Translations under genes and position numbers: made by a program
In this document: positions 1 to 56,180 of the stretch, one piece after another
Position numbering within the stretch: the first letter of the stretch is position 1
Layout of the letters: every line of letters begins with the position of its first letter
The notes under the pieces: model-generated
The model's database searches: none
What the model was told of the DNA's origin: nothing
Seen by the model: only the letters and a program-made list of their open reading frames with translations
From: Deltaproteobacteria bacterium
GTDB lineage: Bacteria; SAR324; NAC60-12
Length of the DNA: 56,180 bases
Reading direction: 5' to 3'
NCBI GenBank assembly: GCA_002683785.1
Contig: NYUB01000088.1
Span: 5,160 to 61,339, forward strand

Positions 1-2
1 CC

Positions 3-107
3 ACCATCTGCTATGCGTTCATGCAGGCGGTGGGCATGGTCAACGATCACACCACGGACTGCTTCCGATATGCTCAGTTAAAGGATGGAAGAACAACAGA
101 TTCTTGA
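3..107 (+). CDS. tag: DNA-3-methyladenine glycosylase I, C-terminal end only (gene starts before the window)
   Basis: Frame from position 3 reads TICYAFMQAVGMVNDHTTDCFRY...*, the conserved Tag C-terminal motif; not in the ORF track. Confidence 0.9.
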   Translation, partial: TICYAFMQAVGMVNDHTTDCFRYAQLKDGRTTDS

Positions 108-347
108 AATCCTTCAAAGAGGAGGAAGAATTTCATGATGCAGATTGACCGGAAGAGGAATACTCTTTTCCTGTTTCTTTAACAGTTTCGAGTTTGAATC
201 AAAAAACGGCATTAAACTGTGAAACCAAGTTCTATAGAGATGGAAACGACGGTGGATGAGTTCTGCTTTGATTCTGCTCCCTGAAACATATCGTCCATAT
301 CACCTTAACCGACTGATTTTTTGTGGTTGTCATAACTTCCTCTTTGA

Positions 348-1535
348 ATGACTCAGGAACCTTACCTTTATGAAGACTTTGCCCTGCGCCGGGCATTGAG
401 TTCCAACCTGGTCGGATTCTGCAGGCATCTCCGGAATCAAGGATTGGTCTCCGGGATTGGAGAACAGATGGACGCCCTCCGTGCTTTGGAAAGCATTCCG
501 CTCAGAGAGCAGGAACCTTTCCGCATGGCTCTTCGAACCAGTCTGGCCAAGAGCACCCAGGAGCAGGAAATCTTCGATGAGCATTTCCGTAAATTCTGGT
601 ACGTCTGGGAAAGTTCAGGAGAATTTTATCGCCAACCTCCTGGAGAAGAGGAGGAACGCTCCAAAATCCATGTCATCGATGAACGTCCCAAACCGACGTT
701 TCTCTCGATTCATGACTGGATGAATCAGGATTCGGAATCGGAGGAGGTTCAGGATTCTGCGGGTTATAGCCCCTTTGAAGTCGACACCGAACGAGATTTC
801 AGCCAATTCGGTTCAGAGGAACTGAACGAGGTGATTGCTCTGATCAATGAAATCGGGAAAAGGCTTGCGACACGCTTCAGTCGCAGGATGCGTCATTCCA
901 AAAGACATGGGCCGATGGACCTGCGACGGACGATGCGGCTAAGCCTGAGAAGGGGTGGGGAACTGATCGACCTGATGCACCATCGACGGCGCCGTCAACG
1001 GTTGAAGCTGGTGTTGCTTTGTGACGTCAGTAAATCGATGGATCTCTACAGCCGTTTCCTGATCCAGTTCATCTATGCCTTTCAGACCGTCTACCGACGC
1101 ATTGAAACCTTCGTCTTCAGTACCTCCTTGCACCGGATTACCGATCAACTGAAACAACAGTCGATGGACGAGGCGGTCGCACGGATTTCTGAAAGTGTTC
1201 CAGACTGGTCGGGAGGAACCAAGATCGGGGCTTCTCTGAAACAGTTTGTTGAGGAATATTCATTGATAGTTGTGGATCCTGCAACCGTGGTGCTGGTGAT
1301 CAGCGATGGATGGGACACGGGAGAAGTGGAAATGTTATCCGAAAGCATGTCTCATCTGAAACGCAGTGCACGATCATTGATCTGGCTGAATCCTCTCAAG
1401 GGGAGTCCGGATTATGAGCCGACCACCCGAGGGATGCAGGCGGCTCTTCCGCATCTCGACCTTTTTGCCTCGGCTCATAACCTGAATAGCCTCAGAGACT
1501 TGATGGGTGAATTGATGTTGCTTCAGAGAGGTTGA
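348..1535 (+). CDS. CoxE-like VWA domain protein
   Basis: DLRRTMR, LCDVSKSM (MIDAS), WSGGTKIG, ISDGWD and WLNPL motifs. Confidence 0.9.
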   Translation: MTQEPYLYEDFALRRALSSNLVGFCRHLRNQGLVSGIGEQMDALRALESIPLREQEPFRMALRTSLAKSTQEQEIFDEHFRKFWYVWESSGEFYRQPPGEEEERSKIHVIDERPKPTFLSIHDWMNQDSESEEVQDSAGYSPFEVDTERDFSQFGSEELNEVIALINEIGKRLATRFSRRMRHSKRHGPMDLRRTMRLSLRRGGELIDLMHHRRRRQRLKLVLLCDVSKSMDLYSRFLIQFIYAFQTVYRRIETFVFSTSLHRITDQLKQQSMDEAVARISESVPDWSGGTKIGASLKQFVEEYSLIVVDPATVVLVISDGWDTGEVEMLSESMSHLKRSARSLIWLNPLKGSPDYEPTTRGMQAALPHLDLFASAHNLNSLRDLMGELMLLQRG

Positions 1536-1548
1536 TTCAGCTTCATTA

Positions 1549-1815
1549 TTGGAACAAATGAAATTCAATATCCGCCGTGAAGTCTGGAGGATTCAACCTC
1601 ATAAGTTTTTGCAGGCATTCTCCCAACCTGGTAACAGGGAACACCAACTCTGGTCGTTCCTCTGCAGGCTCTCACTGGAACGACAACAGGATCCCCTTCT
1701 CATTTCATCAGAAGAATTAGCCACTTCGTCTGGGCTCGATGAAGCAAACATCCGGCAGATGCTGGAAATCGCTACAAACAACGGAAGTGCAAAATTGGAG
1801 AATCCGGAAGATTGA
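1549..1815 (+). CDS. Hypothetical protein, possible C-terminal HTH-like segment (start may be ATG 1558)
   Basis: ORF directly downstream of the coxE-like gene; no family recognised. Confidence 0.55.
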   Translation: MEQMKFNIRREVWRIQPHKFLQAFSQPGNREHQLWSFLCRLSLERQQDPLLISSEELATSSGLDEANIRQMLEIATNNGSAKLENPED

Positions 1816-1907
1816 AAAACTTCCTGGATGACAGAAGATGAAAAAGTTGGAAATGGAGGTTCTGAAACCGAATCGACTTTTTTTACGGGACTGGAAAAAG
1901 AGGAGAA

Positions 1908-2471
1908 TCAGGCACTCCGGGAGATGACCGGAGATTCTGGATTTTCACGGAGTTCGATAATGCGGTTCAACAACCCACGCAATTCTGCAGGGTTGAGGGA
2001 TGAAATCGATTCCTTGGGTTCTGTAAGGACGTTTTTTACAAAATCCAACTGTTGTTCTTCACTGGTATATCCCAGTTGGTTCAACTGCTGCTGAAGCACA
2101 GACTCGATTCGTTGACGTAGGAAATCGGGTTTAGGTTCTTCCGCTTTGATTTCTTCATAAAAAGGTTTTTCCTCTTCATCCTTTTTTTCAAAATCAATTT
2201 CCGGAGCGGTTTCTGAGAGTTCAGAAAGATGATGTACAGAATTTTCTGGTACGACATTTTTACTTTCGTTGATTTCAGAATGCTCCTGTTCGAAAAAATC
2301 CAAAGATTTTTCGCCCCTTTCTTCCTTGATGATTAAGTTGTCCTCAAATTCGGGAAGATCCGTTTCCGGAATTTCGAGCTTCTTTTCTCCCCTTCGGCTT
2401 AGATCCAAAAAGACGATGAGACTAGTGATCACTAAACTGAAGAGACAGAAACCTAAAAGTACATAATCCAT
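1908..2471 (-). CDS. Hypothetical membrane-anchored acidic protein
   Basis: N-terminal hydrophobic helix followed by a Glu/Lys-rich region; 187-aa ORF. Confidence 0.65.
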   Translation of the reverse strand: MDYVLLGFCLFSLVITSLIVFLDLSRRGEKKLEIPETDLPEFEDNLIIKEERGEKSLDFFEQEHSEINESKNVVPENSVHHLSELSETAPEIDFEKKDEEEKPFYEEIKAEEPKPDFLRQRIESVLQQQLNQLGYTSEEQQLDFVKNVLTEPKESISSLNPAELRGLLNRIIELRENPESPVISRSA

Positions 2472-2649
2472 TTTCAGATATCATTAAGTGTTTTGTTTAA
2501 TGTTTTGCACGAAGCAGACCATAAACAAAGTTTTTTTAATGGTAGATCCATCGAGAAAGCACCATTTGGACAAGCATAGGTCCACCCTTTTGAACAGAAT
2601 GGGGTTTTTAATAAATCCCTTTTCACGTCATGGGTTTAAGCCTGTTTTC

Positions 2650-2665
2650 TGGCATTGAAATTGTA
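2650..2665 (+). promoter_or_regulatory. Possible sigma54 (-24/-12) promoter of the flgI operon
   Basis: TGGCAT-TGAAA-TTGTA versus consensus TGGCAC-N5-TTGCA; the -12 element is imperfect. Confidence 0.4.
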
Positions 2666-2744
2666 TTAACTAAACGGCGTTATGTTAGAACTGTATAAAT
2701 TGTTTAGACGAATGCACATAAAACTGCGTCATCCTAAGACTTTA

Positions 2745-3848
2745 ATGAAGATGATTTTCAGGCTACAGGTCCTGTTCCTCCTCTGCCTGCTTCCTGCGAC
2801 CCTGTGGGCGGTGAGGGTCAAAGACATTGCATCACTCCGGGGTGCACGTGACAACCAGTTGATCGGCTTCGGCATCGTCGTTGGTCTCGATGGCACCGGA
2901 GATTCTGCAGAAAGCCTGCTTTCAAGAAAACCGGTCATCAATGCCCTCGAGCGGATCGGCATCAGCCTCGAGAGCACGGACATTGCCGGGCGAAGTCTGG
3001 CGGCAGTCTGGCTGACGGCCACTCTTCCACCTTTTGCAAAATCCGGACAACGTCTGGATGTGACGGCAGCCACGATTGGAGATTCGATCTCCCTCAGAGG
3101 CGGTGTTTTGATCATGACCCCGATGCGGGGACCAAACCGGCTTGTCTATGCAGTGGCTCAGGGGCCAATCGCAGGAATTCCAAGAGGCGTCAGTCGGGCA
3201 GATGCTCTGCCTGCAGAAGAATTGGTGAACCTTCCCATTGGTCAGAGAATGGTTGCGTCCGTTGGAACGATTCCTGGAGGAGCCATCGTGGAACGTGAAA
3301 TCAACCTGAATCTGAACAGCCGCGCCAGGATCTACATGAACCTGCGATCACCGGATTTCACGACCGCCTTCCGTTTGGCCAAACTGATCAATCAGACCCT
3401 CGGAATCCGCAGTGCACGTGCCAAGGATGCTGGAACCGTGGAAATATCTGTTCCTGACAGTTATCTCGGTAATACCGTTGAACTTGTTTCCTATATTGAA
3501 AATCTTGAAATCTCTCCTGACAAAACAGCACAGGTGGTGCTCGATGAACGTTCCGGAACCGTGGTCATGGGAGGCAGTGTTCGTATTTCACCAATTGCGA
3601 TTTCCCAAAATGGACTGAGCATGCAAGTCAAACTGCCAACTCCTGAAGCTCAGGAAGGGGTCGAAAACCAGGCTGCTGCAGATGCAAACACCTTACGTTC
3701 CGATGTGTTCCTCCTCAAAGGAGGTGCCGATCTGAAGGAAATAGTGGATGGTTTCAATAAAATAGGGGCTTCAAGCCGAGATTTGATCGAAGTCCTCAAA
3801 GCAGTCAAGGCTGCAGGCGCACTCCATGCCAACCTCGTCATTCGCTAA
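2745..3848 (+). CDS. flgI: Flagellar P-ring protein (ORF open from 2682; ATG 2745 fits the signal peptide)
   Basis: RVKDIA, RDNQLIGFGIVVGLDGTGD, TATLPPFAKSGQRLDVT, DERSGTVV and AAGALHA motifs. Confidence 0.95.
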   Translation: MKMIFRLQVLFLLCLLPATLWAVRVKDIASLRGARDNQLIGFGIVVGLDGTGDSAESLLSRKPVINALERIGISLESTDIAGRSLAAVWLTATLPPFAKSGQRLDVTAATIGDSISLRGGVLIMTPMRGPNRLVYAVAQGPIAGIPRGVSRADALPAEELVNLPIGQRMVASVGTIPGGAIVEREINLNLNSRARIYMNLRSPDFTTAFRLAKLINQTLGIRSARAKDAGTVEISVPDSYLGNTVELVSYIENLEISPDKTAQVVLDERSGTVVMGGSVRISPIAISQNGLSMQVKLPTPEAQEGVENQAAADANTLRSDVFLLKGGADLKEIVDGFNKIGASSRDLIEVLKAVKAAGALHANLVIR

Positions 3849-3852
3849 ATCA

Positions 3853-4182
3853 ATGAATCCCATTTCTCCCAATTCTCTCAATCTGAGTGATCTGCTCTCC
3901 AAACAACGTCTGGAACGTCTTGAACAGAGAACTCCTGCTAAGAACACGGAGGATGCGAAGCTGCTTGAGGCTGCGAATGAATTCGAAGTGCTCCTGGTGC
4001 AGCAGATGATGAAATCCATGCGTTCTACCAGTTTTGAATCCGGACTTGTGAATAAGTCAGAAGGCGAGAAAGTTTTTCAAAGCATGCTGGATGAACAGTA
4101 TGCACGTCTGAGCACTCAATCCAGTGGAATGGGACTGGGTGAGATGATCTATCAGGAATACCGTTCCCATTTGAAAAAATGA
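3853..4182 (+). CDS. flgJ: Short FlgJ, rod-binding domain only (no muramidase domain)
   Basis: LLEAANEFEVLLVQQMMKSMR...MLDEQYA...GLGEMIYQ; follows flgI. Confidence 0.85.
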   Translation: MNPISPNSLNLSDLLSKQRLERLEQRTPAKNTEDAKLLEAANEFEVLLVQQMMKSMRSTSFESGLVNKSEGEKVFQSMLDEQYARLSTQSSGMGLGEMIYQEYRSHLKK

Positions 4183-4195
4183 TCGAAAAAAACCT

Positions 4196-4222
4196 TCAAG
4201 TTTTCCCCTGCAATGCCGATAT
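4196..4222 (+). promoter_or_regulatory. Sigma28 (FliA) promoter upstream of flgM
   Basis: TCAAG-N14-GCCGATAT matches the FliA consensus (TAAA/TCAAG...GCCGATAA); expected location upstream of flgM. Confidence 0.8.
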
Positions 4223-4509
4223 ATATGTCAGGAACGCTGAATCCCTGAATCCATCAGGACTTTCCAGTCCCGGTGAATCAAGGCCAGCGAACCTCGGATG
4301 GACATGGAAGATCCGTCTGTCGAAGACATTCGCTGCAGTCTCTTGCCTTGGCAAAAGACCAGACGCTGAACTGTTTTCGAAGTCATATAAACCAGGCTTC
4401 CCTGAAGGAGGGTGCTTGCGTAAGGCACGGAGCAGGAGTATGCTGAACCGGATGCCGGAATGCAGACACTGATTCCGGAAACGAAGCCAATCAGCCTAAA
4501 GAGGTGGTT

Positions 4510-4800
4510 ATGAAGGTCACAGGCCAACAACCCGCAGTGCTCCAGGACATTAAAGGAGGACAGCGGAAAGAAGCTGATCAGGCCCATCTCAAAGATGGAC
4601 CACCATCAGCAGATGATTCGGTGAAGACTACGTCTTTCGCCATGGATAAGTTGAAACTCCGCATTTCCGCGGAACCTGAAGTACGCTCTGAGAAGGTCGC
4701 CGAGCTCAAGGCCCAGATCAAGAGTGGTGAATACCAGGTAGATCCCCAGAAGCTGGCAGGCAACATGTTGCTTGACTCTCTTCGGGAGGACACCGTTTGA
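4510..4800 (+). CDS. flgM: Anti-sigma28 factor FlgM
   Basis: EVRSEKVAELKAQIKSGEYQVDPQKLAGNML motif; GAGG RBS. Confidence 0.92.
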   Translation: MKVTGQQPAVLQDIKGGQRKEADQAHLKDGPPSADDSVKTTSFAMDKLKLRISAEPEVRSEKVAELKAQIKSGEYQVDPQKLAGNMLLDSLREDTV

Positions 4801-4890
4801 CAACGGACCTTCTCCGGAATCCTCTTCGGTTTCTCCTGTTTCCGGAGGGATGGAGGATTTCCGGGGGATCTCCCCTCATCAAGAAAGGCC

Positions 4891-5385
4891 ATGAACGCCC
4901 AGCTTGAAGAACTGCTTTCCATCCTGCAGCAGGAAGTGGAGCATCATGAGAAGCTCCTGCAACTGCTTCAGGAGGAAGCGGAGGGATTTGGAATCCTCAG
5001 TGCGTCCGAAATGCTTCGGCTACAAAGCCGCAAGCTGCAGCAGACGCGTCTGATCGCCAAGTTGGAAACCCGGCGGATTGCTGTGGTTGAGGAAATGTCC
5101 GGAGACTTCGAAGAAGCATCCGAGTCCCTTAGCCTAAGCAGTATCATTCGTCAGGTGTCGCAGGAATGGGCCACCCCTCTCCAAGCGTGCTTCAACCGTT
5201 TAAAAGAATTGATTGCTGAAATCCGGGACGCTGCCGAAATCAACGGGGAGCAGTCTGCTTCACGTTTGAAATCGATACAAACGTCTCTGCATTTTTTTTC
5301 AAAACTGCAGGGAAGCCAGCAGCTTTATTCCGGTAACGGCCAGCTTCATTCGGCCGACAGCAAAATTACCCGTGCCTCGGTCTAG
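4891..5385 (+). CDS. flgN: Flagellar export chaperone FlgN
   Basis: Helical 164-aa protein between flgM and flgK with a C-terminal YSGNG motif. Confidence 0.8.
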   Translation: MNAQLEELLSILQQEVEHHEKLLQLLQEEAEGFGILSASEMLRLQSRKLQQTRLIAKLETRRIAVVEEMSGDFEEASESLSLSSIIRQVSQEWATPLQACFNRLKELIAEIRDAAEINGEQSASRLKSIQTSLHFFSKLQGSQQLYSGNGQLHSADSKITRASV

Positions 5386-5427
5386 GTTCGGAAAAACGGT
5401 TGTTGAAATTAAAAACACGCTGTTGAC

Positions 5428-7119
5428 ATGCCGTCACTGAACAGCTCCCTCAATATGGGTCAGCGCGCCCTGTCGATGAACCAGCGCGCGATGCATACGT
5501 CGGGGCATAATATTGCCAATCAGCAGACCGAAGGCTTTTCACGCCAACAGGTCACCACTCAGTCTGCTCCTGCCGATCCTCTGGGGTTGGGACGTGGAGC
5601 GGAAGCCCAGCCTACCACTCGGGTTTTTGATCATTTCGTCCAGAAAAAAATCCTTCAGGAAAATCCACGTACCGGAGTGTTTCACACCCGTGAGGATTAT
5701 CTGAACAAAATTGAAATGCTGCTCAACGAACTAGAAGGCAATGGGTTGAACCAGGCCATGAACGATTATTGGAATGCATGGAGCCAGTTGTCCAGTCAGC
5801 CTGAATCGGACGCCGCAAGAGCCCAGTTGCGTGAAGTAGGAGATGTCCTGGCACGAAGGTTTCGGGAGCTTCATGGGCGTTTTGAAGGACTGCGTCATGA
5901 AATCAATGGACGCCTGCAACAGTCCATCAAGCAGATCAATGAACTGGGACTCAAGATCACTGAATTCAACCGTCAGATCCTGACCTACGAATCTGGACAG
6001 CGTAATGCCAACGATCTGAGGGACGCCAGGGATCACGCGATTGAAGAGCTTTCACGGCTGGTGGATGTCAATTCCTATGAAGACCGTAACGGAAACGTCA
6101 CCGTGATCATCGGTAGGGATTGGACTTTGGCTCAGAGCAGGAATTTTTTCCCTCTTGAAGCAACTATGAAGGGAGGGGAAACGGGGATGCTGAGTATCGA
6201 CGGAGTCTCTTCCCACGACAGCCGGAGGGATCTGACACAGATCTTCCGTGAAGGAGAAATGACAGAGCTGATTCGTCTTCGTGATGAAACCCTCGTGGAC
6301 TACATGCACCAGATTGATGAACTCGCCTTCTCGATTACTGGAGAAGTGAATCGGCTGCATTCCACCGGAACCGGGTTGAATTCTGCAGTGGATATGATGA
6401 AAAGTACTTTTGGTTTGAGGAATCAGGCCATGAATGAACCTCTGCCTTTCATCCGCGACGGAATATTCCAAGTGCATCTGGTGGACCGCGAGAATGAGAT
6501 CCTCGAAACCTATGAGGTGGAAATCCAGGCAGGTGTCGATACCCTTCCCGACATTGTGAGCAGGATCAACCTCACCGTTAATGATCCGGAATTGCTCAAG
6601 GCTTCACTCGAGGAAGACGGATCGATGATCCTTCAGTCAGGAAACAACCGGCGTTTTATTTTTGGTGAAGACCAGACGGGTGTGACCCAGGTTTTAGGTT
6701 TCAACGGTTTTTTTGAAACCCTTAAGGGAGCTGAAGACATCCGGCTTAATGACAAAATCCAGAAACACCCGAATCACATTTCCAGCGGGCGTGACCTGAT
6801 CCCCGGAGACAACCGTGTTGCCTTGGAAATTGCAAAACTTCCTACAATGCCCATCATGCGTGACGGAACGATGACTTTTGGGGAATACTTCAGTTCGATC
6901 ATTACCGACCTTGGTCTCAAGGTACGACGCAACCAGTCGGAAATGAAACAACAGGACAACATGATCCAGCAGTTCAAGGAAATTCGAAGTTCGATCAGTT
7001 CGGTCAACATGGATGAAGAATTGACGAACATGGTTCAGTACCAGAAAGCCTATGAAGCATCAGCACGCTTTCTCGGTACTGTTGATGAGATGATGGAAAC
7101 CGTGATCAACATGAAGTAA
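5428..7119 (+). CDS. flgK: Flagellar hook-associated protein 1
   Basis: SGHNIANQQTEGFSRQ N-terminus; SSVNMDEELTNMVQYQKAYEASAR C-terminus. Confidence 0.95.
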   Translation: MPSLNSSLNMGQRALSMNQRAMHTSGHNIANQQTEGFSRQQVTTQSAPADPLGLGRGAEAQPTTRVFDHFVQKKILQENPRTGVFHTREDYLNKIEMLLNELEGNGLNQAMNDYWNAWSQLSSQPESDAARAQLREVGDVLARRFRELHGRFEGLRHEINGRLQQSIKQINELGLKITEFNRQILTYESGQRNANDLRDARDHAIEELSRLVDVNSYEDRNGNVTVIIGRDWTLAQSRNFFPLEATMKGGETGMLSIDGVSSHDSRRDLTQIFREGEMTELIRLRDETLVDYMHQIDELAFSITGEVNRLHSTGTGLNSAVDMMKSTFGLRNQAMNEPLPFIRDGIFQVHLVDRENEILETYEVEIQAGVDTLPDIVSRINLTVNDPELLKASLEEDGSMILQSGNNRRFIFGEDQTGVTQVLGFNGFFETLKGAEDIRLNDKIQKHPNHISSGRDLIPGDNRVALEIAKLPTMPIMRDGTMTFGEYFSSIITDLGLKVRRNQSEMKQQDNMIQQFKEIRSSISSVNMDEELTNMVQYQKAYEASARFLGTVDEMMETVINMK

Positions 7120-7122
7120 TCG

Positions 7123-8424
7123 ATGCGAGTCACTGAAGTCAGCAAACGTGAACAGGTCCTGGACAATATCCAGAAAACCTCCTCACGTCTGCAGGATGCA
7201 CAGATGCAAATGGCCACCGGGCAGAGGATCAATAAACCCTCTGACGATCCCGTTGGCACCGCAAAGATGCAGGACATCGTTTCAACCATGTCCGGTCAGG
7301 AGCAGACCGTCCGCAATATTTCCGACAACATCACTGGGTTGCAGTATGCCGAGAAGGAAATCACTCATATGGCAGAGTTGCTTGGACGTGCAAAAACCCT
7401 GGCCATTTCCCAGTCTGGTTCGGATGCCAATGAAGAATCGCGGTTGATGGTTGCCCGTGAATTTGGCGCTCTCCGGGAATCACTCTTTGATGCAGGAAAT
7501 TCCAGAAGTGGGAAGCTCTACCTCTTTTCTGGTCTTAAATCGCTTTCTCCGGCCTTGAAAAAGAATTCGATACTTCAGCCTTCGAAGGTTGAAACCCGGG
7601 GGATCATTCAGAAAGACATCCGAGATCTGATCGACATCGACCAGTACCGTGCCGTTTTTGAAGGTCATTCAAACAACGAATACCGACTGAAAATCACCAA
7701 AGGCGGTCCCTGGGGGCAGGCACGTTGTCAGATTTCGGATGATGGTGGCCGAACCTGGGCCAAAGAACAGGTACTTCGGCCAGTAACCGCTATGTACAAC
7801 CCCGAGGGTAAACCCGATGATCTGGTGAAGCTGAAATTTTCTGATGAACAGGGGCTCCTCGGCAACACCATTCCAGGATATTTTGATTTCACAAAGGAAG
7901 TTTCCGAAGACGTTGATGCTGAATCGCTCGGGCTTGTTTTTCCGGTTGGAATGGAGTTCATAGGAAGGCCGAATCCAGAAATATCCTACATTGGTGCCAA
8001 CGATAAAAAAGAAGTCCTGATCGCTGACGGAATCGCAAGCCCGGTGCAGGTGACAGCAAAGGAATTGATGCTATCGCAGGAGGAAGGAGGGGTGGATATC
8101 TTCTCCATGTTGACCTCCCTGGAGCGCGCCATGCTGGAAAACGATGGCACCGCCCTTGCACTACGTTTAAAAGAGCTGGATCAAGCGCTGGAACAGGTTC
8201 TCAAACGGCAGGCCGATATCGGCAACACCGTGAGAGAGTTTGAAACAGCCCTGGCAAAGATCGAGTCTCTAAAATTTGAACAGGAACGGAGATTGTCAGA
8301 AATCCGCGACAGTGATTTGGCCGAAACGGTCATTGAAGTCAAAACCGCGGAAGCTAATAATCGATTAGCCCTTGATACAGGGAGCAAGTTGATTCAGCCG
8401 ACTCTGAGTGATTTTCTCCGATAA
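7123..8424 (+). CDS. flgL: Flagellar hook-associated protein 3
   Basis: MRVT start, ATGQRINKPSDDP flagellin-like N-terminus, PTLSDFLR C-terminus. Confidence 0.93.
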   Translation: MRVTEVSKREQVLDNIQKTSSRLQDAQMQMATGQRINKPSDDPVGTAKMQDIVSTMSGQEQTVRNISDNITGLQYAEKEITHMAELLGRAKTLAISQSGSDANEESRLMVAREFGALRESLFDAGNSRSGKLYLFSGLKSLSPALKKNSILQPSKVETRGIIQKDIRDLIDIDQYRAVFEGHSNNEYRLKITKGGPWGQARCQISDDGGRTWAKEQVLRPVTAMYNPEGKPDDLVKLKFSDEQGLLGNTIPGYFDFTKEVSEDVDAESLGLVFPVGMEFIGRPNPEISYIGANDKKEVLIADGIASPVQVTAKELMLSQEEGGVDIFSMLTSLERAMLENDGTALALRLKELDQALEQVLKRQADIGNTVREFETALAKIESLKFEQERRLSEIRDSDLAETVIEVKTAEANNRLALDTGSKLIQPTLSDFLR

Positions 8425-8529
8425 GCTACCGGAGTTCGACTGAATCCAGCGGGCCCGGTTCAACGAATCAGGCGCCCGTTTTACATGTGTTCAAAACGGT
8501 CTGCCTGACCATTTGCATCAGGCAGAAGA

Positions 8530-8754
8530 ATGCTGATACTGACAAGGAAGTCGGGTGAGAGCATCACGATTGGAGATGATGTCAAGATCACGGTCATCGA
8601 AGTCAAGGGCAAGCAAGTCCGGATTGGAATCGATGCACCAAGAAACTACATCATTCATCGTGAGGAAGTGTACATTCGTATTCAGGAAGAAAATAAACGA
8701 GCAGCAGAAAAAACCCCAGTCTCTTTGAAGGGATTCAAAGGTCTTTTCGGCTGA
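8530..8754 (+). CDS. csrA: Carbon storage regulator CsrA
   Basis: [18 protein letters not shown]...VRIGIDAPR...HREEVY. Confidence 0.97.
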
Positions 8755-8816
8755 AATTTCAGGAATTGAAACCTTTAAGCACTGCTTAAAATCACAACAC
8801 CTTGTCGAGTAAAACC

Positions 8817-9308
8817 ATGCTGATTCAAACCACACGTTTTGGTGAAGTAGAAATCCAGGACCAGGACATTCTGACATTCCCCTCTGGAATGCTCGGCTTT
8901 TCTGCTGAACGACATTTCGTCATGATAGAAGACGAAATGGGATCCCCCTTTCAGTGGTTGCAATCGGTGGAAAGGCAGGATCTGGCCTTCGTCACCATCA
9001 ATCCTGAAACTGCCGTTTCTGGATTCAGTCTTGATATCACTGTGGACCACATGAATAAACTGGACACGGAAGAAGTTGAAGACTTGAACGTCCGGGTGAT
9101 CGTCACCATGGCTAAAAAGCTGGAGGATGTGACCATCAATCTGCAGGGGCCGTTGCTCTTGAATTTCAATAAAAAACTGGGATTGCAATTCGTGGTGGCA
9201 GATGGACGTTACAACACACGTCATCCCCTTTTTGGAGACCGTCTGAATCTCGGTGCAGTTCAGCAGACCGAAGAAAAAGATCAGCAGGAAATCGCTCAGG
9301 CAGGCTGA
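8817..9308 (+). CDS. fliW: Flagellar assembly factor FliW (CsrA antagonist)
   Basis: IQTTRFGEVEI, FPSGMLGF, PFQWLQS and TINLQGPLL motifs; adjacent to csrA. Confidence 0.93.
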   Translation: MLIQTTRFGEVEIQDQDILTFPSGMLGFSAERHFVMIEDEMGSPFQWLQSVERQDLAFVTINPETAVSGFSLDITVDHMNKLDTEEVEDLNVRVIVTMAKKLEDVTINLQGPLLLNFNKKLGLQFVVADGRYNTRHPLFGDRLNLGAVQQTEEKDQQEIAQAG

Positions 9309-9570
9309 AGCAGTGTTTAGGGTGGGTTTCTGAACAGCCCTTTACAGTCATCATCGTGATCCCTGATAGCCCAAAGCCACTGGGCATTATTCAAAAATAT
9401 TCCTGGTTCGGGGCCTTCCCATTACCATCCAAATTCCACCCTTTAACGGTTCTTTTTGATTCTCATTCGAGAAAAACTTTCATCAGGGATTTTTCCCGTG
9501 ATATCTTGGGTTTTCTCAGCCGTGTTTTTTAAGTCATTCAACGAATTATTTTCAAATAGACAACGGTTTT

Positions 9571-10257
9571 TTGGAAACTGAAGAGCCACTCCTTAATGTT
9601 TCGGATGTCAGGGCAATTCTCGAAGCCCGAGGATTGTCTGTGGCTGAAGGATCCTGGGAAAAAATGGAAAACTGGGTGGAAATCCTGGAAGTCCTGAATC
9701 GTCGTGTCAATTTGGTTTCACGACAGGAAATTCCAAGAATCTGGAGCAGACACCTGCTTCCCTGCCTGTCTCTGTTGAAATTGCGTGATATTCCAAATGG
9801 AATCGAATTCTGTGATTTTGGAAGTGGTGGAGGTTTCCCGGGGATTCCCCTGGCCATCTGTCGGCCAGACCTGCGGATGGTTCTGCTTGATGCACGGCGA
9901 AGGAAGTGCGATGCACTTGAAGAAATGACTGAAGCTCTTGGCCTGGAGAATGTCGAGGTGGTATGGGGGCGTGGCGAGGAACTTGGAAAAACAAAAGCCT
10001 GGCGGAGACGATTTTCTGCCATCAGTGCCAGAGCGGTTGCATCCCTGGAACGGATTGAAGCATGGACTCGGGAAATACGTCAAGCTGATGCAGAAATCCA
10101 TATTTTTAAAGGAGGCGACCTGGAGGAGGAATACAAAGCACTCAAAAAAAACCGGCCAGACGCCAGGTTGAACCAGACCCTCCTGGATTTTGACGAATTT
10201 CCCTTTTTAAGAGAAAACCAAAAATACCTCATCACTTTGACTTTCCCATCCAAATAA
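9571..10257 (+). CDS. rsmG: 16S rRNA m7G527 methyltransferase
   Basis: NRRVNLVS, DFGSGGGFPGIPLAI and ARAVA motifs. Confidence 0.93.
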   Translation: METEEPLLNVSDVRAILEARGLSVAEGSWEKMENWVEILEVLNRRVNLVSRQEIPRIWSRHLLPCLSLLKLRDIPNGIEFCDFGSGGGFPGIPLAICRPDLRMVLLDARRRKCDALEEMTEALGLENVEVVWGRGEELGKTKAWRRRFSAISARAVASLERIEAWTREIRQADAEIHIFKGGDLEEEYKALKKNRPDARLNQTLLDFDEFPFLRENQKYLITLTFPSK

Positions 10258-10264
10258 AAAAATC

Positions 10265-11038
10265 ATGAAGATCATTTCTGTCAATCTCAATGGCATCCGC
10301 TCCGCCTGGAAAAAAGGCTTCCTTGAATGGCTGTCTAAAGAAGAAGCAGACATCACCTGTCTCCAGGAAATAAGAATTCAGGAGGATCAGTTGACCGATG
10401 AGATGCTGAACCCTGCAGGTTTGAACAGCCATTACCGCTATGCCCTGAAAAAGGGCTATGCCGGAGTAGGGGTCTTTTCCCAAAAAAAACCGGACAGTGT
10501 GATCAGGGAATTCGGCCGGCCTGAAATCGATGACGAGGGACGGTTCTTACAGGCTGATTTCGGCAAGCTGAGCATTGTTTCCCTTTACCTTCCTTCAGGC
10601 AGTAGTGGAGATGTACGTCAACAGTTCAAATACGGTGTGATGGGTTTTTTTGAAAAGTGGCTTGAGGAGCGCCGACAAGATGGAAGGGAATACATCATTT
10701 GCGGAGACTGGAACATTGCCCATAAACAAATCGACATCAAAAACTGGAGAGGCAACCAGAAAAATTCAGGGTTTCTTCCTGAAGAACGTCAATGGATGAC
10801 GAAGGTTTTTGATGATTTGGGTTATGTTGACGTGTTCCGTAAGCTCAACAGCGAAGAGGAACAATATACTTGGTGGTCTAACCGAGGGCAGGCCTGGGCC
10901 AAGAATGTGGGGTGGCGTATCGATTACCAGGTGGCTTCTCCTGGTATTGCCAGCAAAGCCCATAGTACCTCAATCTTCAAGAATCAGCGTTTTTCGGATC
11001 ATGCTCCACTGATTGTGGAGTACAATGAAGAGATTTAA
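10265..11038 (+). CDS. xth: Exodeoxyribonuclease III / AP endonuclease
   Basis: SVNLNGIRS, CLQE, GDWNIAH, YTWW, GWRIDY and SDHAP motifs. Confidence 0.95.
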   Translation: MKIISVNLNGIRSAWKKGFLEWLSKEEADITCLQEIRIQEDQLTDEMLNPAGLNSHYRYALKKGYAGVGVFSQKKPDSVIREFGRPEIDDEGRFLQADFGKLSIVSLYLPSGSSGDVRQQFKYGVMGFFEKWLEERRQDGREYIICGDWNIAHKQIDIKNWRGNQKNSGFLPEERQWMTKVFDDLGYVDVFRKLNSEEEQYTWWSNRGQAWAKNVGWRIDYQVASPGIASKAHSTSIFKNQRFSDHAPLIVEYNEEI

Positions 11039-11080
11039 AACTTTTCTTGCAGAGGAGATGGCAATACCAATTGAAATCCC

Positions 11081-11530
11081 CTATCCCCCGAGTTTAAAGA
11101 CACGGGTGAAGACTTTTCGCAGAAAATCCGCATCCTGAACCCCCGTCAGTTTGTGAATCCGGGACCCGTCAGGTTTGAAAAAAAGGAGGGTTACCTTATC
11201 ACTGTTGTTCATTTCTGCAAAGATCCTTCCCTCCTGGGTCGCGAGATTTGCCACCAAAAAAGTGACTCTGTCTTTGAATTCGGTTTCGAGCGAGTTGACC
11301 ACCCGCTTCAGTTCACGACAGGAGCCTCAGCCAGGGTCATGGATTTGAACCACAACGTTTGTTCCCTGACCAATCAATGAAAGGTCATGATTCTCACTGG
11401 AGCTTTCCCAGAAGAGCCAAACTGCAATGACCAAAACCAGGATGCTGGTGATGGTACTGAGCCAGCGAACCTGTTCTCTTCTGCGGATTTTCACACTTTT
11501 TTTTCTTTGATCTTTTGATGTTTTGCTCAT
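11081..11530 (-). CDS. Membrane-anchored thioredoxin-like selenoprotein (Sec68, UGSC motif)
   Basis: The two track ORFs 11327-11584 and 11081-11302 are in frame and joined by TGA at 11329-11327: ...VVVQIHDPG-U-GSCRELKRVVN...; GAGG RBS before ATG 11530; hairpin downstream. Confidence 0.85.
11289..11307 (-). promoter_or_regulatory. Putative bacterial SECIS element
   Basis: AGCGGGT-GGTCA-ACTCGCT: 7-bp stem with one G-U pair and a GG-starting loop, 26 nt after the UGA. Confidence 0.65.
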
Positions 11531-11672
11531 CCGAATCCTCTTATTTAGTTCATCCATTAAAGCATGAAGCATTTCATGATTCAAATCCTCACCTTGAGGT
11601 TCTCCCTTGAAGCGGCCCTTTGGAAAAAATATCTGGGTTGGATGATGTGAAACTTCCTGTTAGATTAATCCC

Positions 11673-12137
11673 ATGAAAGAAGAAAATCCTCAGACTGATT
11701 TGAATGAAATCAATACAGAATTCAGAACCATCGACGGTTGGCCAACCTGGTTGGAAATCCGCAGGGGGGTACTGGTGCTTTTGCTGGTGTTGGCTCCCGC
11801 AGTCATTCTGAGTACAAATCTTCCTAGCTGGATTCAAAGCTATCATATCACCGGAGAAGCTCTCTGGGGCCTGAAGCGTAAAGGAATGCCGGATGAAGTG
11901 ATTCAACCGATGCTCAAGATGAGAGGTCCTACCTATTTCTTTAAAAGCAGTCTACTTGAAGAAGTTGAAAAAAACATTCCACCCGAGTTTTTCAAAAAGT
12001 ATCATAAAAATATCAAACACTCATTGACTGCTATTCCCGTAGAAAATTCACGATACTTCTTCCTTCCCGTCCTGATCCTCTTCTATGGGGTCGTCTGGTG
12101 GTTCATCCGGCCCTATGAATCCAGGGGGTGGTTCTAA
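11673..12137 (+). CDS. Hypothetical membrane protein (two TM segments)
   Basis: Hydrophobic segments near both ends; 3' end overlaps scpB on the opposite strand. Confidence 0.6.
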   Translation: MKEENPQTDLNEINTEFRTIDGWPTWLEIRRGVLVLLLVLAPAVILSTNLPSWIQSYHITGEALWGLKRKGMPDEVIQPMLKMRGPTYFFKSSLLEEVEKNIPPEFFKKYHKNIKHSLTAIPVENSRYFFLPVLILFYGVVWWFIRPYESRGWF

Positions 12138-12725
12138 TCCAGGAATTTCAGGGCCGTCCTGGTCTTCTTCAAGTGGAATTTCCAACTGTTCTGATGCGGA
12201 TTCTTCCTTTTCCAGTTCTGCAAGAGCAGGCAGATGTTTCAGATGGGTTAATCCAAAGATTTCCAGAAAATACTTGGTTGTCCCAAAAAGGCTTGGGCGT
12301 CCGGGAACCATTTCCCTTCCGACGATCCGGATCAGTTTCTGTTGGATGAGACGTCGAACCGTGTGGGAAGAATCAACTCCACGGATGAACTCGATGCCAG
12401 CCCGAGTCACAGGTTGTTTATAGGCAATGATGGACAGAGTTTCCATGGTCGCCATTGAAAGCTTGATGGTCTTGACGGTTTCCAGCTTTTGAACCCACCT
12501 GCCATATTCCGTCATCGTTCTCATTTGAAATCCGTCTCCTACGGCTTCGATGCGGAATACCCGTCCAGTTTTTTCAAATTCCTTGTTCAGTTTTTTGATG
12601 GCCTCCCGGATATCCTTGCTGGAAAAACGATCTCCACTCAATTCAACGATTTTCCTGGGCGGAAGAGGTTTTGGAGTGGTGAAGAGGATCGTCTCGACGG
12701 CCTGAAGTAGTTCTTTATCGCTCAT
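12048..12725 (-). CDS. scpB: SMC-Scp complex subunit ScpB
   Basis: VETILF, METLSIIAYKQPVTRAGIEFIRGVDS and PGRPSLFGTTKYFLEIFGL motifs. Confidence 0.95.
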   Translation of the reverse strand: MSDKELLQAVETILFTTPKPLPPRKIVELSGDRFSSKDIREAIKKLNKEFEKTGRVFRIEAVGDGFQMRTMTEYGRWVQKLETVKTIKLSMATMETLSIIAYKQPVTRAGIEFIRGVDSSHTVRRLIQQKLIRIVGREMVPGRPSLFGTTKYFLEIFGLTHLKHLPALAELEKEESASEQLEIPLEEDQDGPEIPGLEPPPGFIGPDEPPDDPIEEDQDGKEEVS

Positions 12726-13002
12726 GGAAATATATCAAATCCGAAAACAAATGCAGGTTGCCGCAAACTAACCCGACCTGGAGGATTAATAAAGCCCTTT
12801 GTCCATGTTCCAACATGGAAAACCTGAACTTTTCCAAGACCAGCATCAGTAAAGATCTGGTGAAATGGATCAAGCTGACTTAAGATGTTGGGTTTTAAAA
12901 GAGAAAAATCTATGATTTTTCAATGTTCTTCAGGTTTGCATCCTGTTGAAGTTTAAATTTTGGATCTTCATTCTGAGCAGGAAAACCAGAAACTTTCTTA
13001 GC

Positions 13003-14220
13003 ATGCAAAGATCATTCATGAGGGATCAGGCAGAGAAGACGGACACCAGGATCGTTCATGCAGGCAGGGATTCTGATGCTTATGGAGGCGGTGTTAATCC
13101 ACCGGTTCATCATCTGTCTACGGTCATTTATCCAAGTGTCGAAAAACTGGTAACACGTTATGACAACATCACTCCGGATTCTCGGGTGATGACGTATGGA
13201 ACGAAAGGATCTCCGACCAGTTTTGCCCTTGAAGATGCGGTTGCGGAACTCGAAGGAGGCTTCCGAAGTATTTCCTTTCATTCTGGCCTGGCAGCTGTGG
13301 CAGGGGCTCTGATGGCATTTCTCAAAGCTGGCGACCATCTTCTGATGACCGACAGTGTCTATTTCCCCACCCGGGAGTTCTGTGATTCGATTCTCAAACG
13401 TTTTGGTGTAGAAATAACCTATTACCCTCCCTGTATAGGTTCGGACATTGAAAACATGATCCGGAAAAACACCAGGGTCATCTACACCGAATCACCGGGG
13501 TCACACACCTTTGAAGTGCAGGACATACCAGCCATTTCCAAGGTTGCACATCTGCATCAGATAAAGTTGTTGATGGACAACACCTGGGCTTCACCGGTTT
13601 TTTTCAAACCTTTTGCACATGGAGTGGATGTCTCCATCCAGGCGGCCACCAAATACATCAATGGCCATTCTGATGTCATGCTGGGTCTGGTCACTACCAC
13701 CCGTGAAGACTGGGAACAACTCCGGAATTGTACCTGGCAACTGGGCCAGTGCAGTGGGCCGGATGATCTGTATCTGACTCAACGCGGGCTTCGCACTTTG
13801 GGTGTTCGCATGAAGCAACATCAAAACAACGGGCTCCAGGTGGCCGAATGGCTCAAAAGTCGTCCGGAAGTAAGGAAGGTGCTTCATCCTGCACTTCCCG
13901 ATGACCCGGGGCATGCGCTTTGGAAACGTGATTTTCACGGGGCCGGCGGGCTTTTCGGGATTGAACTTGAACCCTTTGCCCCATCTATGGTGCAGGCCAT
14001 GCTGAATCGTCTTAAACTCTTCGGAATGGGATTTTCCTGGGGGGGCTACGAAAGCCTTATCGTACCATCGGATGTACAAAAAGACCGCCTTTCCGGAAGT
14101 TGGCATTTTGAAGGTCCTCTCTTGCGTTTGAGTGTTGGACTCGAAGATCCGGAAGATTTGATTCAGGACCTGGAACAGGGATTGTGTGAACTTGCCCCTC
14201 AAGCGGGTTCACCTTCCTAA
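13003..14220 (+). CDS. metC: Cystathionine beta-lyase (start uncertain, 13003 or 13018)
   Basis: VNPPVHHLST, ESPGSHTFEVQD, DNTWAS, ATKYINGHSD (PLP Lys) and FSWGGYESL motifs. Confidence 0.9.
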   Translation: MQRSFMRDQAEKTDTRIVHAGRDSDAYGGGVNPPVHHLSTVIYPSVEKLVTRYDNITPDSRVMTYGTKGSPTSFALEDAVAELEGGFRSISFHSGLAAVAGALMAFLKAGDHLLMTDSVYFPTREFCDSILKRFGVEITYYPPCIGSDIENMIRKNTRVIYTESPGSHTFEVQDIPAISKVAHLHQIKLLMDNTWASPVFFKPFAHGVDVSIQAATKYINGHSDVMLGLVTTTREDWEQLRNCTWQLGQCSGPDDLYLTQRGLRTLGVRMKQHQNNGLQVAEWLKSRPEVRKVLHPALPDDPGHALWKRDFHGAGGLFGIELEPFAPSMVQAMLNRLKLFGMGFSWGGYESLIVPSDVQKDRLSGSWHFEGPLLRLSVGLEDPEDLIQDLEQGLCELAPQAGSPS

Positions 14221-14265
14221 CTGTATAGATCAGTCCCTAAAACTCGGGGATGGACGGAGGAAAAC

Positions 14266-15246
14266 TTGAAAAACAAGAATACAGATCCTTCTGAAAAAAT
14301 GGAAATCCTGATTGCGGAGGAAAACCAGGAAGCTTGTTCTGCATTGGCAGAAGTTCTGAAAAGCTGCGGACATCTGTTGAAGGTGGCACAGGACGGAGAA
14401 GAAGCACTGACTGTTTTCAGAGAGACACGTCCTGATCTGCTCTTCAGCGGGTTGACACTCCCGAAACTTGGAGGGATGGAACTTTTGAGGGAAGTGCAGT
14501 CTGATCCACGGGAAATGCTTTTTGTGATGATTTGTCCGATGAGTGATCCTGAAAAGATTCAGCAGGCTCTAAAAAAGGGGGCAGCAGATTTCTTGACCAG
14601 GCCGATTCAGGAACGGGAAGTGTTGCGTACCCTCGACCGGCTTCAAAGTTTAAAGAAAGGATTTGTCTCCTGTCCCTTAGATTCGAGCGATCCGTCGAAT
14701 TCTGAATCGGTCGATTTTTCGATTCATCCCACAGACCCGAAGGCAGGACTGGTCGAGGAATCTAAAACTCTGGAAATCAAAAATGACTTCGAAAGTGTCC
14801 ATTCCCTTGTCAACTACCTGAACCAGGATCTGATGAGATACGGATTGGTGGAAGATGAGGAACTACTAACGATCAATACCCTGCTGGCAGAGGCACTGGA
14901 AAATGCAATTTTTCACGGCAACCTTGAACTGCCGAAAGAGTTGCGTTTGGAAAACCCTCAACTGTTTTACGAGACCGCAAAACAGAAATCAGGAATGGAG
15001 CCGTATCAAAACCGACGTGTTCTGATTCAGCATGCAATCAGTCGGAATTCTTTCAAATACATCATTCGAGATGAAGGCAAGGGTTTTGAACATACTGAAA
15101 TTCCTGACCCCACGGATCCCCAGAATCTTTTCCAGCTTCAAGGTCGGGGACTGCTGATGATTTCCCTTTTTATGGATGAAATGTTCTGGAATGAACGGGG
15201 TAATGAAATCACCATGATCCGTTACAAGAAACGAAAAAGCTGTTGA
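14266..15246 (+). CDS. Atypical receiver domain fused to an RsbW-like HATPase (anti-sigma/Ser kinase-type) domain
   Basis: N-terminal REC-like fold; C-terminal EALENAIFHGN, IRDEGKGF and GRGLLMISLFMDE motifs; GGAGG RBS before TTG. Confidence 0.8.
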   Translation: MKNKNTDPSEKMEILIAEENQEACSALAEVLKSCGHLLKVAQDGEEALTVFRETRPDLLFSGLTLPKLGGMELLREVQSDPREMLFVMICPMSDPEKIQQALKKGAADFLTRPIQEREVLRTLDRLQSLKKGFVSCPLDSSDPSNSESVDFSIHPTDPKAGLVEESKTLEIKNDFESVHSLVNYLNQDLMRYGLVEDEELLTINTLLAEALENAIFHGNLELPKELRLENPQLFYETAKQKSGMEPYQNRRVLIQHAISRNSFKYIIRDEGKGFEHTEIPDPTDPQNLFQLQGRGLLMISLFMDEMFWNERGNEITMIRYKKRKSC

Positions 15247-15302
15247 TGAAAATAAATCTTTTCTTCCTTGAAGCAAATCCTTTTCCCAGCATCCAAAGGG
15301 CC

Positions 15303-16046
15303 ATGTTCTTTCGACTCATTGTCGGGGTGTTTTTCCCCTTCTTCCTTCAGAGTTGCGGTGATGAGGCCAAGAAGATCAGAGTTCCTGCAGTGGAACTTTA
15401 TCATGAGGCTTTTGTGGCCTACGAGGACGAATATTATCAGGAAGCTGAAAAGAAATTTCAGGTCCTTGTCGAAGAGCATCCGAACACTCAACTTGCCACC
15501 CTGGCTTACCTCAAAATGGGGGATCTCAACTTTAAGCGCAGCAAATGGGAAGATGCGGAGGTCAACTATCGGATGTTTCTAACACTCAATCCACAAAGCC
15601 ATCTGACTCCTTATGTCTTAAACCGGCTCATCGGACTTAATTTTGAAAAAAATTATTATGGTATTTTTTTCCCTTCACGGAATTTCGACCGTAATATGGA
15701 ACCGAACCGGATTATTTTGAAGGAGTACCGTCGGTTTTATCTGCTTTATCCCCAAAGTCCTTACCTTGAAGAAATCCGGGAATACCAGCATAAAGCACGG
15801 GCAGAACTCGCTGAACATGAATTTCTTGTAGGAAATTTCTATTTCCGTGGAAAACTCTTCACATCGGCAGCAGAACGCTACCTTTATCTGCTCCAGCATT
15901 ACCCTGAATTTCCAAGAACGGAGGAAGTCGCACGGAAGCTGATTGAGGCCTACCGGCTCAATGGAGAGCCTATATTGGCTCAAGAAATGGAGGAAGTTTT
16001 GTCATCTTTCCTGGAAAGGCAATCATCAGCCTCTGGAAAATCATGA
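15303..16046 (+). CDS. bamD: Outer membrane protein assembly lipoprotein BamD
   Basis: Lipobox-like LQSC, TPR repeats, YPQSPY and LAEHEFLVGNFY motifs. Confidence 0.85.
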   Translation: MFFRLIVGVFFPFFLQSCGDEAKKIRVPAVELYHEAFVAYEDEYYQEAEKKFQVLVEEHPNTQLATLAYLKMGDLNFKRSKWEDAEVNYRMFLTLNPQSHLTPYVLNRLIGLNFEKNYYGIFFPSRNFDRNMEPNRIILKEYRRFYLLYPQSPYLEEIREYQHKARAELAEHEFLVGNFYFRGKLFTSAAERYLYLLQHYPEFPRTEEVARKLIEAYRLNGEPILAQEMEEVLSSFLERQSSASGKS

Positions 16047-17290
16047 TTTTCCGGATGCACGGATCAAGGGAGGTTTTTTTGACTGAAGAACAGGACATGA
16101 TTTATTCTTTTCAGAAAGGATATTGGCTGAAAGGGGTTCTGGTACTTTTAATCATTGTCCTGGTGAATGGATGTGCTGCCCTCCAGCTTTCGAGGGATCC
16201 CGAGGAAGGGGAATCCACACAACAGACCCAGGAGATCTTGGTTGCAGAAAATCAACAGGAACTGGAACATCTGATCCAGGAAAATGCCAACCTCCGTGAA
16301 AGTCTTGGAAGGCTTGAACAGGATCTGAAAGAACTGAATAAGCGGATCAAACAGCAAAAGCAGGACTTTTCCATGGTCCAGGAACAATGGGAGACCAATT
16401 TCGCTCTGTTGGAACGTTCAGTTGGTTCGACTCTGGAAGAGCTTGAAAAAAAAGCAGCTCAGCGAAGAGAAATGACTCCTGTCGTGATCGGTCAGGATGC
16501 TGGAAATTTAGAGGATCTCTCTGCTGCAGAGGCCGAAAATGTGGAAGAAATTCCTCTTCCTGTGATCGTAACCTATTCCCTGAAACAGGATAATTCAGAG
16601 CGCGAAATCCTAACTCAGGAAGAGGGGCAGAGCCTGAATAATCTGGAACAGATCCGAGATGTCCCGGAAGACGAGGAGCCGGGTTTTGTCGAGTCTGTGG
16701 AGTTGAGACCGGAGGACCTGGAAGATCCGATTCCTTTGGAAGATGCAGCGGAAACCGCAATTCAAGTTGCGGCCAATTTGAGCTCGTCCAAATCCAGGGC
16801 ACAACAGACTCAGGCCAATGTAACAGAACCCCAGGAGCAGGAATTTGAAGACCCGGACCTTTCTGAACCTGAAAATCCTGTCATCCTCATCCGTCACCCC
16901 GGGGTGAAAAAAATCTACAATCAGGGCATGAACGAGGTTATTCAGCGTAAACATGAAAAAGCCATCCGAATCTTTGAAAACTATGTCGAAAGATTCCCAG
17001 AAGACCTGGACAGTGATAATGCCCTCTACTGGATCGGGCATTCGTATTTTCAACTGAAACAGAACCAGAATGCAGAGCGCGCTTTTCGGAAAATTCTGAC
17101 ACGTTATGTGCACCGCCCTACCAGTCAGGGTTACAAGACTCCGGATGCGATCTACATGTTGGGCAAGATTTCAGAAAGACGTAGTGATCTTGTTGCAGCA
17201 GATTACTATTACCGTACGGTCATTGCGCGTTACCCGGGTTCCGTTGCTGCAAAAAACGCAACACGTGATCTTGGACGCCTGTCTCAGTAA
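16043..17290 (+). CDS. cpoB: CpoB/YbgF-like Tol-Pal TPR lipoprotein with a long acidic linker (start may be 16097)
   Basis: VNGC lipobox, coiled coil, C-terminal TPRs (DNALYWIG, KTPDAIYMLG, YPGS). Confidence 0.7.
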   Translation: MIFRMHGSREVFLTEEQDMIYSFQKGYWLKGVLVLLIIVLVNGCAALQLSRDPEEGESTQQTQEILVAENQQELEHLIQENANLRESLGRLEQDLKELNKRIKQQKQDFSMVQEQWETNFALLERSVGSTLEELEKKAAQRREMTPVVIGQDAGNLEDLSAAEAENVEEIPLPVIVTYSLKQDNSEREILTQEEGQSLNNLEQIRDVPEDEEPGFVESVELRPEDLEDPIPLEDAAETAIQVAANLSSSKSRAQQTQANVTEPQEQEFEDPDLSEPENPVILIRHPGVKKIYNQGMNEVIQRKHEKAIRIFENYVERFPEDLDSDNALYWIGHSYFQLKQNQNAERAFRKILTRYVHRPTSQGYKTPDAIYMLGKISERRSDLVAADYYYRTVIARYPGSVAAKNATRDLGRLSQ

Positions 17291-17541
17291 AGCAGGAAAG
17301 ACCTGAGGATCTCGATTCCCATCAAGGCGGCAACAATGGAAATGTCGAATCCTGCAATCGGTGGAAGGACTTTGCGCAGAGGATTCAGCACAGGTTCCAC
17401 CATGCTCTCTAAAAAACGGAACACAGGATGTCTGGGGTCTGCAATGACCCAACTGAGCAGAGCATAGATGACGAGCATCAGGCTGAAAAGCCTGAGCAGT
17501 GTTGCAAGCACATGGACGAGGGAGTCACCGTACGATTCCAT
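17284..17541 (-). CDS. yggT: YggT family membrane protein
   Basis: ALLSWV...EPVLNPLRKVLPPIAGFDIS. Confidence 0.9.
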   Translation of the reverse strand: MESYGDSLVHVLATLLRLFSLMLVIYALLSWVIADPRHPVFRFLESMVEPVLNPLRKVLPPIAGFDISIVAALMGIEILRSFLLY

Positions 17542-17673
17542 AACTCGTTAGGATGAAATTAAACTGGCAGCAAGAGTTTGTTGAGTCTTCTATAGGACTT
17601 GGAAAGATTTGAAATGGATTCTTTATTTTGACATTATCCCGATAAAAATCAATCACCTCTATTAGGAATACCC

Positions 17674-18111
17674 ATGATTACAGAAGGAAGCTCAGCTCCA
17701 GATTTCAGTCTCCCTGATCAGGATGGCGTTCAAAGGACACTCAAAGACTTTGCAGGGAAATGGCTTCTACTGTTCTTTTATCCCAAAGACGACACCCCTG
17801 GTTGAACGATTGAAGCCAGGGCTTTCGGCGAAAGCCTGCAAAAGTTTGAGGAAATGGGTGCTGTTGTTTTTGGAGTGAGTCAGGACAGTGTAACGAGCCA
17901 CAAGAAATTCAGGGACAAATATGGATTCCCCATAAACCTGTTAGCTGATCCGGAAAGAGAGATGTCTGGAGAATATGAAAGCATTAAAAAACGAAAAAGC
18001 TTCCTCATTGATCCTCAGGGAAACCTCATAAAAATCTACCCCAAAGTAAAACCAGCGGATCATGCCAAGGAGGTGATTGAAGATCTTGTCCGGATTCAAG
18101 CCGAATCCTAG
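17674..18111 (+). CDS. bcp: BCP/PrxQ peroxiredoxin selenoprotein (peroxidatic Sec44)
   Basis: ATG 17674 MITEGSSAPDFSLPDQDG...FYPKDDTPG-U-TIEA continues in frame into track ORF 17854-18111; TGA 17803-17805 sits exactly at the PxxxTxxC Cys position. Confidence 0.92.
17817..17838 (+). promoter_or_regulatory. Putative bacterial SECIS element
   Basis: CAGGGCTTTC-GGC-GAAAGCCTG: 9-bp stem with one bulged G and a G-starting loop, 21 nt after the UGA. Confidence 0.7.
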
Positions 18112-18198
18112 TGAGGGGAAAATTTCTGAACGGTTTTTGGATTGTTGTAAATATCCGACTAATAAACCAAAACTCTCCATGTTGAGCATGAGGCAAAA

Positions 18199-20739
18199 AT
18201 GAAGGGCCGTCTCCTTCTCCTGGTTTATATTCCCACTCTGTTGTTCCTGTCCACGTTGGGAATTCATCTGATTGAATATCAGTTGATGGACAACGAAAAG
18301 TATAGGTACATCTGGGATTGTCTTTACTGGACGATGGTGACGATATCAACAGTAGGATTTGGAGACATCCATCCCATTCATACCCCTGGTAGAATTTTCA
18401 CCTTATTTGTTATCGCTGGAGGTGTTGTTGGATATTCTCTGGTGATATCCCTGATCACTTCCCGTTTTGCCCAGTACCATTCACGCCGTGAACGCGGACT
18501 GGATTCTGCGGACATCAGCGATCATATCCTCATCTGTTCCGATGATCCGAATTGGATGACTGAAATCCTGATCCAGATCCGTGATTTTGAGGACACCGAA
18601 AAGATCGTCCTGATTGCCCCCTTCGAGGAACATCCTCTACTCACCACCCCCTTTAAAAATCTGATCTGGATCTCTGGTGATGCCTACAAAATGGAGCTGC
18701 TTGTAAAGGCTTCAGCAGTTAAAGCGAGGATTGCCTACGTCTACTACCGGGAAAACAGCAATACCTTGATGACCGTGATGCAGTTGGAAACCATGAGCGG
18801 AGGTAGAATCATTACTCTGGCGCAATACATTGGAGAGGAATATCGAAAGTATTTCGAGGACGTTGGCTGTGACCATGCAGTCGATCCCTATGAACTCTAT
18901 GTTCCGCTGATGATGCAGGCCTACCGATCCCAGGGGGGGCCCTCATGGATCAAACGTATTGTTTACCGCCGTTTGGGTAACACACTTCACACACGTAAGC
19001 TTGAGCCGACACTGGTAGGCTTAACCTGGATGGAATATGTGATTAAATTGAAGTCAAGTCGTGGCATCATGCCGATGGCTGTTGTTGTCGATGAAGTGGT
19101 GATGATCAATCCCGATGCCGATTACGAATTGACCTTGGACGACTCGATACTTCGACTTGAACCTCCTCCTAAAAGACCCAAGGGGGATCATGATGAGGAC
19201 GGAGTTCAATTGATTGGCATGGATGAAATCCCGATCGACGGGCACCTGATCATCAGTTCCGACAACCCGGTGTTTATCAAAAGACTGCTTTCAGAAATGT
19301 CACGGACTGAAATCGAGGAACCAATCAAGATCCTTTCTGAAATCAACCCCTTTGATGACAAGCCGGAAAACCTGAACATCGAATGGATTCATGGTCCTTC
19401 GAATGCCGAGGAATCTTTTCGCAAAGCCAATGCCTCCGAAGCGAAAGTGGCATTCATCGATCACCTCCATGACGGGCAAAACCTGATGGCAGTGCTTAGG
19501 CTCGAACAGGAATCGGACGGAGAGGTTTTCAGTATCTCCACTTATCATGAAAAGGATTTTGACCAGCAACTGCGACGAGTGGGATGCGATTTCTGTCTCC
19601 AGGTCGACGACCTGGTTGCCCCACTGCTTTCACAGTCTGCAGAAAACTCAGGTTTAGGCACCATGATCGAACAGATCCTCTCGGAAGAGCCGAATAGCCA
19701 AAGTCTTTTCGTCCGTAAATTGAAATTCGATTGGGTCCCCAAAAGCTGGGTTGAGACTATTTTGGAAATCAAAAAACAGTGCAACCATCTGGCGGTGGGA
19801 CTTATCCGGCATAGGGAGGGCATTCTCCTGGTCAATCCCCATCCTGAGACGATGATCTATTCTGGCGATAAACTGATTTTCATTGCCCTCGAATCTGCTG
19901 AAAAACGGCAGGTACTTTTTGAACCGAATCATGTTCTCAGCATCGTGGATGAACCACTTCTGAACGGAAAAGAGAGTTCCCGTGAAACGAAGACATCAGA
20001 CGATTCGGCAGACAGACTTTTTCAAGAGGCGATGCAGCTGTCACGGAATCCGGATGATGCGATGGCCTCATACCGGCTCTTTCACCAGGCTGCGATCAAA
20101 GGTCATGCTTTGGCACAGTACAATCTGGGGATCATGATTTTCAACGGGCAAGGAGTTCCCAAAAACCGTGAAGAAGCCTATCACTGGTTCAGGGAATCGG
20201 TGCGCTCCGGAAATTCAAAGGCCAAACGCGTTCTACGCTCCATTCGGGTTTTACGTGAAATCGAAATCACCCGTGAAAACGAAGAAAATGATGATTTTCC
20301 TGAATTCAACCCGGAAATGTTGGAAGGTTTGAATGAGGATCAACGTTACTGGTTTGCCAAAACCGTGGTGGCGATGGTGATGGTGGACGAACACATTGAA
20401 ATCCATGAACGTGCTTTCCTCCATTCGGCCCTTCGTTTGTTGACCAACAACCACCGGGTACAAGAACTCGAAGAAGCGATCCTTCTAGGAAGAATCCCTG
20501 ATATTGATCCAATCAAACTTACAGGAGATAATCCCAAACGGATTTTAGAAAGCCTCATCAATGTTGCGACCATTGATCGTGACTTCGACCAACGGGAGGA
20601 GAAACTGTTTCGACATATCGGTGATGCCCTGGAAATCGATGATAAGTTCATCAACAGCACCATCAAGCTGGGACACACCCGGGTTCAGCAGTTCCGCGCC
20701 AACCAGCTCCGTGCCCCTAACGTTCGTGTACGCATCTGA
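18199..20739 (+). CDS. Two-TM potassium channel with tandem RCK (TrkA-N/C) modules, Sel1-like repeats and a TerB-like C-terminus
   Basis: TISTVGFGD selectivity filter; duplicated GH(I/L)II...VGCD...NP modules; AQYNLGIMIFNGQGVPKNREEAYHWF Sel1 repeat; TerB-like helical tail. Confidence 0.8.
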   Translation: MKGRLLLLVYIPTLLFLSTLGIHLIEYQLMDNEKYRYIWDCLYWTMVTISTVGFGDIHPIHTPGRIFTLFVIAGGVVGYSLVISLITSRFAQYHSRRERGLDSADISDHILICSDDPNWMTEILIQIRDFEDTEKIVLIAPFEEHPLLTTPFKNLIWISGDAYKMELLVKASAVKARIAYVYYRENSNTLMTVMQLETMSGGRIITLAQYIGEEYRKYFEDVGCDHAVDPYELYVPLMMQAYRSQGGPSWIKRIVYRRLGNTLHTRKLEPTLVGLTWMEYVIKLKSSRGIMPMAVVVDEVVMINPDADYELTLDDSILRLEPPPKRPKGDHDEDGVQLIGMDEIPIDGHLIISSDNPVFIKRLLSEMSRTEIEEPIKILSEINPFDDKPENLNIEWIHGPSNAEESFRKANASEAKVAFIDHLHDGQNLMAVLRLEQESDGEVFSISTYHEKDFDQQLRRVGCDFCLQVDDLVAPLLSQSAENSGLGTMIEQILSEEPNSQSLFVRKLKFDWVPKSWVETILEIKKQCNHLAVGLIRHREGILLVNPHPETMIYSGDKLIFIALESAEKRQVLFEPNHVLSIVDEPLLNGKESSRETKTSDDSADRLFQEAMQLSRNPDDAMASYRLFHQAAIKGHALAQYNLGIMIFNGQGVPKNREEAYHWFRESVRSGNSKAKRVLRSIRVLREIEITRENEENDDFPEFNPEMLEGLNEDQRYWFAKTVVAMVMVDEHIEIHERAFLHSALRLLTNNHRVQELEEAILLGRIPDIDPIKLTGDNPKRILESLINVATIDRDFDQREEKLFRHIGDALEIDDKFINSTIKLGHTRVQQFRANQLRAPNVRVRI

Positions 20740-20752
20740 ACAGATTTGAAAC

Positions 20753-21595
20753 TTAGGCAGCCAGTGGAGAGGCTTCAGCCTGTTTCAATTTACGATGTCG
20801 GAATTCACCCCAGATGGCAGCTCCAGCGGCGCCTGCATAAATCGAGTCAATGTGAGAACGGATCTGGACCTCCAGCTTCTGATCTGAGGCCTGTTCCAAG
20901 AGAGCCCTGCACAATCCTTCATCCTGAGCCAACCCACCTGTCACCAAAACCGTATTTTCCCTGACTTTGATGGCCTTGAGCAGCTTGATAAGACGTCCTG
21001 CCATCGAAAGATGAATCCCTTTGAGGATGTTCTGGGAACTGATGCCGCGAGAAACCATGTTGATCACATCCGTTTCCGCGAGCACCGCGCAGATGGAGCT
21101 CACCGTCTCTGGATCATCGGCCTGCAGGGATAGCGATCCCACTTCATCCTGAGCGACCCCTAGGTAACGAGCAATGTTTTCAAGAAACTGTCCGGTTCCG
21201 GAGGCACACTGGCTGGTCATTTTGTAGGAAAGTACTTTACCGTGTTCATCGATGCTGATGGCCCGGCCATGAAGAGCCCCGATGTCCACCAGTGAACGTG
21301 CTGAAGGTTCCAGAAACGATGCCCCCCGTGCATGGGTTGTCATCGAATAAAAATGACCTGTTCTGAAATCAACATTCTCCCCCTCACCTGTTGTAGCAAC
21401 ATACTCGACTTCTTCAGGATCGATATCGGTTTTTTTCAACAACCAACGGTAATCTTCTTCTGCCAGTTGGTTTGGATCGCGCTTTCGAATACGACTGGTG
21501 TGCTTGGCAAGCCATTCGATGGCCCCCTCTTCAATGCGGAAAAGGACGCTTTTTATGGAATTGGTGCCGATGTCGATCCCTGCAGTAATGGTCAT
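20753..21595 (-). CDS. bcrD: Benzoyl-CoA reductase class I, subunit D (ATPase/activator)
   Basis: [48 protein letters not shown] and [11 protein letters not shown] motifs. Confidence 0.93.
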
Positions 21596-22914
21596 GCGTG
21601 TTCCTCCATTGCTCGATGTGCAAAGGTGGCGGCTCCCAGTGCCCCGGTATAGATCGATCCCGGGTCGATGTTGACCGTCACTTCTCCATAATTTTCTTGA
21701 ATCAATCCCTTTAGTGCCATCACGGCAGCCTCGTTGTTGGCGACTCCTCCTGTGAAAGTGAACTGATCGCTGATTCCTCCTGAACGTGAAAGCAGGGACA
21801 TAGCACGCAGGATGATCGCACGGTGTAATCCTGCAAGAATGTCCTCGCGTTCTTCTCCAAGTGCCAAACGGTCGCGTAGTTCAGCGCCTGCAAACACAGT
21901 ACACGTGGAGTTGATCCTAACTTTCCTGGTGGCCTTCATGGCCATTGGCCCGAGTTCGTGAAGTCCGACATTCATTTCGTCGGCGATGTAGCCCAGGTAG
22001 CGCCCGCAACCTGCAGCACAGCGGTCGTTCATTTGAAAACTGCTGACGATTCCGGATGGATCGACCTGGATTGCCTTGGTGTCCTGTCCTCCAATGTCGA
22101 GCACGGTACGGGTTTCTGGATACATGATGTGCGCACCCAGGCCATGGCAGAGAATTTCTGAACGGATATGGTCTTTCGAAAAAGGAAGTCGGGCACGTCC
22201 ATAACCGGTTCCAACCACATAACTCTCTTCCAGTTCGATGTTGTATGCCTGTTCGACCTTTTCAAGAATGATGTTTTTTTGAGACTCAAGTTCTGGTGTG
22301 ACTTTGAGCATGCGTTGCAAGGCTTGAAGCATCATCATACGGGCATCACCCTCACCAAAATGATTTTCCACTTCAATGATCGAACGGTCATAGACGTTCA
22401 GCAACAAGTCGAAGGAAAGCCCGAGTTCCCTGGCGCTGGCCTCACCAATGGCTAGGTACCGGGAACCGGCAATGTCTCTGAAAAAATCTGATTTCCGGGA
22501 TGCACCGGGCGCAAACAATTCGGGTGCCTCCTCTCGGAGTTGATGGAAGATTTTACGTAGGGCATCTGCGATGATGGTCTTTTCACGGCTGGCAAATCGG
22601 TTTCCGGAAGCATTCGTATGGCAAACCGATTCCAGGTCTGCTAATTGTTCCATGAATTGTTCTAGGCGAAATGTGCGTTCCAGTCCTGAAAGAAATTCTT
22701 CAAGGTTTTCAAACAGTGTTGAGACCGGTTCCAACGACTGCCGAACCAGGTTGATCCTTGTATTGACCAGTGCCTCTTCTTTGGCAACAGACGCTGCAAT
22801 ATCATAGTTGGATCGTGAATTGGTGATGCCTCTTCCCAGAATCTGCTGCTCTTCATCCAGAATCAGTGCTTTAGTGGTGGTAGATCCTAAATCGATCCCG
22901 ACGAAGCACTTCAT
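21592..22914 (-). CDS. bcrA: Benzoyl-CoA reductase class I, subunit A
   Basis: [51 protein letters not shown] and [11 protein letters not shown] motifs. Confidence 0.95.
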
Positions 22915-24215
22915 GCTGCCACTCCTTCGGAAAAACCACCTCCACGTTTTTGGTTGATCATCTGAAAATAACTCTCCAGACGGTTTTTGACGTTGGCTCC
23001 TGAAAAATACCTTGGATCAACCAAGTCGGTTTCAATAAAAGCTCCGGGTTTGCCTGTGCGTTTTTCAACTTCACGCAGGAGCAGTAGTTGGCCTGCAGAG
23101 AAACTGTTGCAGCTTTTGATCGAATTGATCAACAGTCCGTCTGCCTGATAATCCTCAACATAATTGGAAAGCATCTCGGCACGACTTGGCAGGTTGAGGT
23201 TGGTGTAGCAACCGAGGCAGTAGTCTGCCATTGATTCCAGGGGGTGATCTGGATCATGCCGGAATCCAAAATCATAGACTCCTCCGACTTTGGTGTAGGT
23301 ACTCGCCACAACCACGGCTCCTTCTTCGTAGAACATCTTCCAGAACTCGCGGAAGCTGGTCCAGTTTGGCGGTCCCTCCACCACCAGACGGTATTTTTCA
23401 TCCTTCATCTCCCCATCCGGAGTGATCGGTCCCTCTCCCTTTTCAAGGCGTTCTGCAATTTCTGATCGAAGGGTACGGTAGTATTCACTGGCATCCTCTG
23501 TTCCCCGGAAAGCAGTAAAAATGGGACCGATGTAATAAACACCACCGAAATAGGCATCGATCGGCGAAGGCCGGTTTTTGGCAGTTTGAAGAACCCAGAC
23601 CAGGTCTTCTTCAGACTTGGCGGATTCACGCATGTATTCACGGAGACGGTCGATATCGAATTTGACTCCGCTGACCCGTTCCAGAGTCGGGATGACTTCC
23701 TCCCGAAGTTGTTTGACGACATAATCACGCATGTTTTCGTTGATCGTTCCGTCTCCCTGATAGGGAATGTGAAGCATTGATGTTTCGCAGTCATACTGCT
23801 CCCGAACCAGTTCGAACCACTTCATGAAGGTGAAACAACCTGTGTAGGAAAGCAGCAGCAGATCCGGCTTCGGCAGGGTTTCTCCCGTCGGACCGATATT
23901 CCCCTGAGCCATCATTCCAAGGTCCGCCTTGACGTAGGTACAGACGTCTTCAGAATGTCCGGATCGTTCGGCTTCCATGATCATCCGTCCGGTTTTCTTG
24001 CGCATGCCGTTCTGCAGGGCATTGATTTCGGGAAGGTTGCGTGCCATGTCGAAGCACATCAGCAGTTCATTGATGTTGCCGGGAACAAAGGTCGATACGA
24101 CTTTTCTCCCTTGCTGAGGTGCCTGGGCGAGTTCATGGAAATTGGCTGAAATCATTTGCTTCTGCTTTTCCATGGAATCTTCCTTGATTGCATCGGGTGG
24201 AGTCATTTGGCTCAT
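22911..24215 (-). CDS. bcrB: Benzoyl-CoA reductase class I, subunit B
   Basis: [38 protein letters not shown] and [11 protein letters not shown] motifs. Confidence 0.95.
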
Positions 24216-24321
24216 TGTTGCTCCTTTCTATTGATGAAGTTGAAACTGAACCGGTTGCAGATCCCGGATCGCAAACAGGCTTCAGTCAAATCCCAGAGGT
24301 TTGGTTGCATCATGTTCATGG

Positions 24322-25503
24322 TCAGGCACTCCAGAGCTTGATGGAATCTGCAAAAGTTCCAGCCTGTTCACGAATCGGCTGCATCTGTCCTGAATTTTCA
24401 GCATATTTGAATGCAGTGTAAGGTATGTTTTCTTCTGCCAGACAGTTCTGCAGCATCGGCCGGTCGAGCAAAGCCGGGTCACAAAAACTGGGTGCGGCAA
24501 AGATCACTCCTTCCGCCTGGTTTTTCCGAACGGCTTCCACCAGATATTGTCCCTTGTCAGACGTTACCGGCACATACTTGGCAGAAGTCTCATTGGAGTG
24601 GTTGAGAAAACCGTCCGCCAGGTTTTCCAGAGGATCTCCAGAAGTTGGCACATCCTCGAGAAGCCAGCGTGTGACAAGCATGAAATCATCATCCACGATG
24701 TAGCATCCGGCCATTTCGATGGATCGGATCAAATTCAAAGGAGGCTGTTCACAGAAAACTCCACTGACGACAACCCGGCAGTTATCCCGCATCACCTGTT
24801 CCTCCTTCTCGACGGCTGAAATGTAATCCCGGATCAGTTGGGTATGTTCCTCCACAGGCAACACCATTCCGGCCCGGATGACGAGGTAGACATCCGGGCT
24901 GGGGGTTTTCCAGGGGCGTTTTGCACGATAGTGATAAAGGTCCTGAATCGCTCTTCGGTTTTCATTGTAGACTTCGATCGATTTCCATAAATCATCTGGA
25001 CTGATCTGCTTTCCTGAAAGCTTTTCAAGATCACTCAGCAACTGCTTCAGTTCATTGACGTAGTAACTTCCTCCGATGTCCCTGGCGTAGTTTTGGGGGA
25101 CATCGAAATAGCGCACATACTTGTCTTCGAACATCAGTTGCCACATGCCTGATAGGTTGCGGATCACATCACAGATGCTGGGAAACAGCATGCCGTCCAG
25201 AACGTCGAGCCTTCCTGTCAAACCGAGTTCGATGGTGGATCTTGGAATGCGGCAAATGTAACTCTGGTAGTAGGCATCCCCCTGGATGACTTCCAACTGG
25301 TCTCCTCCGCCGAGGATCCCCACCGGCAGCATTCCTGCTGCATGGATGATTTCTCTCGGGACGTAAACGGGCATATAGCCGATCACCTTTCGTCCCTTTT
25401 CTGCAGCTTTCCATTCTCGTACCTCTGAAAATTCAAGATCATCGAATAGCCGACGGCAGCGATCGACGATGGCCGCGCTACCACCATTTTGAAAGTTGTT
25501 CAT
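24322..25503 (-). CDS. bcrC: Benzoyl-CoA reductase class I, subunit C
   Basis: GDAYYQSYICRIPRSTIELG, FPSICDVIRNLSG, PSFCDPALL and QAGTFADSIKLW motifs. Confidence 0.95.
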   Translation of the reverse strand: MNNFQNGGSAAIVDRCRRLFDDLEFSEVREWKAAEKGRKVIGYMPVYVPREIIHAAGMLPVGILGGGDQLEVIQGDAYYQSYICRIPRSTIELGLTGRLDVLDGMLFPSICDVIRNLSGMWQLMFEDKYVRYFDVPQNYARDIGGSYYVNELKQLLSDLEKLSGKQISPDDLWKSIEVYNENRRAIQDLYHYRAKRPWKTPSPDVYLVIRAGMVLPVEEHTQLIRDYISAVEKEEQVMRDNCRVVVSGVFCEQPPLNLIRSIEMAGCYIVDDDFMLVTRWLLEDVPTSGDPLENLADGFLNHSNETSAKYVPVTSDKGQYLVEAVRKNQAEGVIFAAPSFCDPALLDRPMLQNCLAEENIPYTAFKYAENSGQMQPIREQAGTFADSIKLWSA

Positions 25504-25504
25504 T

Positions 25505-26272
25505 TCAACAGTCCTCCCATTTTGGGGGACGCTTTTCGAGAAAGGATTGCAACCCTTCCACGGCGTCTCCGGTTTTCATCAATTGCTCAAGATACAGTTC
25601 CTCAACGGCCGATAGTTTACGTTTCAGATTTCCAATCACCCCTTTGCGGGCAGCTAGAACTGCATGGCGCAGAGAACTCGCACTTTTTGATGCCAGATGC
25701 TTCTGGAAGTAGACCCGTGCCGCTTTTTCAGGATCCTCATCGACTTGGTTCAGAAGTCCGATCCGCAAGGCTTCATCAGCCCCCACACTGCGTCCTGAAA
25801 AAAGCAGGTCTTCTGCATTCGACTGACCGATACGCCATGGAAGCAGACAAGAAGCTGCCGGAGCGATCACTCCCAGCATGATTTCCGGCTGTCCCATCTG
25901 GGCATCTGGTGCGGCGTACAACTGAGATCCTGCACAGGCCAGTTCGAGCCCTCCGCCAAGACACTGGCCTCGGATGACGACCAGCACCGGGTAGGGAAGA
26001 CCAAGCATCTTCAGCAGCAGTTGGTGGAAATCATGCAGCATGGCCTCACACTGTTCCGGAAGATGTTCCTCAACGCTGGCCCCAAAACTGAAATGCGGAC
26101 CTTCTGCATCCAGCAGGAGGCCACGAAGTTTTGGATTCCCGGAATGTTTTTCGAGTTCTTCTGAAATAGCCCTGATCATTTCGGAATCGAGGATGTTTGC
26201 CTTGGGACGTGCCAGTCTTAGGCGGAGCAATGTCCCATTCTCCTCGATCCAGGAGCCTACAGGATCCGTCAT
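25505..26272 (-). CDS. dch: Cyclohexa-1,5-dienecarbonyl-CoA hydratase
   Basis: Crotonase fold (LARPKANILD, HFSFGASVEEH, GQCLGGGLE, GQPEI); ATGA overlap with oah; cluster context. Confidence 0.9.
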   Translation of the reverse strand: MTDPVGSWIEENGTLLRLRLARPKANILDSEMIRAISEELEKHSGNPKLRGLLLDAEGPHFSFGASVEEHLPEQCEAMLHDFHQLLLKMLGLPYPVLVVIRGQCLGGGLELACAGSQLYAAPDAQMGQPEIMLGVIAPAASCLLPWRIGQSNAEDLLFSGRSVGADEALRIGLLNQVDEDPEKAARVYFQKHLASKSASSLRHAVLAARKGVIGNLKRKLSAVEELYLEQLMKTGDAVEGLQSFLEKRPPKWEDC

Positions 26273-27387
26273 GATGCTTTTCGATCCAGCCCAGGCATCA
26301 GTGCATCGGTGAATTCCTCCGACCAACGCTGTCCCTGGGCAAGTGCACGGCGCAGGGCGACAAAGTCCACTTCCCGTTGGGTTTTTGTTCCTTCATTGAA
26401 AGCCCTGAACCCTGCTCTTGCTTCGGTCATCATGTTGTTCGCAAGCCACGCGCGTGCATCTTCCTTGTTGCGATTCCAGGCTTCGAGTTTAGGCTTTCTC
26501 AGTTCCTCGACAGTTTTGGTCATGCAGTCCGGAAACGTATAGAGCAGTTTGGTACAGAGAGCCTCGACGGCTTCATCCAATAAAGACAGATCCGTCGTTC
26601 CACTTTTCAGCAAAGTCTTGGCCTCGGTCAAGGCCTCTCCAGTTTTGTTCTCACCGTAAGCAAAACTGCCCCATGGATCGAACATCTGCTGTGTCTCCAC
26701 CAGAGGATTTGGCAGCCACTCGCCTTCAACCCTCAGGGCAGGAACGATTCCACTGATCATTCCATTGAGATAAACCTTGTGTGCTGACCAGACTTCGCAG
26801 AGCGTTCCGGATTCCATGGCCTTTTCTCCTGTCATCATCACCGGCAGAAAGTCCGTCGAACCGCCGATGGGAGCTGACCCATGTTTGGGACCTGCCTGGC
26901 CGAATCGGGCCAGATCCTGTGCGATCGAAAAATCACAGGCCATCCCGATTTCCTGGCCCCCTCCGACACGCATTCCATTGACCCTGCATACGACTGGTTT
27001 GTCGCAGGACAGGATGGATGAAACCATATCGTTGAAAAGCCTCATGTATTGTCGATACTCCTGTGGCCTGCCTGCATAATACTCGGCATATTCCTTGGTG
27101 TTTCCTCCGGTGCAAAAGGCTCTGTCCCCACTGCCGGTGAAAACTACGGCAACACTGTCACGTTCATTGGAAGCCTTGCGGAAGGCGAGGATCGCACCCT
27201 TGACCATCTCGGTGGTGTAGGAATTGTACTGTGCGGGATTATCCAGCGTGATCCAGATGTTGAAGAGACCTTTGACGGCCTGGCCATCCGAACCAAGCAC
27301 AGGTTTTTTTTCATACAGAATTCCTGGAAAATCCTGTCCGGAATCAAAATTATGATCTTTGTAGTTGAAATCCGACTCGGTTGTCAT
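26269..27387 (-). CDS. oah: 6-oxocyclohex-1-ene-1-carbonyl-CoA hydrolase (ring opening)
   Basis: LDNPAQYNSYTT, FCTGGNTKEYAEYY, GQAGPKHGSAP and NNMMTEARAGFRAF motifs. Confidence 0.93.
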   Translation of the reverse strand: MTTESDFNYKDHNFDSGQDFPGILYEKKPVLGSDGQAVKGLFNIWITLDNPAQYNSYTTEMVKGAILAFRKASNERDSVAVVFTGSGDRAFCTGGNTKEYAEYYAGRPQEYRQYMRLFNDMVSSILSCDKPVVCRVNGMRVGGGQEIGMACDFSIAQDLARFGQAGPKHGSAPIGGSTDFLPVMMTGEKAMESGTLCEVWSAHKVYLNGMISGIVPALRVEGEWLPNPLVETQQMFDPWGSFAYGENKTGEALTEAKTLLKSGTTDLSLLDEAVEALCTKLLYTFPDCMTKTVEELRKPKLEAWNRNKEDARAWLANNMMTEARAGFRAFNEGTKTQREVDFVALRRALAQGQRWSEEFTDALMPGLDRKAS

Positions 27388-27405
27388 TGTTAGTCCTTTG
27401 TGTGT

Positions 27406-28473
27406 TCATGGAACCAGAACAGCACGCTTCGTGAGTTCGTGCCGTTGGGCTGCATTGAAAATATTCTGGATTGAATCCAGAGGGTACTGCTCAACGAAAG
27501 GAGCCACTGCAACGCTTCCGTTCATCACGAGTTCTAGAGCTGCGGGATATAGTTCAGGGGCACATCCCCAGTTTCCCAGGGCACGTGCGTCAAAGGCCAT
27601 CAGGTTTGACAATCGAAGTTCAAACCGATCCATGGTGAATCCAACCACACAAAGTGTCCCCCCATGGGTAAGAAGACCGAATGCGGTTTTTTGACCTGCA
27701 ACGCTTCCGGAACATTCAAAGAGGTACCATTCCTGTGCAGGAAGTCCTTGATTTTCAGCAAATTCGAGAATCCTTTTTTTAAATTCCCGTCCTTCCACCT
27801 CACGTGCGTCAAGGGCCAAGGCCGCACCGTTTTGCCGAACGCTTTCAAGCCTGCTCGCATCAATGTCGATCGCCACCACTGAAGCCCCTAGTGCTGCACA
27901 GATCTGCACGGCATAGCCTCCAATGCCTCCTGCTCCAATAACGACCGCTAAATCACCCTTTCCAATTCCTGAACGAACTGCAGCTTGATAAGGTGTAGTG
28001 ACCGCGTCTGCGATCACCGATACATCGGCTAGAGTCAATCCAGCAGCTTCAAGTTTTGTCTCATCCACTTCGCATAGTCCATATTCTGGGACCCTAACGT
28101 GGGAAGCGAATCCACCCTGAATGTCATTGCCTGGCATTTTCTGGCTACGGCAGATGGTTCCTCGCCCCCTGAGGCAGAGACCGCATTTCCCACAGGGAAT
28201 GACAGCCGGTATGATCACTTTTTTCCCCACCCAGCTTTCTGCACCTTCACCTGCTTCAAGAACCAGTCCGCTGATCTCATGTCCTAAAATTAAAGGAAGA
28301 GGGTGGTTCGGACGGACTCCATCAAAATAATAGCCAAGGTCCGTATGACAGACTCCGCATCCGGACACCTCGACTAAAAGCTCTGCCGACACCGGAGAAG
28401 GTAGATCAAACTCCTTTCTCACCAGGGGTTTCCCTGCTTCCTCCATTTGCCATGCGTAGCCCTTCTGCATCAT
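27406..28473 (-). CDS. had: 6-hydroxycyclohex-1-ene-1-carbonyl-CoA dehydrogenase
   Basis: Zn-ADH motifs CHTD, GHE and CxxCxxC; [21 protein letters not shown] and [17 protein letters not shown]. Confidence 0.92.
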
Positions 28474-28657
28474 TTCTCCTCTTGATTATGATTAAAGTGG
28501 TATTGTTGTACCTGTTTCGAGATTATACTGAAATCGGTGCCTGTCAAGAAAAAAATATAAATAAGTACCAAAATACATCTTTTTACTTGAAAAAATTGAA
28601 TGACGGGCTCAGGATGGAATGAATTCATGAAGATGAACAATTCTTCAGAGGAGGAAC

Positions 28658-29053
28658 ATGGATATTCTTCACCCTTCCGGATGGACACCTCCGAAGGGTT
28701 ATTCAAATGGAGTTGTGGCCGATCCAGGTCGCTTGGTTTTTATCGCGGGTCAGGTTGGCTGGGATGCTCAACAATGTTTCCAAAGCAATGACCTTGTTCC
28801 GCAGTTTGAACAGGCATTGAGTAATGTTTTGGAAGTGTTATCCGTAGCGGGGGGGAACCCGGAACATATCTGCAGGATGACGGCATACTGTACCGAGAAA
28901 GATGTTTATCTCTCTCATCGTCAAGAACTTGGTCGACTCTGGCAGCGGTTGATGGGAAAACATTATCCTGCAATGAGTATGATTTTTGTTTCTGATTTGT
29001 TGGATCACCCTGGGAAGATCGAACTAGAAGCAACCGCGGTGGTTCCTCATTAA
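28658..29053 (+). CDS. Rid (YjgF/YER057c/UK114) family protein
   Basis: PKGYSNGV, IAGQVGW, HYPAMS and IELEATA motifs; GAGGAG RBS. Confidence 0.88.
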   Translation: MDILHPSGWTPPKGYSNGVVADPGRLVFIAGQVGWDAQQCFQSNDLVPQFEQALSNVLEVLSVAGGNPEHICRMTAYCTEKDVYLSHRQELGRLWQRLMGKHYPAMSMIFVSDLLDHPGKIELEATAVVPH

Positions 29054-29309
29054 TGCAAGGATGTTTTTCCTGTGGTTGAGTATGAAGAAGATGAGAGAAA
29101 TCGGAGAGGAAAGCAGATCTACCCTGACCGATAATTCCAGATTCATGAAGCATTCCTTGGAATACAGAAATAGGATTTCTCAGAATGCATAAAAAATGAT
29201 TAAGGTCTTTTTTTTTGACATCCCCAAGGAATTCCTTTAATTTTGATTTTTTTATCGACGGGTATTGTGCCAGTTGAAAACAAAAATATGCTTTGAAATG
29301 AGGAGATCT

Positions 29310-30473
29310 ATGAATAAGAAAATATTAGGAGTTCTGATCGTATTTGGGCTTATGGGCTCACCGCTTTATGCCGAGAAAGTGAAAGTTGGATTCATGACCA
29401 CTCTCTCGGGACCAGCCGGCATCATCGGTAAACAAATGAAGCATGCTTTCCAATTGGGATTGGATCACATTGGCAATGCCTTTGGTGGAATGGAAAGTTC
29501 TGTCATCTATGGAGATGATCAACGTAAACCCGATGTTGCCAAGCAACTGGCCGACAAGATGGTCAAGAAACATCAAGTGCATTTCGTCACAGGAGTCATC
29601 TGGTCGAATTTGCTGGTCGCGATCCATGGACCAGTCACACGTTCCAATACATTTCTTGTCAGTGCCAACGCAGGTCCCTCGACGGTTGCAGGCAAGCGCT
29701 GTTCTGAGAATTTCTTTAATGTTTCCTGGCAGAATGACCAAACTCCTGAAGCGATGGGTAAATACCTTCAGGATAACGGCATCAATAATGTCTACTTGAT
29801 GGCCCCGAATTATCAGGCGGGAAAGGATATGCTGGCAGGTGTGCAACGTTATTATAAGCGCAAGATTTCCGGAAAGGTTTTCACTAAACTGGGACAGAAG
29901 GATTTCCAGGCTGAAATTTCTACCCTTCGTGCATCAAACCCTGGAGCAGTTTTTGTCTTCCAGCCCGGAGGAATGGGGATCAATTTTGTGAAACAGTACA
30001 ACCAGGCAGGTTTGATGGGTTCAGTTCCACTTTACACGGCATTCACCGTGGATGCGGTTTCCCTTCCGGCCCTCAAAGGTTCAGCAGTGGGAGTGTTGGG
30101 AACCCAAACTTGGAGTCCTGACCTGGATAATCCAGTCAATCGCAGATTTGTACGTGATTTCCGCAAAAAATATGGTTATATCCCATCCTTCTATGCGGCG
30201 CAGTCTTATGACCTGGTCCGTTTCATCGATCACGCCATCCGTGTTGCAGGAGGGATTTCAGATCGGGACGCATTGCGTGATGCAATGCGTTTGGGAGGCT
30301 ACCCTAGCACCCGTGGGAATCTGCGTTTCAACAACAACCACTTCCCAATTCAGAATTTCTACCTGCGTGAAGCGGTCAAAGACTCCGATGGAAGTTATAC
30401 CACCAAGATCATCGACACCGTCTTCACCGATCACGGAGACAATTACGCCAAAGACTGCCGGATGAAATGGTAA
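29310..30473 (+). CDS. LivK-type ABC substrate-binding protein (aromatic-acid-binding subgroup)
   Basis: Signal peptide; GFMTTLSGP, DDQRKPD, SWQNDQ, APNYQAGKD and NNHFPIQNFY motifs. Confidence 0.88.
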   Translation: MNKKILGVLIVFGLMGSPLYAEKVKVGFMTTLSGPAGIIGKQMKHAFQLGLDHIGNAFGGMESSVIYGDDQRKPDVAKQLADKMVKKHQVHFVTGVIWSNLLVAIHGPVTRSNTFLVSANAGPSTVAGKRCSENFFNVSWQNDQTPEAMGKYLQDNGINNVYLMAPNYQAGKDMLAGVQRYYKRKISGKVFTKLGQKDFQAEISTLRASNPGAVFVFQPGGMGINFVKQYNQAGLMGSVPLYTAFTVDAVSLPALKGSAVGVLGTQTWSPDLDNPVNRRFVRDFRKKYGYIPSFYAAQSYDLVRFIDHAIRVAGGISDRDALRDAMRLGGYPSTRGNLRFNNNHFPIQNFYLREAVKDSDGSYTTKIIDTVFTDHGDNYAKDCRMKW

Positions 30474-30559
30474 GTCCGTTTTCACAAGCCTGGCAGAATC
30501 TCCAAAGGCTTGTGAGACAAGGGCGTCAACTCACCCAAAGGACTCCGGACTGAAAAGAC

Positions 30560-31480
30560 ATGGGACTGCTGCTAATTGAGCAAGCATTCAACGGTCTTCA
30601 GTTCGGAGTGATGCTGTTCCTGATTGCCGCTGGACTGACCCTGGTCTTCGGCATCATGGACTTGGTCAACCTCTCCCACGGTTCATTGGTGATGGTCGGA
30701 GCTTATCTGGCGACGACCTTGATCGAATGGACCGGATCCTTCCTGCTCGGAATTCTGTTTGCACTGCCTGCTACGTTTCTTGTCGGAGTGGTGGTGGAAG
30801 TTTTGGTGTTGAGGACTCTTTATGAGCGGGATCACCTGGACCAGGTTTTGGCCACCTTCGGGCTGATCCTTTTTTTCAATGAAGTGATTCGCATCGTCTG
30901 GGGGCCTGCCTCGCTCTATTCCGGTCTGCCCGAAGGTTTATCTGGTCATGTCGAAATCCTTCCCGGTGTTCCCTATCCCACTTTTCGCTTGATGATCATA
31001 CTGGCTGGGTTGCTGGTAGCAGTTTTGATTTATGTCATCGTTGCCAAAACGAGGCTTGGCATGCTCATCCGTGCCGGAGCGAGCAATCGTGAAATGGCGG
31101 GTGCACTCGGAGTCAACATCCGTATGCTGTTCACCCTGGTCTTCGGTCTGGGTGCCAGTTTCGCAGGACTCGCCGGGATGATGCTGGGGCCCTTGACGAG
31201 TGTTGAACCTGGCATGGGAGAACCTCTTTTGATTTTGGCCTTTGTTGTGATCATCATTGGTGGGATCGGTTCCATCCGTGGAGCCTTCATTGCCTCTATT
31301 TTAGTCGGCCTTGTGGATACCCTCGGGCGGGTTTTCCTGCCTATGCTGTTGAGAAGCATGGTTGCTGATTCCACTGCCGACGGGGTGGGACCCGCACTCG
31401 CTTCTATGCTGATCTATATCCTGATGGCCGGAATTCTTGTCATTCGTCCGCGAGGGCTCTTTCCCGCTCGAACCGGTTAA
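30560..31480 (+). CDS. LivH-type ABC permease
   Basis: NGLQFGVMLFLIAAGLTLVFGIMDLVNLSHG and VIIIGGIGS motifs. Confidence 0.9.
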   Translation: MGLLLIEQAFNGLQFGVMLFLIAAGLTLVFGIMDLVNLSHGSLVMVGAYLATTLIEWTGSFLLGILFALPATFLVGVVVEVLVLRTLYERDHLDQVLATFGLILFFNEVIRIVWGPASLYSGLPEGLSGHVEILPGVPYPTFRLMIILAGLLVAVLIYVIVAKTRLGMLIRAGASNREMAGALGVNIRMLFTLVFGLGASFAGLAGMMLGPLTSVEPGMGEPLLILAFVVIIIGGIGSIRGAFIASILVGLVDTLGRVFLPMLLRSMVADSTADGVGPALASMLIYILMAGILVIRPRGLFPARTG

Positions 31481-31494
31481 CCGCTGATTTTTCC

Positions 31495-32466
31495 ATGAGT
31501 GCTGATAAACTCTGGATCACGTGGGCAGGTATGGCCTTGCTGGCGCTCATTCCCATCCTGATCCAGGTGTTCGAACTTCCGGTTTTCTACACGGAGATGT
31601 TTTGTCGGATCATGATCCTTGCCCTCGCCGCAATGAGCCTCGATTTGATTCTCGGTTTTGGAGGAATGGTCAGTTTCGGACATGCGGTTTATCTTGGAAT
31701 CGGATCTTACACCGTGGGGATTTTCAGTTTTTACGAAATCGATAACGGTTTCATCCAATTCCCTGCAACCCTGGTGATTTGTGGAATTTTTGCCCTGCTG
31801 ATTGGAATGATGAGTCTGAGGACGAGTGGCGTTTATTTCATCATGATCACTTTGGCTTTTGCACAGATGGTTTTTTTTCTTGGCATCAGCCTCGAAGAAT
31901 TCGGAGGTGACGACGGAATGCCCGTTTATCGCAGTGAGTTCGGTGGATGGATCGATCTTAATGATCCCCTCAGTTTTTACTACTTCGTTTTTGCCATACT
32001 GCTGCTGTTGCTTTTCCTCTGCCACCGCATCATCCATTCCCGTTTCGGGATGGTTCTTCAAGGCTGCAAATCGAATGAAGCACGGATGCAAGCCCTGGGG
32101 TTTCCAACCTATCGTTACAAGCTTGCAGCATTTGTCATCTCCGGAATGATCTGCGGCATTGCCGGAGCGCTTTTTGCCAACTGGAATGAATTTGTCTCGC
32201 CTGCAATCATGCACTGGACCCGATCCGGAGATTTATTGATCATGGTCATTCTCGGCGGTATGGGGACCCTCTTTGGGCCGGTATTGGGAACGGTGCTGTT
32301 TCTGCTTCTTGAAGAATACCTTCCTGAGTGGATGGATGCCTTGTTATTCCCGGGTGCTGGAGAACACTGGATGGGAGTAATGGGCCCCTTGCTGATTCTG
32401 CTTGTTCTATTCGCCCGTGGAGGGATTCATTCACTGCTCGGCCGCTTGAGAATCAGAAATGGCTGA
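31495..32466 (+). CDS. LivM-type ABC permease
   Basis: GGMVSFGHA, GVYFIMITLAFAQM and MVILGGMGTLFGP motifs. Confidence 0.9.
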   Translation: MSADKLWITWAGMALLALIPILIQVFELPVFYTEMFCRIMILALAAMSLDLILGFGGMVSFGHAVYLGIGSYTVGIFSFYEIDNGFIQFPATLVICGIFALLIGMMSLRTSGVYFIMITLAFAQMVFFLGISLEEFGGDDGMPVYRSEFGGWIDLNDPLSFYYFVFAILLLLLFLCHRIIHSRFGMVLQGCKSNEARMQALGFPTYRYKLAAFVISGMICGIAGALFANWNEFVSPAIMHWTRSGDLLIMVILGGMGTLFGPVLGTVLFLLLEEYLPEWMDALLFPGAGEHWMGVMGPLLILLVLFARGGIHSLLGRLRIRNG

Positions 32467-33235
32467 AATATTACTCAAAACCGAGAAGCTGACCAAATCC
32501 TTTGGAGGCCTGGTTGCAATCAGCGAGCTTTCCATGGAGGTTGAAGAAGGAGAGATACACGCCGTAATTGGGCCCAACGGGGCCGGGAAAACCACCTTGA
32601 TCGCCCAACTTTCGGGATCCCTCAGACCGGATTCCGGAAGTATTTTTTTCCAGAATCAGGACATTACCCAACTTCCAGAATACCGCCGAAGTTCCCTGGG
32701 ACTGGCCCGCTCCTTCCAGATCACGAGTGTGCTCCAGAATTTTTCCGCACTGGATAATGTCGCACTTGCCGTTCAGGCCCAGGCTGGTCACTCATTTCGG
32801 TTCTGGAGCAAAGCCCGGAAAGCAACCGATCTGAGAGAGCCTGCCCTCAATGTGCTAGAAAAAATTGGTCTTTCTGAACGGGTGGATGTTCCTGCCTCAA
32901 GTCTCAGCCACGGAGAGCAAAGGCAATTGGAACTGGCGATGGCGCTTGCAACCCGACCGAAAATGCTTTTGCTCGACGAACCCATGGCCGGGATGGGGGT
33001 TGAGGAAAGTCAGCGCATGGTCGAGGTCTTGGCGGAACTAAAGGGAACACACACACTGGTGCTCATCGAACATGATATGGATGCCGTCTTTGCCCTGGCC
33101 GACCGCATCACGGTTCTTGTCTATGGACAGTCCATTGCTTGTGACACCCCCCCAAACATACGTTCCAACCCTGAAGTCCGAAAAGCATACTTGGGTGAAG
33201 GCGAAGAATCCTCTGAAACATTTGTGGATGAATAA
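32459..33235 (+). CDS. LivG-type ABC ATPase
   Basis: GPNGAGKTT, ARSFQIT, LSHGEQR, LLDEP, IEHDMD and AYLG motifs. Confidence 0.92.
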   Translation: MAEILLKTEKLTKSFGGLVAISELSMEVEEGEIHAVIGPNGAGKTTLIAQLSGSLRPDSGSIFFQNQDITQLPEYRRSSLGLARSFQITSVLQNFSALDNVALAVQAQAGHSFRFWSKARKATDLREPALNVLEKIGLSERVDVPASSLSHGEQRQLELAMALATRPKMLLLDEPMAGMGVEESQRMVEVLAELKGTHTLVLIEHDMDAVFALADRITVLVYGQSIACDTPPNIRSNPEVRKAYLGEGEESSETFVDE

Positions 33236-33249
33236 CCTGAAACAGTTCT

Positions 33250-34116
33250 ATGCCTGAGTTGCACTTTGAAGCATTGCATCCCGACTTTGGAGCAAAAGTG
33301 ACGGGGTTGTCATTCACAGATAGACTGAGTCAAGAGATCGTTTCAGAAATTCAAAAGGCGATTGATCAGTATTCACTCCTCCATTTTCCGAACCAGAAGA
33401 TGAACGATGAATCCCACATGGTCATTACACGATGTCTGGGTGAACCTGAGGCAGAACACGTGACTTACGGCAAGACCGGAAAGATCGTTTATTTTGGAAC
33501 GGTTGGCAACGTGATGGATGACGACAGTAAAAAGGATGGAACGGATCCGAGCACGCTTTACCAGAAAGGAAATGAACTCTGGCATTCGGATTCTTCATTC
33601 AGAAAAATACCATCATACTTCTCGATCACCCATGCCTATGAAGTTCCAGGTGAAGGAGGTGAGACCGAGTTTGCAAGCATGCGCTCTGCCTATGCCCGGC
33701 TGCCTCGGGAAAAGCAGGAAAAAATCGAAAACCTCAGCTGTATCCATGATTATGTTTTTTCACGCAGCCCTGTTGCACCAGTGAACCCTAAGCACGCGGC
33801 TTCCTTGCCACCGGTGGAGCATAAACTAGTCAGGACCAATCCTGTGAATGGACTGAAAAACTACTTTGTCGGTTCCCATGCCCGTTCTGTGGTAGGCTGG
33901 CATGGGGTCGAAAGCCGGAAACTGCTCGATGATTTGCTGGAATGGTCGACTCAACCAAAGGATGTTTATTCCCACAAGTGGGCAGCAGGTGACACGGTTG
34001 TCTGGGATAACCGTTGCTTACTTCACCGTGGGGCAGGCTATAACGCAGATCGCTGGCGTCGCAGGATGCGTCAAACGCGTGTTGCGGGGAAAGTTTCTAC
34101 ACTTGAGGAACCGTAA
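33250..34116 (+). CDS. TauD/TfdA family Fe(II)/2-oxoglutarate dioxygenase
   Basis: WHSDSSF (HxD), GGETEFA and WDNRCLLHR motifs. Confidence 0.9.
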   Translation: MPELHFEALHPDFGAKVTGLSFTDRLSQEIVSEIQKAIDQYSLLHFPNQKMNDESHMVITRCLGEPEAEHVTYGKTGKIVYFGTVGNVMDDDSKKDGTDPSTLYQKGNELWHSDSSFRKIPSYFSITHAYEVPGEGGETEFASMRSAYARLPREKQEKIENLSCIHDYVFSRSPVAPVNPKHAASLPPVEHKLVRTNPVNGLKNYFVGSHARSVVGWHGVESRKLLDDLLEWSTQPKDVYSHKWAAGDTVVWDNRCLLHRGAGYNADRWRRRMRQTRVAGKVSTLEEP

Positions 34117-34157
34117 CCTCTGCTGCCTGATGTACTGACATTGATCTGAATTTGAGG

Positions 34158-34412
34158 ATGCTGCTGAAAATCATGCTGGTATTGTCTGTTCTGCTTGGAA
34201 CAAGCGGAATGATTTTTCTTCAATTCTATGCAGAAGCTCAGGAAGCATGTGAAAGGATCAGTGATCAATGTGTAGATGCAGGATTTGCCTGGGAGGCATC
34301 CGGGAAACTGATGCTTCTAACGGCGATCTTCACGGTCATTACGGGGCTCATGAACCTGTTTGTCCATCATTTGAAGGAGAGGATGTCAGAAACAGAAAGA
34401 AAACGAGGCTGA
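34158..34412 (+). CDS. Small hypothetical membrane protein
   Basis: Two hydrophobic segments flanking a Cys pair. Confidence 0.5.
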   Translation: MLLKIMLVLSVLLGTSGMIFLQFYAEAQEACERISDQCVDAGFAWEASGKLMLLTAIFTVITGLMNLFVHHLKERMSETERKRG

Positions 34413-34428
34413 CTCGGCAGAAGGTTTT

Positions 34429-35262
34429 TTAGAGTTTTCTCGTATTTTTTTCTGCTCCGGCGTAGAGGACACTCCTCAAAGCCTGGGTGGCCTTCTCATG
34501 GAATTGGACGGCATCAGGGTCAAAGTCGTTTCTGGGGACAGGAGTCGGTTCGAAATGCTTGAAATCATCCTGACCGCGGACCAGTGCGGCACTGTCCCAA
34601 TTGCCCACAATCTGTTTTGTATCTGGAGGCATGTAGTGCATCGAAATTCCTATCCGGCGGTCATCCGAATCATTGGGACCTGATGCATGGGCAATGCGAT
34701 AATTATGGATCGACATTTGCCCCGCTTCAAGAGGCATCAACACGGATTCTGATTCATCAACGCCTTCCGAGATTTCCTGACCGCGTGTCAGCATGTTATC
34801 ATGATGATAGCGATCATCATGGGGCAACACCTCCCCCCGGTGTGTCCCGGGCATCACCCTCATGCATCCGCTTTTCTGGGATGCTGGTGATAGAGCAAGC
34901 CAGGCAGTCAAAACATTTTTACTGGATAAACCCCAGTATCGGGTATCCTGATGCCATGAAACAAAACTTTGGGAATGGGCTTCCTTGATCCAGAAGATGG
35001 TGTTCCAGCAGAGGATATCAGAACCGATCAGGTCTTCAACAGGATCCAGAATACGTGGATCACGGATCAGATCATCCAGCCATTTGAAGAGCAGGTGTGA
35101 TTTGTTCCGCTGAGACGCCTCCAGTTTACCATCTTGGGTCGCTTCAAAGGACTCCAGTTTTTCACGACACGTTTTCAATTCTGAGTCGGAAAGCACCTCA
35201 ACCGGAAACACATAGCCGAATTTCTCAAAATCCTCGATTTCGTTCTGATTGAATGGGCTCAT
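34429..35262 (-). CDS. PhyH (phytanoyl-CoA dioxygenase) family Fe/2OG oxygenase
   Basis: SWHQD, AWLAL, GCMRVMPGTH and HASGPNDSDDRRIG motifs. Confidence 0.9.
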   Translation of the reverse strand: MSPFNQNEIEDFEKFGYVFPVEVLSDSELKTCREKLESFEATQDGKLEASQRNKSHLLFKWLDDLIRDPRILDPVEDLIGSDILCWNTIFWIKEAHSQSFVSWHQDTRYWGLSSKNVLTAWLALSPASQKSGCMRVMPGTHRGEVLPHDDRYHHDNMLTRGQEISEGVDESESVLMPLEAGQMSIHNYRIAHASGPNDSDDRRIGISMHYMPPDTKQIVGNWDSAALVRGQDDFKHFEPTPVPRNDFDPDAVQFHEKATQALRSVLYAGAEKNTRKL

Positions 35263-35471
35263 GGGGATCCTTTCTTATCCGGATTAAATCAATGCCAAAC
35301 TCTCAACCACTGGCTAAGATAATCCATCAGTCCCTGGCATTCAATGCCTTAAATCTTGATGGGAGTTGTGAAAGGATCATTCAAATTCGCTCTGTTGAAT
35401 GGATTCTTAACTAACAGAAAATAATTTATATCCGTGAGTCATGGGAGCAGAGATCTGCTCCCACCTTGGTA

Positions 35472-36662
35472 TTATCCCATTTTCAGTACGATGGCTGCTG
35501 CAGTATCCCCAGCTGCACAGCCCGCAACCAGCAGATAACCACCACCCAGCAAGGCCAATTCTTCGATGCCTTCGATGATCAAACGTCCGACGGTCGGCCC
35601 CTGGGGATGTCCGAAAATGAGGGAGCAACCGTAATTGTTCATCATCTCTGCATCCAGTCCAAGCGTTTGGGCCAGATAAAGATCGTTGGCAGCAAAGGGG
35701 TTGTGGGTTTTGATGACCTTCAAATCTCCGGGTGTGAGATCGGCACCTTCAAGCGCCATCTGTGATGCAGGAGTGACTGCCATCGCCATGTGCGCTTTTT
35801 TGGCACGGGCGTATCCGTATGACAGAATCCGGATAATCCGGTTTGGGTCTTCACTCAATTCCATGGCCTTGTCCCGGGTGGTCAGTGTCAGCGCACATTG
35901 TCCATCCGCAGGATGCGTCTGGGTTCCAAAAGTGTGAACGCCGTCGGGGATGACGGGACGAAGTTTAGCCAGACCTTCAGCGGTGCTTTCCATCACCCCT
36001 TCATCGGCGTCCACCGTGAGGGTTTGCTTTCTGGAAATTTTGAGTTCCACCGGAAACATATAGCCTTTCTGAAAAGTACGGTCCTGTTCGAGTGCTTGCT
36101 GATACTGCTGAAAACGTCGCACCGTGAGTTCATCACACTGTTCACGGCTGATTCCTGAGGCCCCAGCCACGTTTTCTGCAGTCTGGATCATCGCTCCACC
36201 TGCCCAGGGATCGAGGTTGAAATTGTCCATCACCCAGTCTTCCGAAACCACCTGCCCGCCCGGTCCTTTGGGATTGGGCCAGATGCTGTGCGGACCGTTC
36301 GAACAGCGGTCGCTCATCAGGCAGTATGCGGTATCGTACATGCCGGTTTCAACACCCATCCCCGCCTGATAAACAGAAATGGTGGAGGTGGAGCAGGCCT
36401 GGTTGATCATCACTCCCGGAACCGAATCGGCTCCGATCAGCGCGGAGGCCCAAGGACCTCCGTAAAATCCCCGGGGCTGGTGCACCGTGGAACCGAGAAA
36501 CAGATAATCGATGATTTTCGGATCCCATTGTTTCTTTTCAAGCCAGCGACGGGATGTTTCCGCTCCCAGGGTGATTGCGTTTTCCTGGGCAAAGCTCCCC
36601 TGCCAGCGGGCAAAAGGAGAGCTGTAATAACCGCGGTAGGGAATGAAGGCATGGTTTAGCAT
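35472..36662 (-). CDS. Thiolase family protein (acyl-CoA C-acyltransferase)
   Basis: NQACSTS nucleophile Cys, ADEG, GHPQG and C-terminal GCAAGD motifs. Confidence 0.88.
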   Translation of the reverse strand: MLNHAFIPYRGYYSSPFARWQGSFAQENAITLGAETSRRWLEKKQWDPKIIDYLFLGSTVHQPRGFYGGPWASALIGADSVPGVMINQACSTSTISVYQAGMGVETGMYDTAYCLMSDRCSNGPHSIWPNPKGPGGQVVSEDWVMDNFNLDPWAGGAMIQTAENVAGASGISREQCDELTVRRFQQYQQALEQDRTFQKGYMFPVELKISRKQTLTVDADEGVMESTAEGLAKLRPVIPDGVHTFGTQTHPADGQCALTLTTRDKAMELSEDPNRIIRILSYGYARAKKAHMAMAVTPASQMALEGADLTPGDLKVIKTHNPFAANDLYLAQTLGLDAEMMNNYGCSLIFGHPQGPTVGRLIIEGIEELALLGGGYLLVAGCAAGDTAAAIVLKMG

Positions 36663-36761
36663 CTTGAATGACTCCGTAATCAGGTTATCTTGAAATATTA
36701 CGCATGGAAGACTTCATTCTGGACGGAGGTATATGCCGTCTTTCAGAAAAAGAATAAATCT

Positions 36762-38342
36762 TCACCATTCCATGGCAGGAGAGTCTTTGTCCAGCAGTTC
36801 GAGCATTGTTCCGGATTGGATGAGGTCTGCCACAACCTCGAGCGGATCAGTCAATGGGAGATCCCGATCCAGATAGGGGATTTTTTCACGAACCAGTTGC
36901 AGGACCTCCAAGGTCTTGGAACTGAGCTGGTCACTTCCACGAATATCCGCCGCCTGACAGGCACAGATCAGTTCGAAAGCTGTGATGAGACGTGTATTGC
37001 GCAATATGTCCCGTGCCCTTCTTGCCCCAATCAGACCCATTGAAACATGATCCTGAAAATCACCGGTGGAGGTCAACGTCTGAATCGAAACGGGCGTGCA
37101 GAGCGAACGGTTTTCGGCAGTCAGGGAGGTGGCCGCAAACTGTCCTCCCATCAGCCCCAGTCGCAGCCCTGGATTCTCCCTGCAGAGAAAGGGCGGAAGC
37201 CCTACGTTGTGGTCAGGGTCGAGAAAACGGTCGGTCCGCCGGTCCGAGAGGTTGCAGAGGTTCGTCAAGACGATGGAAAGCTGGTCCATGGCATTGGCGA
37301 TGTACTGCCCGTGAAAGTTGGCATTATGAAACGCCTCCCCGTGTTCCACCAAAATCAGCGGATTGTCATTGGTCGAATTGAGTTCGGTCTTTACTGTCTG
37401 CTCGATGAAGAGGGTGGTATCGAGCACCGGACCCAGAATCTGTGGGGTGGCACGGATCGAATAAGGGTCTTCGATCTGTTGTTCCAGCCCTTCCGGTTCT
37501 TCGCTCCGCAGTTCTCGCAGCCAGCGTTCGACCTCCTCATCCTGGACCACCATTTTGCTGTCAGAAAGGATGTCGAAGATGGATGCTGCCACCCGGATTT
37601 GTCCCGGATGCGGTTTATTTTCATGTGCGGCCGGATGGAAGGGCATGATCTTGCCCTTCAGCACCTCAATGCTGAGGCTGGAAATAAGCAGGTAGTTCTT
37701 GATCAGGGTTTTTGCATCTGAGGTCAGACAGGCTGCGATGCCGGTCATCGTCGAGGTGCCGTTGATCAACGCCAGGCCTTCCTTGTAGCCCAGTACCATC
37801 GGTTTGATTCCGGCCCGTTCCAGGGCTTCGCTGCCGGAGACGATTTCCCCCTCGAAGGAGGCACGCCAATACCCGCATCCAACCATTGCCACACAGGCCA
37901 GCGGTCCCAGGTCTCCGCTTGCTCCCAGGGATCCCTGTTCGGGAATGCAGGGCAGGATGCCGGCGTTGTAAAGATCGACGTATTTTTTATAGTTCTCGAA
38001 GCTGATCGCGGAAGCACCGCGGCCCAGGGAATTGAGACGGGCGAGCATTGTCGCCCGTACATATTCATCATCCAGGAGACGGCCGACGTTGGAGGCTACG
38101 CCGCGAAGGATGTTGTTCTGCAAAGCCTCGGCGTAGGCGGGCGGAACCAGCCAGTTGACAAAACCTCCGACTCCTGTGGTGACGCCATAGATCACCCGGC
38201 CTGAATCGACAAACTGATCCAGAAGCTTCCTGGAAGCCCGAACGCGTTCCTCGATTTCAGGGGATATTTCCACCCAGAACTCCGGGTGCCGTGCCATTTC
38301 GGTGATTTGTTCGACGCTAAGGGTGCTTCCATCGAGAATCAT
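36762..38342 (-). CDS. MIO-dependent aromatic amino acid aminomutase/ammonia-lyase, AdmH/EncP-like, copy 2 (526 aa)
   Basis: IYGVTTGVGGFVN, LQNNI...NVG, GSLG-ASG-DLGPL (MIO), KEGLALINGT, NDNPL and GDFQDHVS motifs; AAGGAGG RBS before ATG 38342. Confidence 0.9.
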   Translation of the reverse strand: MILDGSTLSVEQITEMARHPEFWVEISPEIEERVRASRKLLDQFVDSGRVIYGVTTGVGGFVNWLVPPAYAEALQNNILRGVASNVGRLLDDEYVRATMLARLNSLGRGASAISFENYKKYVDLYNAGILPCIPEQGSLGASGDLGPLACVAMVGCGYWRASFEGEIVSGSEALERAGIKPMVLGYKEGLALINGTSTMTGIAACLTSDAKTLIKNYLLISSLSIEVLKGKIMPFHPAAHENKPHPGQIRVAASIFDILSDSKMVVQDEEVERWLRELRSEEPEGLEQQIEDPYSIRATPQILGPVLDTTLFIEQTVKTELNSTNDNPLILVEHGEAFHNANFHGQYIANAMDQLSIVLTNLCNLSDRRTDRFLDPDHNVGLPPFLCRENPGLRLGLMGGQFAATSLTAENRSLCTPVSIQTLTSTGDFQDHVSMGLIGARRARDILRNTRLITAFELICACQAADIRGSDQLSSKTLEVLQLVREKIPYLDRDLPLTDPLEVVADLIQSGTMLELLDKDSPAMEW

Positions 38343-38383
38343 TTTTCCCTCCTTGTTAAATTTTAATTGGCCGTTGGTCAAAG

Positions 38384-38678
38384 TCAGGAATCCTTGATCC
38401 TTCTTATCAGCTTTGCCTTGGATTCATATTTGGGAAGCGTTCCCTGATCAATCAGTTCCACTTCTGTCCGAAAAATCAGTTTTTTCGCAGTAGTTCCAGT
38501 TCCTCAAAATATGGCACATCATCACGCTTCAGCCCGGTACCATTGAATTGTGCCTGGGAAAAAGATGAATGACCCAGATATGATCGATTCCATTCTAAAA
38601 AGCCTCCTGCGGAACTTTTAAGAAGGGTTCCTCCGGCAGGGTTTCCATCGATTTGTTCCAGCATCCTGTATCGCTCAT
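38384..38678 (-). pseudogene. Internally deleted, frameshifted phenylacetate-CoA-ligase (PaaK) family gene
   Basis: GAGGAGG RBS then MSDTGCWNKSMETLPEE* (PaaK-like N-terminus); second frame HSSFSQAQFNGTGLKRDDVPYFEELE; then C-terminus LIFRTEVELIDQGTLPKYESKAKLIRR*; the central catalytic part is absent. Confidence 0.7.
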
Positions 38679-38687
38679 TTTTCCTCC

Positions 38688-40070
38688 TCAACAGGTGTAA
38701 AGGTGAGGATTACAGTCCTGAACGAAGGGCTGAAGGGTCTCCAGTGTTTCATCAAAGGTTGTCAGTACCTGTTCAACCTCGGCTTCTGCCATCGGTGTCG
38801 AGAGGATCAGGAGTCCACGGCTGCTGGAAAATATTCCGCGGTTTATCAGTTCAAGATGCAGCAGTTTTGGCAGTTGTCCACACTGCTCCTGAGCACGAAC
38901 GACGTCCCCGGCATTCATGATTTCATCCTCCGTCCAGTGAAGTCCGATGACCGAACCAATGCCTGTGGCCTGGGCCCGGAAACCCTTGCGGCTGAATGCC
39001 TCAGAGATGCCGTCGCGTATCTTTTTTCCCATGCCGTTGAGACGTTCAATTTCGTCAGGGTCATAGAGTTCCAGGGTTGTCAGCCCTGCGGCCATGGTCA
39101 GGTGGTTGCCGTTGAAGGTTCCTGAATGGGAGATGGATTCGGGCTGATCTGGATCGAAAAGCTTCATGATCTCTTGACGTCCACCAAAAGCCCCGACCGC
39201 GAGACCTCCTCCAATGATCTTACCGAAAGCCGTCAGGTCTGGACGGAGTCCTTCCATTTCCTGCATTCCACCGTGATGCATGCGGAAACTGATCACCTCG
39301 TCAAAAATCAGCAACACGCCGTAATGTTGCGTCAGTTCGCGAAGCCCCTTGAGATAACCCCTTGCGGGTGTCACTACCCCTCCGGCACCAAGCATGGGTT
39401 CCACGATCAAGGCTGCAGTTTGTTCTTGATTTCGTTTCAGTATTTCTTCCACGGCATCGAGGGAGTTAAAAGGCACCACATCGACTTCGGAAAGGACGGA
39501 CCGGGGCACCCCACGGCTGTTCAGACGGGGTTGATGCATTCGCTCCGGATCAGCAGAGGCATGAACGCTGACTTCCACATAATCATGGGTCCCGTGGTAA
39601 CCCCCGTCGATCTTGATCACACGCTCCCGGCCGCTGAATGCCCGTGCTGCACGGAGGGCGAACATCGTGGCTTCCGTCCCTGAATTGCAATAACGCAGTT
39701 GATCCAACGTGGACACACGGCTGCACAGATGTTCTGCATGGAGGATCTGCATTTCAGATGGGGCACCGAAGACGGTACCGCGTTCCAGTTCCTGCCGGGT
39801 GCTCTCCATCACACGTGGATGGGCATGGCCATGGACCAGCGAGGAATAGTTGTTGAGCAGGTCCAGATAGTGATTGCCATCCAGATCGGTAAGCCTGCAG
39901 CCCCTGCCGCGCTGCATGTATAGCGGATAGGGGGAAAAGTGGGTCGCCGAACGAGTGTCCCCGCCGGGCAGACGGTTTCCGGCCCGCTGATGTTGTACCA
40001 GGGATTGAGCGCTTTTTTCCCGGTAGCGCTGAAGGATGGATTGGAAAACCGGATGAGTTTCTTCTTTCAT
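38688..40070 (-). CDS. Class III PLP aminotransferase (GSA-mutase-like fold, beta-amino-acid transaminase-like)
   Basis: LPGGDTRS, NSGTEA, GGYHG, FDEVISFR, FGKIIGGG (PLP Lys) and HSGTFNGN motifs; lacks the HemL GVNSPVRA signature. Confidence 0.85.
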   Translation of the reverse strand: MKEETHPVFQSILQRYREKSAQSLVQHQRAGNRLPGGDTRSATHFSPYPLYMQRGRGCRLTDLDGNHYLDLLNNYSSLVHGHAHPRVMESTRQELERGTVFGAPSEMQILHAEHLCSRVSTLDQLRYCNSGTEATMFALRAARAFSGRERVIKIDGGYHGTHDYVEVSVHASADPERMHQPRLNSRGVPRSVLSEVDVVPFNSLDAVEEILKRNQEQTAALIVEPMLGAGGVVTPARGYLKGLRELTQHYGVLLIFDEVISFRMHHGGMQEMEGLRPDLTAFGKIIGGGLAVGAFGGRQEIMKLFDPDQPESISHSGTFNGNHLTMAAGLTTLELYDPDEIERLNGMGKKIRDGISEAFSRKGFRAQATGIGSVIGLHWTEDEIMNAGDVVRAQEQCGQLPKLLHLELINRGIFSSSRGLLILSTPMAEAEVEQVLTTFDETLETLQPFVQDCNPHLYTC

Positions 40071-40155
40071 AAAAATCTCCCAATGGATGAATCATGAAAC
40101 ATGGTTTTCAGTGTTTCACGGATCCGGAATCATGTCGTCATAAATCCAGTTTCCT

Positions 40156-41736
40156 TCAGGATTTAAATACATCAAGCTCTGAGGGAATGGCTTCGAGAAT
40201 GCTTCCCTCACGCAACAGTCTCGCCGCGGTTTCGATAGGCAACGTCAGCGATTCATCATGGTCAAGATAGGGTACCTCCTCACGGACCCGCTGATAGACC
40301 TTTGCAGTCACGGAACCCAGATCCTGCGGATCCCGGCAGTCGGCGGCCTGACAGCCGCAGAGCAGTTCATACCCCAAAATGTAATACGCATTTCCAAGAA
40401 TTTCCCGGGCCCGGAGGGCGGCCACCAGGCCGAAGGATACATGATCCTGGAAATCTCCCGTTGATGGCAGCGTCTGAATCGATACAGGAACGCAGAGTGA
40501 ACGGTTTTCCGCCGTCAGGGAGGTGGCCGCATACTGTCCGCCCATCATACCGTGCCTCAATCCCGGATTTTCACGGCAGAGAAAAGGCGGCAGCCCATGA
40601 TTGTGACCAGGATCGAGGAAGCGGTCGGTACGCCGGTCTGAGAGGTTGCTCATGGTCGTGAGAACGATGGAAAGCTGATCCATGGCGTTGGCAATATACT
40701 GTCCATGGAAGTTGGCATTGTGATAGGCTTCCCCCCGTTCTACGACAATCAGAGGGTTGTCATTCGTCGAGTTGAGTTCGGTTTCTACCGTCCCTCGAAC
40801 ACTGCTCAAGGTATCCACCACCGGCCCCAGAATCTGGGGTGTTGCTCTGATGGTATAAGGATCCTCTATCTGTTGATCCATTCCCTGGGGCTGCTCACTC
40901 TTGAGTTGCTGAAGCCAACGTTCCACCTCCTCATCCTGGACCACCATTTTGCTGTCAGAAAGGATGTCGAAGATGGCTGCGGCCACCCGGATTTGTCCCG
41001 GATGAGGCTTGTTTTCATGTGCCGCAGGGTGAAAGGGCATGATCTTGCCTTTGAGCGTTTCAATGCTCAGGGCGGAAACCAGCAAATAACTGTTGACCAG
41101 CTTTTGGGCTTCTTCCGTGATGCATGCTGCCACCCCGGTCATGGCCGAAGTCCCGTTGATCAGCGCTAAACCCTCCTTGTAATTCAGCCGCATGGGTTCA
41201 AGTCCTGCTTTTTCCAGTGCTTTTCCTCCTTCAATGATCTCTCCCCCGCAGCGTGCCAGCCAGTGGCCGGTTCCAACCAGGGCAATATAAGCCAAAGGCC
41301 CAAGATCTCCGCTGGCACCCAGAGAACCCTTCTCAGGAATGCAGGGGACAATACCCGCGTTGTATAGCTCGACATACTTGCGATAATTTTCGAAGGAAAT
41401 GCCGGAAACCCCGCGGCCCAGTGAATTCAACCGGGCCAGCATCGCAGCACGGACATAGGTGTCATCAAGGTAGGGGCCCACATTGGAAGTAACCCCGCGC
41501 AGGATGTTGTTCTGAAGTTGTTCAGCAAGGTGAGGTGGAACAAGCCAGTTGACAAAACCGCCCACTCCGGTGGTGACTCCGTAGATAATTCTTCCTGATT
41601 CCACAAAACGGTCCAGAAGTTCGCGTGATTCACGAACCCGTTTCTCGATCTCCGTGGAGATTTCAATCCGAATCTTTGGATTTCCTGAAATCTCTGAAAT
41701 GCCTCTGACGCTGAGGGTCGCTCCGTCCAGTATCAT
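40156..41736 (-). CDS. MIO-dependent aromatic amino acid aminomutase/ammonia-lyase, AdmH/EncP-like, copy 1 (526 aa)
   Basis: Same motifs as copy 2, including the ASG MIO triad; GGAGG RBS before ATG 41736. Confidence 0.9.
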   Translation of the reverse strand: MILDGATLSVRGISEISGNPKIRIEISTEIEKRVRESRELLDRFVESGRIIYGVTTGVGGFVNWLVPPHLAEQLQNNILRGVTSNVGPYLDDTYVRAAMLARLNSLGRGVSGISFENYRKYVELYNAGIVPCIPEKGSLGASGDLGPLAYIALVGTGHWLARCGGEIIEGGKALEKAGLEPMRLNYKEGLALINGTSAMTGVAACITEEAQKLVNSYLLVSALSIETLKGKIMPFHPAAHENKPHPGQIRVAAAIFDILSDSKMVVQDEEVERWLQQLKSEQPQGMDQQIEDPYTIRATPQILGPVVDTLSSVRGTVETELNSTNDNPLIVVERGEAYHNANFHGQYIANAMDQLSIVLTTMSNLSDRRTDRFLDPGHNHGLPPFLCRENPGLRHGMMGGQYAATSLTAENRSLCVPVSIQTLPSTGDFQDHVSFGLVAALRAREILGNAYYILGYELLCGCQAADCRDPQDLGSVTAKVYQRVREEVPYLDHDESLTLPIETAARLLREGSILEAIPSELDVFKS

Positions 41737-41833
41737 GAATTCTTCCTCCATCCGGGGGTATTTGAAAAACCTTTCATTCGATGGTATCAGAGATTTAGAG
41801 ATGTTATCTTGCAAAGATTCCAGTAAAATTTTA

Positions 41834-41876
41834 TTTGATGAAATAATTAATCATAAATTATTAGTTTGATGAAATA
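41834..41876. promoter_or_regulatory. Putative Lrp-family operator (direct repeat)
   Basis: TTTGATGAAATA at 41834-41845 and 41865-41876 (31-bp period) in the AT-rich divergent intergenic region. Confidence 0.55.
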
Positions 41877-41878
41877 TT

Positions 41879-42367
41879 ATGTCAATACGGCTGGATAATT
41901 ATGATTTAAACATTCTGGATGAACTTCAAAACCGTGGACGTCAAAGCAATGCGGACCTGGCCGAAAAAGTTCACCTCTCTGCTTCGCAATGCCTGCGTCG
42001 AGTACGACGTCTCGAGGAACAGGAAGTGATTCGATCTTATGCCGCATTGCTGAATCCGGAAGCTTTGGGCCTGGGCATTCAGGCATTCATCCACATCACT
42101 TTGGAGAAACACGATGAAGATCCAGCGAAGGTGTTTTCAGAAGAAATCAAGGATTGGGAAGAGGTCTTGGCATGTTGGGCAATAACGGGCGATACTGATT
42201 ACCTGATGCATGTTGTTGCACCTAACCTGAAAATTTTTTCGGAACTTGTGCTGAAAAGGCTGCTGGCTCAGCCGATGGTGGCCTCAGTCAAATCCAGCAT
42301 CCTGCTTGAGGAACTGAAAGCCACGAATGTATTGCCTTCAACTCATCTGGTAGGAAATACTGAATAA
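41879..42367 (+). CDS. Lrp/AsnC family transcriptional regulator
   Basis: LDNYDLNILDELQNRGR, LSASQCLRRVRRLEE and ITGDTDYL motifs. Confidence 0.95.
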   Translation: MSIRLDNYDLNILDELQNRGRQSNADLAEKVHLSASQCLRRVRRLEEQEVIRSYAALLNPEALGLGIQAFIHITLEKHDEDPAKVFSEEIKDWEEVLACWAITGDTDYLMHVVAPNLKIFSELVLKRLLAQPMVASVKSSILLEELKATNVLPSTHLVGNTE

Positions 42368-42372
42368 ACGGG

Positions 42373-43764
42373 TTAAAGTTGATCCCTAGCGCTGCGGAGG
42401 GCGGTGCGCAGACCTTCTTCGATGACGGGATGGTAGAAGGGCATGGAGAGCATCTGGGGGAGGGTCATTTGTTGCTGATGGGACCAAGCCAACAGGTGGG
42501 CCAGGTGTTCGACACTTGGGCCAACGGCTTCCATGCCGAGCAGGCGTCCACTGCCCCGTTCGGCATAGAGATGAAGGCATCCCCGGTTTTGGAGCATCAC
42601 CCTGCTTCGCCCCTGACCTTCGAAGGACACACGTCCTGTGACAAAATCCCTGTCCTGGAGTTCCCTCCAGCTTTGGCCGACCACTGCTAGTTGTGGGTCG
42701 GTGAAGACGATGGTCATAGGGCTTCTTCGTTGGCCTTCACGGATTTTCGGATAACGTCCCGCATTGTCTCCGGCAAGCTTTCCTTCGTCGGCGGCTTCGT
42801 GCAACACGGTCAGGGTGTTGTTGACGTCTCCTGCTATGAATACTGGAGAATTACCGCACTGCATGGTCAATGGATTGAAAATAGGTATCCCGTGGTGATC
42901 CAGTTCAACAGAGGTTTTTCCCAGTTCGAGTTCTGTGAGATTGGGGGTTCTTCCAGTGGCCGCCAGAATCTGTTCAAACTCTTCTTCCTCTGGAGCTGAA
43001 TTAGCATCTTTCCGAAAACAGACCTTGACTCCGTTTTCGGTTGCTTCGACATTTTCTACCATTACTGGAGCACAAAACGGGAAGTCGGTGGAAAAAACCT
43101 GCTCTGCATTTTGCAGAACCGCAGGATCCGTGATTGGTCCCGTTCTCAAACTGCGTCCAAAAAGACGAACTCGCACTCCGAGCCGATGCAGGGCTTGTCC
43201 GAGTTCCAGAGCGATCACTCCCGCACCAAAGACTGCTACTGACTGGGGCAATGTTTTCCATTCGAAAACATCATCATTGACCACGACACGATCTCTCACT
43301 CCCTTGAGAAAATCGGGAATCAATGGAGAAGTTCCTGAAGCAATCACCACCCGCTGAACGTGAATCTGTGCGCTTTCTATTTCAAGCACAGAATCCTCAA
43401 GGAATCTTGCCTGTCCCGAAACACGGTGTTTAGGGTCGATCTGCTCCACTCCATCGAGGACAAATCCGACAAACCGGTCTCGTTCTCTGCGCACCCGTTC
43501 CATCACGGCTTCCCCATCAATCCTGACCGTTCCTGGATGGACACCAAAGCCGGGAGCTTTTTGCATCCCATGGGCAGCTTCGGCAGCAGCGATCAGCAGC
43601 TTGCTTGGCATGCATCCAACCCGGGCACAGGTGGTGCCGTGGGGACCGCGTTCGATGAGTGCAATGCGGTCGGTATGCTCACGTGCTGCACGGAAGGCGG
43701 GGAGACCCGCAGAACCAGCACCAATGATGGCTACATCGAGTTCAGAAGGAATGGTATTCAGCAT
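42373..43764 (-). CDS. Dihydrolipoamide dehydrogenase-like pyridine nucleotide-disulfide oxidoreductase
   Basis: IIGAGSAG, TTCARVGCMPSK, GAGVIALE and PFYHPVIEEG motifs; start probably ATG 43764. Confidence 0.85.
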   Translation of the reverse strand: MLNTIPSELDVAIIGAGSAGLPAFRAAREHTDRIALIERGPHGTTCARVGCMPSKLLIAAAEAAHGMQKAPGFGVHPGTVRIDGEAVMERVRRERDRFVGFVLDGVEQIDPKHRVSGQARFLEDSVLEIESAQIHVQRVVIASGTSPLIPDFLKGVRDRVVVNDDVFEWKTLPQSVAVFGAGVIALELGQALHRLGVRVRLFGRSLRTGPITDPAVLQNAEQVFSTDFPFCAPVMVENVEATENGVKVCFRKDANSAPEEEEFEQILAATGRTPNLTELELGKTSVELDHHGIPIFNPLTMQCGNSPVFIAGDVNNTLTVLHEAADEGKLAGDNAGRYPKIREGQRRSPMTIVFTDPQLAVVGQSWRELQDRDFVTGRVSFEGQGRSRVMLQNRGCLHLYAERGSGRLLGMEAVGPSVEHLAHLLAWSHQQQMTLPQMLSMPFYHPVIEEGLRTALRSARDQL

Positions 43765-43872
43765 GAGGGGGCTCTTTCCTAAGTCATTCACGATTCTGGA
43801 GTGAACTGTTTCAGCCACTCCAACGAATGACACCAGCTTAATCAGTGGAAGGCATTCACAACAAGTTATTCT

Positions 43873-45717
43873 TCAGAGGTATCCTGAAGCCTGGAGGCTG
43901 AACAGTTCGGCATATTGACCTCCTTGTTTCAGCAGTTCTTCGTGCGGGCCATCTTCCAGCAAGGTACCTTCATGGAGTACGAGGATGCGGTCCGCCATCC
44001 TTACGGTCGAGAAGCGGTGGGAGATGAGTACCGCGCATTTGCCTTCGGTCAGTTCCACAAAACGGTTGAAGATCTGGTGTTCGGCACGTGCATCCAAAGC
44101 AGCAGTGGGTTCGTCGAGGATCAACAACTCGGCGTCTCGCATGTAGGCCCTTGCCAGTGCGATTTTCTGCCACTCACCTCCAGAAAGGTTGGTGCCTTTA
44201 CGGAACCAGCGTCCGATTCGCTGCTCGTAACCTTCAGGCAGGCGTTCGATAACCCGATCAGCAAGACTGCGTCTTGCAGACTCGGCAATCCGTTCATGGT
44301 CATCCATGGCTTCGATCCGGCCAACGGCAATATTCTCGGACGCAGTCAGATGGTATCGAACGAAATCCTGAAAAATAACTCCCACTGCATGGCGCAATTC
44401 TTTGAGATCATAATCACGAAGATCCCTGCCGTCGAGCAGGATTCGCCCTTTGCTTGGATCATGCAGGCGTGTGAGCAGTTTGACCAGAGTGGTTTTGCCC
44501 GCACCGTTTTCTCCAACCAACGCCAGTTTTTCCTGGGGACCCAACCTGAAGGAAACATTCCTAAGTACTGATTGATCACTGTTTGGATAATGAAAACTGA
44601 CGTTTTCGAAGACAAATCCCTCACGGACAGGTTTTGGAAAGGGAAGTGCTCCAGACTTTGAACGGATATCCGGTTGGAGGCTGAAAAAATCAAAAAGGTC
44701 CCTGAGATGAAGAGCACTTTCAGCTATAGAAGAAAAACGGTTGAGCACACTTTCCATCAGAGTACGCATACGCAGGAAGGAACCCGAGAGGAATGTCAGA
44801 TCGCCCAAACTCAATTGCCCATGTACCGTCTGGAAGATGATGACGGCAAACGCCGTGTAGTATCCGATGCTGCCCAGCAGGGAAAGCCCTCCGCCCCAGG
44901 CGGCCCGCCTTAGGGTAAGGGAGCGATTGGCTGAGTAATAATCCCAGGCCAGTTTGCGGTAACGGTCCTTGAGGAAATCTGCGAGTCCAAAGATCTTCAC
45001 CTCCTTTGCGGTTTCGTCACTGGCTCCGGCATAACGCAGGTAATCCAACTCGCGGCGTTCCTCCGTCCATCCATACATCAGGGAATAGCTCTGTCCGGTG
45101 AAATGCGTCTCTCCCAGAAACGCTGGGATTAACGCCACCGCAAGCAGCATCAGAAGCCATGGATTGAATGCAATCAGTGCCAGAGATAAGGTGACCACCG
45201 TCATCAGATCCTGGATCTGATTTAGGCTTTGAGACATGAGCAAAATACGGTTGGAAGCTTGACGGCGGGCACGTTCCAGCTTGTCGTAGAATTCAGCATC
45301 CTCAAAATGAGCGATGTCCAGCTTGGTTGCATGGTCCATCAGACGTAGAGAGATGTCGTGGGAAACCAAGTCGCCCAGCAGGCTGTCTGCCACGGCGATC
45401 CCGCGCCCGATGAGGTCTGTCGATGCGGCCAGACCCAGCTCGATCAGAACCAGTATTCCGACTCGTTCGAAATCTGGCTCGCTGGCCGAGGTCAGAAAGA
45501 CGACTTCATCGATGATCAGCTTGCCTAGGTAAAGCATGCCCAAGGGAAGTAATGCCCGAAGGCTCCGTAAACCTGCGTTCATGGCACTGAGAACAGGACT
45601 GCATTCCCAGATCAGATGGAAAAAACTAGGCAGATTTCGAAGCGCCTGAAGGCGTTCAGAAAGGCTTAACTGCTGTGGTTCAGAATGGACTCCACCTTGT
45701 TTTTTGCTGACAGCCAC
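43873..45717 (-). CDS. ABC exporter, fused TMD + NBD
   Basis: TM N-terminal half; GENGAGKTT, LSGGEWQKIALAR, LDEPTAALD and ISHRFSTV motifs. Confidence 0.92.
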   Translation of the reverse strand: MAVSKKQGGVHSEPQQLSLSERLQALRNLPSFFHLIWECSPVLSAMNAGLRSLRALLPLGMLYLGKLIIDEVVFLTSASEPDFERVGILVLIELGLAASTDLIGRGIAVADSLLGDLVSHDISLRLMDHATKLDIAHFEDAEFYDKLERARRQASNRILLMSQSLNQIQDLMTVVTLSLALIAFNPWLLMLLAVALIPAFLGETHFTGQSYSLMYGWTEERRELDYLRYAGASDETAKEVKIFGLADFLKDRYRKLAWDYYSANRSLTLRRAAWGGGLSLLGSIGYYTAFAVIIFQTVHGQLSLGDLTFLSGSFLRMRTLMESVLNRFSSIAESALHLRDLFDFFSLQPDIRSKSGALPFPKPVREGFVFENVSFHYPNSDQSVLRNVSFRLGPQEKLALVGENGAGKTTLVKLLTRLHDPSKGRILLDGRDLRDYDLKELRHAVGVIFQDFVRYHLTASENIAVGRIEAMDDHERIAESARRSLADRVIERLPEGYEQRIGRWFRKGTNLSGGEWQKIALARAYMRDAELLILDEPTAALDARAEHQIFNRFVELTEGKCAVLISHRFSTVRMADRILVLHEGTLLEDGPHEELLKQGGQYAELFSLQASGYL

Positions 45718-45862
45718 GGATAAGAAAATAGAAGGGGTTCTCTTGAAGTGAATCAGTCTTTCACAAGAAAACCAGTCATTATATAAGCGATTAAAACATC
45801 ATATAATCATAGCAGAGGATCTTCGTGCTTGCTGAAGAAATGCCCCAGGGTTGACGATACCC

Positions 45863-45891
45863 TTGACGCAGGAACTGCGAAGTCCTATGAT
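45863..45891 (+). promoter_or_regulatory. Sigma70-type promoter
   Basis: TTGACG-N17-TATGAT. Confidence 0.65.
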
Positions 45892-45923
45892 GTTCTTGTG
45901 GTGCCAAACCGACCATGATGTTG

Positions 45924-45968
45924 AAAAAAGGCTGTTCTGAGTGATGCTTCAGGACAGCCTTTTTTTTT
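45924..45968 (+). terminator. Intrinsic terminator in the leader of the EamA gene
   Basis: AAAAAAGGCTGTTCTGA-GTGATGCT-TCAGGACAGCC followed by a long T run. Confidence 0.8.
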
Positions 45969-46026
45969 AGGTTTTTTCATCAGGTATTTCGGTCCTCCGG
46001 ATTATTTACTGAATCACACATTTCCT

Positions 46027-46938
46027 TTGCACTTTCCCCCTTACCTCCTGGTTCCTCTGTTCATCATCGGGGGAGGATTGTATGCCATTCCATACCAGAT
46101 CAGTCTTAAGACGATGGATCTGATGAGTGCTGTCTGTGGCGTCTTTCTTTTTGCACTCATTTTTTCAGTTCCCGGAGCCTGGATTCATCGTGCAAACATA
46201 GTCTTGGGCAAAAAAACCCTACTAGGTATTGTTGCGGTGGCCCTGTTTGGAATTGCAGGAAACTATGCCCTATGCCGTGCGCTGGAAGAAAGCTCGGCTA
46301 CCCTTTTTATGGTGATTGCCCGTACTGAAATCGTGATGGCCATGATCCTTGGGTGGTTGTTTTTACACGAAAGGGTATCCCTTCGTTTATGGATCGGAGT
46401 GATGCTGGTGATGGTTGGGGTGACGGTAATGAAATCGGAAGGGTTGAGCATTCCCACCGATAGCTTGTTTCCAGTCCTCTGGGCTTTTGGATGTGCACTA
46501 GCCTTTGCCCTGATCCAGGTGATTTCCAAGGCCATCATCCATTTGGTGGATCCCCAGGTACTCAATGTGAGTCGACTGGTTATTGCGACTTTCCTCCTTT
46601 TGCTTTCAACGGAGATTCGGAATGACCTCGAAGGGCTTACATTTTCAGAATGGAGCATGCTTGGGATGGCGGCTTTTTTTGGCCCTTTCATGGGCCGTGT
46701 TGCCTACACCTATGCGCTGAAACACATAACCATCGCCAAAGCCATGCTGCTCGGAATGTTTTCCCCATTGCTGACCCTGATGCTCGAATACCTGATATAC
46801 GGAACAATGATCAGTCCATCAGAAATGGGAGGATCGGCAATAATCATCCTTGGCATTCTTTGGTCTTTCCTGCCTTCACTGGTGAATAATTCCTACAGAT
46901 CGGTACCCCCCACTCCTGAAGATAGAAGGCCCGATTGA
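46027..46938 (+). CDS. DMT/EamA family transporter
   Basis: About 10 TM helices in two repeats, with a LFLHERVS-type motif. Confidence 0.85.
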   Translation: MHFPPYLLVPLFIIGGGLYAIPYQISLKTMDLMSAVCGVFLFALIFSVPGAWIHRANIVLGKKTLLGIVAVALFGIAGNYALCRALEESSATLFMVIARTEIVMAMILGWLFLHERVSLRLWIGVMLVMVGVTVMKSEGLSIPTDSLFPVLWAFGCALAFALIQVISKAIIHLVDPQVLNVSRLVIATFLLLLSTEIRNDLEGLTFSEWSMLGMAAFFGPFMGRVAYTYALKHITIAKAMLLGMFSPLLTLMLEYLIYGTMISPSEMGGSAIIILGILWSFLPSLVNNSYRSVPPTPEDRRPD

Positions 46939-47082
46939 ACCTTATAAATAATGGAGGTTTTATCCAGGGTCCTTTCGGGCTAGGCTTTGGGCATGTTCTC
47001 AGAAAAATTGAACGATGATAGAGAAGTCAGTCCGTCAGCGCTGTTTTTCGATTTCGTGTTCAAGCAGATGACCCGGCAGTTT

Positions 47083-48936
47083 TCAATTCTCAGCATCTAC
47101 GACGATGACTCCGGGAGGGATTGAGAAAGCATAAAGGCTTTCGACGATCCCTGCCCTGTGGTTGAGAACCGCCAGTTGGTTAATGTACCCCTTGTCCGTT
47201 GTTTCGTTACGGTCAATGCGTGGTGGCTCCTGCAGCAGAGAAAAACGTTCGAAGCGTGCGCTGCTTCCCTGGTGCTTGGAATTGTGTTTCTGAAAAACTT
47301 TGTGAAAAAAACCGACGACTTCAGGACATTGCAAAAAATCTGGATCATTCGGGTGTGCTTCCGAAACCTGAGGGAATTCCCCTCGTAGCCCAGGCAGGTT
47401 GGGAAAGACCATGGCCGTCAGGTAGTCGCGGTCCGGAGCGGCTACGACCACTTCCAGCAGGTAAGGCTGGCCGAGAGCGTTGATGCTGGACCGCAGACCG
47501 CTGTTATGAACCCAGGTCCCGCTGGCAAGTTTGAAATTCTCTGAAGTACGCCCGTCGAAAACAAGCCCGGCTTCAGGCTGATCCGGGTCCAAAAACCTAC
47601 CTCCGTCCTGGGTGAGGTAAAATCCCTCTTCGTCAAATGCCGCTGCGGTTGCCTCGGGCTGGTTGAAATAACCCGGTGTGATATTGGGGCCCTTCACCCG
47701 CAGTTCCGTCTTGCCTGAAGGATCTGGGGTCAGTTTAACTTCTACCCCTGGTATCGGCAATCCAATGACCCGGGCTTCATCGACCTTCCAATAAACCAAG
47801 GTTGCATCCGGCGATGTTTCCGTCGTTCCCCAACCGCTGAAAAAAGGTAATGGGTTTCCCAGAACTTCCTTACTCATTTGCTGCATGCCCTTGTAGGTTG
47901 ACTGGTCCAGTGCCGCTGCTGCGGTAAAAATAAATTTCAAGTTTTTGAAAAAAGCTTTTTTCAGCTGCTCATCGACTTTCATCTTCGCGTAAAGTGCTGT
48001 GTAGCTTCGGGGGACCCCAAAATAAATGGATGGAGAAATATCCCTGATATTTTCAATGGTTTTGTTCAAGCCGATTGGTGTCGGATTACCGTGGTCAATG
48101 TAAAAAGTTCCACCATGCTTGAGCATCATGTTGAAGACAAAATTTCCGCCAAAGGTGTGGTTCCAGGGGAGCCAGTCAATGATCACCTCGTTACGGTCCA
48201 TAAAGGGCCACATCTGGTGAATGCCTACCTGGTTTGTAACCATCATCCCATGGGTCACAATGACCCCCTTGGGGAGGTTGGTGGATCCTGAGGTGAACTG
48301 AATTTTTGCTACCGTATCCGGGGTGACTGCGTCAAATTGGGTCTGAGCCTCCATCGTGAGTTCGGTATCGTCCTCCAGCAGGGATTCGAAATCCATTACA
48401 TTTGAATGCTGTTCACTGTTGGAAAAAGCAAACATTTGCAGCTTGCCCAGTTCCCACTGGTTGAGTTTGTTCATGTGCAGGTCTGCATCGGACATGATCA
48501 ACAGGGGCGAGCCGGTTACATCCAGTATGTGCTTGATGTGTGAACCGGTTTTTGAAATAGCGGAATAGGCATAGCTAATCGGTGTCACTGAAAAACCCAC
48601 CTGCATACAAGCCAGCTTAAACAAAGCCATGTTGATGCAGTTTTCTGAAAGTAGGGCCAAAGGGCGTTCCGGGTCCAGTGCCCGTGCAACTAAGCCGTTG
48701 CTGAGACGGTTCACCTGGTGCCTGGCCTCCCCATAGCTCAATCCCTGCCATTCCCCATCCGGGTTTCTTTGCATCAGGAAAGGCTTCTGTGGAAATTCTT
48801 CTGCATTCCGATGCAGCCACGAGCAGAGGTTATCCGGGCAGGGTGCCAAGGGGACTTTGTTGCGGATGATCCTGCTTCCATCTTCCCGTTTTTCCAGTTC
48901 TACTTCCACGCTGCTCAACTTCATCGTCCCTGTCAT
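47083..48936 (-). CDS. Feruloyl-CoA-synthetase-like AMP-binding acyl-CoA ligase
   Basis: FTSGSTNLPKGV, DWLPWNHTFGGN, GWGTTET, FDGRTSENFKLASGTWV and ETTDKGYINQ motifs. Confidence 0.85.
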   Translation of the reverse strand: MTGTMKLSSVEVELEKREDGSRIIRNKVPLAPCPDNLCSWLHRNAEEFPQKPFLMQRNPDGEWQGLSYGEARHQVNRLSNGLVARALDPERPLALLSENCINMALFKLACMQVGFSVTPISYAYSAISKTGSHIKHILDVTGSPLLIMSDADLHMNKLNQWELGKLQMFAFSNSEQHSNVMDFESLLEDDTELTMEAQTQFDAVTPDTVAKIQFTSGSTNLPKGVIVTHGMMVTNQVGIHQMWPFMDRNEVIIDWLPWNHTFGGNFVFNMMLKHGGTFYIDHGNPTPIGLNKTIENIRDISPSIYFGVPRSYTALYAKMKVDEQLKKAFFKNLKFIFTAAAALDQSTYKGMQQMSKEVLGNPLPFFSGWGTTETSPDATLVYWKVDEARVIGLPIPGVEVKLTPDPSGKTELRVKGPNITPGYFNQPEATAAAFDEEGFYLTQDGGRFLDPDQPEAGLVFDGRTSENFKLASGTWVHNSGLRSSINALGQPYLLEVVVAAPDRDYLTAMVFPNLPGLRGEFPQVSEAHPNDPDFLQCPEVVGFFHKVFQKHNSKHQGSSARFERFSLLQEPPRIDRNETTDKGYINQLAVLNHRAGIVESLYAFSIPPGVIVVDAEN

Positions 48937-49360
48937 GGTTTTCCTCTTTAATTACATATGGTTGAACCGTTAAGTCTGATATCTAACGTCCTTTAGGATC
49001 GTTGGATGATGAATCCAGATCCATGTTTTGTATTCAGACCTTTGTTCGATCCAAAATACGTTTTCATGTTGGGGAACTCAATCCTTTGGTTTTAAAAAGT
49101 CTAAACCTTCCATTTCCATGAAAGGCAAATTTGAGAATAATGCAACCAGCTTTGGGCTTCAGGAGAGGATACCCAAGGGAGAAAAAAGGATATGCTTCTG
49201 AATGGATCAGCAGGTTCTTGCCCATCAATGTCCACGCGATAACAGGCTTGATTCAAAAACCTTTTCATGTTTGAGTGGCATCATTTATTTGAAAACTATG
49301 TCAAACAGATCAGGACATTGCTGATTTGAGTTTTCACTTCAAGGAAGGAGGACGAGGAAA

Positions 49361-49819
49361 ATGCCGATTCTTTATGCTGAAGATTACAAGGCTGGTGATG
49401 TGTTCGAACTTGGGACCTATGAATTGAAGCAAGAGGAAATCATCGAATTTTCACGAAAGTATGATCCTTTTCCGTTTCATGTTGATGAACAGGCAGCACA
49501 AGAAACGGTGTTTGGAGGCATCATATCGAGTGGATGGTTGACCGCCCTGGTTTGGCTGCGCATGATGCACGAATCATTTCTTTGCCATGAAACCACCATG
49601 GGTTCACCGGGTCATGAAGAAATGCTCTGGCCGAAACCGGTGCGACCTGGAGATCGTCTGAGTGGACAGGTGGAAATCAAGGAAAGTCGGGTGTCGGTCA
49701 GTAAACCCGATTTAGGTTTTGTCCGCTACACCAGCACATTGAAGAACCAAAACGGAGAGGACGTTTTCATCACGACCAGTACAATGATCGTGAAACCCCG
49801 TCCTGCAAAGAACGAATAA
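49361..49819 (+). CDS. MaoC-like (hotdog) dehydratase
   Basis: YAEDY, YDPFPFHVDE, FGGIISSGW and WPKPVRPGD motifs; GGAGG RBS. Confidence 0.88.
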   Translation: MPILYAEDYKAGDVFELGTYELKQEEIIEFSRKYDPFPFHVDEQAAQETVFGGIISSGWLTALVWLRMMHESFLCHETTMGSPGHEEMLWPKPVRPGDRLSGQVEIKESRVSVSKPDLGFVRYTSTLKNQNGEDVFITTSTMIVKPRPAKNE

Positions 49820-49934
49820 AGCATTCCAATCTTTAGAGGGGTGCCTCTGCCCACACAACCCTTAAAGTTGTCATGGAATGCTAGAGTACCCGCCATGACT
49901 CGAACTCAGAACTGATACATTAGAGCTTTATTTT

Positions 49935-50228
49935 TTAAGCTCCTTCTATAACAAACAGAAAACGGTCCGCGCCTCCATCGAGTTTTTTCAGGGCTGCTTG
50001 ATAATCCTCACTATGGTAGGCTTTCTGAGCTGCCTCAACGTTTTCAAATTCTAATATAACCGCTCTTTCAGGTGGAATTCCTTCGATTCTGGTAATATTT
50101 GCGCCTCTTGCTAATACTTTCTTTCCACCGTTAGCCATCATTGCTGGGAGAGCATCTGCACCATAATTTTGCATTTTTTCTGGGTCAATAATTTTATTGT
50201 AAACCGCAACGAGATAAGCGTTTGCCAT
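49935..50228 (-). CDS. DUF1330 family protein
   Basis: AYLVA...LARG...VILEFENVEAAQKAYHSEDYQ...IEG pattern. Confidence 0.85.
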   Translation of the reverse strand: MANAYLVAVYNKIIDPEKMQNYGADALPAMMANGGKKVLARGANITRIEGIPPERAVILEFENVEAAQKAYHSEDYQAALKKLDGGADRFLFVIEGA

Positions 50229-50364
50229 AATGTGTTCCCCTTTTTTGTTTTGAAAAAAAGTTATTATAGATTTTGATGCCTATTCCTCCCAAGGCAAAAA
50301 TCTTCAGCCTTTTGTTTGGCAGGGAACCTTCGGAAAGCAACGTCATAGCCTACATGTTTCCCCA

Positions 50365-50685
50365 TCACTTCCCGCATCCCAGGTGCAGTAAAGGGCGATA
50401 AGCCCCCTGAATGAGTTTCGACTTGGAAATCCCTCCATTTCGGTCTGACTTATGCATCTCAGAACATGAACCGTCCGTGGGTGAACGATAAGTTCTCTGA
50501 TACGCAAAAAATGACCAATCGAGAAGAACATTATCTGCTTGCGGGCGGTGCACCTCTTTAGGACCACCTATCCATGACACCCCCCGTGTCGATTTGAAAG
50601 AATCTGTGGGATCATCTTTCAGAATGTACCCGATTCTGAAGACTCCGATCAGAACTTTATCAAAAAAAGTAAAAAGCTTGAGCAT
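50365..50685 (-). CDS. Hypothetical ORF (doubtful)
   Basis: ATG abuts the stop codon of the upstream methyltransferase; no recognisable family. Confidence 0.25.
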   Translation of the reverse strand: MLKLFTFFDKVLIGVFRIGYILKDDPTDSFKSTRGVSWIGGPKEVHRPQADNVLLDWSFFAYQRTYRSPTDGSCSEMHKSDRNGGISKSKLIQGAYRPLLHLGCGK

Positions 50686-51738
50686 CTAGATGCCGACTCG
50701 ATAGAAAAGACTCACGGGACTTTTTATCTTAAGGATTTCAAATTGACTGAATCCTGATTCCTTGATCAAATCTTCCATTTTTTGGGGCCCCATACAAGTA
50801 CCAAGGCCAGGGCCACCTGCAGCAATGGACTGAGTCATGCAGTGAAAGAGGCTCATTCCATAATACATACCTGCAATTGGGTTAATATTTTCTTCAAGTT
50901 TGTCTGCTGCCTTTGGTTCTACGATAAAGATTGATCCTCCTTGACGCAGCATCTTTTTTAGAGATTTCAGGATTCCCACTGGATCCACAAGATCATGGAT
51001 ACAGTCAAGTATTGTAATTAGGTCAAATTGTTGATCTTCAAGGGTTTCAATATTTCCATGGATGAAAGATATCTTGTCCTTGAATCCTGCATTTTGTGCA
51101 GACTGTTCTGCTTTTTGTATTGAAGTCAAATCCAAATCAATTCCATAACACGTGGTTCTTGGAAAAGCTTCGGCGAGGGTCATTGAAACATTTCCGGTAC
51201 CACACCCAAAATCGAGTGTTGTGCATCCTTCAGTCAATTTTTGGAAAATATCCGGTATGGATTTCATCCAATAACTCGCTAAACGTTGGCGGTAAGTTCC
51301 TTCGTTCATCAGACTGATTGCATCAACCCCTTCTTCTCCAAATTCGTTAAAGTGGACTCCACCTCCATTTCTGAATGCATCAGCAACTTTAGGTGCAACT
51401 CCAACCATCATAGGAACTGCAGAGAAAAGTCCTCCCATGAAATGATCCGTTCCATCTGAGGCCAGTAAAAAAGCATGTTCCTCAGGGAGTTCGAAGGTTT
51501 TTCTTTCTGGATGGTACTTGAGGTAACCCGTGCATACCATGCCTTTAAGCCACTCCTCGAGGTATCGGTTATTGAGCCCTGTTTTTTCCACAATCAATTC
51601 CAAAGTCATTTCGCCCTGATCTTTCATGATCTTAAAAATCCCATTTTTAACTCCCACATACGCCATCGCCGATCCCATGCTGCCAGCCAAGTCATGAAAA
51701 ATCTTTTGGGAAAATTCTCTTATTGTATTTTCATCCAT
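50686..51738 (-). CDS. Class I SAM-dependent methyltransferase with an N-terminal winged helix
   Basis: RYLEEWL, LPEEHA, LDFGCGTG, DCIHD and SLFHCMTQS...GLGT motifs. Confidence 0.88.
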   Translation of the reverse strand: MDENTIREFSQKIFHDLAGSMGSAMAYVGVKNGIFKIMKDQGEMTLELIVEKTGLNNRYLEEWLKGMVCTGYLKYHPERKTFELPEEHAFLLASDGTDHFMGGLFSAVPMMVGVAPKVADAFRNGGGVHFNEFGEEGVDAISLMNEGTYRQRLASYWMKSIPDIFQKLTEGCTTLDFGCGTGNVSMTLAEAFPRTTCYGIDLDLTSIQKAEQSAQNAGFKDKISFIHGNIETLEDQQFDLITILDCIHDLVDPVGILKSLKKMLRQGGSIFIVEPKAADKLEENINPIAGMYYGMSLFHCMTQSIAAGGPGLGTCMGPQKMEDLIKESGFSQFEILKIKSPVSLFYRVGI

Positions 51739-51841
51739 TTTCTCCTCTTTTCCTTCAATGAACCTAAAAGCCCAAAGTCGTTAGTTGATCTTGATCAGGA
51801 AGTTTTGCTACTCCGGATTCAGTTCAAATGGTGTCAGTTCC

Positions 51842-52177
51842 CTAGTTTACTTCAAATGCACGATTGACTCTCCATGAACCTATTTTCCCATAACCTTTCA
51901 CTTCAGCAAAAAACATCACCTGTGATGAAGGCTTTCCGGGTTCAGAAACGCTGTGCAGACCAACCAAGATCTCCTCGCTTTCAAAAAGGGTTTTACAATC
52001 TGAAATTCTTATATCTGTATCTGCTGCCCATTCAAGGGTTTCGTCTTTTGTCATTCTTTTATCATAGGTATTCGTGAAGACGAAATCATCGGAGAGAATT
52101 GCTGCGAGTGGACTGGAATCTCCATTCTCAAAGGACTCCTGGAATGCTCTCAGAGCCTGTTCTGCTGAAATTTTCAT
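51842..52177 (-). CDS. SnoaL/NTF2-like protein
   Basis: FENGDSSPLAAILSDDFVF pattern; GAGG RBS before ATG 52177. Confidence 0.7.
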   Translation of the reverse strand: MKISAEQALRAFQESFENGDSSPLAAILSDDFVFTNTYDKRMTKDETLEWAADTDIRISDCKTLFESEEILVGLHSVSEPGKPSSQVMFFAEVKGYGKIGSWRVNRAFEVN

Positions 52178-52651
52178 ATGACCTCTAATAATTAGGATGA
52201 ACGTGATGATAAGCAACAGTACATTTTCGTGCCGACCTTCCAAGACTAAAATTCGAATTAGGTATTTCGAAAGGAACCATCGATTGTCTCCCCAACCCTC
52301 CTACGGACATTAGGGCGAAGCATGTGCTCCCGCCGCGACTCGAATGCAGTTCATAGGGATCAGAAATTTCCAGCAAACGGACAGTTTTCAAAGTTCTTTC
52401 AATTTTGATGTCCTTTTGGTGGTCCTTTTGTTGAGTCTATCTGAGGATCCCGGGAATCCTTGATTTTCCATTAGAATAAATAAAGGGTTGACCTATTTAA
52501 GTTCCTGATGTGAGATGATTAAATCGATTGCGAAAATCGATTAGGTCTCCGCTCGTCCAAGTTAGGACTCGGTGCTGTGCAGTCTACCTTCTAGCAACCG
52601 TTCGGGCTGGAGAAAAAATCTCTGCCATTACTAAAAAAATCGGGAGGAACT

Positions 52652-52861
52652 ATGACTGAAAGTGTGTATAAAGTTATCGAACTGGTCGGAACCAGTACAG
52701 AGTCCTGGGAGAAGGCTGCTACAGCCGCAGTGGAAAAAGCTTCCAAATCGGTACGTAACCTCCGAATCGCTGAAGTTATTCAATTGGACATGCAGATTGA
52801 GGAAGGCAAAATGCTCGCTTTCCGTGCGAAGGTGAAAGTCTCTTTCAAGTTCGAAGACTAG
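52652..52861 (+). CDS. Dodecin (flavin-binding) family protein
   Basis: VYKVIELVGTSTESWEKA...KVKVSFKFE; GGAGG RBS. Confidence 0.92.
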   Translation: MTESVYKVIELVGTSTESWEKAATAAVEKASKSVRNLRIAEVIQLDMQIEEGKMLAFRAKVKVSFKFED

Positions 52862-53112
52862 GCTCCTTTCCAAGGGTACGACCCTGATATCTGGAAAGCT
52901 AAAATGCTGAAGGACAGGGATGAGACTCTTGTTGGAGGAATATACTCATACAAAGAGTAGGGTAATTCCAATTCGGTAGGGGTCATAGCTTCGCGGGTGC
53001 AACCGCGACTACCTTGCCAGTTTAATCACACAAAATTCCTCTGCTTGTTCCCTGGTGCGGAACCAACGCCAGGAAACTTCAGAAGCCCCGTAATTTGATG
53101 TGTGATGAACAA

Positions 53113-53431
53113 CTACACTCCCTCAACAATTGAAGCATTTCTTATGACAGTCTCTTCTGGATTCTCTCTCAATTCTTTTAAAGCATCTTGGTATCTTGGA
53201 TCTTTCAATCCATCAAGAGCCTCTTGATGACTGTTAAATTCAACCACTACTGCAAACAAAAGCTTTTCACCCTGATTCATTGTCGGTTGACCAGCACCAA
53301 TTAATTTATAATTACCTGAATTCTTTTTTGCTTCCTCCTCGGGAATCAGACTCCATTTATTCAAATAATTATTCCATGTTCTCAGGGTTTTTTACTTCAA
53401 TCACATGATTAAGCAGTATCCTTTTTTTCAT
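53113..53431 (-). pseudogene. DUF1330-like gene with a frameshifted 5' end
   Basis: 3' frame has VVVEFNSHQEA...YQDAL...IVEGV; the 5' part (MKK...LNHVIEVKNPENME*) is in another frame. Confidence 0.6.
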
Positions 53432-53476
53432 CTCGATATTCCTTTTCCACTTTGGGTTCAAAAAAAATCATTAATT

Positions 53477-53671
53477 ATGGATCAATCAGAACACTTCAAA
53501 AGAGCCGAGCTAGCCTGTATCCACTCAGGACTTTGCAGGATGGCCCCTGACTTCATGGAAGTGCTTGAGAATACACGCAGACTCTATGGCAAGGAAGCGA
53601 GTCGAGTCCCTGAAAGTTTTGGAAACCGAATCACGCTTCCTGAAAGAGGATATCATAAAAAAATTTTATGA
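53477..53671 (+). pseudogene. Truncated peptidase M15 (D-Ala-D-Ala carboxypeptidase/endolysin-like) fragment
   Basis: HFKRAELACIHSGLCRMAPDFMEVLENTRRLYGK resembles the M15 N-terminus; similarity ends before the expected SGYR and catalytic motifs. Confidence 0.55.
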
Positions 53672-53700
53672 TTATTATCAGTGAGATGCATTATTATTTG

Positions 53701-53742
53701 TGCAATCGCAAAACAATTCCTTGACTTAATAGTGCGTTTGCA
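53701..53742 (+). promoter_or_regulatory. Two TGC-N4-GCA boxes (PhaR-like) flanking a TTGACT -35 element
   Basis: TGCaatcGCA at 53701-53710, TTGACT at 53721-53726, TGCgtttGCA at 53733-53742. Confidence 0.5.
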
Positions 53743-53811
53743 CAATAATGATTTTCATACAGATTATGTATTTCCTAAAATCGAATTTAACCTCATTGAT
53801 GAAAGGCAGCG

Positions 53812-54345
53812 ATGATTAATTTTACCGATTACAACAATAACGCCCAGAAGGCGGCCAACCAAGGGATGGAAACCTTCCTCAACTGGCAGAAGCAGGCCCT
53901 GGAAAACACCCTCTCGATGGTCGAAGAGGGACTTGCTGTGCAGGTGAAAAACCTGAACGAAACCCGCCAGCAATATCAGAACTGGGAACAGAACATGAAC
54001 CGGGAATTGGACAGCCAAAAGAACCAGTACAAGTCGATGGTCCTTAAATTCACTGAAACTTACTGGCCCGAGTCGAAAAACCAGTTTGAGCAGGCTGAAA
54101 AACTTTATGAGCAAAACATCGGCGGTATGATCGATAAAACCCGGGATATGGTTGGAAGCACTATCGAACGCAACATCGAAACCACTCTGACCTTCGAAAA
54201 GGAGTGGCTCAACAAACTCCGTGAAAATTACACCAGTGGAGCAGACAACCTTCGCAAGCAGTACGACATGATGACGTCCCTGCAGTCGGAGAAAAAGGAG
54301 GCCTCCGCAAAAAAGCCCGTTGCCAAACCCGAAACGACCAAATGA
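53812..54345 (+). CDS. Phasin-like (granule-associated) amphipathic helical protein
   Basis: All-helical and Q/N/E-rich with a Lys/Ala/Pro-rich tail (SAKKPVAKP); PhaR-like boxes upstream. Confidence 0.55.
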   Translation: MINFTDYNNNAQKAANQGMETFLNWQKQALENTLSMVEEGLAVQVKNLNETRQQYQNWEQNMNRELDSQKNQYKSMVLKFTETYWPESKNQFEQAEKLYEQNIGGMIDKTRDMVGSTIERNIETTLTFEKEWLNKLRENYTSGADNLRKQYDMMTSLQSEKKEASAKKPVAKPETTK

Positions 54346-54581
54346 GCCGAAGCAGGATCATGAACCGTTCAACAAAAAACACCCCTTCAAGGGAGGATAT
54401 CAATCTGGCTGTCAGCCGTTTTCTGGAAAAAGGCGGTCAGATCGAACATCAGAGAACAGTTAAGCAAGGACTTGTGTCACAAATGCTCGAAGAACACGGC
54501 TGGAACAATGATTCCAGTAGTGAATCAGACGAAAAGCTGATGCATAACTTCACAGGAATCCTCGGAGTCGAAGACCTCTGA
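54342..54581 (+). CDS. Small hypothetical protein
   Basis: ATGA overlap with the upstream gene; AVSRFLEKGGQI motif. Confidence 0.6.
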   Translation: MSRSRIMNRSTKNTPSREDINLAVSRFLEKGGQIEHQRTVKQGLVSQMLEEHGWNNDSSSESDEKLMHNFTGILGVEDL

Positions 54582-54590
54582 TTCTCCTCA

Positions 54591-54616
54591 ACCGGAAAGG
54601 AGTGATCCTTTCCGGT
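54591..54616. terminator. Perfect 11-bp hairpin (terminator or mRNA-stabilising element)
   Basis: ACCGGAAAGGA-GTGA-TCCTTTCCGGT; no strong U-tract follows. Confidence 0.5.
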
Positions 54617-54656
54617 CCTTCCACGGTATACAAGACTACAACTTCACATCAAACAA

Positions 54657-55193
54657 TTGGAAATGGACTTCACCAAATCCGTCAAATGCCATGCGATTAT
54701 GGCACTGATGGTCCTTCTTGGAACCCATCAGCCGTTAGCAGAAGTAAAGGTATTGGATTACAAACCGTTGGATTTTGGTCTCGAGATTCAAGGGATCAGG
54801 AAAACCGAAATCGAATGCCTGACACGCAACATCTATTTCGAAGCCGCCACCGAAGATGCTTCCGGCAAGCTTGCTGTGGCGATGGCAACCCTCAACCGGG
54901 TCAATCATTCAAAATTTCCCAACACCATCTGTGGCGTCGTCTACCAGGGTCCGAGGATCAAGCACAAAACCTGGGCCTGCCAATTCTCCTGGTTCTGTGA
55001 CGGTAAAAGCGACCGTATGAGAAACCGTAGGCTGCGGCATGAATCGAGAAGGATTGCGGCTCTTGCCCTGTTATTTCCAGAACATGACATCACTGGCGGT
55101 GCGACCCACTACCACGCAAGCTATGTTCAACCCTTCTGGGCCAAAAAACTGACCCTTACCAGAAAATTTGGTAAGCACATCTTCTACCGCTGA
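54657..55193 (+). CDS. Cell wall hydrolase, SleB/Hydrolase_2 family
   Basis: CLTRNIYFEA, NRV...FPNTICGVVYQ, CQFSWFCDG, ATHYHA and GKHIFY motifs. Confidence 0.92.
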   Translation: MEMDFTKSVKCHAIMALMVLLGTHQPLAEVKVLDYKPLDFGLEIQGIRKTEIECLTRNIYFEAATEDASGKLAVAMATLNRVNHSKFPNTICGVVYQGPRIKHKTWACQFSWFCDGKSDRMRNRRLRHESRRIAALALLFPEHDITGGATHYHASYVQPFWAKKLTLTRKFGKHIFYR

Positions 55194-55356
55194 TTCTCGT
55201 CTTATACAGTCTCCCTCAACACAGAAGGCTTGAACCCTTTTTTCCTGAATAAAATAAAGGACTCCGCTCGATTTTGTCGCGGTTTATGCCCTCCTTGAAA
55301 GGCGGGACCAAGTGTCTTAATCGTATGCGGCCAAACAGGAAAAAAAAGATCAAAGG

Positions 55357-55938
55357 ATGGCCGACCGCTACCAGAATTTCGAGGAACTGAGCCGCTCCGA
55401 AGATGCATTTCGGATCGAACATAGGCTGGTGCCCAACTCGACATGGCTGGTTGCAGCACCCCACGGCGGCAACATCGAAAGCAGAACCACGGAAATCGCG
55501 CGGGCCATCAGCCTTGCCGCGGACGTGAGTTTCTATTCGTTCAGAGGAACGAAAGAGCCTGATGGAGGAGACCTGCACCTGACCAGCCATCGATTCGACG
55601 AACCCCTCGCCCTTCAGTTGGCAGCTTCACACCCGAGACTGCTCTGCGTCCATGGAGTGCTTGCAGAAAACGGAGACGGAGCCTGGCTCATCCCGGGAGG
55701 TGCATACCAGCAAGGACTGGATCGCCTCAAACAAAAACTCACTGGACTGGTCAACCTCCGTGACCAAACCCCCCAAGGCAAACGCTATCCTGGACTCCGC
55801 CCCGACAACCTCTGTAACCGCGGAAGTTCTGGTGGCGGCCTCCAGCTCGAGCTCTCCAGCGGATTGCGGAAACAACTGCTCTCCAACCCAATATTACTCA
55901 ACTCCTTCTCCCAGGCCATCGCAGGAGCCATACACTAA
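55357..55938 (+). CDS. Poly-gamma-glutamate hydrolase family protein (PghP/DUF867-like)
   Basis: DRYQNFEEL, APHGGNIESRTTE, LHLTSHRFDEP, VHG, NLCNR and GLQLELS motifs. Confidence 0.88.
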   Translation: MADRYQNFEELSRSEDAFRIEHRLVPNSTWLVAAPHGGNIESRTTEIARAISLAADVSFYSFRGTKEPDGGDLHLTSHRFDEPLALQLAASHPRLLCVHGVLAENGDGAWLIPGGAYQQGLDRLKQKLTGLVNLRDQTPQGKRYPGLRPDNLCNRGSSGGGLQLELSSGLRKQLLSNPILLNSFSQAIAGAIH

Positions 55939-55992
55939 TACTCTGCTTGTATCTGGATAGACCTCATCCTTTGAGGATCTGTTTGTTGATCG

Positions 55993-56018
55993 AGGTTCGA
56001 TCCCCCTCGTCTCCACCA
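55993..56018 (+). mobile_element. Orphan 3' fragment of tRNA-Ala/tmRNA (att-site-like scar)
   Basis: GG-TTCGATC-CCCCT-CGTCTCC-ACCA = T-loop, 3' T-stem, acceptor strand and CCA; the upstream sequence cannot complete the T-stem or a cloverleaf. Confidence 0.65.
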
Positions 56019-56180
56019 TAATGATTCCATGATACTAATATTATTCATTTTTTTTAAGTATCATCTCCACCAATTCAGAAGACAACTCGCTTGACTAACA
56101 CAAAACACTCACAAAGTGAGGTTTGTTATGTCATGCAAGCATCTCGTCAAACGTAAAAACTCCTCTGTATATCATTATCG

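Follow-up and report, generated by a model that had tools for sequence, protein, structure and literature searches.

The window, by which we mean the whole 56,180-nt stretch of DNA analyzed, carries a cluster in which genes for two MIO enzymes, a class III aminotransferase, and a thiolase run on the minus strand, divergent from a gene for an Lrp/AsnC-family regulator (Table 1). As an earlier note on this DNA had described, this arrangement is present, and all of the genes are intact and Pfam confirmed. The same note had placed a had-oah-dch-bcrCBAD cluster about 7 kb away: the distance from the end of had to the thiolase gene measured 7.0 kb, and had, oah, dch, bcrC, bcrB, bcrA, and bcrD (7/7) exceeded NCBIfam equivalog cutoffs in a profile search. 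We propose the class I benzoyl-CoA reductase encoded by bcrCBAD, together with the ring-opening enzymes encoded by dch, oah, and had, as the sink for the product of the cluster. The ABC importer is a possible candidate for the uptake system; no conserved counterpart was found in related loci. No NRPS/PKS or hut genes occurred among the annotated open reading frames (ORFs) of the window, which were all but some small ones, and to that extent the earlier claim of their absence held. The cluster was also found on contigs from RNA libraries of two studies, at ≥99% identity.

Table 1. Features of the window discussed in the text
Feature	Position	Strand	Basis or remark
bcrD, bcrA, bcrB, bcrC, dch, oah, had	20753-28473	minus	NCBIfam equivalogs
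Branched-chain-type ABC amino acid importer	29265-33235	plus	Pfam; binding protein, two permeases, ATPase
Palindromic hairpin, 9-bp stem	35442-35463	.	9 nt past thiolase stop codon; consensus scan only
Thiolase	35472-36662	minus	PF00108 + PF02803
MIO enzyme 2 (MIO2)	36762-38342	minus	526 aa from ATG 38342; frame reaches 38381
Weak C-terminal PaaK-type ligase trace	38384-38503	minus	tblastn + PF14535 below cutoff
Class III aminotransferase (GSAM-like)	38688-40070	minus	PF00202, 210 bits
MIO enzyme 1 (MIO1)	40156-41736	minus	526 aa from ATG 41736; ORF open to 41814
Lrp-MIO1 control region	41834-41885	minus	Promoter-like site + 12-nt direct repeat
Lrp/AsnC-family regulator	41879-42367	plus	PF01037, PF13412, PF13404
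AMP-forming acyl-CoA ligase, 617 aa	47083-48936	minus	PF00501

The true start of MIO1 is probably ATG 41736, with GGAGGAAG 5 nt upstream, and that of MIO2 is probably ATG 38342; the database copy of MIO2 has 526 aa. Upstream of MIO1, consensus scanning alone gave a promoter-like site (TTGACA-17-AATAAT, 41885-41857, 11/12 matches), the best scoring of 10 such sites seen where 5.8 were expected. An exact 12-nt direct repeat, TATTTCATCAAA, occupies 41876-41865 and 41845-41834, 31 nt apart. At the other end of the cluster, the hairpin past the thiolase gene possibly marks the end of the operon.

Recurrence of the gene set in other genomes

For comparison, we used a core set of 43 related loci; the 41 genomes that carry them belong to SAR324, Alpha- and Gammaproteobacteria, and Terriglobia. 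Partner genes at these loci encoded Lrp (28 loci, divergent from the MIO gene), the aminotransferase (28), the ligase (20), and the thiolase (16). Nineteen loci were full, with ≥4.5 kb on each side; 16 of these contained one or more of aminotransferase, thiolase, and ligase, and 5 contained all three. In the core set as a whole the three occurred together at only 10 of 43 loci, and in three of the full loci (L006, L019, and L021) none of them lay nearby; this lack of universality is a point against the catabolic route proposed below. Tightly packed operons are frequent among the related loci: at L027, the genes form a tight MIO-aminotransferase-thiolase-ligase-SDR operon (intergenic distances, −7 to 19 nt). 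The combination singled out in the earlier note, an aminomutase with a beta-type aminotransferase, a CoA ligase, and a thiolase, recurs in many unrelated genomes.

The co-occurrence with aromatic ring degradation that the earlier note had suggested surveying was also found. Genes of bcrCBAD (6 loci) or boxB (2 loci) adjoin 8 of the 43 loci, and bcrB (28), boxB (28), or either (32) scored above the cutoff in the 41 genomes, which are related and not independent. For five genomes with an MIO gene in another context, the bcrB and boxB counts were 0 and 1. The background rate of bcrB was measured in one phylum only, that of the window: of its 88 genomes, the 4 with the MIO gene all carry bcrB, compared with 9 of the other 84. 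Genes for 4-hydroxybenzoyl-CoA reductase (4-HBCR) are frequent neighbors of the MIO loci, and TRAP or ABC transporters and TonB receptors adjoin several clusters.

The MIO enzymes and the aminotransferase

MIO1 and MIO2 are 73% identical to each other and match PF00221 at 540 and 538 bits. For both, the best solved relative was AdmH (3UNV; 571 bits for MIO1 and 577 for MIO2), the phenylalanine 2,3-aminomutase of andrimid biosynthesis in Pantoea agglomerans; the next structures scored 334 to 340 bits. Although they have the ASG (MIO) triad in common with AdmH, both proteins fall under the 800 cutoff of TIGR04475 (736.6 and 744.4 bits), form a separate clade, and are encoded amid catabolic genes rather than NRPS/PKS genes. 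In the phylogeny proposed in the earlier note, 44 catabolic-context proteins formed a single clade (SH-aLRT 99) separate from four MIO proteins of other contexts, one of which (L044) is encoded next to an NRPS. The motifs quoted in that note were present, with the exception that MIO1 has GMMGGQ rather than GLMGGQ. The pocket motif of MIO2 (clade A), GLRLGLMGGQF, is identical to the AdmH stretch, whereas that of MIO1 (clade B), GLRHGMMGGQY, has His and Tyr at the AdmH Leu and Phe positions. At the position of His93 in the tyrosine aminomutase SgTAM, both have Val, as does AdmH. By sequence, which cannot separate mutase from lyase, both are AdmH-like aromatic amino acid aminomutases/lyases, and the MIO1-type paralogue probably takes another aryl-alanine than MIO2. 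Since the paralogues differ at pocket residues and 4-HBCR genes often adjoin, Tyr may also be a substrate. It is our first guess for clade B, and the product would then be 4-hydroxybenzoyl-CoA for a 4-HBCR-like enzyme elsewhere in the genome.

The aminotransferase belongs to the same GSAM-like class III family as the beta-Phe transaminases of Sphaerobacter thermophilus (6K8H), Mesorhizobium (2YKU), and Variovorax paradoxus (4AO9); among solved structures, these lie nearest to both aminotransferase types found in the clusters. Its best solved match was 6K8H, an omega-transaminase (361 bits), followed by 2YKU, 6IZ9, and 4AO9, all beta-transaminases; for the second type, which most of the related loci encode, the four best solved matches were beta-transaminases, above every GSAM. 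The N-terminal Arg is kept: the motif reported earlier as PGG-x-T-R-S reads LPGGDTRS, and R40 aligns with R36 of the Sphaerobacter enzyme (StoTA), which is active on beta-Phe and in which R36 is the proposed carboxylate-binding residue, according to PMC10589169. We regard the window enzyme as a candidate beta-aryl-beta-amino acid transaminase.

Such a pair could also serve biosynthesis, with the MIO enzyme and aminotransferase making a beta-amino acid and the thiolase and ligase belonging only to adjoining benzoyl-CoA or phenylpropanoid pathways. Elsewhere in bacteria, AdmH-like genes are found in natural-product clusters, as at the NRPS-adjoining L044, and the thiolase is likewise encountered beside had/dch and box genes. 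However, the large core-locus ORFs that were tested included no NRPS/PKS (they gave TonB receptors, 2-oxoacid:ferredoxin oxidoreductase, or no family), tight operons joining MIO, aminotransferase, thiolase, and ligase genes occur, and the MIO clade is distinct from the MIO genes of other contexts. A transaminase that destroys beta-amino acids would moreover be senseless in a biosynthetic cluster, and we judge such a chance or biosynthetic neighborhood highly improbable.

Ligase and thiolase partners

The earlier note had described a broken PaaK-like ligase in the cluster and concluded that the local copy may be incomplete. Of this remnant, a weak C-terminal trace was recovered in the 345-nt spacer between the aminotransferase and MIO2 genes (38343-38687): a 39-aa frame (38387-38503) matches the C terminus of a PaaK-like protein of the same genome at 11 of 20 positions (tblastn E value of 2e-5, for a 401-nt search space and 2 queries) and PF14535 at 14.6 bits (E value of 0.04; cutoff, 25). 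The supposed N-terminal piece (27 aa) had no match in sequence and profile searches. The related loci L004 and L005 have only about 80 to 120 nt at the position of this spacer. We rejected the trace as the pathway ligase. On sequence comparison, the ligase conserved with the cluster is instead the intact 617-aa feruloyl-CoA-synthase-like protein; the local copy would thus be complete as to the ligase, contrary to the earlier conclusion. This protein is 66 to 68% identical to the product of the Lrp-adjoining gene in the nearest relatives, L004 and L005, and 38 to 42% identical to the ligase of 17 other MIO loci; it scores 647 bits against PRK12582 (cutoff, 777), and its homologues carry the JGI name feruloyl-CoA synthase. 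Its gene lies 5 kb from the cluster with three unrelated genes between, which counts against the catabolic route proposed below. The source genome encodes a true PaaK besides (649 bits), so the classical Phe route is also possible.

The thiolase is divergent, its best solved relative reaching only 115 bits; it shares 51% identity with the thiolase embedded in the L027 operon and is the sole member of its subfamily in G000. It is a candidate, on sequence grounds, for thiolysis of 3-oxo-3-arylpropanoyl-CoA (benzoylacetyl-CoA). In the nearest relatives, the gene sits within a boxC-boxB-bcl-thiolase row, and 17 to 21 of 80 loci of other anaerobes lie near had/dch. Given these neighborhoods, the enzyme may be shared with, or part of, the lower benzoyl-CoA pathway, and it may be a 3-oxoadipyl- or 3-oxopimeloyl-CoA thiolase. 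Detection of the subfamily in only 27 of the 41 genomes also weighs against the proposed route.

A candidate route from aromatic amino acids to aroyl-CoA

We consider it fairly probable that the cluster is an Lrp-controlled catabolic operon that converts an aryl-alanine via beta-aryl-alanine, 3-oxo-3-arylpropanoate, and its CoA ester to aroyl-CoA and acetyl-CoA. Judging from kinship with AdmH, the MIO aminomutase would turn L-Phe into beta-Phe by shifting its amino group from C2 to C3; the beta-specific class III transaminase, from its nearest solved relatives, would form 3-oxo-3-phenylpropanoate (benzoylacetate). The 617-aa ligase, from its family and synteny, would produce benzoylacetyl-CoA, which the thiolase would cleave to benzoyl-CoA and acetyl-CoA. 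Benzoyl-CoA would then enter the adjoining BcrCBAD/Dch/Had/Oah pathway or the Box pathway, genes for which are present. Conservation, context, and phylogeny favor the Phe-to-benzoyl-CoA route put forward in the earlier note, but not its ligase identity or a dedicated thiolase. A point against the route is that free benzoylacetate readily decarboxylates.

This lability would be avoided were the ligase to act first, forming beta-phenylalanyl-CoA, with the transaminase then acting on the CoA ester. The ligase family accepts C6-C3 acids, and an acyl-CoA beta-transaminase of lysine fermentation offers a precedent (PMC3149608). We think this order quite unlikely, since both aminotransferase types are nearest to enzymes for free beta-amino acids and keep the Arg aligned with R36, and free benzoylacetate is a true intermediate in Aromatoleum, activated by a dedicated ligase (PMC4729919).

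A different chemistry would apply if the MIO enzymes were Phe/Tyr ammonia-lyases. Cinnamate or coumarate would be activated by the feruloyl-CoA-synthase-like ligase and beta-oxidized by hydratase, dehydrogenase, and thiolase to (hydroxy)benzoyl-CoA, with the aminotransferase as an accessory, for example, clearing a beta-amino acid side product. Such a route would be similar to EncP/H/I/J and to cinnamate degradation in Desulfococcus multivorans. The name of the ligase family, the MaoC-like hydratase gene adjoining the window ligase gene, the FabG-like SDR gene after the ligase gene in L027 and also in three other loci, and the MIO genes found with thiolase or ligase but without aminotransferase in L012, L018, L035, L036, and L040 are in keeping with this. 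So are L139 and L140, where the same ligase and thiolase families are paired with hydratase/dehydrogenase in TRAP-ligase-thiolase-hydroxyacyl-CoA dehydrogenase/hydratase-MarR-4-HBCR-like clusters, which look like aryl-propanoid side-chain beta-oxidation; D. multivorans degrades cinnamate in this way (PMC5109826). The joint occurrence of the two families in these clusters also speaks for the aminomutase-initiated route. However, the aminotransferase is the commonest partner (28/43 loci) and mostly abuts the MIO gene, the nearest characterized MIO relative is a mutase, and in the related loci the MIO clusters have no conserved enoyl-CoA hydratase, MaoC occurring in none. The lyase route is, in our assessment, unlikely; the absence of a conserved hydratase fits the transaminase route, which requires none.

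The entry compound might also be an environmental beta-aryl amino acid: transaminase, ligase, and thiolase would degrade beta-Phe or beta-Tyr from natural products, and the MIO enzyme would merely interconvert alpha and beta forms, for example, running from beta to alpha for protein synthesis. MIO mutases are reversible, and the transporters and TonB receptors adjoining several clusters would suit uptake. The known beta-Phe transaminases were found in organisms that had been enriched on this compound (PMC6150868). The Lrp-type regulator and the broad spread in seawater and sediment genomes nevertheless suit a common substrate (Phe or Tyr) better, and we find this very unlikely; it departs from the aminomutase-initiated route solely in the entry compound.

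The steps of that preferred route have separate parallels. With known beta-Phe transaminases, the keto acid product decays to acetophenone (PMC6150868), and its capture as a CoA ester is unreported; the window encodes a ligase and a thiolase alongside. The last two steps have the same proposed reactions as anaerobic ethylbenzene/acetophenone degradation in Aromatoleum aromaticum (acetophenone carboxylase, the benzoylacetate-CoA ligase Bal, and thiolase), in which benzoylacetate is converted via benzoylacetyl-CoA to benzoyl-CoA and acetyl-CoA (PMC4729919 and PMC5214803); there, benzoylacetate arises by ATP-dependent ketone carboxylation, and in the window route it would come from an amino acid. 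Ligase and thiolase steps are likewise shared with cinnamate/3-phenylpropanoate beta-oxidation (D. multivorans, A. aromaticum, and R. palustris), in which a C6-C3 acid is CoA activated and 3-oxo-3-phenylpropionyl-CoA is cleaved by thiolase to benzoyl-CoA (PMC5109826). Its dehydrogenase, hydratase, and dehydrogenase are replaced in the MIO clusters by aminomutase and transaminase, so the 3-oxo group would be made prior to CoA activation.

EncP/H/I/J of enterocin biosynthesis form a beta-oxidation-type route to benzoyl-CoA. Aminomutases initiate catabolism in lysine fermentation (lysine 2,3-aminomutase) and in Poston's leucine 2,3-aminomutase/beta-keto pathway. The logic is the same (alpha-to-beta shift, beta-amino removal, and thiolytic or related beta-keto cleavage), but the mutases in question belong to the radical SAM or B12 enzymes and have aliphatic substrates, whereas the proposed mutase is an MIO enzyme with an aromatic one. 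Classical anaerobic Phe degradation in Thauera/Azoarcus shares substrate and product with the proposed route and passes through phenylpyruvate, phenylacetate, phenylacetyl-CoA, and phenylglyoxylate to benzoyl-CoA. It takes six enzymes, two of them complex oxidoreductases, and releases both carbons of the side chain as CO2; the proposed route would need four simple enzymes and keep acetyl-CoA.

No description of the proposed route was found in a full-text literature search. From its sequences, the gene set looks like an undescribed, oxygen-free means of Phe, and perhaps Tyr, breakdown in marine bacteria. If this is true, every step would be independent of O2, and two side-chain carbons would be saved as acetyl-CoA.

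Gene order and enzyme identities in the window

The window (C88:5160-61339 of its source genome, G000) belongs to a 3.64-Mb SAR324 MAG that is 87% complete, and flagellar and housekeeping genes occupy its first 20 kb. The cluster described in the earlier note was confirmed, apart from its ligase remnant, of which a weak trace was seen: two MIO enzymes (MIO1 and MIO2), a class III aminotransferase, a thiolase, a divergent Lrp gene, and a nearby set of class I benzoyl-CoA reductase (bcr) and ring-opening (had, oah, dch) genes. Seven models for the latter set scored over their cut-offs: TIGR02263 (664 bits), TIGR02260 (808), TIGR02259 (705), and TIGR02261 (420), together with TIGR03189 (376), TIGR03200 (595), and TIGR03201 (547). 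Between the had-bcr genes and the thiolase lie a branched-chain-type ABC importer and TauD-like and PhyH-like dioxygenases. An Rfam scan of the whole window returned no matches.

Features of the window, listed by window position
Feature	Position	Strand	Remarks
846-aa protein	18199-20739		adjoins bcrD; ion-channel pore, TrkA-N/RCK, Castor/Pollux-like, Sel1, and TerB domains
had, oah, dch, bcrC, bcrB, bcrA, bcrD	7 kb from thiolase		all above NCBIfam equivalog cut-offs
TauD- and PhyH-family Fe(II)/2-oxoglutarate dioxygenases	33250-35262		between ABC importer and thiolase
Thiolase	35472-36662	-	last in transcription order
MIO enzyme 2	36762-38381	-	database copy starts at ATG 38342, 526 aa
Spacer, 345 nt	between aminotransferase and MIO enzyme 2	-	
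Class III aminotransferase	38688-40070	-	second in transcription order
MIO enzyme 1	40156-41814	-	first in transcription order; ATG at 41736, 5 nt after GGAGGAAG
Lrp-MIO1 intergenic region	41834-41885		TATTTCATCAAA, exact 12-nt direct repeat, two copies 31 nt apart
Lrp/AsnC regulator	41879-42367		divergent from MIO1-thiolase genes
Dihydrolipoyl-dehydrogenase-type flavoprotein	42373-43833		directly after Lrp; NF004939 660 bits, above cut-off
617-aa AMP ligase	47083-48936		intact; PF00501; PRK12582 647.3 bits, below cut-off 777

Several neighboring genes were considered as members of the conserved set and set aside because they had no counterpart in related loci: MaoC, the dihydrolipoyl-dehydrogenase-like gene, a 614-aa ABC protein, EamA, PhyH, TauD, and the ABC importer. 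The two dioxygenases are O2-dependent enzymes amid an otherwise O2-independent aromatic island, and neither is conserved with MIO clusters. No 2-oxoacid dehydrogenase partners for the flavoprotein were visible in the window. The 12-nt direct repeat upstream of MIO1 overlaps the best promoter-like site of the intergenic region (11/12 matches), and its copies are candidate Lrp operator sites.

Both MIO proteins matched PF00221 over profile positions 1-466 (MIO1, 540 bits; MIO2, 538 bits; cut-off, 27.3). Their best NCBIfam model was TIGR04475 (phenylalanine aminomutase, D-beta-Phe forming), with scores of 736.6 and 744.4 bits, under the curated cut-off of 800, which was reached in none of the 88 genomes of the window's phylum. 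We therefore call them AdmH-like and do not file them as equivalogs. Among solved relatives, AdmH (3UNV) ranked first for MIO1 and MIO2 (571 and 577 bits), followed by the tyrosine aminomutase SgTAM (∼335 to 340 bits) and histidases (∼270 to 310 bits). GSLGASGDLGPL occurs in both proteins and aligns with MIO residue X of 3UNV and 2OHY; both carry the Ala-Ser-Gly (ASG) triad, which we take to form the MIO group, and the presumably catalytic Tyr of the YG.TTG loop is present in 49/49 aligned MIO rows. At the position of SgTAM His93, a residue that we assume reads the 4-OH of tyrosine, MIO1, MIO2, and AdmH all have Val. MIO1 and MIO2 are 73% identical and differ in one pocket stretch, which reads GLRLGLMGGQF in MIO2, the same as in AdmH, and GLRHGMMGGQY in MIO1; the Tyr of the latter falls on the SgTAM Tyr415 position (numbering from alignments). 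These resemblances lead us to infer that MIO1 and MIO2 would act like AdmH. The one indirect pointer to a mutase rather than a lyase product, putatively (S)-beta-Phe, is the adjoining conserved beta-type aminotransferase. Despite their overall divergence, the two proteins are near-identical over ∼80 residues (KGKIMPFHPAAHENKPHPGQIRVAA...VERWL), a segment that may reflect gene conversion between the copies.

The aminotransferase matched PF00202, and its solved relatives were 6K8H (361 bits), ForI (277 bits), 2YKU (274 bits), and GSAM (271 bits). Since 6K8H is well ahead while 2YKU scores about the same as GSAM, kinship to beta-transaminases is clear for 6K8H only. This structure is the Sphaerobacter thermophilus omega-transaminase (StoTA), which, according to passages of PMC10589169, converts beta-Phe and other beta-amino acids. 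Residue R40 of the window enzyme aligns with R36 of StoTA, which the same passages say "might be" the residue holding the substrate carboxylate (PMC10589169). Most related loci carry a second type of aminotransferase, 33 to 38% identical to that of the window, for which 6K8H, 2YKU, 6IZ9, and 4AO9 all outscored every glutamate-1-semialdehyde aminomutase. The window enzyme is thus placed as a candidate beta-aryl-beta-amino acid transaminase.

Related loci, the MIO tree, and the conserved ligase

With each species represented by one genome, a scan returned 48 loci with a MIO2 relative. Forty-three of these (L001-L041, L046, and L048, in 41 genomes), 61 to 81% identical to MIO2, form a core set drawn from marine and sediment MAGs of SAR324/Deltaproteobacteria, Alphaproteobacteria, Gammaproteobacteria (including Woeseiaceae), and one Terriglobia. 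Nineteen of the 43 have 4.5 kb or more of sequence to either side and are counted as full loci. An Lrp gene was present at 28 loci (14 of the full loci), an aminotransferase likewise at 28 (14), a ligase at 20 (9), and a thiolase at 16 (8). At least one of aminotransferase, thiolase, and ligase accompanied the MIO gene at 33 loci (16 of the full loci), and all three did so at 10 (5). Three full loci (L006, L019, and L021) had none of the three nearby; L006 is in the same MAG as L001, which has an aminotransferase and a second MIO gene. The locus L027 has the order MIO, aminotransferase, thiolase, ligase, SDR, with gaps of -7, 5, 19, and 2 nt. Genes for bcr adjoin the cluster at 6 of the 43 loci, as well as in the window, and boxB of the oxic benzoyl-CoA (box) pathway does so at 2 of 43. 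At several Alphaproteobacterial loci, a true or near 4-hydroxybenzoyl-CoA reductase (4-HBCR) and a gene of the benzoate-CoA-ligase family adjoin it.

The other five loci, from Mycoavidus, Pseudomonas, and actinomycetes, are 51 to 56% identical and lack partner genes except for a distant aminotransferase in two; one of them (L044) adjoins an NRPS. Among the tested large ORFs of the core loci, no NRPS or PKS was detected; three were TonB receptors, one was an oxidoreductase, and one had no family. The TonB-dependent receptors lie upstream of Gammaproteobacterial MIO clusters (L023:2314-5070, L032:1016-3844, and L037:1870-4917), a placement hinting that the substrate is actively imported across the outer membrane. 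The oxidoreductase (L005:638-5638) is a 1666-aa fused 2-oxoacid:ferredoxin oxidoreductase with POR_N, POR, PFOR_II, TPP, and ferredoxin domains, located in a SAR324 relative upstream of its ligase-Lrp-MIO cluster.

We aligned 49 MIO rows and built a quick IQ-TREE phylogeny with SH-aLRT, using the HutH-like protein of G000 as the outgroup and excluding fragments of <450 aa (the first copy of each of L004 and L008 and the MIO fragments of L040, L046, and L047); long-branch warnings were raised for the outgroup and L042-L044. The 44 proteins of catabolic context fell on one side of a branch (SH-aLRT 99), with 4 of other context opposite. Clade A (5 rows) is of the MIO2 type; clade B (14 rows) is of the MIO1 type, with the His...Tyr pocket stretch in 13 of 14; clade C (25 rows) is mostly single-copy and has Gln or Met...Phe there, with Tyr instead in L025 and L028. 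Clades A and B occur together in the window, L004, L005, and L008, and C occurs with B in L017. The distribution of 4-HBCR was considered as a sign that a clade B enzyme means Tyr as substrate and proved uninformative: matches at E ≤ 1e-150 were found in 33 of the 41 genomes and scores over cut-off in 14, irrespective of MIO clade.

The earlier note had assigned the pathway's CoA ligase to a PaaK-like enzyme surviving as a remnant in the spacer. Part of this trace held: a 39-aa frame of the spacer matched the C-terminus of the PaaK-like protein of G000 at 11 of 20 positions, with an E value of 2e-5 in a tiny search space (a 401-nt database and 2 queries). The same frame matched PF14535 over its C-terminal 20 to 27 aa at E = 0.04, below the cut-off, and the spacer was not reported in a search with the PaaK model TIGR02155. 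The alleged N-terminal piece had no matches. As the pathway ligase, the PaaK-like enzyme was rejected given this weak C-terminal trace and the presence of a PaaK gene in a single one of the 48 related loci (L039, at a distance of 8 kb from MIO). Judged from homology and gene position, the conserved ligase of the cluster is instead the predicted 617-aa AMP ligase. In L004 and L005, the loci most closely related to the window, a ligase 66 to 68% identical to it stands directly beside Lrp; three unrelated genes separate the two in the window. A further 17 MIO loci carry a 38 to 42% identical ligase within or ending the cluster. The L027 ligase scored 796.8 bits against PRK12582, over the cut-off of 777, and homologues of the 617-aa ligase bear the JGI label feruloyl-CoA synthase. 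Outside the window, the PaaK-like ligase of G000 whose C-terminus matches the spacer (contig C54:4443-5702; TIGR02155, 244 bits) is directly beside a 4-HBCR-like alpha subunit (C54:1666-3888; 800 bits, cut-off 994), an unusual pairing that spans C54:1666-5702.

The thiolase and links to benzoyl-CoA metabolism

The window thiolase matched PF00108 (81 bits; cut-off, 26.4) and PF02803 (61 bits; cut-off, 27), fell under every NCBIfam equivalog cut-off, and stands far from solved thiolases (115 bits for the best of them). Its subfamily was single-copy wherever searched, with one match in G000 and one in each of five tested cluster-bearing genomes, and was present in 27 of the 41 core genomes and in none of the 5 other-type genomes. 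At 16 of the 43 core loci, the gene lies within the MIO operon. Two SAR324 relatives, G005 and G001, have a 70 to 80% identical thiolase beside boxB and a benzoate-CoA-ligase gene, the row in G005 being boxC-like, boxB, ligase, thiolase. We also collected 80 thiolase loci with genes 55 to 80% identical from Desulfobacterales, Geobacteraceae, Holophagaceae, and others. Among these, 17 to 21 lie ∼5 kb from had/dch, 9 are near a 4-HBCR-like enzyme, and 3 have boxB with bcl; in 2 (L139 and L140), the thiolase comes after a 56 to 57% identical ligase. These neighborhoods therefore tie the subfamily to (hydroxy)benzoyl-CoA metabolism.

The embedding of thiolase copies in MIO operons and the L139/L140 arrangement favor a predicted cleavage of benzoylacetyl-CoA to benzoyl-CoA. 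The had/dch neighborhoods favor a putative lower-pathway action on 3-oxoadipyl-CoA or 3-oxopimeloyl-CoA, and the enzyme may serve both. L139 (2055-14768) and L140, from Deltaproteobacteria MAGs, encode a TRAP transporter, a feruloyl-CoA-synthase-like ligase (56 to 57% identical to the L027 ligase), a thiolase (55% identical to that of the window), a 676-aa 3-hydroxyacyl-CoA dehydrogenase/enoyl-CoA hydratase fusion, MarR, and a 4-HBCR-like enzyme with three subunits; the cluster resembles a pathway in which p-coumarate or 4-hydroxyphenylpropanoate would be converted anaerobically to 4-hydroxybenzoyl-CoA. In L025 (5913-6962) and L028 (6386-7435), a different thiolase, 25% identical to that of the window, comes after the ligase, possibly a non-orthologous replacement.

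At the genome level, the co-occurrence with bcr or box genes that the earlier note had led us to look for was borne out. Over cut-off, bcrB (TIGR02260) and boxB (TIGR03225) were each found in 28 of the 41 core genomes, either one in 32, and both in 24. Of the nine genomes with neither, several are partial (1.8 to 2.7 Mb) and one has sub-cut-off boxB fragments. The five other-type genomes had counts of 0 for bcrB and 1 for boxB. In the window's phylum (88 genomes), which alone supplies the background rate for the association, four genomes including G000 carry the MIO gene and all four carry bcrB, compared with 9 of the 84 lacking the MIO gene; the four fall in two genera and therefore represent about two independent events. 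Besides its 4-HBCR-like alpha subunit, G000 has a true PaaK and a box cluster that includes a benzoate-CoA ligase; it is therefore probably able to handle hydroxylated products and to work with or without oxygen. PaaA (TIGR02156) was not found in this 87%-complete genome.

Seawater and marine metagenomes from 13 studies contained the 6.9-kb stretch, six of these runs possibly being the source sample, and it was also present at ≥99% identity in contigs of four metatranscriptome libraries (2 studies, 3 samples). Single contigs from these libraries span thiolase-MIO2 and MIO1-aminotransferase, which is consistent with operon transcription. Two RNA-library runs (X15 and X18) covered 33.7 to 43.7 kb and had no cover at 43.8 to 49.4 kb, the uncovered part counting as no finding. 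DNA carry-over is possible in RNA libraries; the runs therefore show presence, and transcription is putative.

A predicted route from phenylalanine to benzoyl-CoA

Gene identities, their conservation, and the bcr/box association are observations, and from them we infer each catalytic step. A MIO mutase would convert Phe to beta-Phe, a beta-transaminase would yield benzoylacetate, a ligase would form benzoylacetyl-CoA, and the thiolase would release benzoyl-CoA and acetyl-CoA, with benzoyl-CoA passing to Bcr or Box. We regard this route as the somewhat likelier reading of these clusters. It keeps the outline of the earlier note and departs from it in the identity of the ligase gene, the dedication of the thiolase, and the substrate range. 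The conversion of benzoylacetate through benzoylacetyl-CoA to benzoyl-CoA is established chemistry in Aromatoleum (PMC4729919 and PMC5214803), and thiolysis to benzoyl-CoA has been put forward for Desulfococcus multivorans growing on cinnamate (PMC5109826). No conserved enoyl-CoA hydratase was found in the MIO clusters, which fits a 3-oxo group installed by transamination. Relative to the aryl-propanoid beta-oxidation module, the MIO clusters appear to swap the front end, with mutase and transaminase in place of hydratase and dehydrogenase.

To our knowledge, MIO aminomutases have so far come only from natural-product biosynthesis. A full-text search, of a collection lacking most subscription journals, returned no literature in which benzoyl-CoA catabolism is connected with an aminomutase or with beta-phenylalanine; the matches dealt with the acetophenone pathway, taxol, plant benzenoids, and biocatalysis. 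In the passages available, a 2022 review presents MIO aminomutases as biosynthetic (PMC9002059). Current labels for the cluster genes are histidine ammonia-lyase, HemL-like aminotransferase, and acetyl-CoA acetyltransferase. For the logic of the route, the 2,3-aminomutase pathways of lysine and leucine offer aliphatic precedents, and the enzyme families are all known already; the novelty would therefore lie in a peripheral route that feeds benzoyl-CoA metabolism and in a first catabolic clade of MIO aminomutases.

Anaerobic Phe degradation is taught as a single route via phenylacetate and phenylglyoxylate, with two complex oxidoreductases and two carbons lost as CO2. We hold with even confidence and doubt a broader reading, in which a widespread catabolic MIO-aminomutase clade would take Phe to benzoyl-CoA and acetyl-CoA by four enzymes, independently of O2 and conserving carbon, with a paralogue taking Tyr to 4-hydroxybenzoyl-CoA, both in the presence of oxygen (Box) and in its absence (Bcr). 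On the same evenly balanced footing, the phenylacetate/phenylglyoxylate route would be replaced or supplemented in marine SAR324, Woeseiaceae, Alphaproteobacteria, and Terriglobia. If true, this would provide a four-enzyme alternative with cofactor-light enzymes (MIO, PLP, ATP, and CoA) and equip engineered cells with a small set of enzymes for the production of benzoyl-CoA, beta-aryl amino acids, or beta-keto acids. It would also give MIO aminomutases their first catabolic role and alter the interpretation of marine metagenomes with regard to aromatic amino acid turnover.

Follow-up and report, generated by a model that had tools for sequence, protein, structure and literature searches.

PaaK-type CoA ligases combine an AMP-binding core (PF00501) with an AMP-binding_C_2 domain (PF14535); the canonical PaaK enzymes are described by the equivalog TIGR02155, and the family is represented structurally by 4r1l, 2y27, 2y4o and 3lax. 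According to the NCBIfam family descriptions, PaaK-like ligases are paired with MIO-type lyases in the systems of FlxY (NF053551) with FlxA (NF053541) and of BagE/FevW (NF041217) with BagA (NF041222), which is the kind of pairing implied by the gene relic that we describe here. These models appear among the matches of the PaaK paralogues of the present genome and of the two lyases at the locus. Genes of the aerobic benzoyl-CoA type (box) are reported in some SAR324 bins, in passages that mention neither aminomutases nor phenylacetate (PMC4782131). The parts of the literature on aminomutases, beta-phenylalanine, benzoyl-CoA and aminotransferases available to us contain no description of the present cluster or of its relic.

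The window, that is, the whole stretch of DNA that was analysed (56,180 nucleotides), carries a group of genes to which we refer as an aminomutase cluster, a tentative label that is reasonable on the profile scores given below. The genes that matter for the argument, and the counterparts of one of them in two relatives (loci L027, in genome G012, and L035), are the following:

36762..38342, minus strand: MIO-type aromatic lyase/aminomutase, 526 aa, intact, downstream of the relic (PF00221, E 2.7e-161)
38688..40070, minus strand: class-III aminotransferase, 460 aa, intact, upstream of the relic (PF00202, E 5.6e-62)
47083..48936, minus strand: AMP-binding acyl-CoA synthetase, 617 aa, intact, context and no part of the relic (PF00501)
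L027 2783-4633 and L035 1404-3233: counterparts of the 617-aa synthetase (identity 66-68%)

The lyase encoded at 36762-38342 finds its best NCBIfam match in TIGR04475, phenylalanine aminomutase (D-beta-Phe forming), at 744 bits; its paralogue scores 737 bits, and both values lie below the cut-off of 800 bits and far above the score for histidine ammonia-lyase. The two paralogues (40156-41814 and 36762-38342, minus strand) flank the aminotransferase and are about 73% identical at both the DNA and the protein level; the pair is kept in G012, L035 and L036, and in genome G002 the second copy lies on another contig. Full-length orthologues of the aminotransferase share 64-83% identity with it. The cluster continues with a thiolase and a PhyH-type dioxygenase, and both lyases, the aminotransferase, the thiolase and their neighbours are all full-length.

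The 617-aa synthetase scores 647 bits against NCBIfam NF009232, below that model's cut-off of 777. Its counterparts lie directly beside an AsnC-lyase-aminotransferase-lyase core in L027 and L035. In the window, genes for an EamA transporter, an ABC transporter and a dihydrolipoyl-dehydrogenase-like flavoprotein lie between the synthetase and the core. Judged by homology and gene order, this predicted CoA-activating enzyme is a conserved and intact companion of the cluster. Some 8 kb from the aminomutase-aminotransferase-thiolase cluster, a further row of genes (20753-28473, minus strand) encodes two BcrAD/BadFG-type ATPases, two HGD-D-type subunits, two enoyl-CoA hydratases and a zinc alcohol dehydrogenase. 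This set looks like a candidate ATP-dependent benzoyl-CoA reductase with downstream ring-processing enzymes, and the two sets together suggest a putative route from phenylalanine through beta-phenylalanine to benzoyl-CoA.

Between the aminotransferase and lyase genes, both of which are intact, lies a gap of 345 nt on the minus strand (38343-38687). Reading its sequence reveals a GAGGAGG ribosome-binding site (RBS), an ATG and three open pieces in three different frames:

38683..38689, minus strand: GAGGAGG, Shine-Dalgarno-like, belonging to the dead ligase gene (read directly from the sequence)
38598..38678, minus strand: N-terminal piece 1, MSDTGCWNKSMETLPEEPFLKVPQEAF, 27 codons in frame B, closed by TAG at 38597-38595 (translation)
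38597..38601, minus strand: T5 run at which the frame switches from piece 1 to piece 2, QEAF being followed by LEW (frame comparison)
38598-38479, minus strand: open piece of frame A, LEWNRSYLGHSSFSQAQFNGTGLKRDDVPYFEELELLRKN, 40 codons, closed by TGA at 38478-38476 (translation)
38494..38598, minus strand: N-terminal piece 2, LEWNRSYLGHSSFSQAQFNGTGLKRDDVPYFEELE, within frame A, which stays open to the TGA at 38478-38476
38488..38494, minus strand: approximate junction of the internal deletion, where the N-terminal profile alignment ends and the C-terminal one starts and the frame changes again
38503-38387, minus strand: open piece of frame C, GTGTTAKKLIFRTEVELIDQGTLPKYESKAKLIRRIKDS, 39 codons, closed by TGA at 38386-38384 (translation)
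38384..38488, minus strand: C-terminal piece, AKKLIFRTEVELIDQGTLPKYESKAKLIRRIKDS plus its TGA stop, the end of an AMP-binding_C_2 domain (PF14535 and family profile)

The GAGGAGG motif (38689-38683) overlaps the TGA stop codon of the aminotransferase (38690-38688), and the ATG (38678-38676) follows 4 nt downstream. The first-pass annotation, made from the sequence without database searches, had proposed an internally deleted PaaK-family ligase at 38384-38678, and these coordinates prove to coincide exactly with the span that begins at the ATG and closes with the last stop. The RBS and the three protein-like segments separated by frameshifts and stops that it described are likewise all present; the three peptide strings that it quoted can be found in the translations, with the correction that the last piece ends in LIRRIKDS before its stop and not in LIRR. 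A single uninterrupted frame of about 430-440 codons is absent, being interrupted by TAG at 38597-38595 and by TGA at 38478-38476 and 38386-38384. The lesion in the T5 run looks like the loss of one base in a homopolymer, a deletion deduced from the frame comparison, and the N-terminal profile alignment, with the pieces joined by X, continues straight across the break. From the alignments, the internal junction can be placed approximately, at about 38494-38488.

The GC content of the relic (0.444) compares with a gene mean of 0.50 and with 0.37-0.52 in the other intergenic gaps of the window, bar one 64-nt gap at 0.16. A TTG-started open reading frame of 71 aa crosses the relic (38476-38691, minus strand) and corresponds to a public predicted protein, P0001, with 98% identity. 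P0001 comprises 20 member sequences and has no Pfam domain; in all likelihood the prediction is not a real gene and has arisen because the second frame happens to be open.

The homology of the pieces was assessed with library profiles, which have little power on pieces as short as these, and with profiles of our own. In Pfam, the C-terminal piece is the only one of the three with a match, to positions 67-92 of the 96 of PF14535 (E 0.054), and its score of 14.2 bits is below the gathering score of 25 bits; just the last third of this domain is retained in the relic. None of the three pieces matched any NCBIfam model at E<=10, the TIGR02155 equivalog included, and the relic is on these comparisons assignable to the wider PaaK-like clade only, not to canonical PaaK. 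A search of the own genome with PF14535 found two intact PaaK-type paralogues, of 434 and 431 aa, and did not return the relic among its matches at E<=10. The 434-aa paralogue lies barely above the TIGR02155 cut-off (648.9 against 646.3 bits) and the 431-aa paralogue is PaaK-like; to the latter, the closest paralogue in the genome, the C-terminus of the relic matches at 11 of 20 residues (paralogue positions 406-425). Beside the intact 431-aa gene, on another contig (L002, G000:C54), lies a large open frame (2-1150, minus strand) that by eye looked like a molybdopterin-type oxidoreductase subunit.

We then built the two family profiles of our own, a narrow one from the 120 listed homologues of the 431-aa paralogue with the two paralogues (122 sequences), and a broad one of 440 positions from 91 sequences. 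The latter comprised 85 of 150 representatives, the other 65 having been dropped for lengths outside 410-470 aa, together with four listed homologues of the 431-aa paralogue and the two own paralogues. Against the broad profile, the three pieces fall in collinear order, at positions 1-19, 34-62 and 404-433 of 440. Among the 2507 six-frame pieces of at least 10 aa in the window, the C-terminal piece ranks first with the broad profile (16.8 bits, E 2.6e-4; runner-up E 7.6) and again with the narrow one (E 0.0018; runner-up E 2.1). When the search is extended to the whole genome, with relaxed filters and six-frame pieces of 30 aa or more (69,342 in number), the C-terminal piece still has E 0.0073; each of the 12 domains that score higher belongs to an open frame of at least 317 aa, and it is the only piece shorter than 100 aa to score above 10 bits. 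None of 5000 shuffles of this piece reached 16.8 bits (maximum 6.5). The K of its ESKAK motif aligns to the terminal conserved lysine of the profile. In pairwise comparisons, the piece matches the extreme C-termini of family proteins, the best being P0175 (17 of 31 residues identical, positions 380-410 of 411), and 3lax_A (residues 78-105 of 109, E 1.1), a C-terminal domain from a phenylacetate-CoA ligase, is the single match at E<=10 among 177,635 distinct PDB sequences.

The N-terminal pieces are each insignificant when taken singly (E 24-36 across the window): piece 1 aligns to positions 1-19 at 0.0-0.5 bits, and piece 2, collinear with it, to positions 34-62 at 0.2-2.3 bits. Joined with X, they align to positions 1-62 from the initiator Met at 8.0-8.2 bits, a score reached by none of 5000 shuffles (maximum 4.4), with support that is overstated by the choice of frames and join after inspection. 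In pairwise comparisons, piece 1 matches mostly the N-termini of family proteins. Word-based protein searches were uninformative: that with the 40-aa middle piece returned only the self ORF P0001, that with the C-terminal piece, extended over the TGA as X to satisfy a 40-aa minimum, returned nothing at E<=10 among five candidates, and these searches with two pieces thus found no intact parent gene or close relative of the dead ligase.

Profile positions 63-403 of 440 are absent, which amounts to about 341 codons or roughly 1 kb. No piece of the gap aligns above noise to this part of the family profile, the AMP-binding core (PF00501), and since 345 nt cannot hold about 341 codons, the adenylation core is absent from the gap. 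From these comparisons we conclude that a PaaK-type CoA ligase gene, deleted in its middle, has very probably left its first ~62 and last ~35 codons in the gap. The initial suggestion that the segments represent the extreme ends of a PaaK-family protein, most of the gene being lost, is in this respect borne out (positions 1-62 and 404-433 of 440).

The same structure recurs in other assemblies. Four metagenome contigs (L028-L031) align without gaps at 99.85-99.94% identity over 3400-3401 nt. Fourteen DNA runs contain all sampled words of 37900-39100, and some of these runs may be the source sample and are to that extent not independent. Two of the fourteen, dated 2019 and 2020, yielded contigs that cross the region with no differences, joints or loose ends, as far as contigs, which can hide rare variants, can tell. 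The structure of the relic is no mis-assembly, which at the level of contigs answers the question of misassembly raised in the first-pass annotation. In three of the four metagenome contigs, two of the 3-6 single-nucleotide polymorphisms (SNPs) over 3401 nt fall inside the 295-nt relic, at 38603 and 38550, a concentration that hints, if only weakly, at relaxed constraint. The locus is also covered by contigs from the RNA libraries of two studies: those of X15 extend over 37900-38566 and 38525-38894, and those of X16 over 38532-39100, with variant letters within the gap at 38580 and 38603; the part of the gap at 38351-38514 lies outside the X16 contigs. This coverage is compatible with read-through transcription and is no proof of it.

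We searched for the ligase gene, or for traces of it, in relatives. A DNA search with the 345-nt gap in 41 genomes (the own genome and 40 relatives) returned, outside the own genome, only chance-level matches of 16-45 nt. Of 88 genomes of the phylum, four contain the lyase at E<=1e-140, and the genome of the window is one of them. Orthologues of the aminotransferase at 64-69% identity occur in two of the 40 relatives (G002 and G012); a metagenome scan added one contig, L032, with an aminotransferase 83% identical, and a genome scan identified 80 loci, at four of which a lyase adjoins the aminotransferase (L033, which is G012; L034, which is G002; L035 and L036). In all five of these syntenic clusters (L032-L036), the aminotransferase is followed directly by the lyase with no ligase between them. 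The spacers measure 52, 122, 153, 93 and 93 nt, compared with 345 nt here, so that the present gap is 192-293 nt longer. None of the five spacers aligns to the relic or shows ligase homology. A tblastn search of 81 loci found no PaaK-type gene, and a search with the family profile of 26,598 six-frame pieces from 91 loci around aminotransferase or lyase homologues found none at any of the 91; its only matches were distantly related AMP-binding enzymes and an unexplained piece of 80 aa in L048. The latter (1054-1293, plus strand; 16.3 bits, profile core positions 331-362) is an isolated open piece that adjoins a distant aminotransferase homologue on a Desulfarculaceae contig, at a locus without a lyase, and could be a fragment of another adenylating enzyme or part of a frameshifted gene. 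The idea that the L032 spacer (52 nt) keeps the last codons of the ligase was rejected, since 318 of 2000 shuffles scored at least as high as the real local alignment (score 18).

On this sampling, the relic is specific to the present species-level lineage. The intact gene that the first-pass annotation had proposed to look for at the same position in related genomes did not turn up in any of the five syntenic clusters, whose spacers span just 52-153 nt. Of the two observations that it had set against itself, one was made, no ligase occupying the position in five of five syntenic clusters, and the other was not, since the fragments do match the CoA-ligase family.

Several other explanations of the gap were entertained. 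An ordinary spacer could contain PaaK-like strings by chance, and it is true that two of the three pieces are individually insignificant and that the NCBIfam models see nothing; but the C-terminal piece stands at E 0.0073 genome-wide, the three pieces are collinear on one strand and in the right order, model position 1 falls exactly at an ATG with an RBS, and the gap is 192-293 nt longer than in the five relatives. Chance resemblance is a most improbable account and is close to refuted. Less probable still, to the point of being negligible, is an intact ligase gene that a collapsed or chimeric assembly has hidden. The assembly is indeed of a fragmented, metagenome type, with 173 contigs and ambiguous bases elsewhere, but the identical gap-free structure of four separately recorded metagenome contigs and the uninterrupted contigs of the 2019 and 2020 DNA runs speak against an artefact, as do the 14 DNA runs that hold all sampled words, with the reservation already made about the source sample.

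Two further readings accept the relic and differ in what they make of it. The first-pass annotation saw in it the missing CoA-activation step of the pathway, so that the loss of an ancestral ligase would show the pathway to be decaying or rewired to another ligase. The position of the relic inside the operon, with its own RBS directly after the aminotransferase stop, accords with that idea, as does the precedent of the NCBIfam ligase families named for MIO-lyase clusters (FlxY/FlxA and BagE/FevW/BagA), and with only five relatives compared a complete and traceless loss elsewhere is possible. The reading is nevertheless unlikely, given that neither a ligase nor a detectable remnant is present at the position in any of the five syntenic clusters and that a PaaK-type gene is present at none of the 91 loci. 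A CoA ligase is not missing from the cluster, because the intact 617-aa synthetase has counterparts beside the core in two relatives; and as this companion is intact and all other genes of the cluster, from the lyases and aminotransferase to the thiolase and neighbours, are full-length, the relic marks neither a missing step nor a decaying pathway. The RNA-library contigs over the locus also weigh against decay. The other reading, which we regard as very improbable, is that the remnant has been co-opted, its RBS and 27-codon ORF serving as a translated leader or coupling ORF for the downstream aminomutase-like gene, or the spacer serving as a promoter; were it correct, a dead CoA-ligase gene would have been recycled as an operon-internal regulatory element in a marine SAR324-type lineage. 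It could draw on the strong GAGGAGG 4 nt ahead of an ATG with 27 open codons, on the RNA contigs over 38532-38894 from two runs of two studies, and on promoter-like sites at 38621-38592 and 38387-38360 on the minus strand (two found in the scan against 0.7 expected). Against these stand the 253 nt that separate the end of the 27-codon ORF from the following start codon, a distance too great for direct coupling, and the position of both gap SNPs of three of the four metagenome contigs in the N-terminal part (38603 and 38550). Shuffled versions of the gap fold better than the gap itself (z +1.7), so that there is no sign of structure; no Rfam family reaches its gathering score over 38200-38850, the two matches scoring 16.9 against 38 and 14.2 against 48 bits. 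The relatives express the same gene pair with spacers of 52-153 nt, and the confinement of the relic to one lineage leaves no conservation on which the proposal could lean.

With its homology, its anatomy, its presence in independent assemblies and its absence from syntenic relatives demonstrated, the locus is a well-supported, lineage-specific PaaK-type pseudogene relic in an intact operon, and a piece of ordinary biology. We propose the following history. A gene for a PaaK-type aryl-acid CoA ligase of about 430-440 codons, with its own RBS, would once have lain between the aminotransferase and the second aminomutase-like gene, the former presence of the whole gene at this site being what we infer from its two surviving ends. 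A one-base frameshift at the T5 run would have broken the first ~62 codons, and one or more deletions, which changed the frame as well, would have removed about 341 codons of the middle, that is, the whole adenylation core. The last ~35 codons with their stop would have survived. The resulting relic of 295 nt (38384-38678) cannot encode a ligase and would now be transcribed spacer DNA within an otherwise intact operon. In relatives, the conserved cluster seems never to have a ligase at this site and to travel with the 617-aa synthetase instead.

Whether the whole gene was gained by this lineage or lost by the others can be weighed by parsimony over only five relatives. On balance, and by a narrow margin, we infer that the gene was added in this lineage and afterwards decayed; the alternative, an ancestral gene, needs three or more clean losses in the others.

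For annotation, the locus is to be marked as a PaaK-type pseudogene remnant, in place of the meaningless 71-aa ORF P0001. The pathway inference is to be corrected as well: the phenylalanine-aminomutase/aminotransferase/thiolase cluster is not short of a CoA ligase, and since the conserved 617-aa synthetase travels with the cluster, the relic says nothing about pathway loss. At most, it records an extra aryl-acid CoA ligase that the present lineage once carried in the operon and then discarded.

Set beside the systems with which we began, the relic resembles the PaaK-type ligases in its two ends, which align to the first 62 and the last 30 profile positions, and differs from them in lacking the adenylation core (63-403) and in a frame that is broken twice; it probably descends from the family, of which it is no functional representative. 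It resembles the FlxY/FlxA and BagE/FevW/BagA systems in the implied pairing, but none of its three pieces matches the FlxY and BagE/FevW models at E<=10, and the lyases here score best as phenylalanine aminomutase (TIGR04475) and not as tyrosine ammonia-lyase. It also resembles ordinary bacterial pseudogene relics, with which it shares the retained ends, the lost core, the T5 frameshift, the intergenic-level GC content and the spurious ORF call. Nothing about it is unusual by that standard; the operon around the present relic is intact and is found in RNA libraries.
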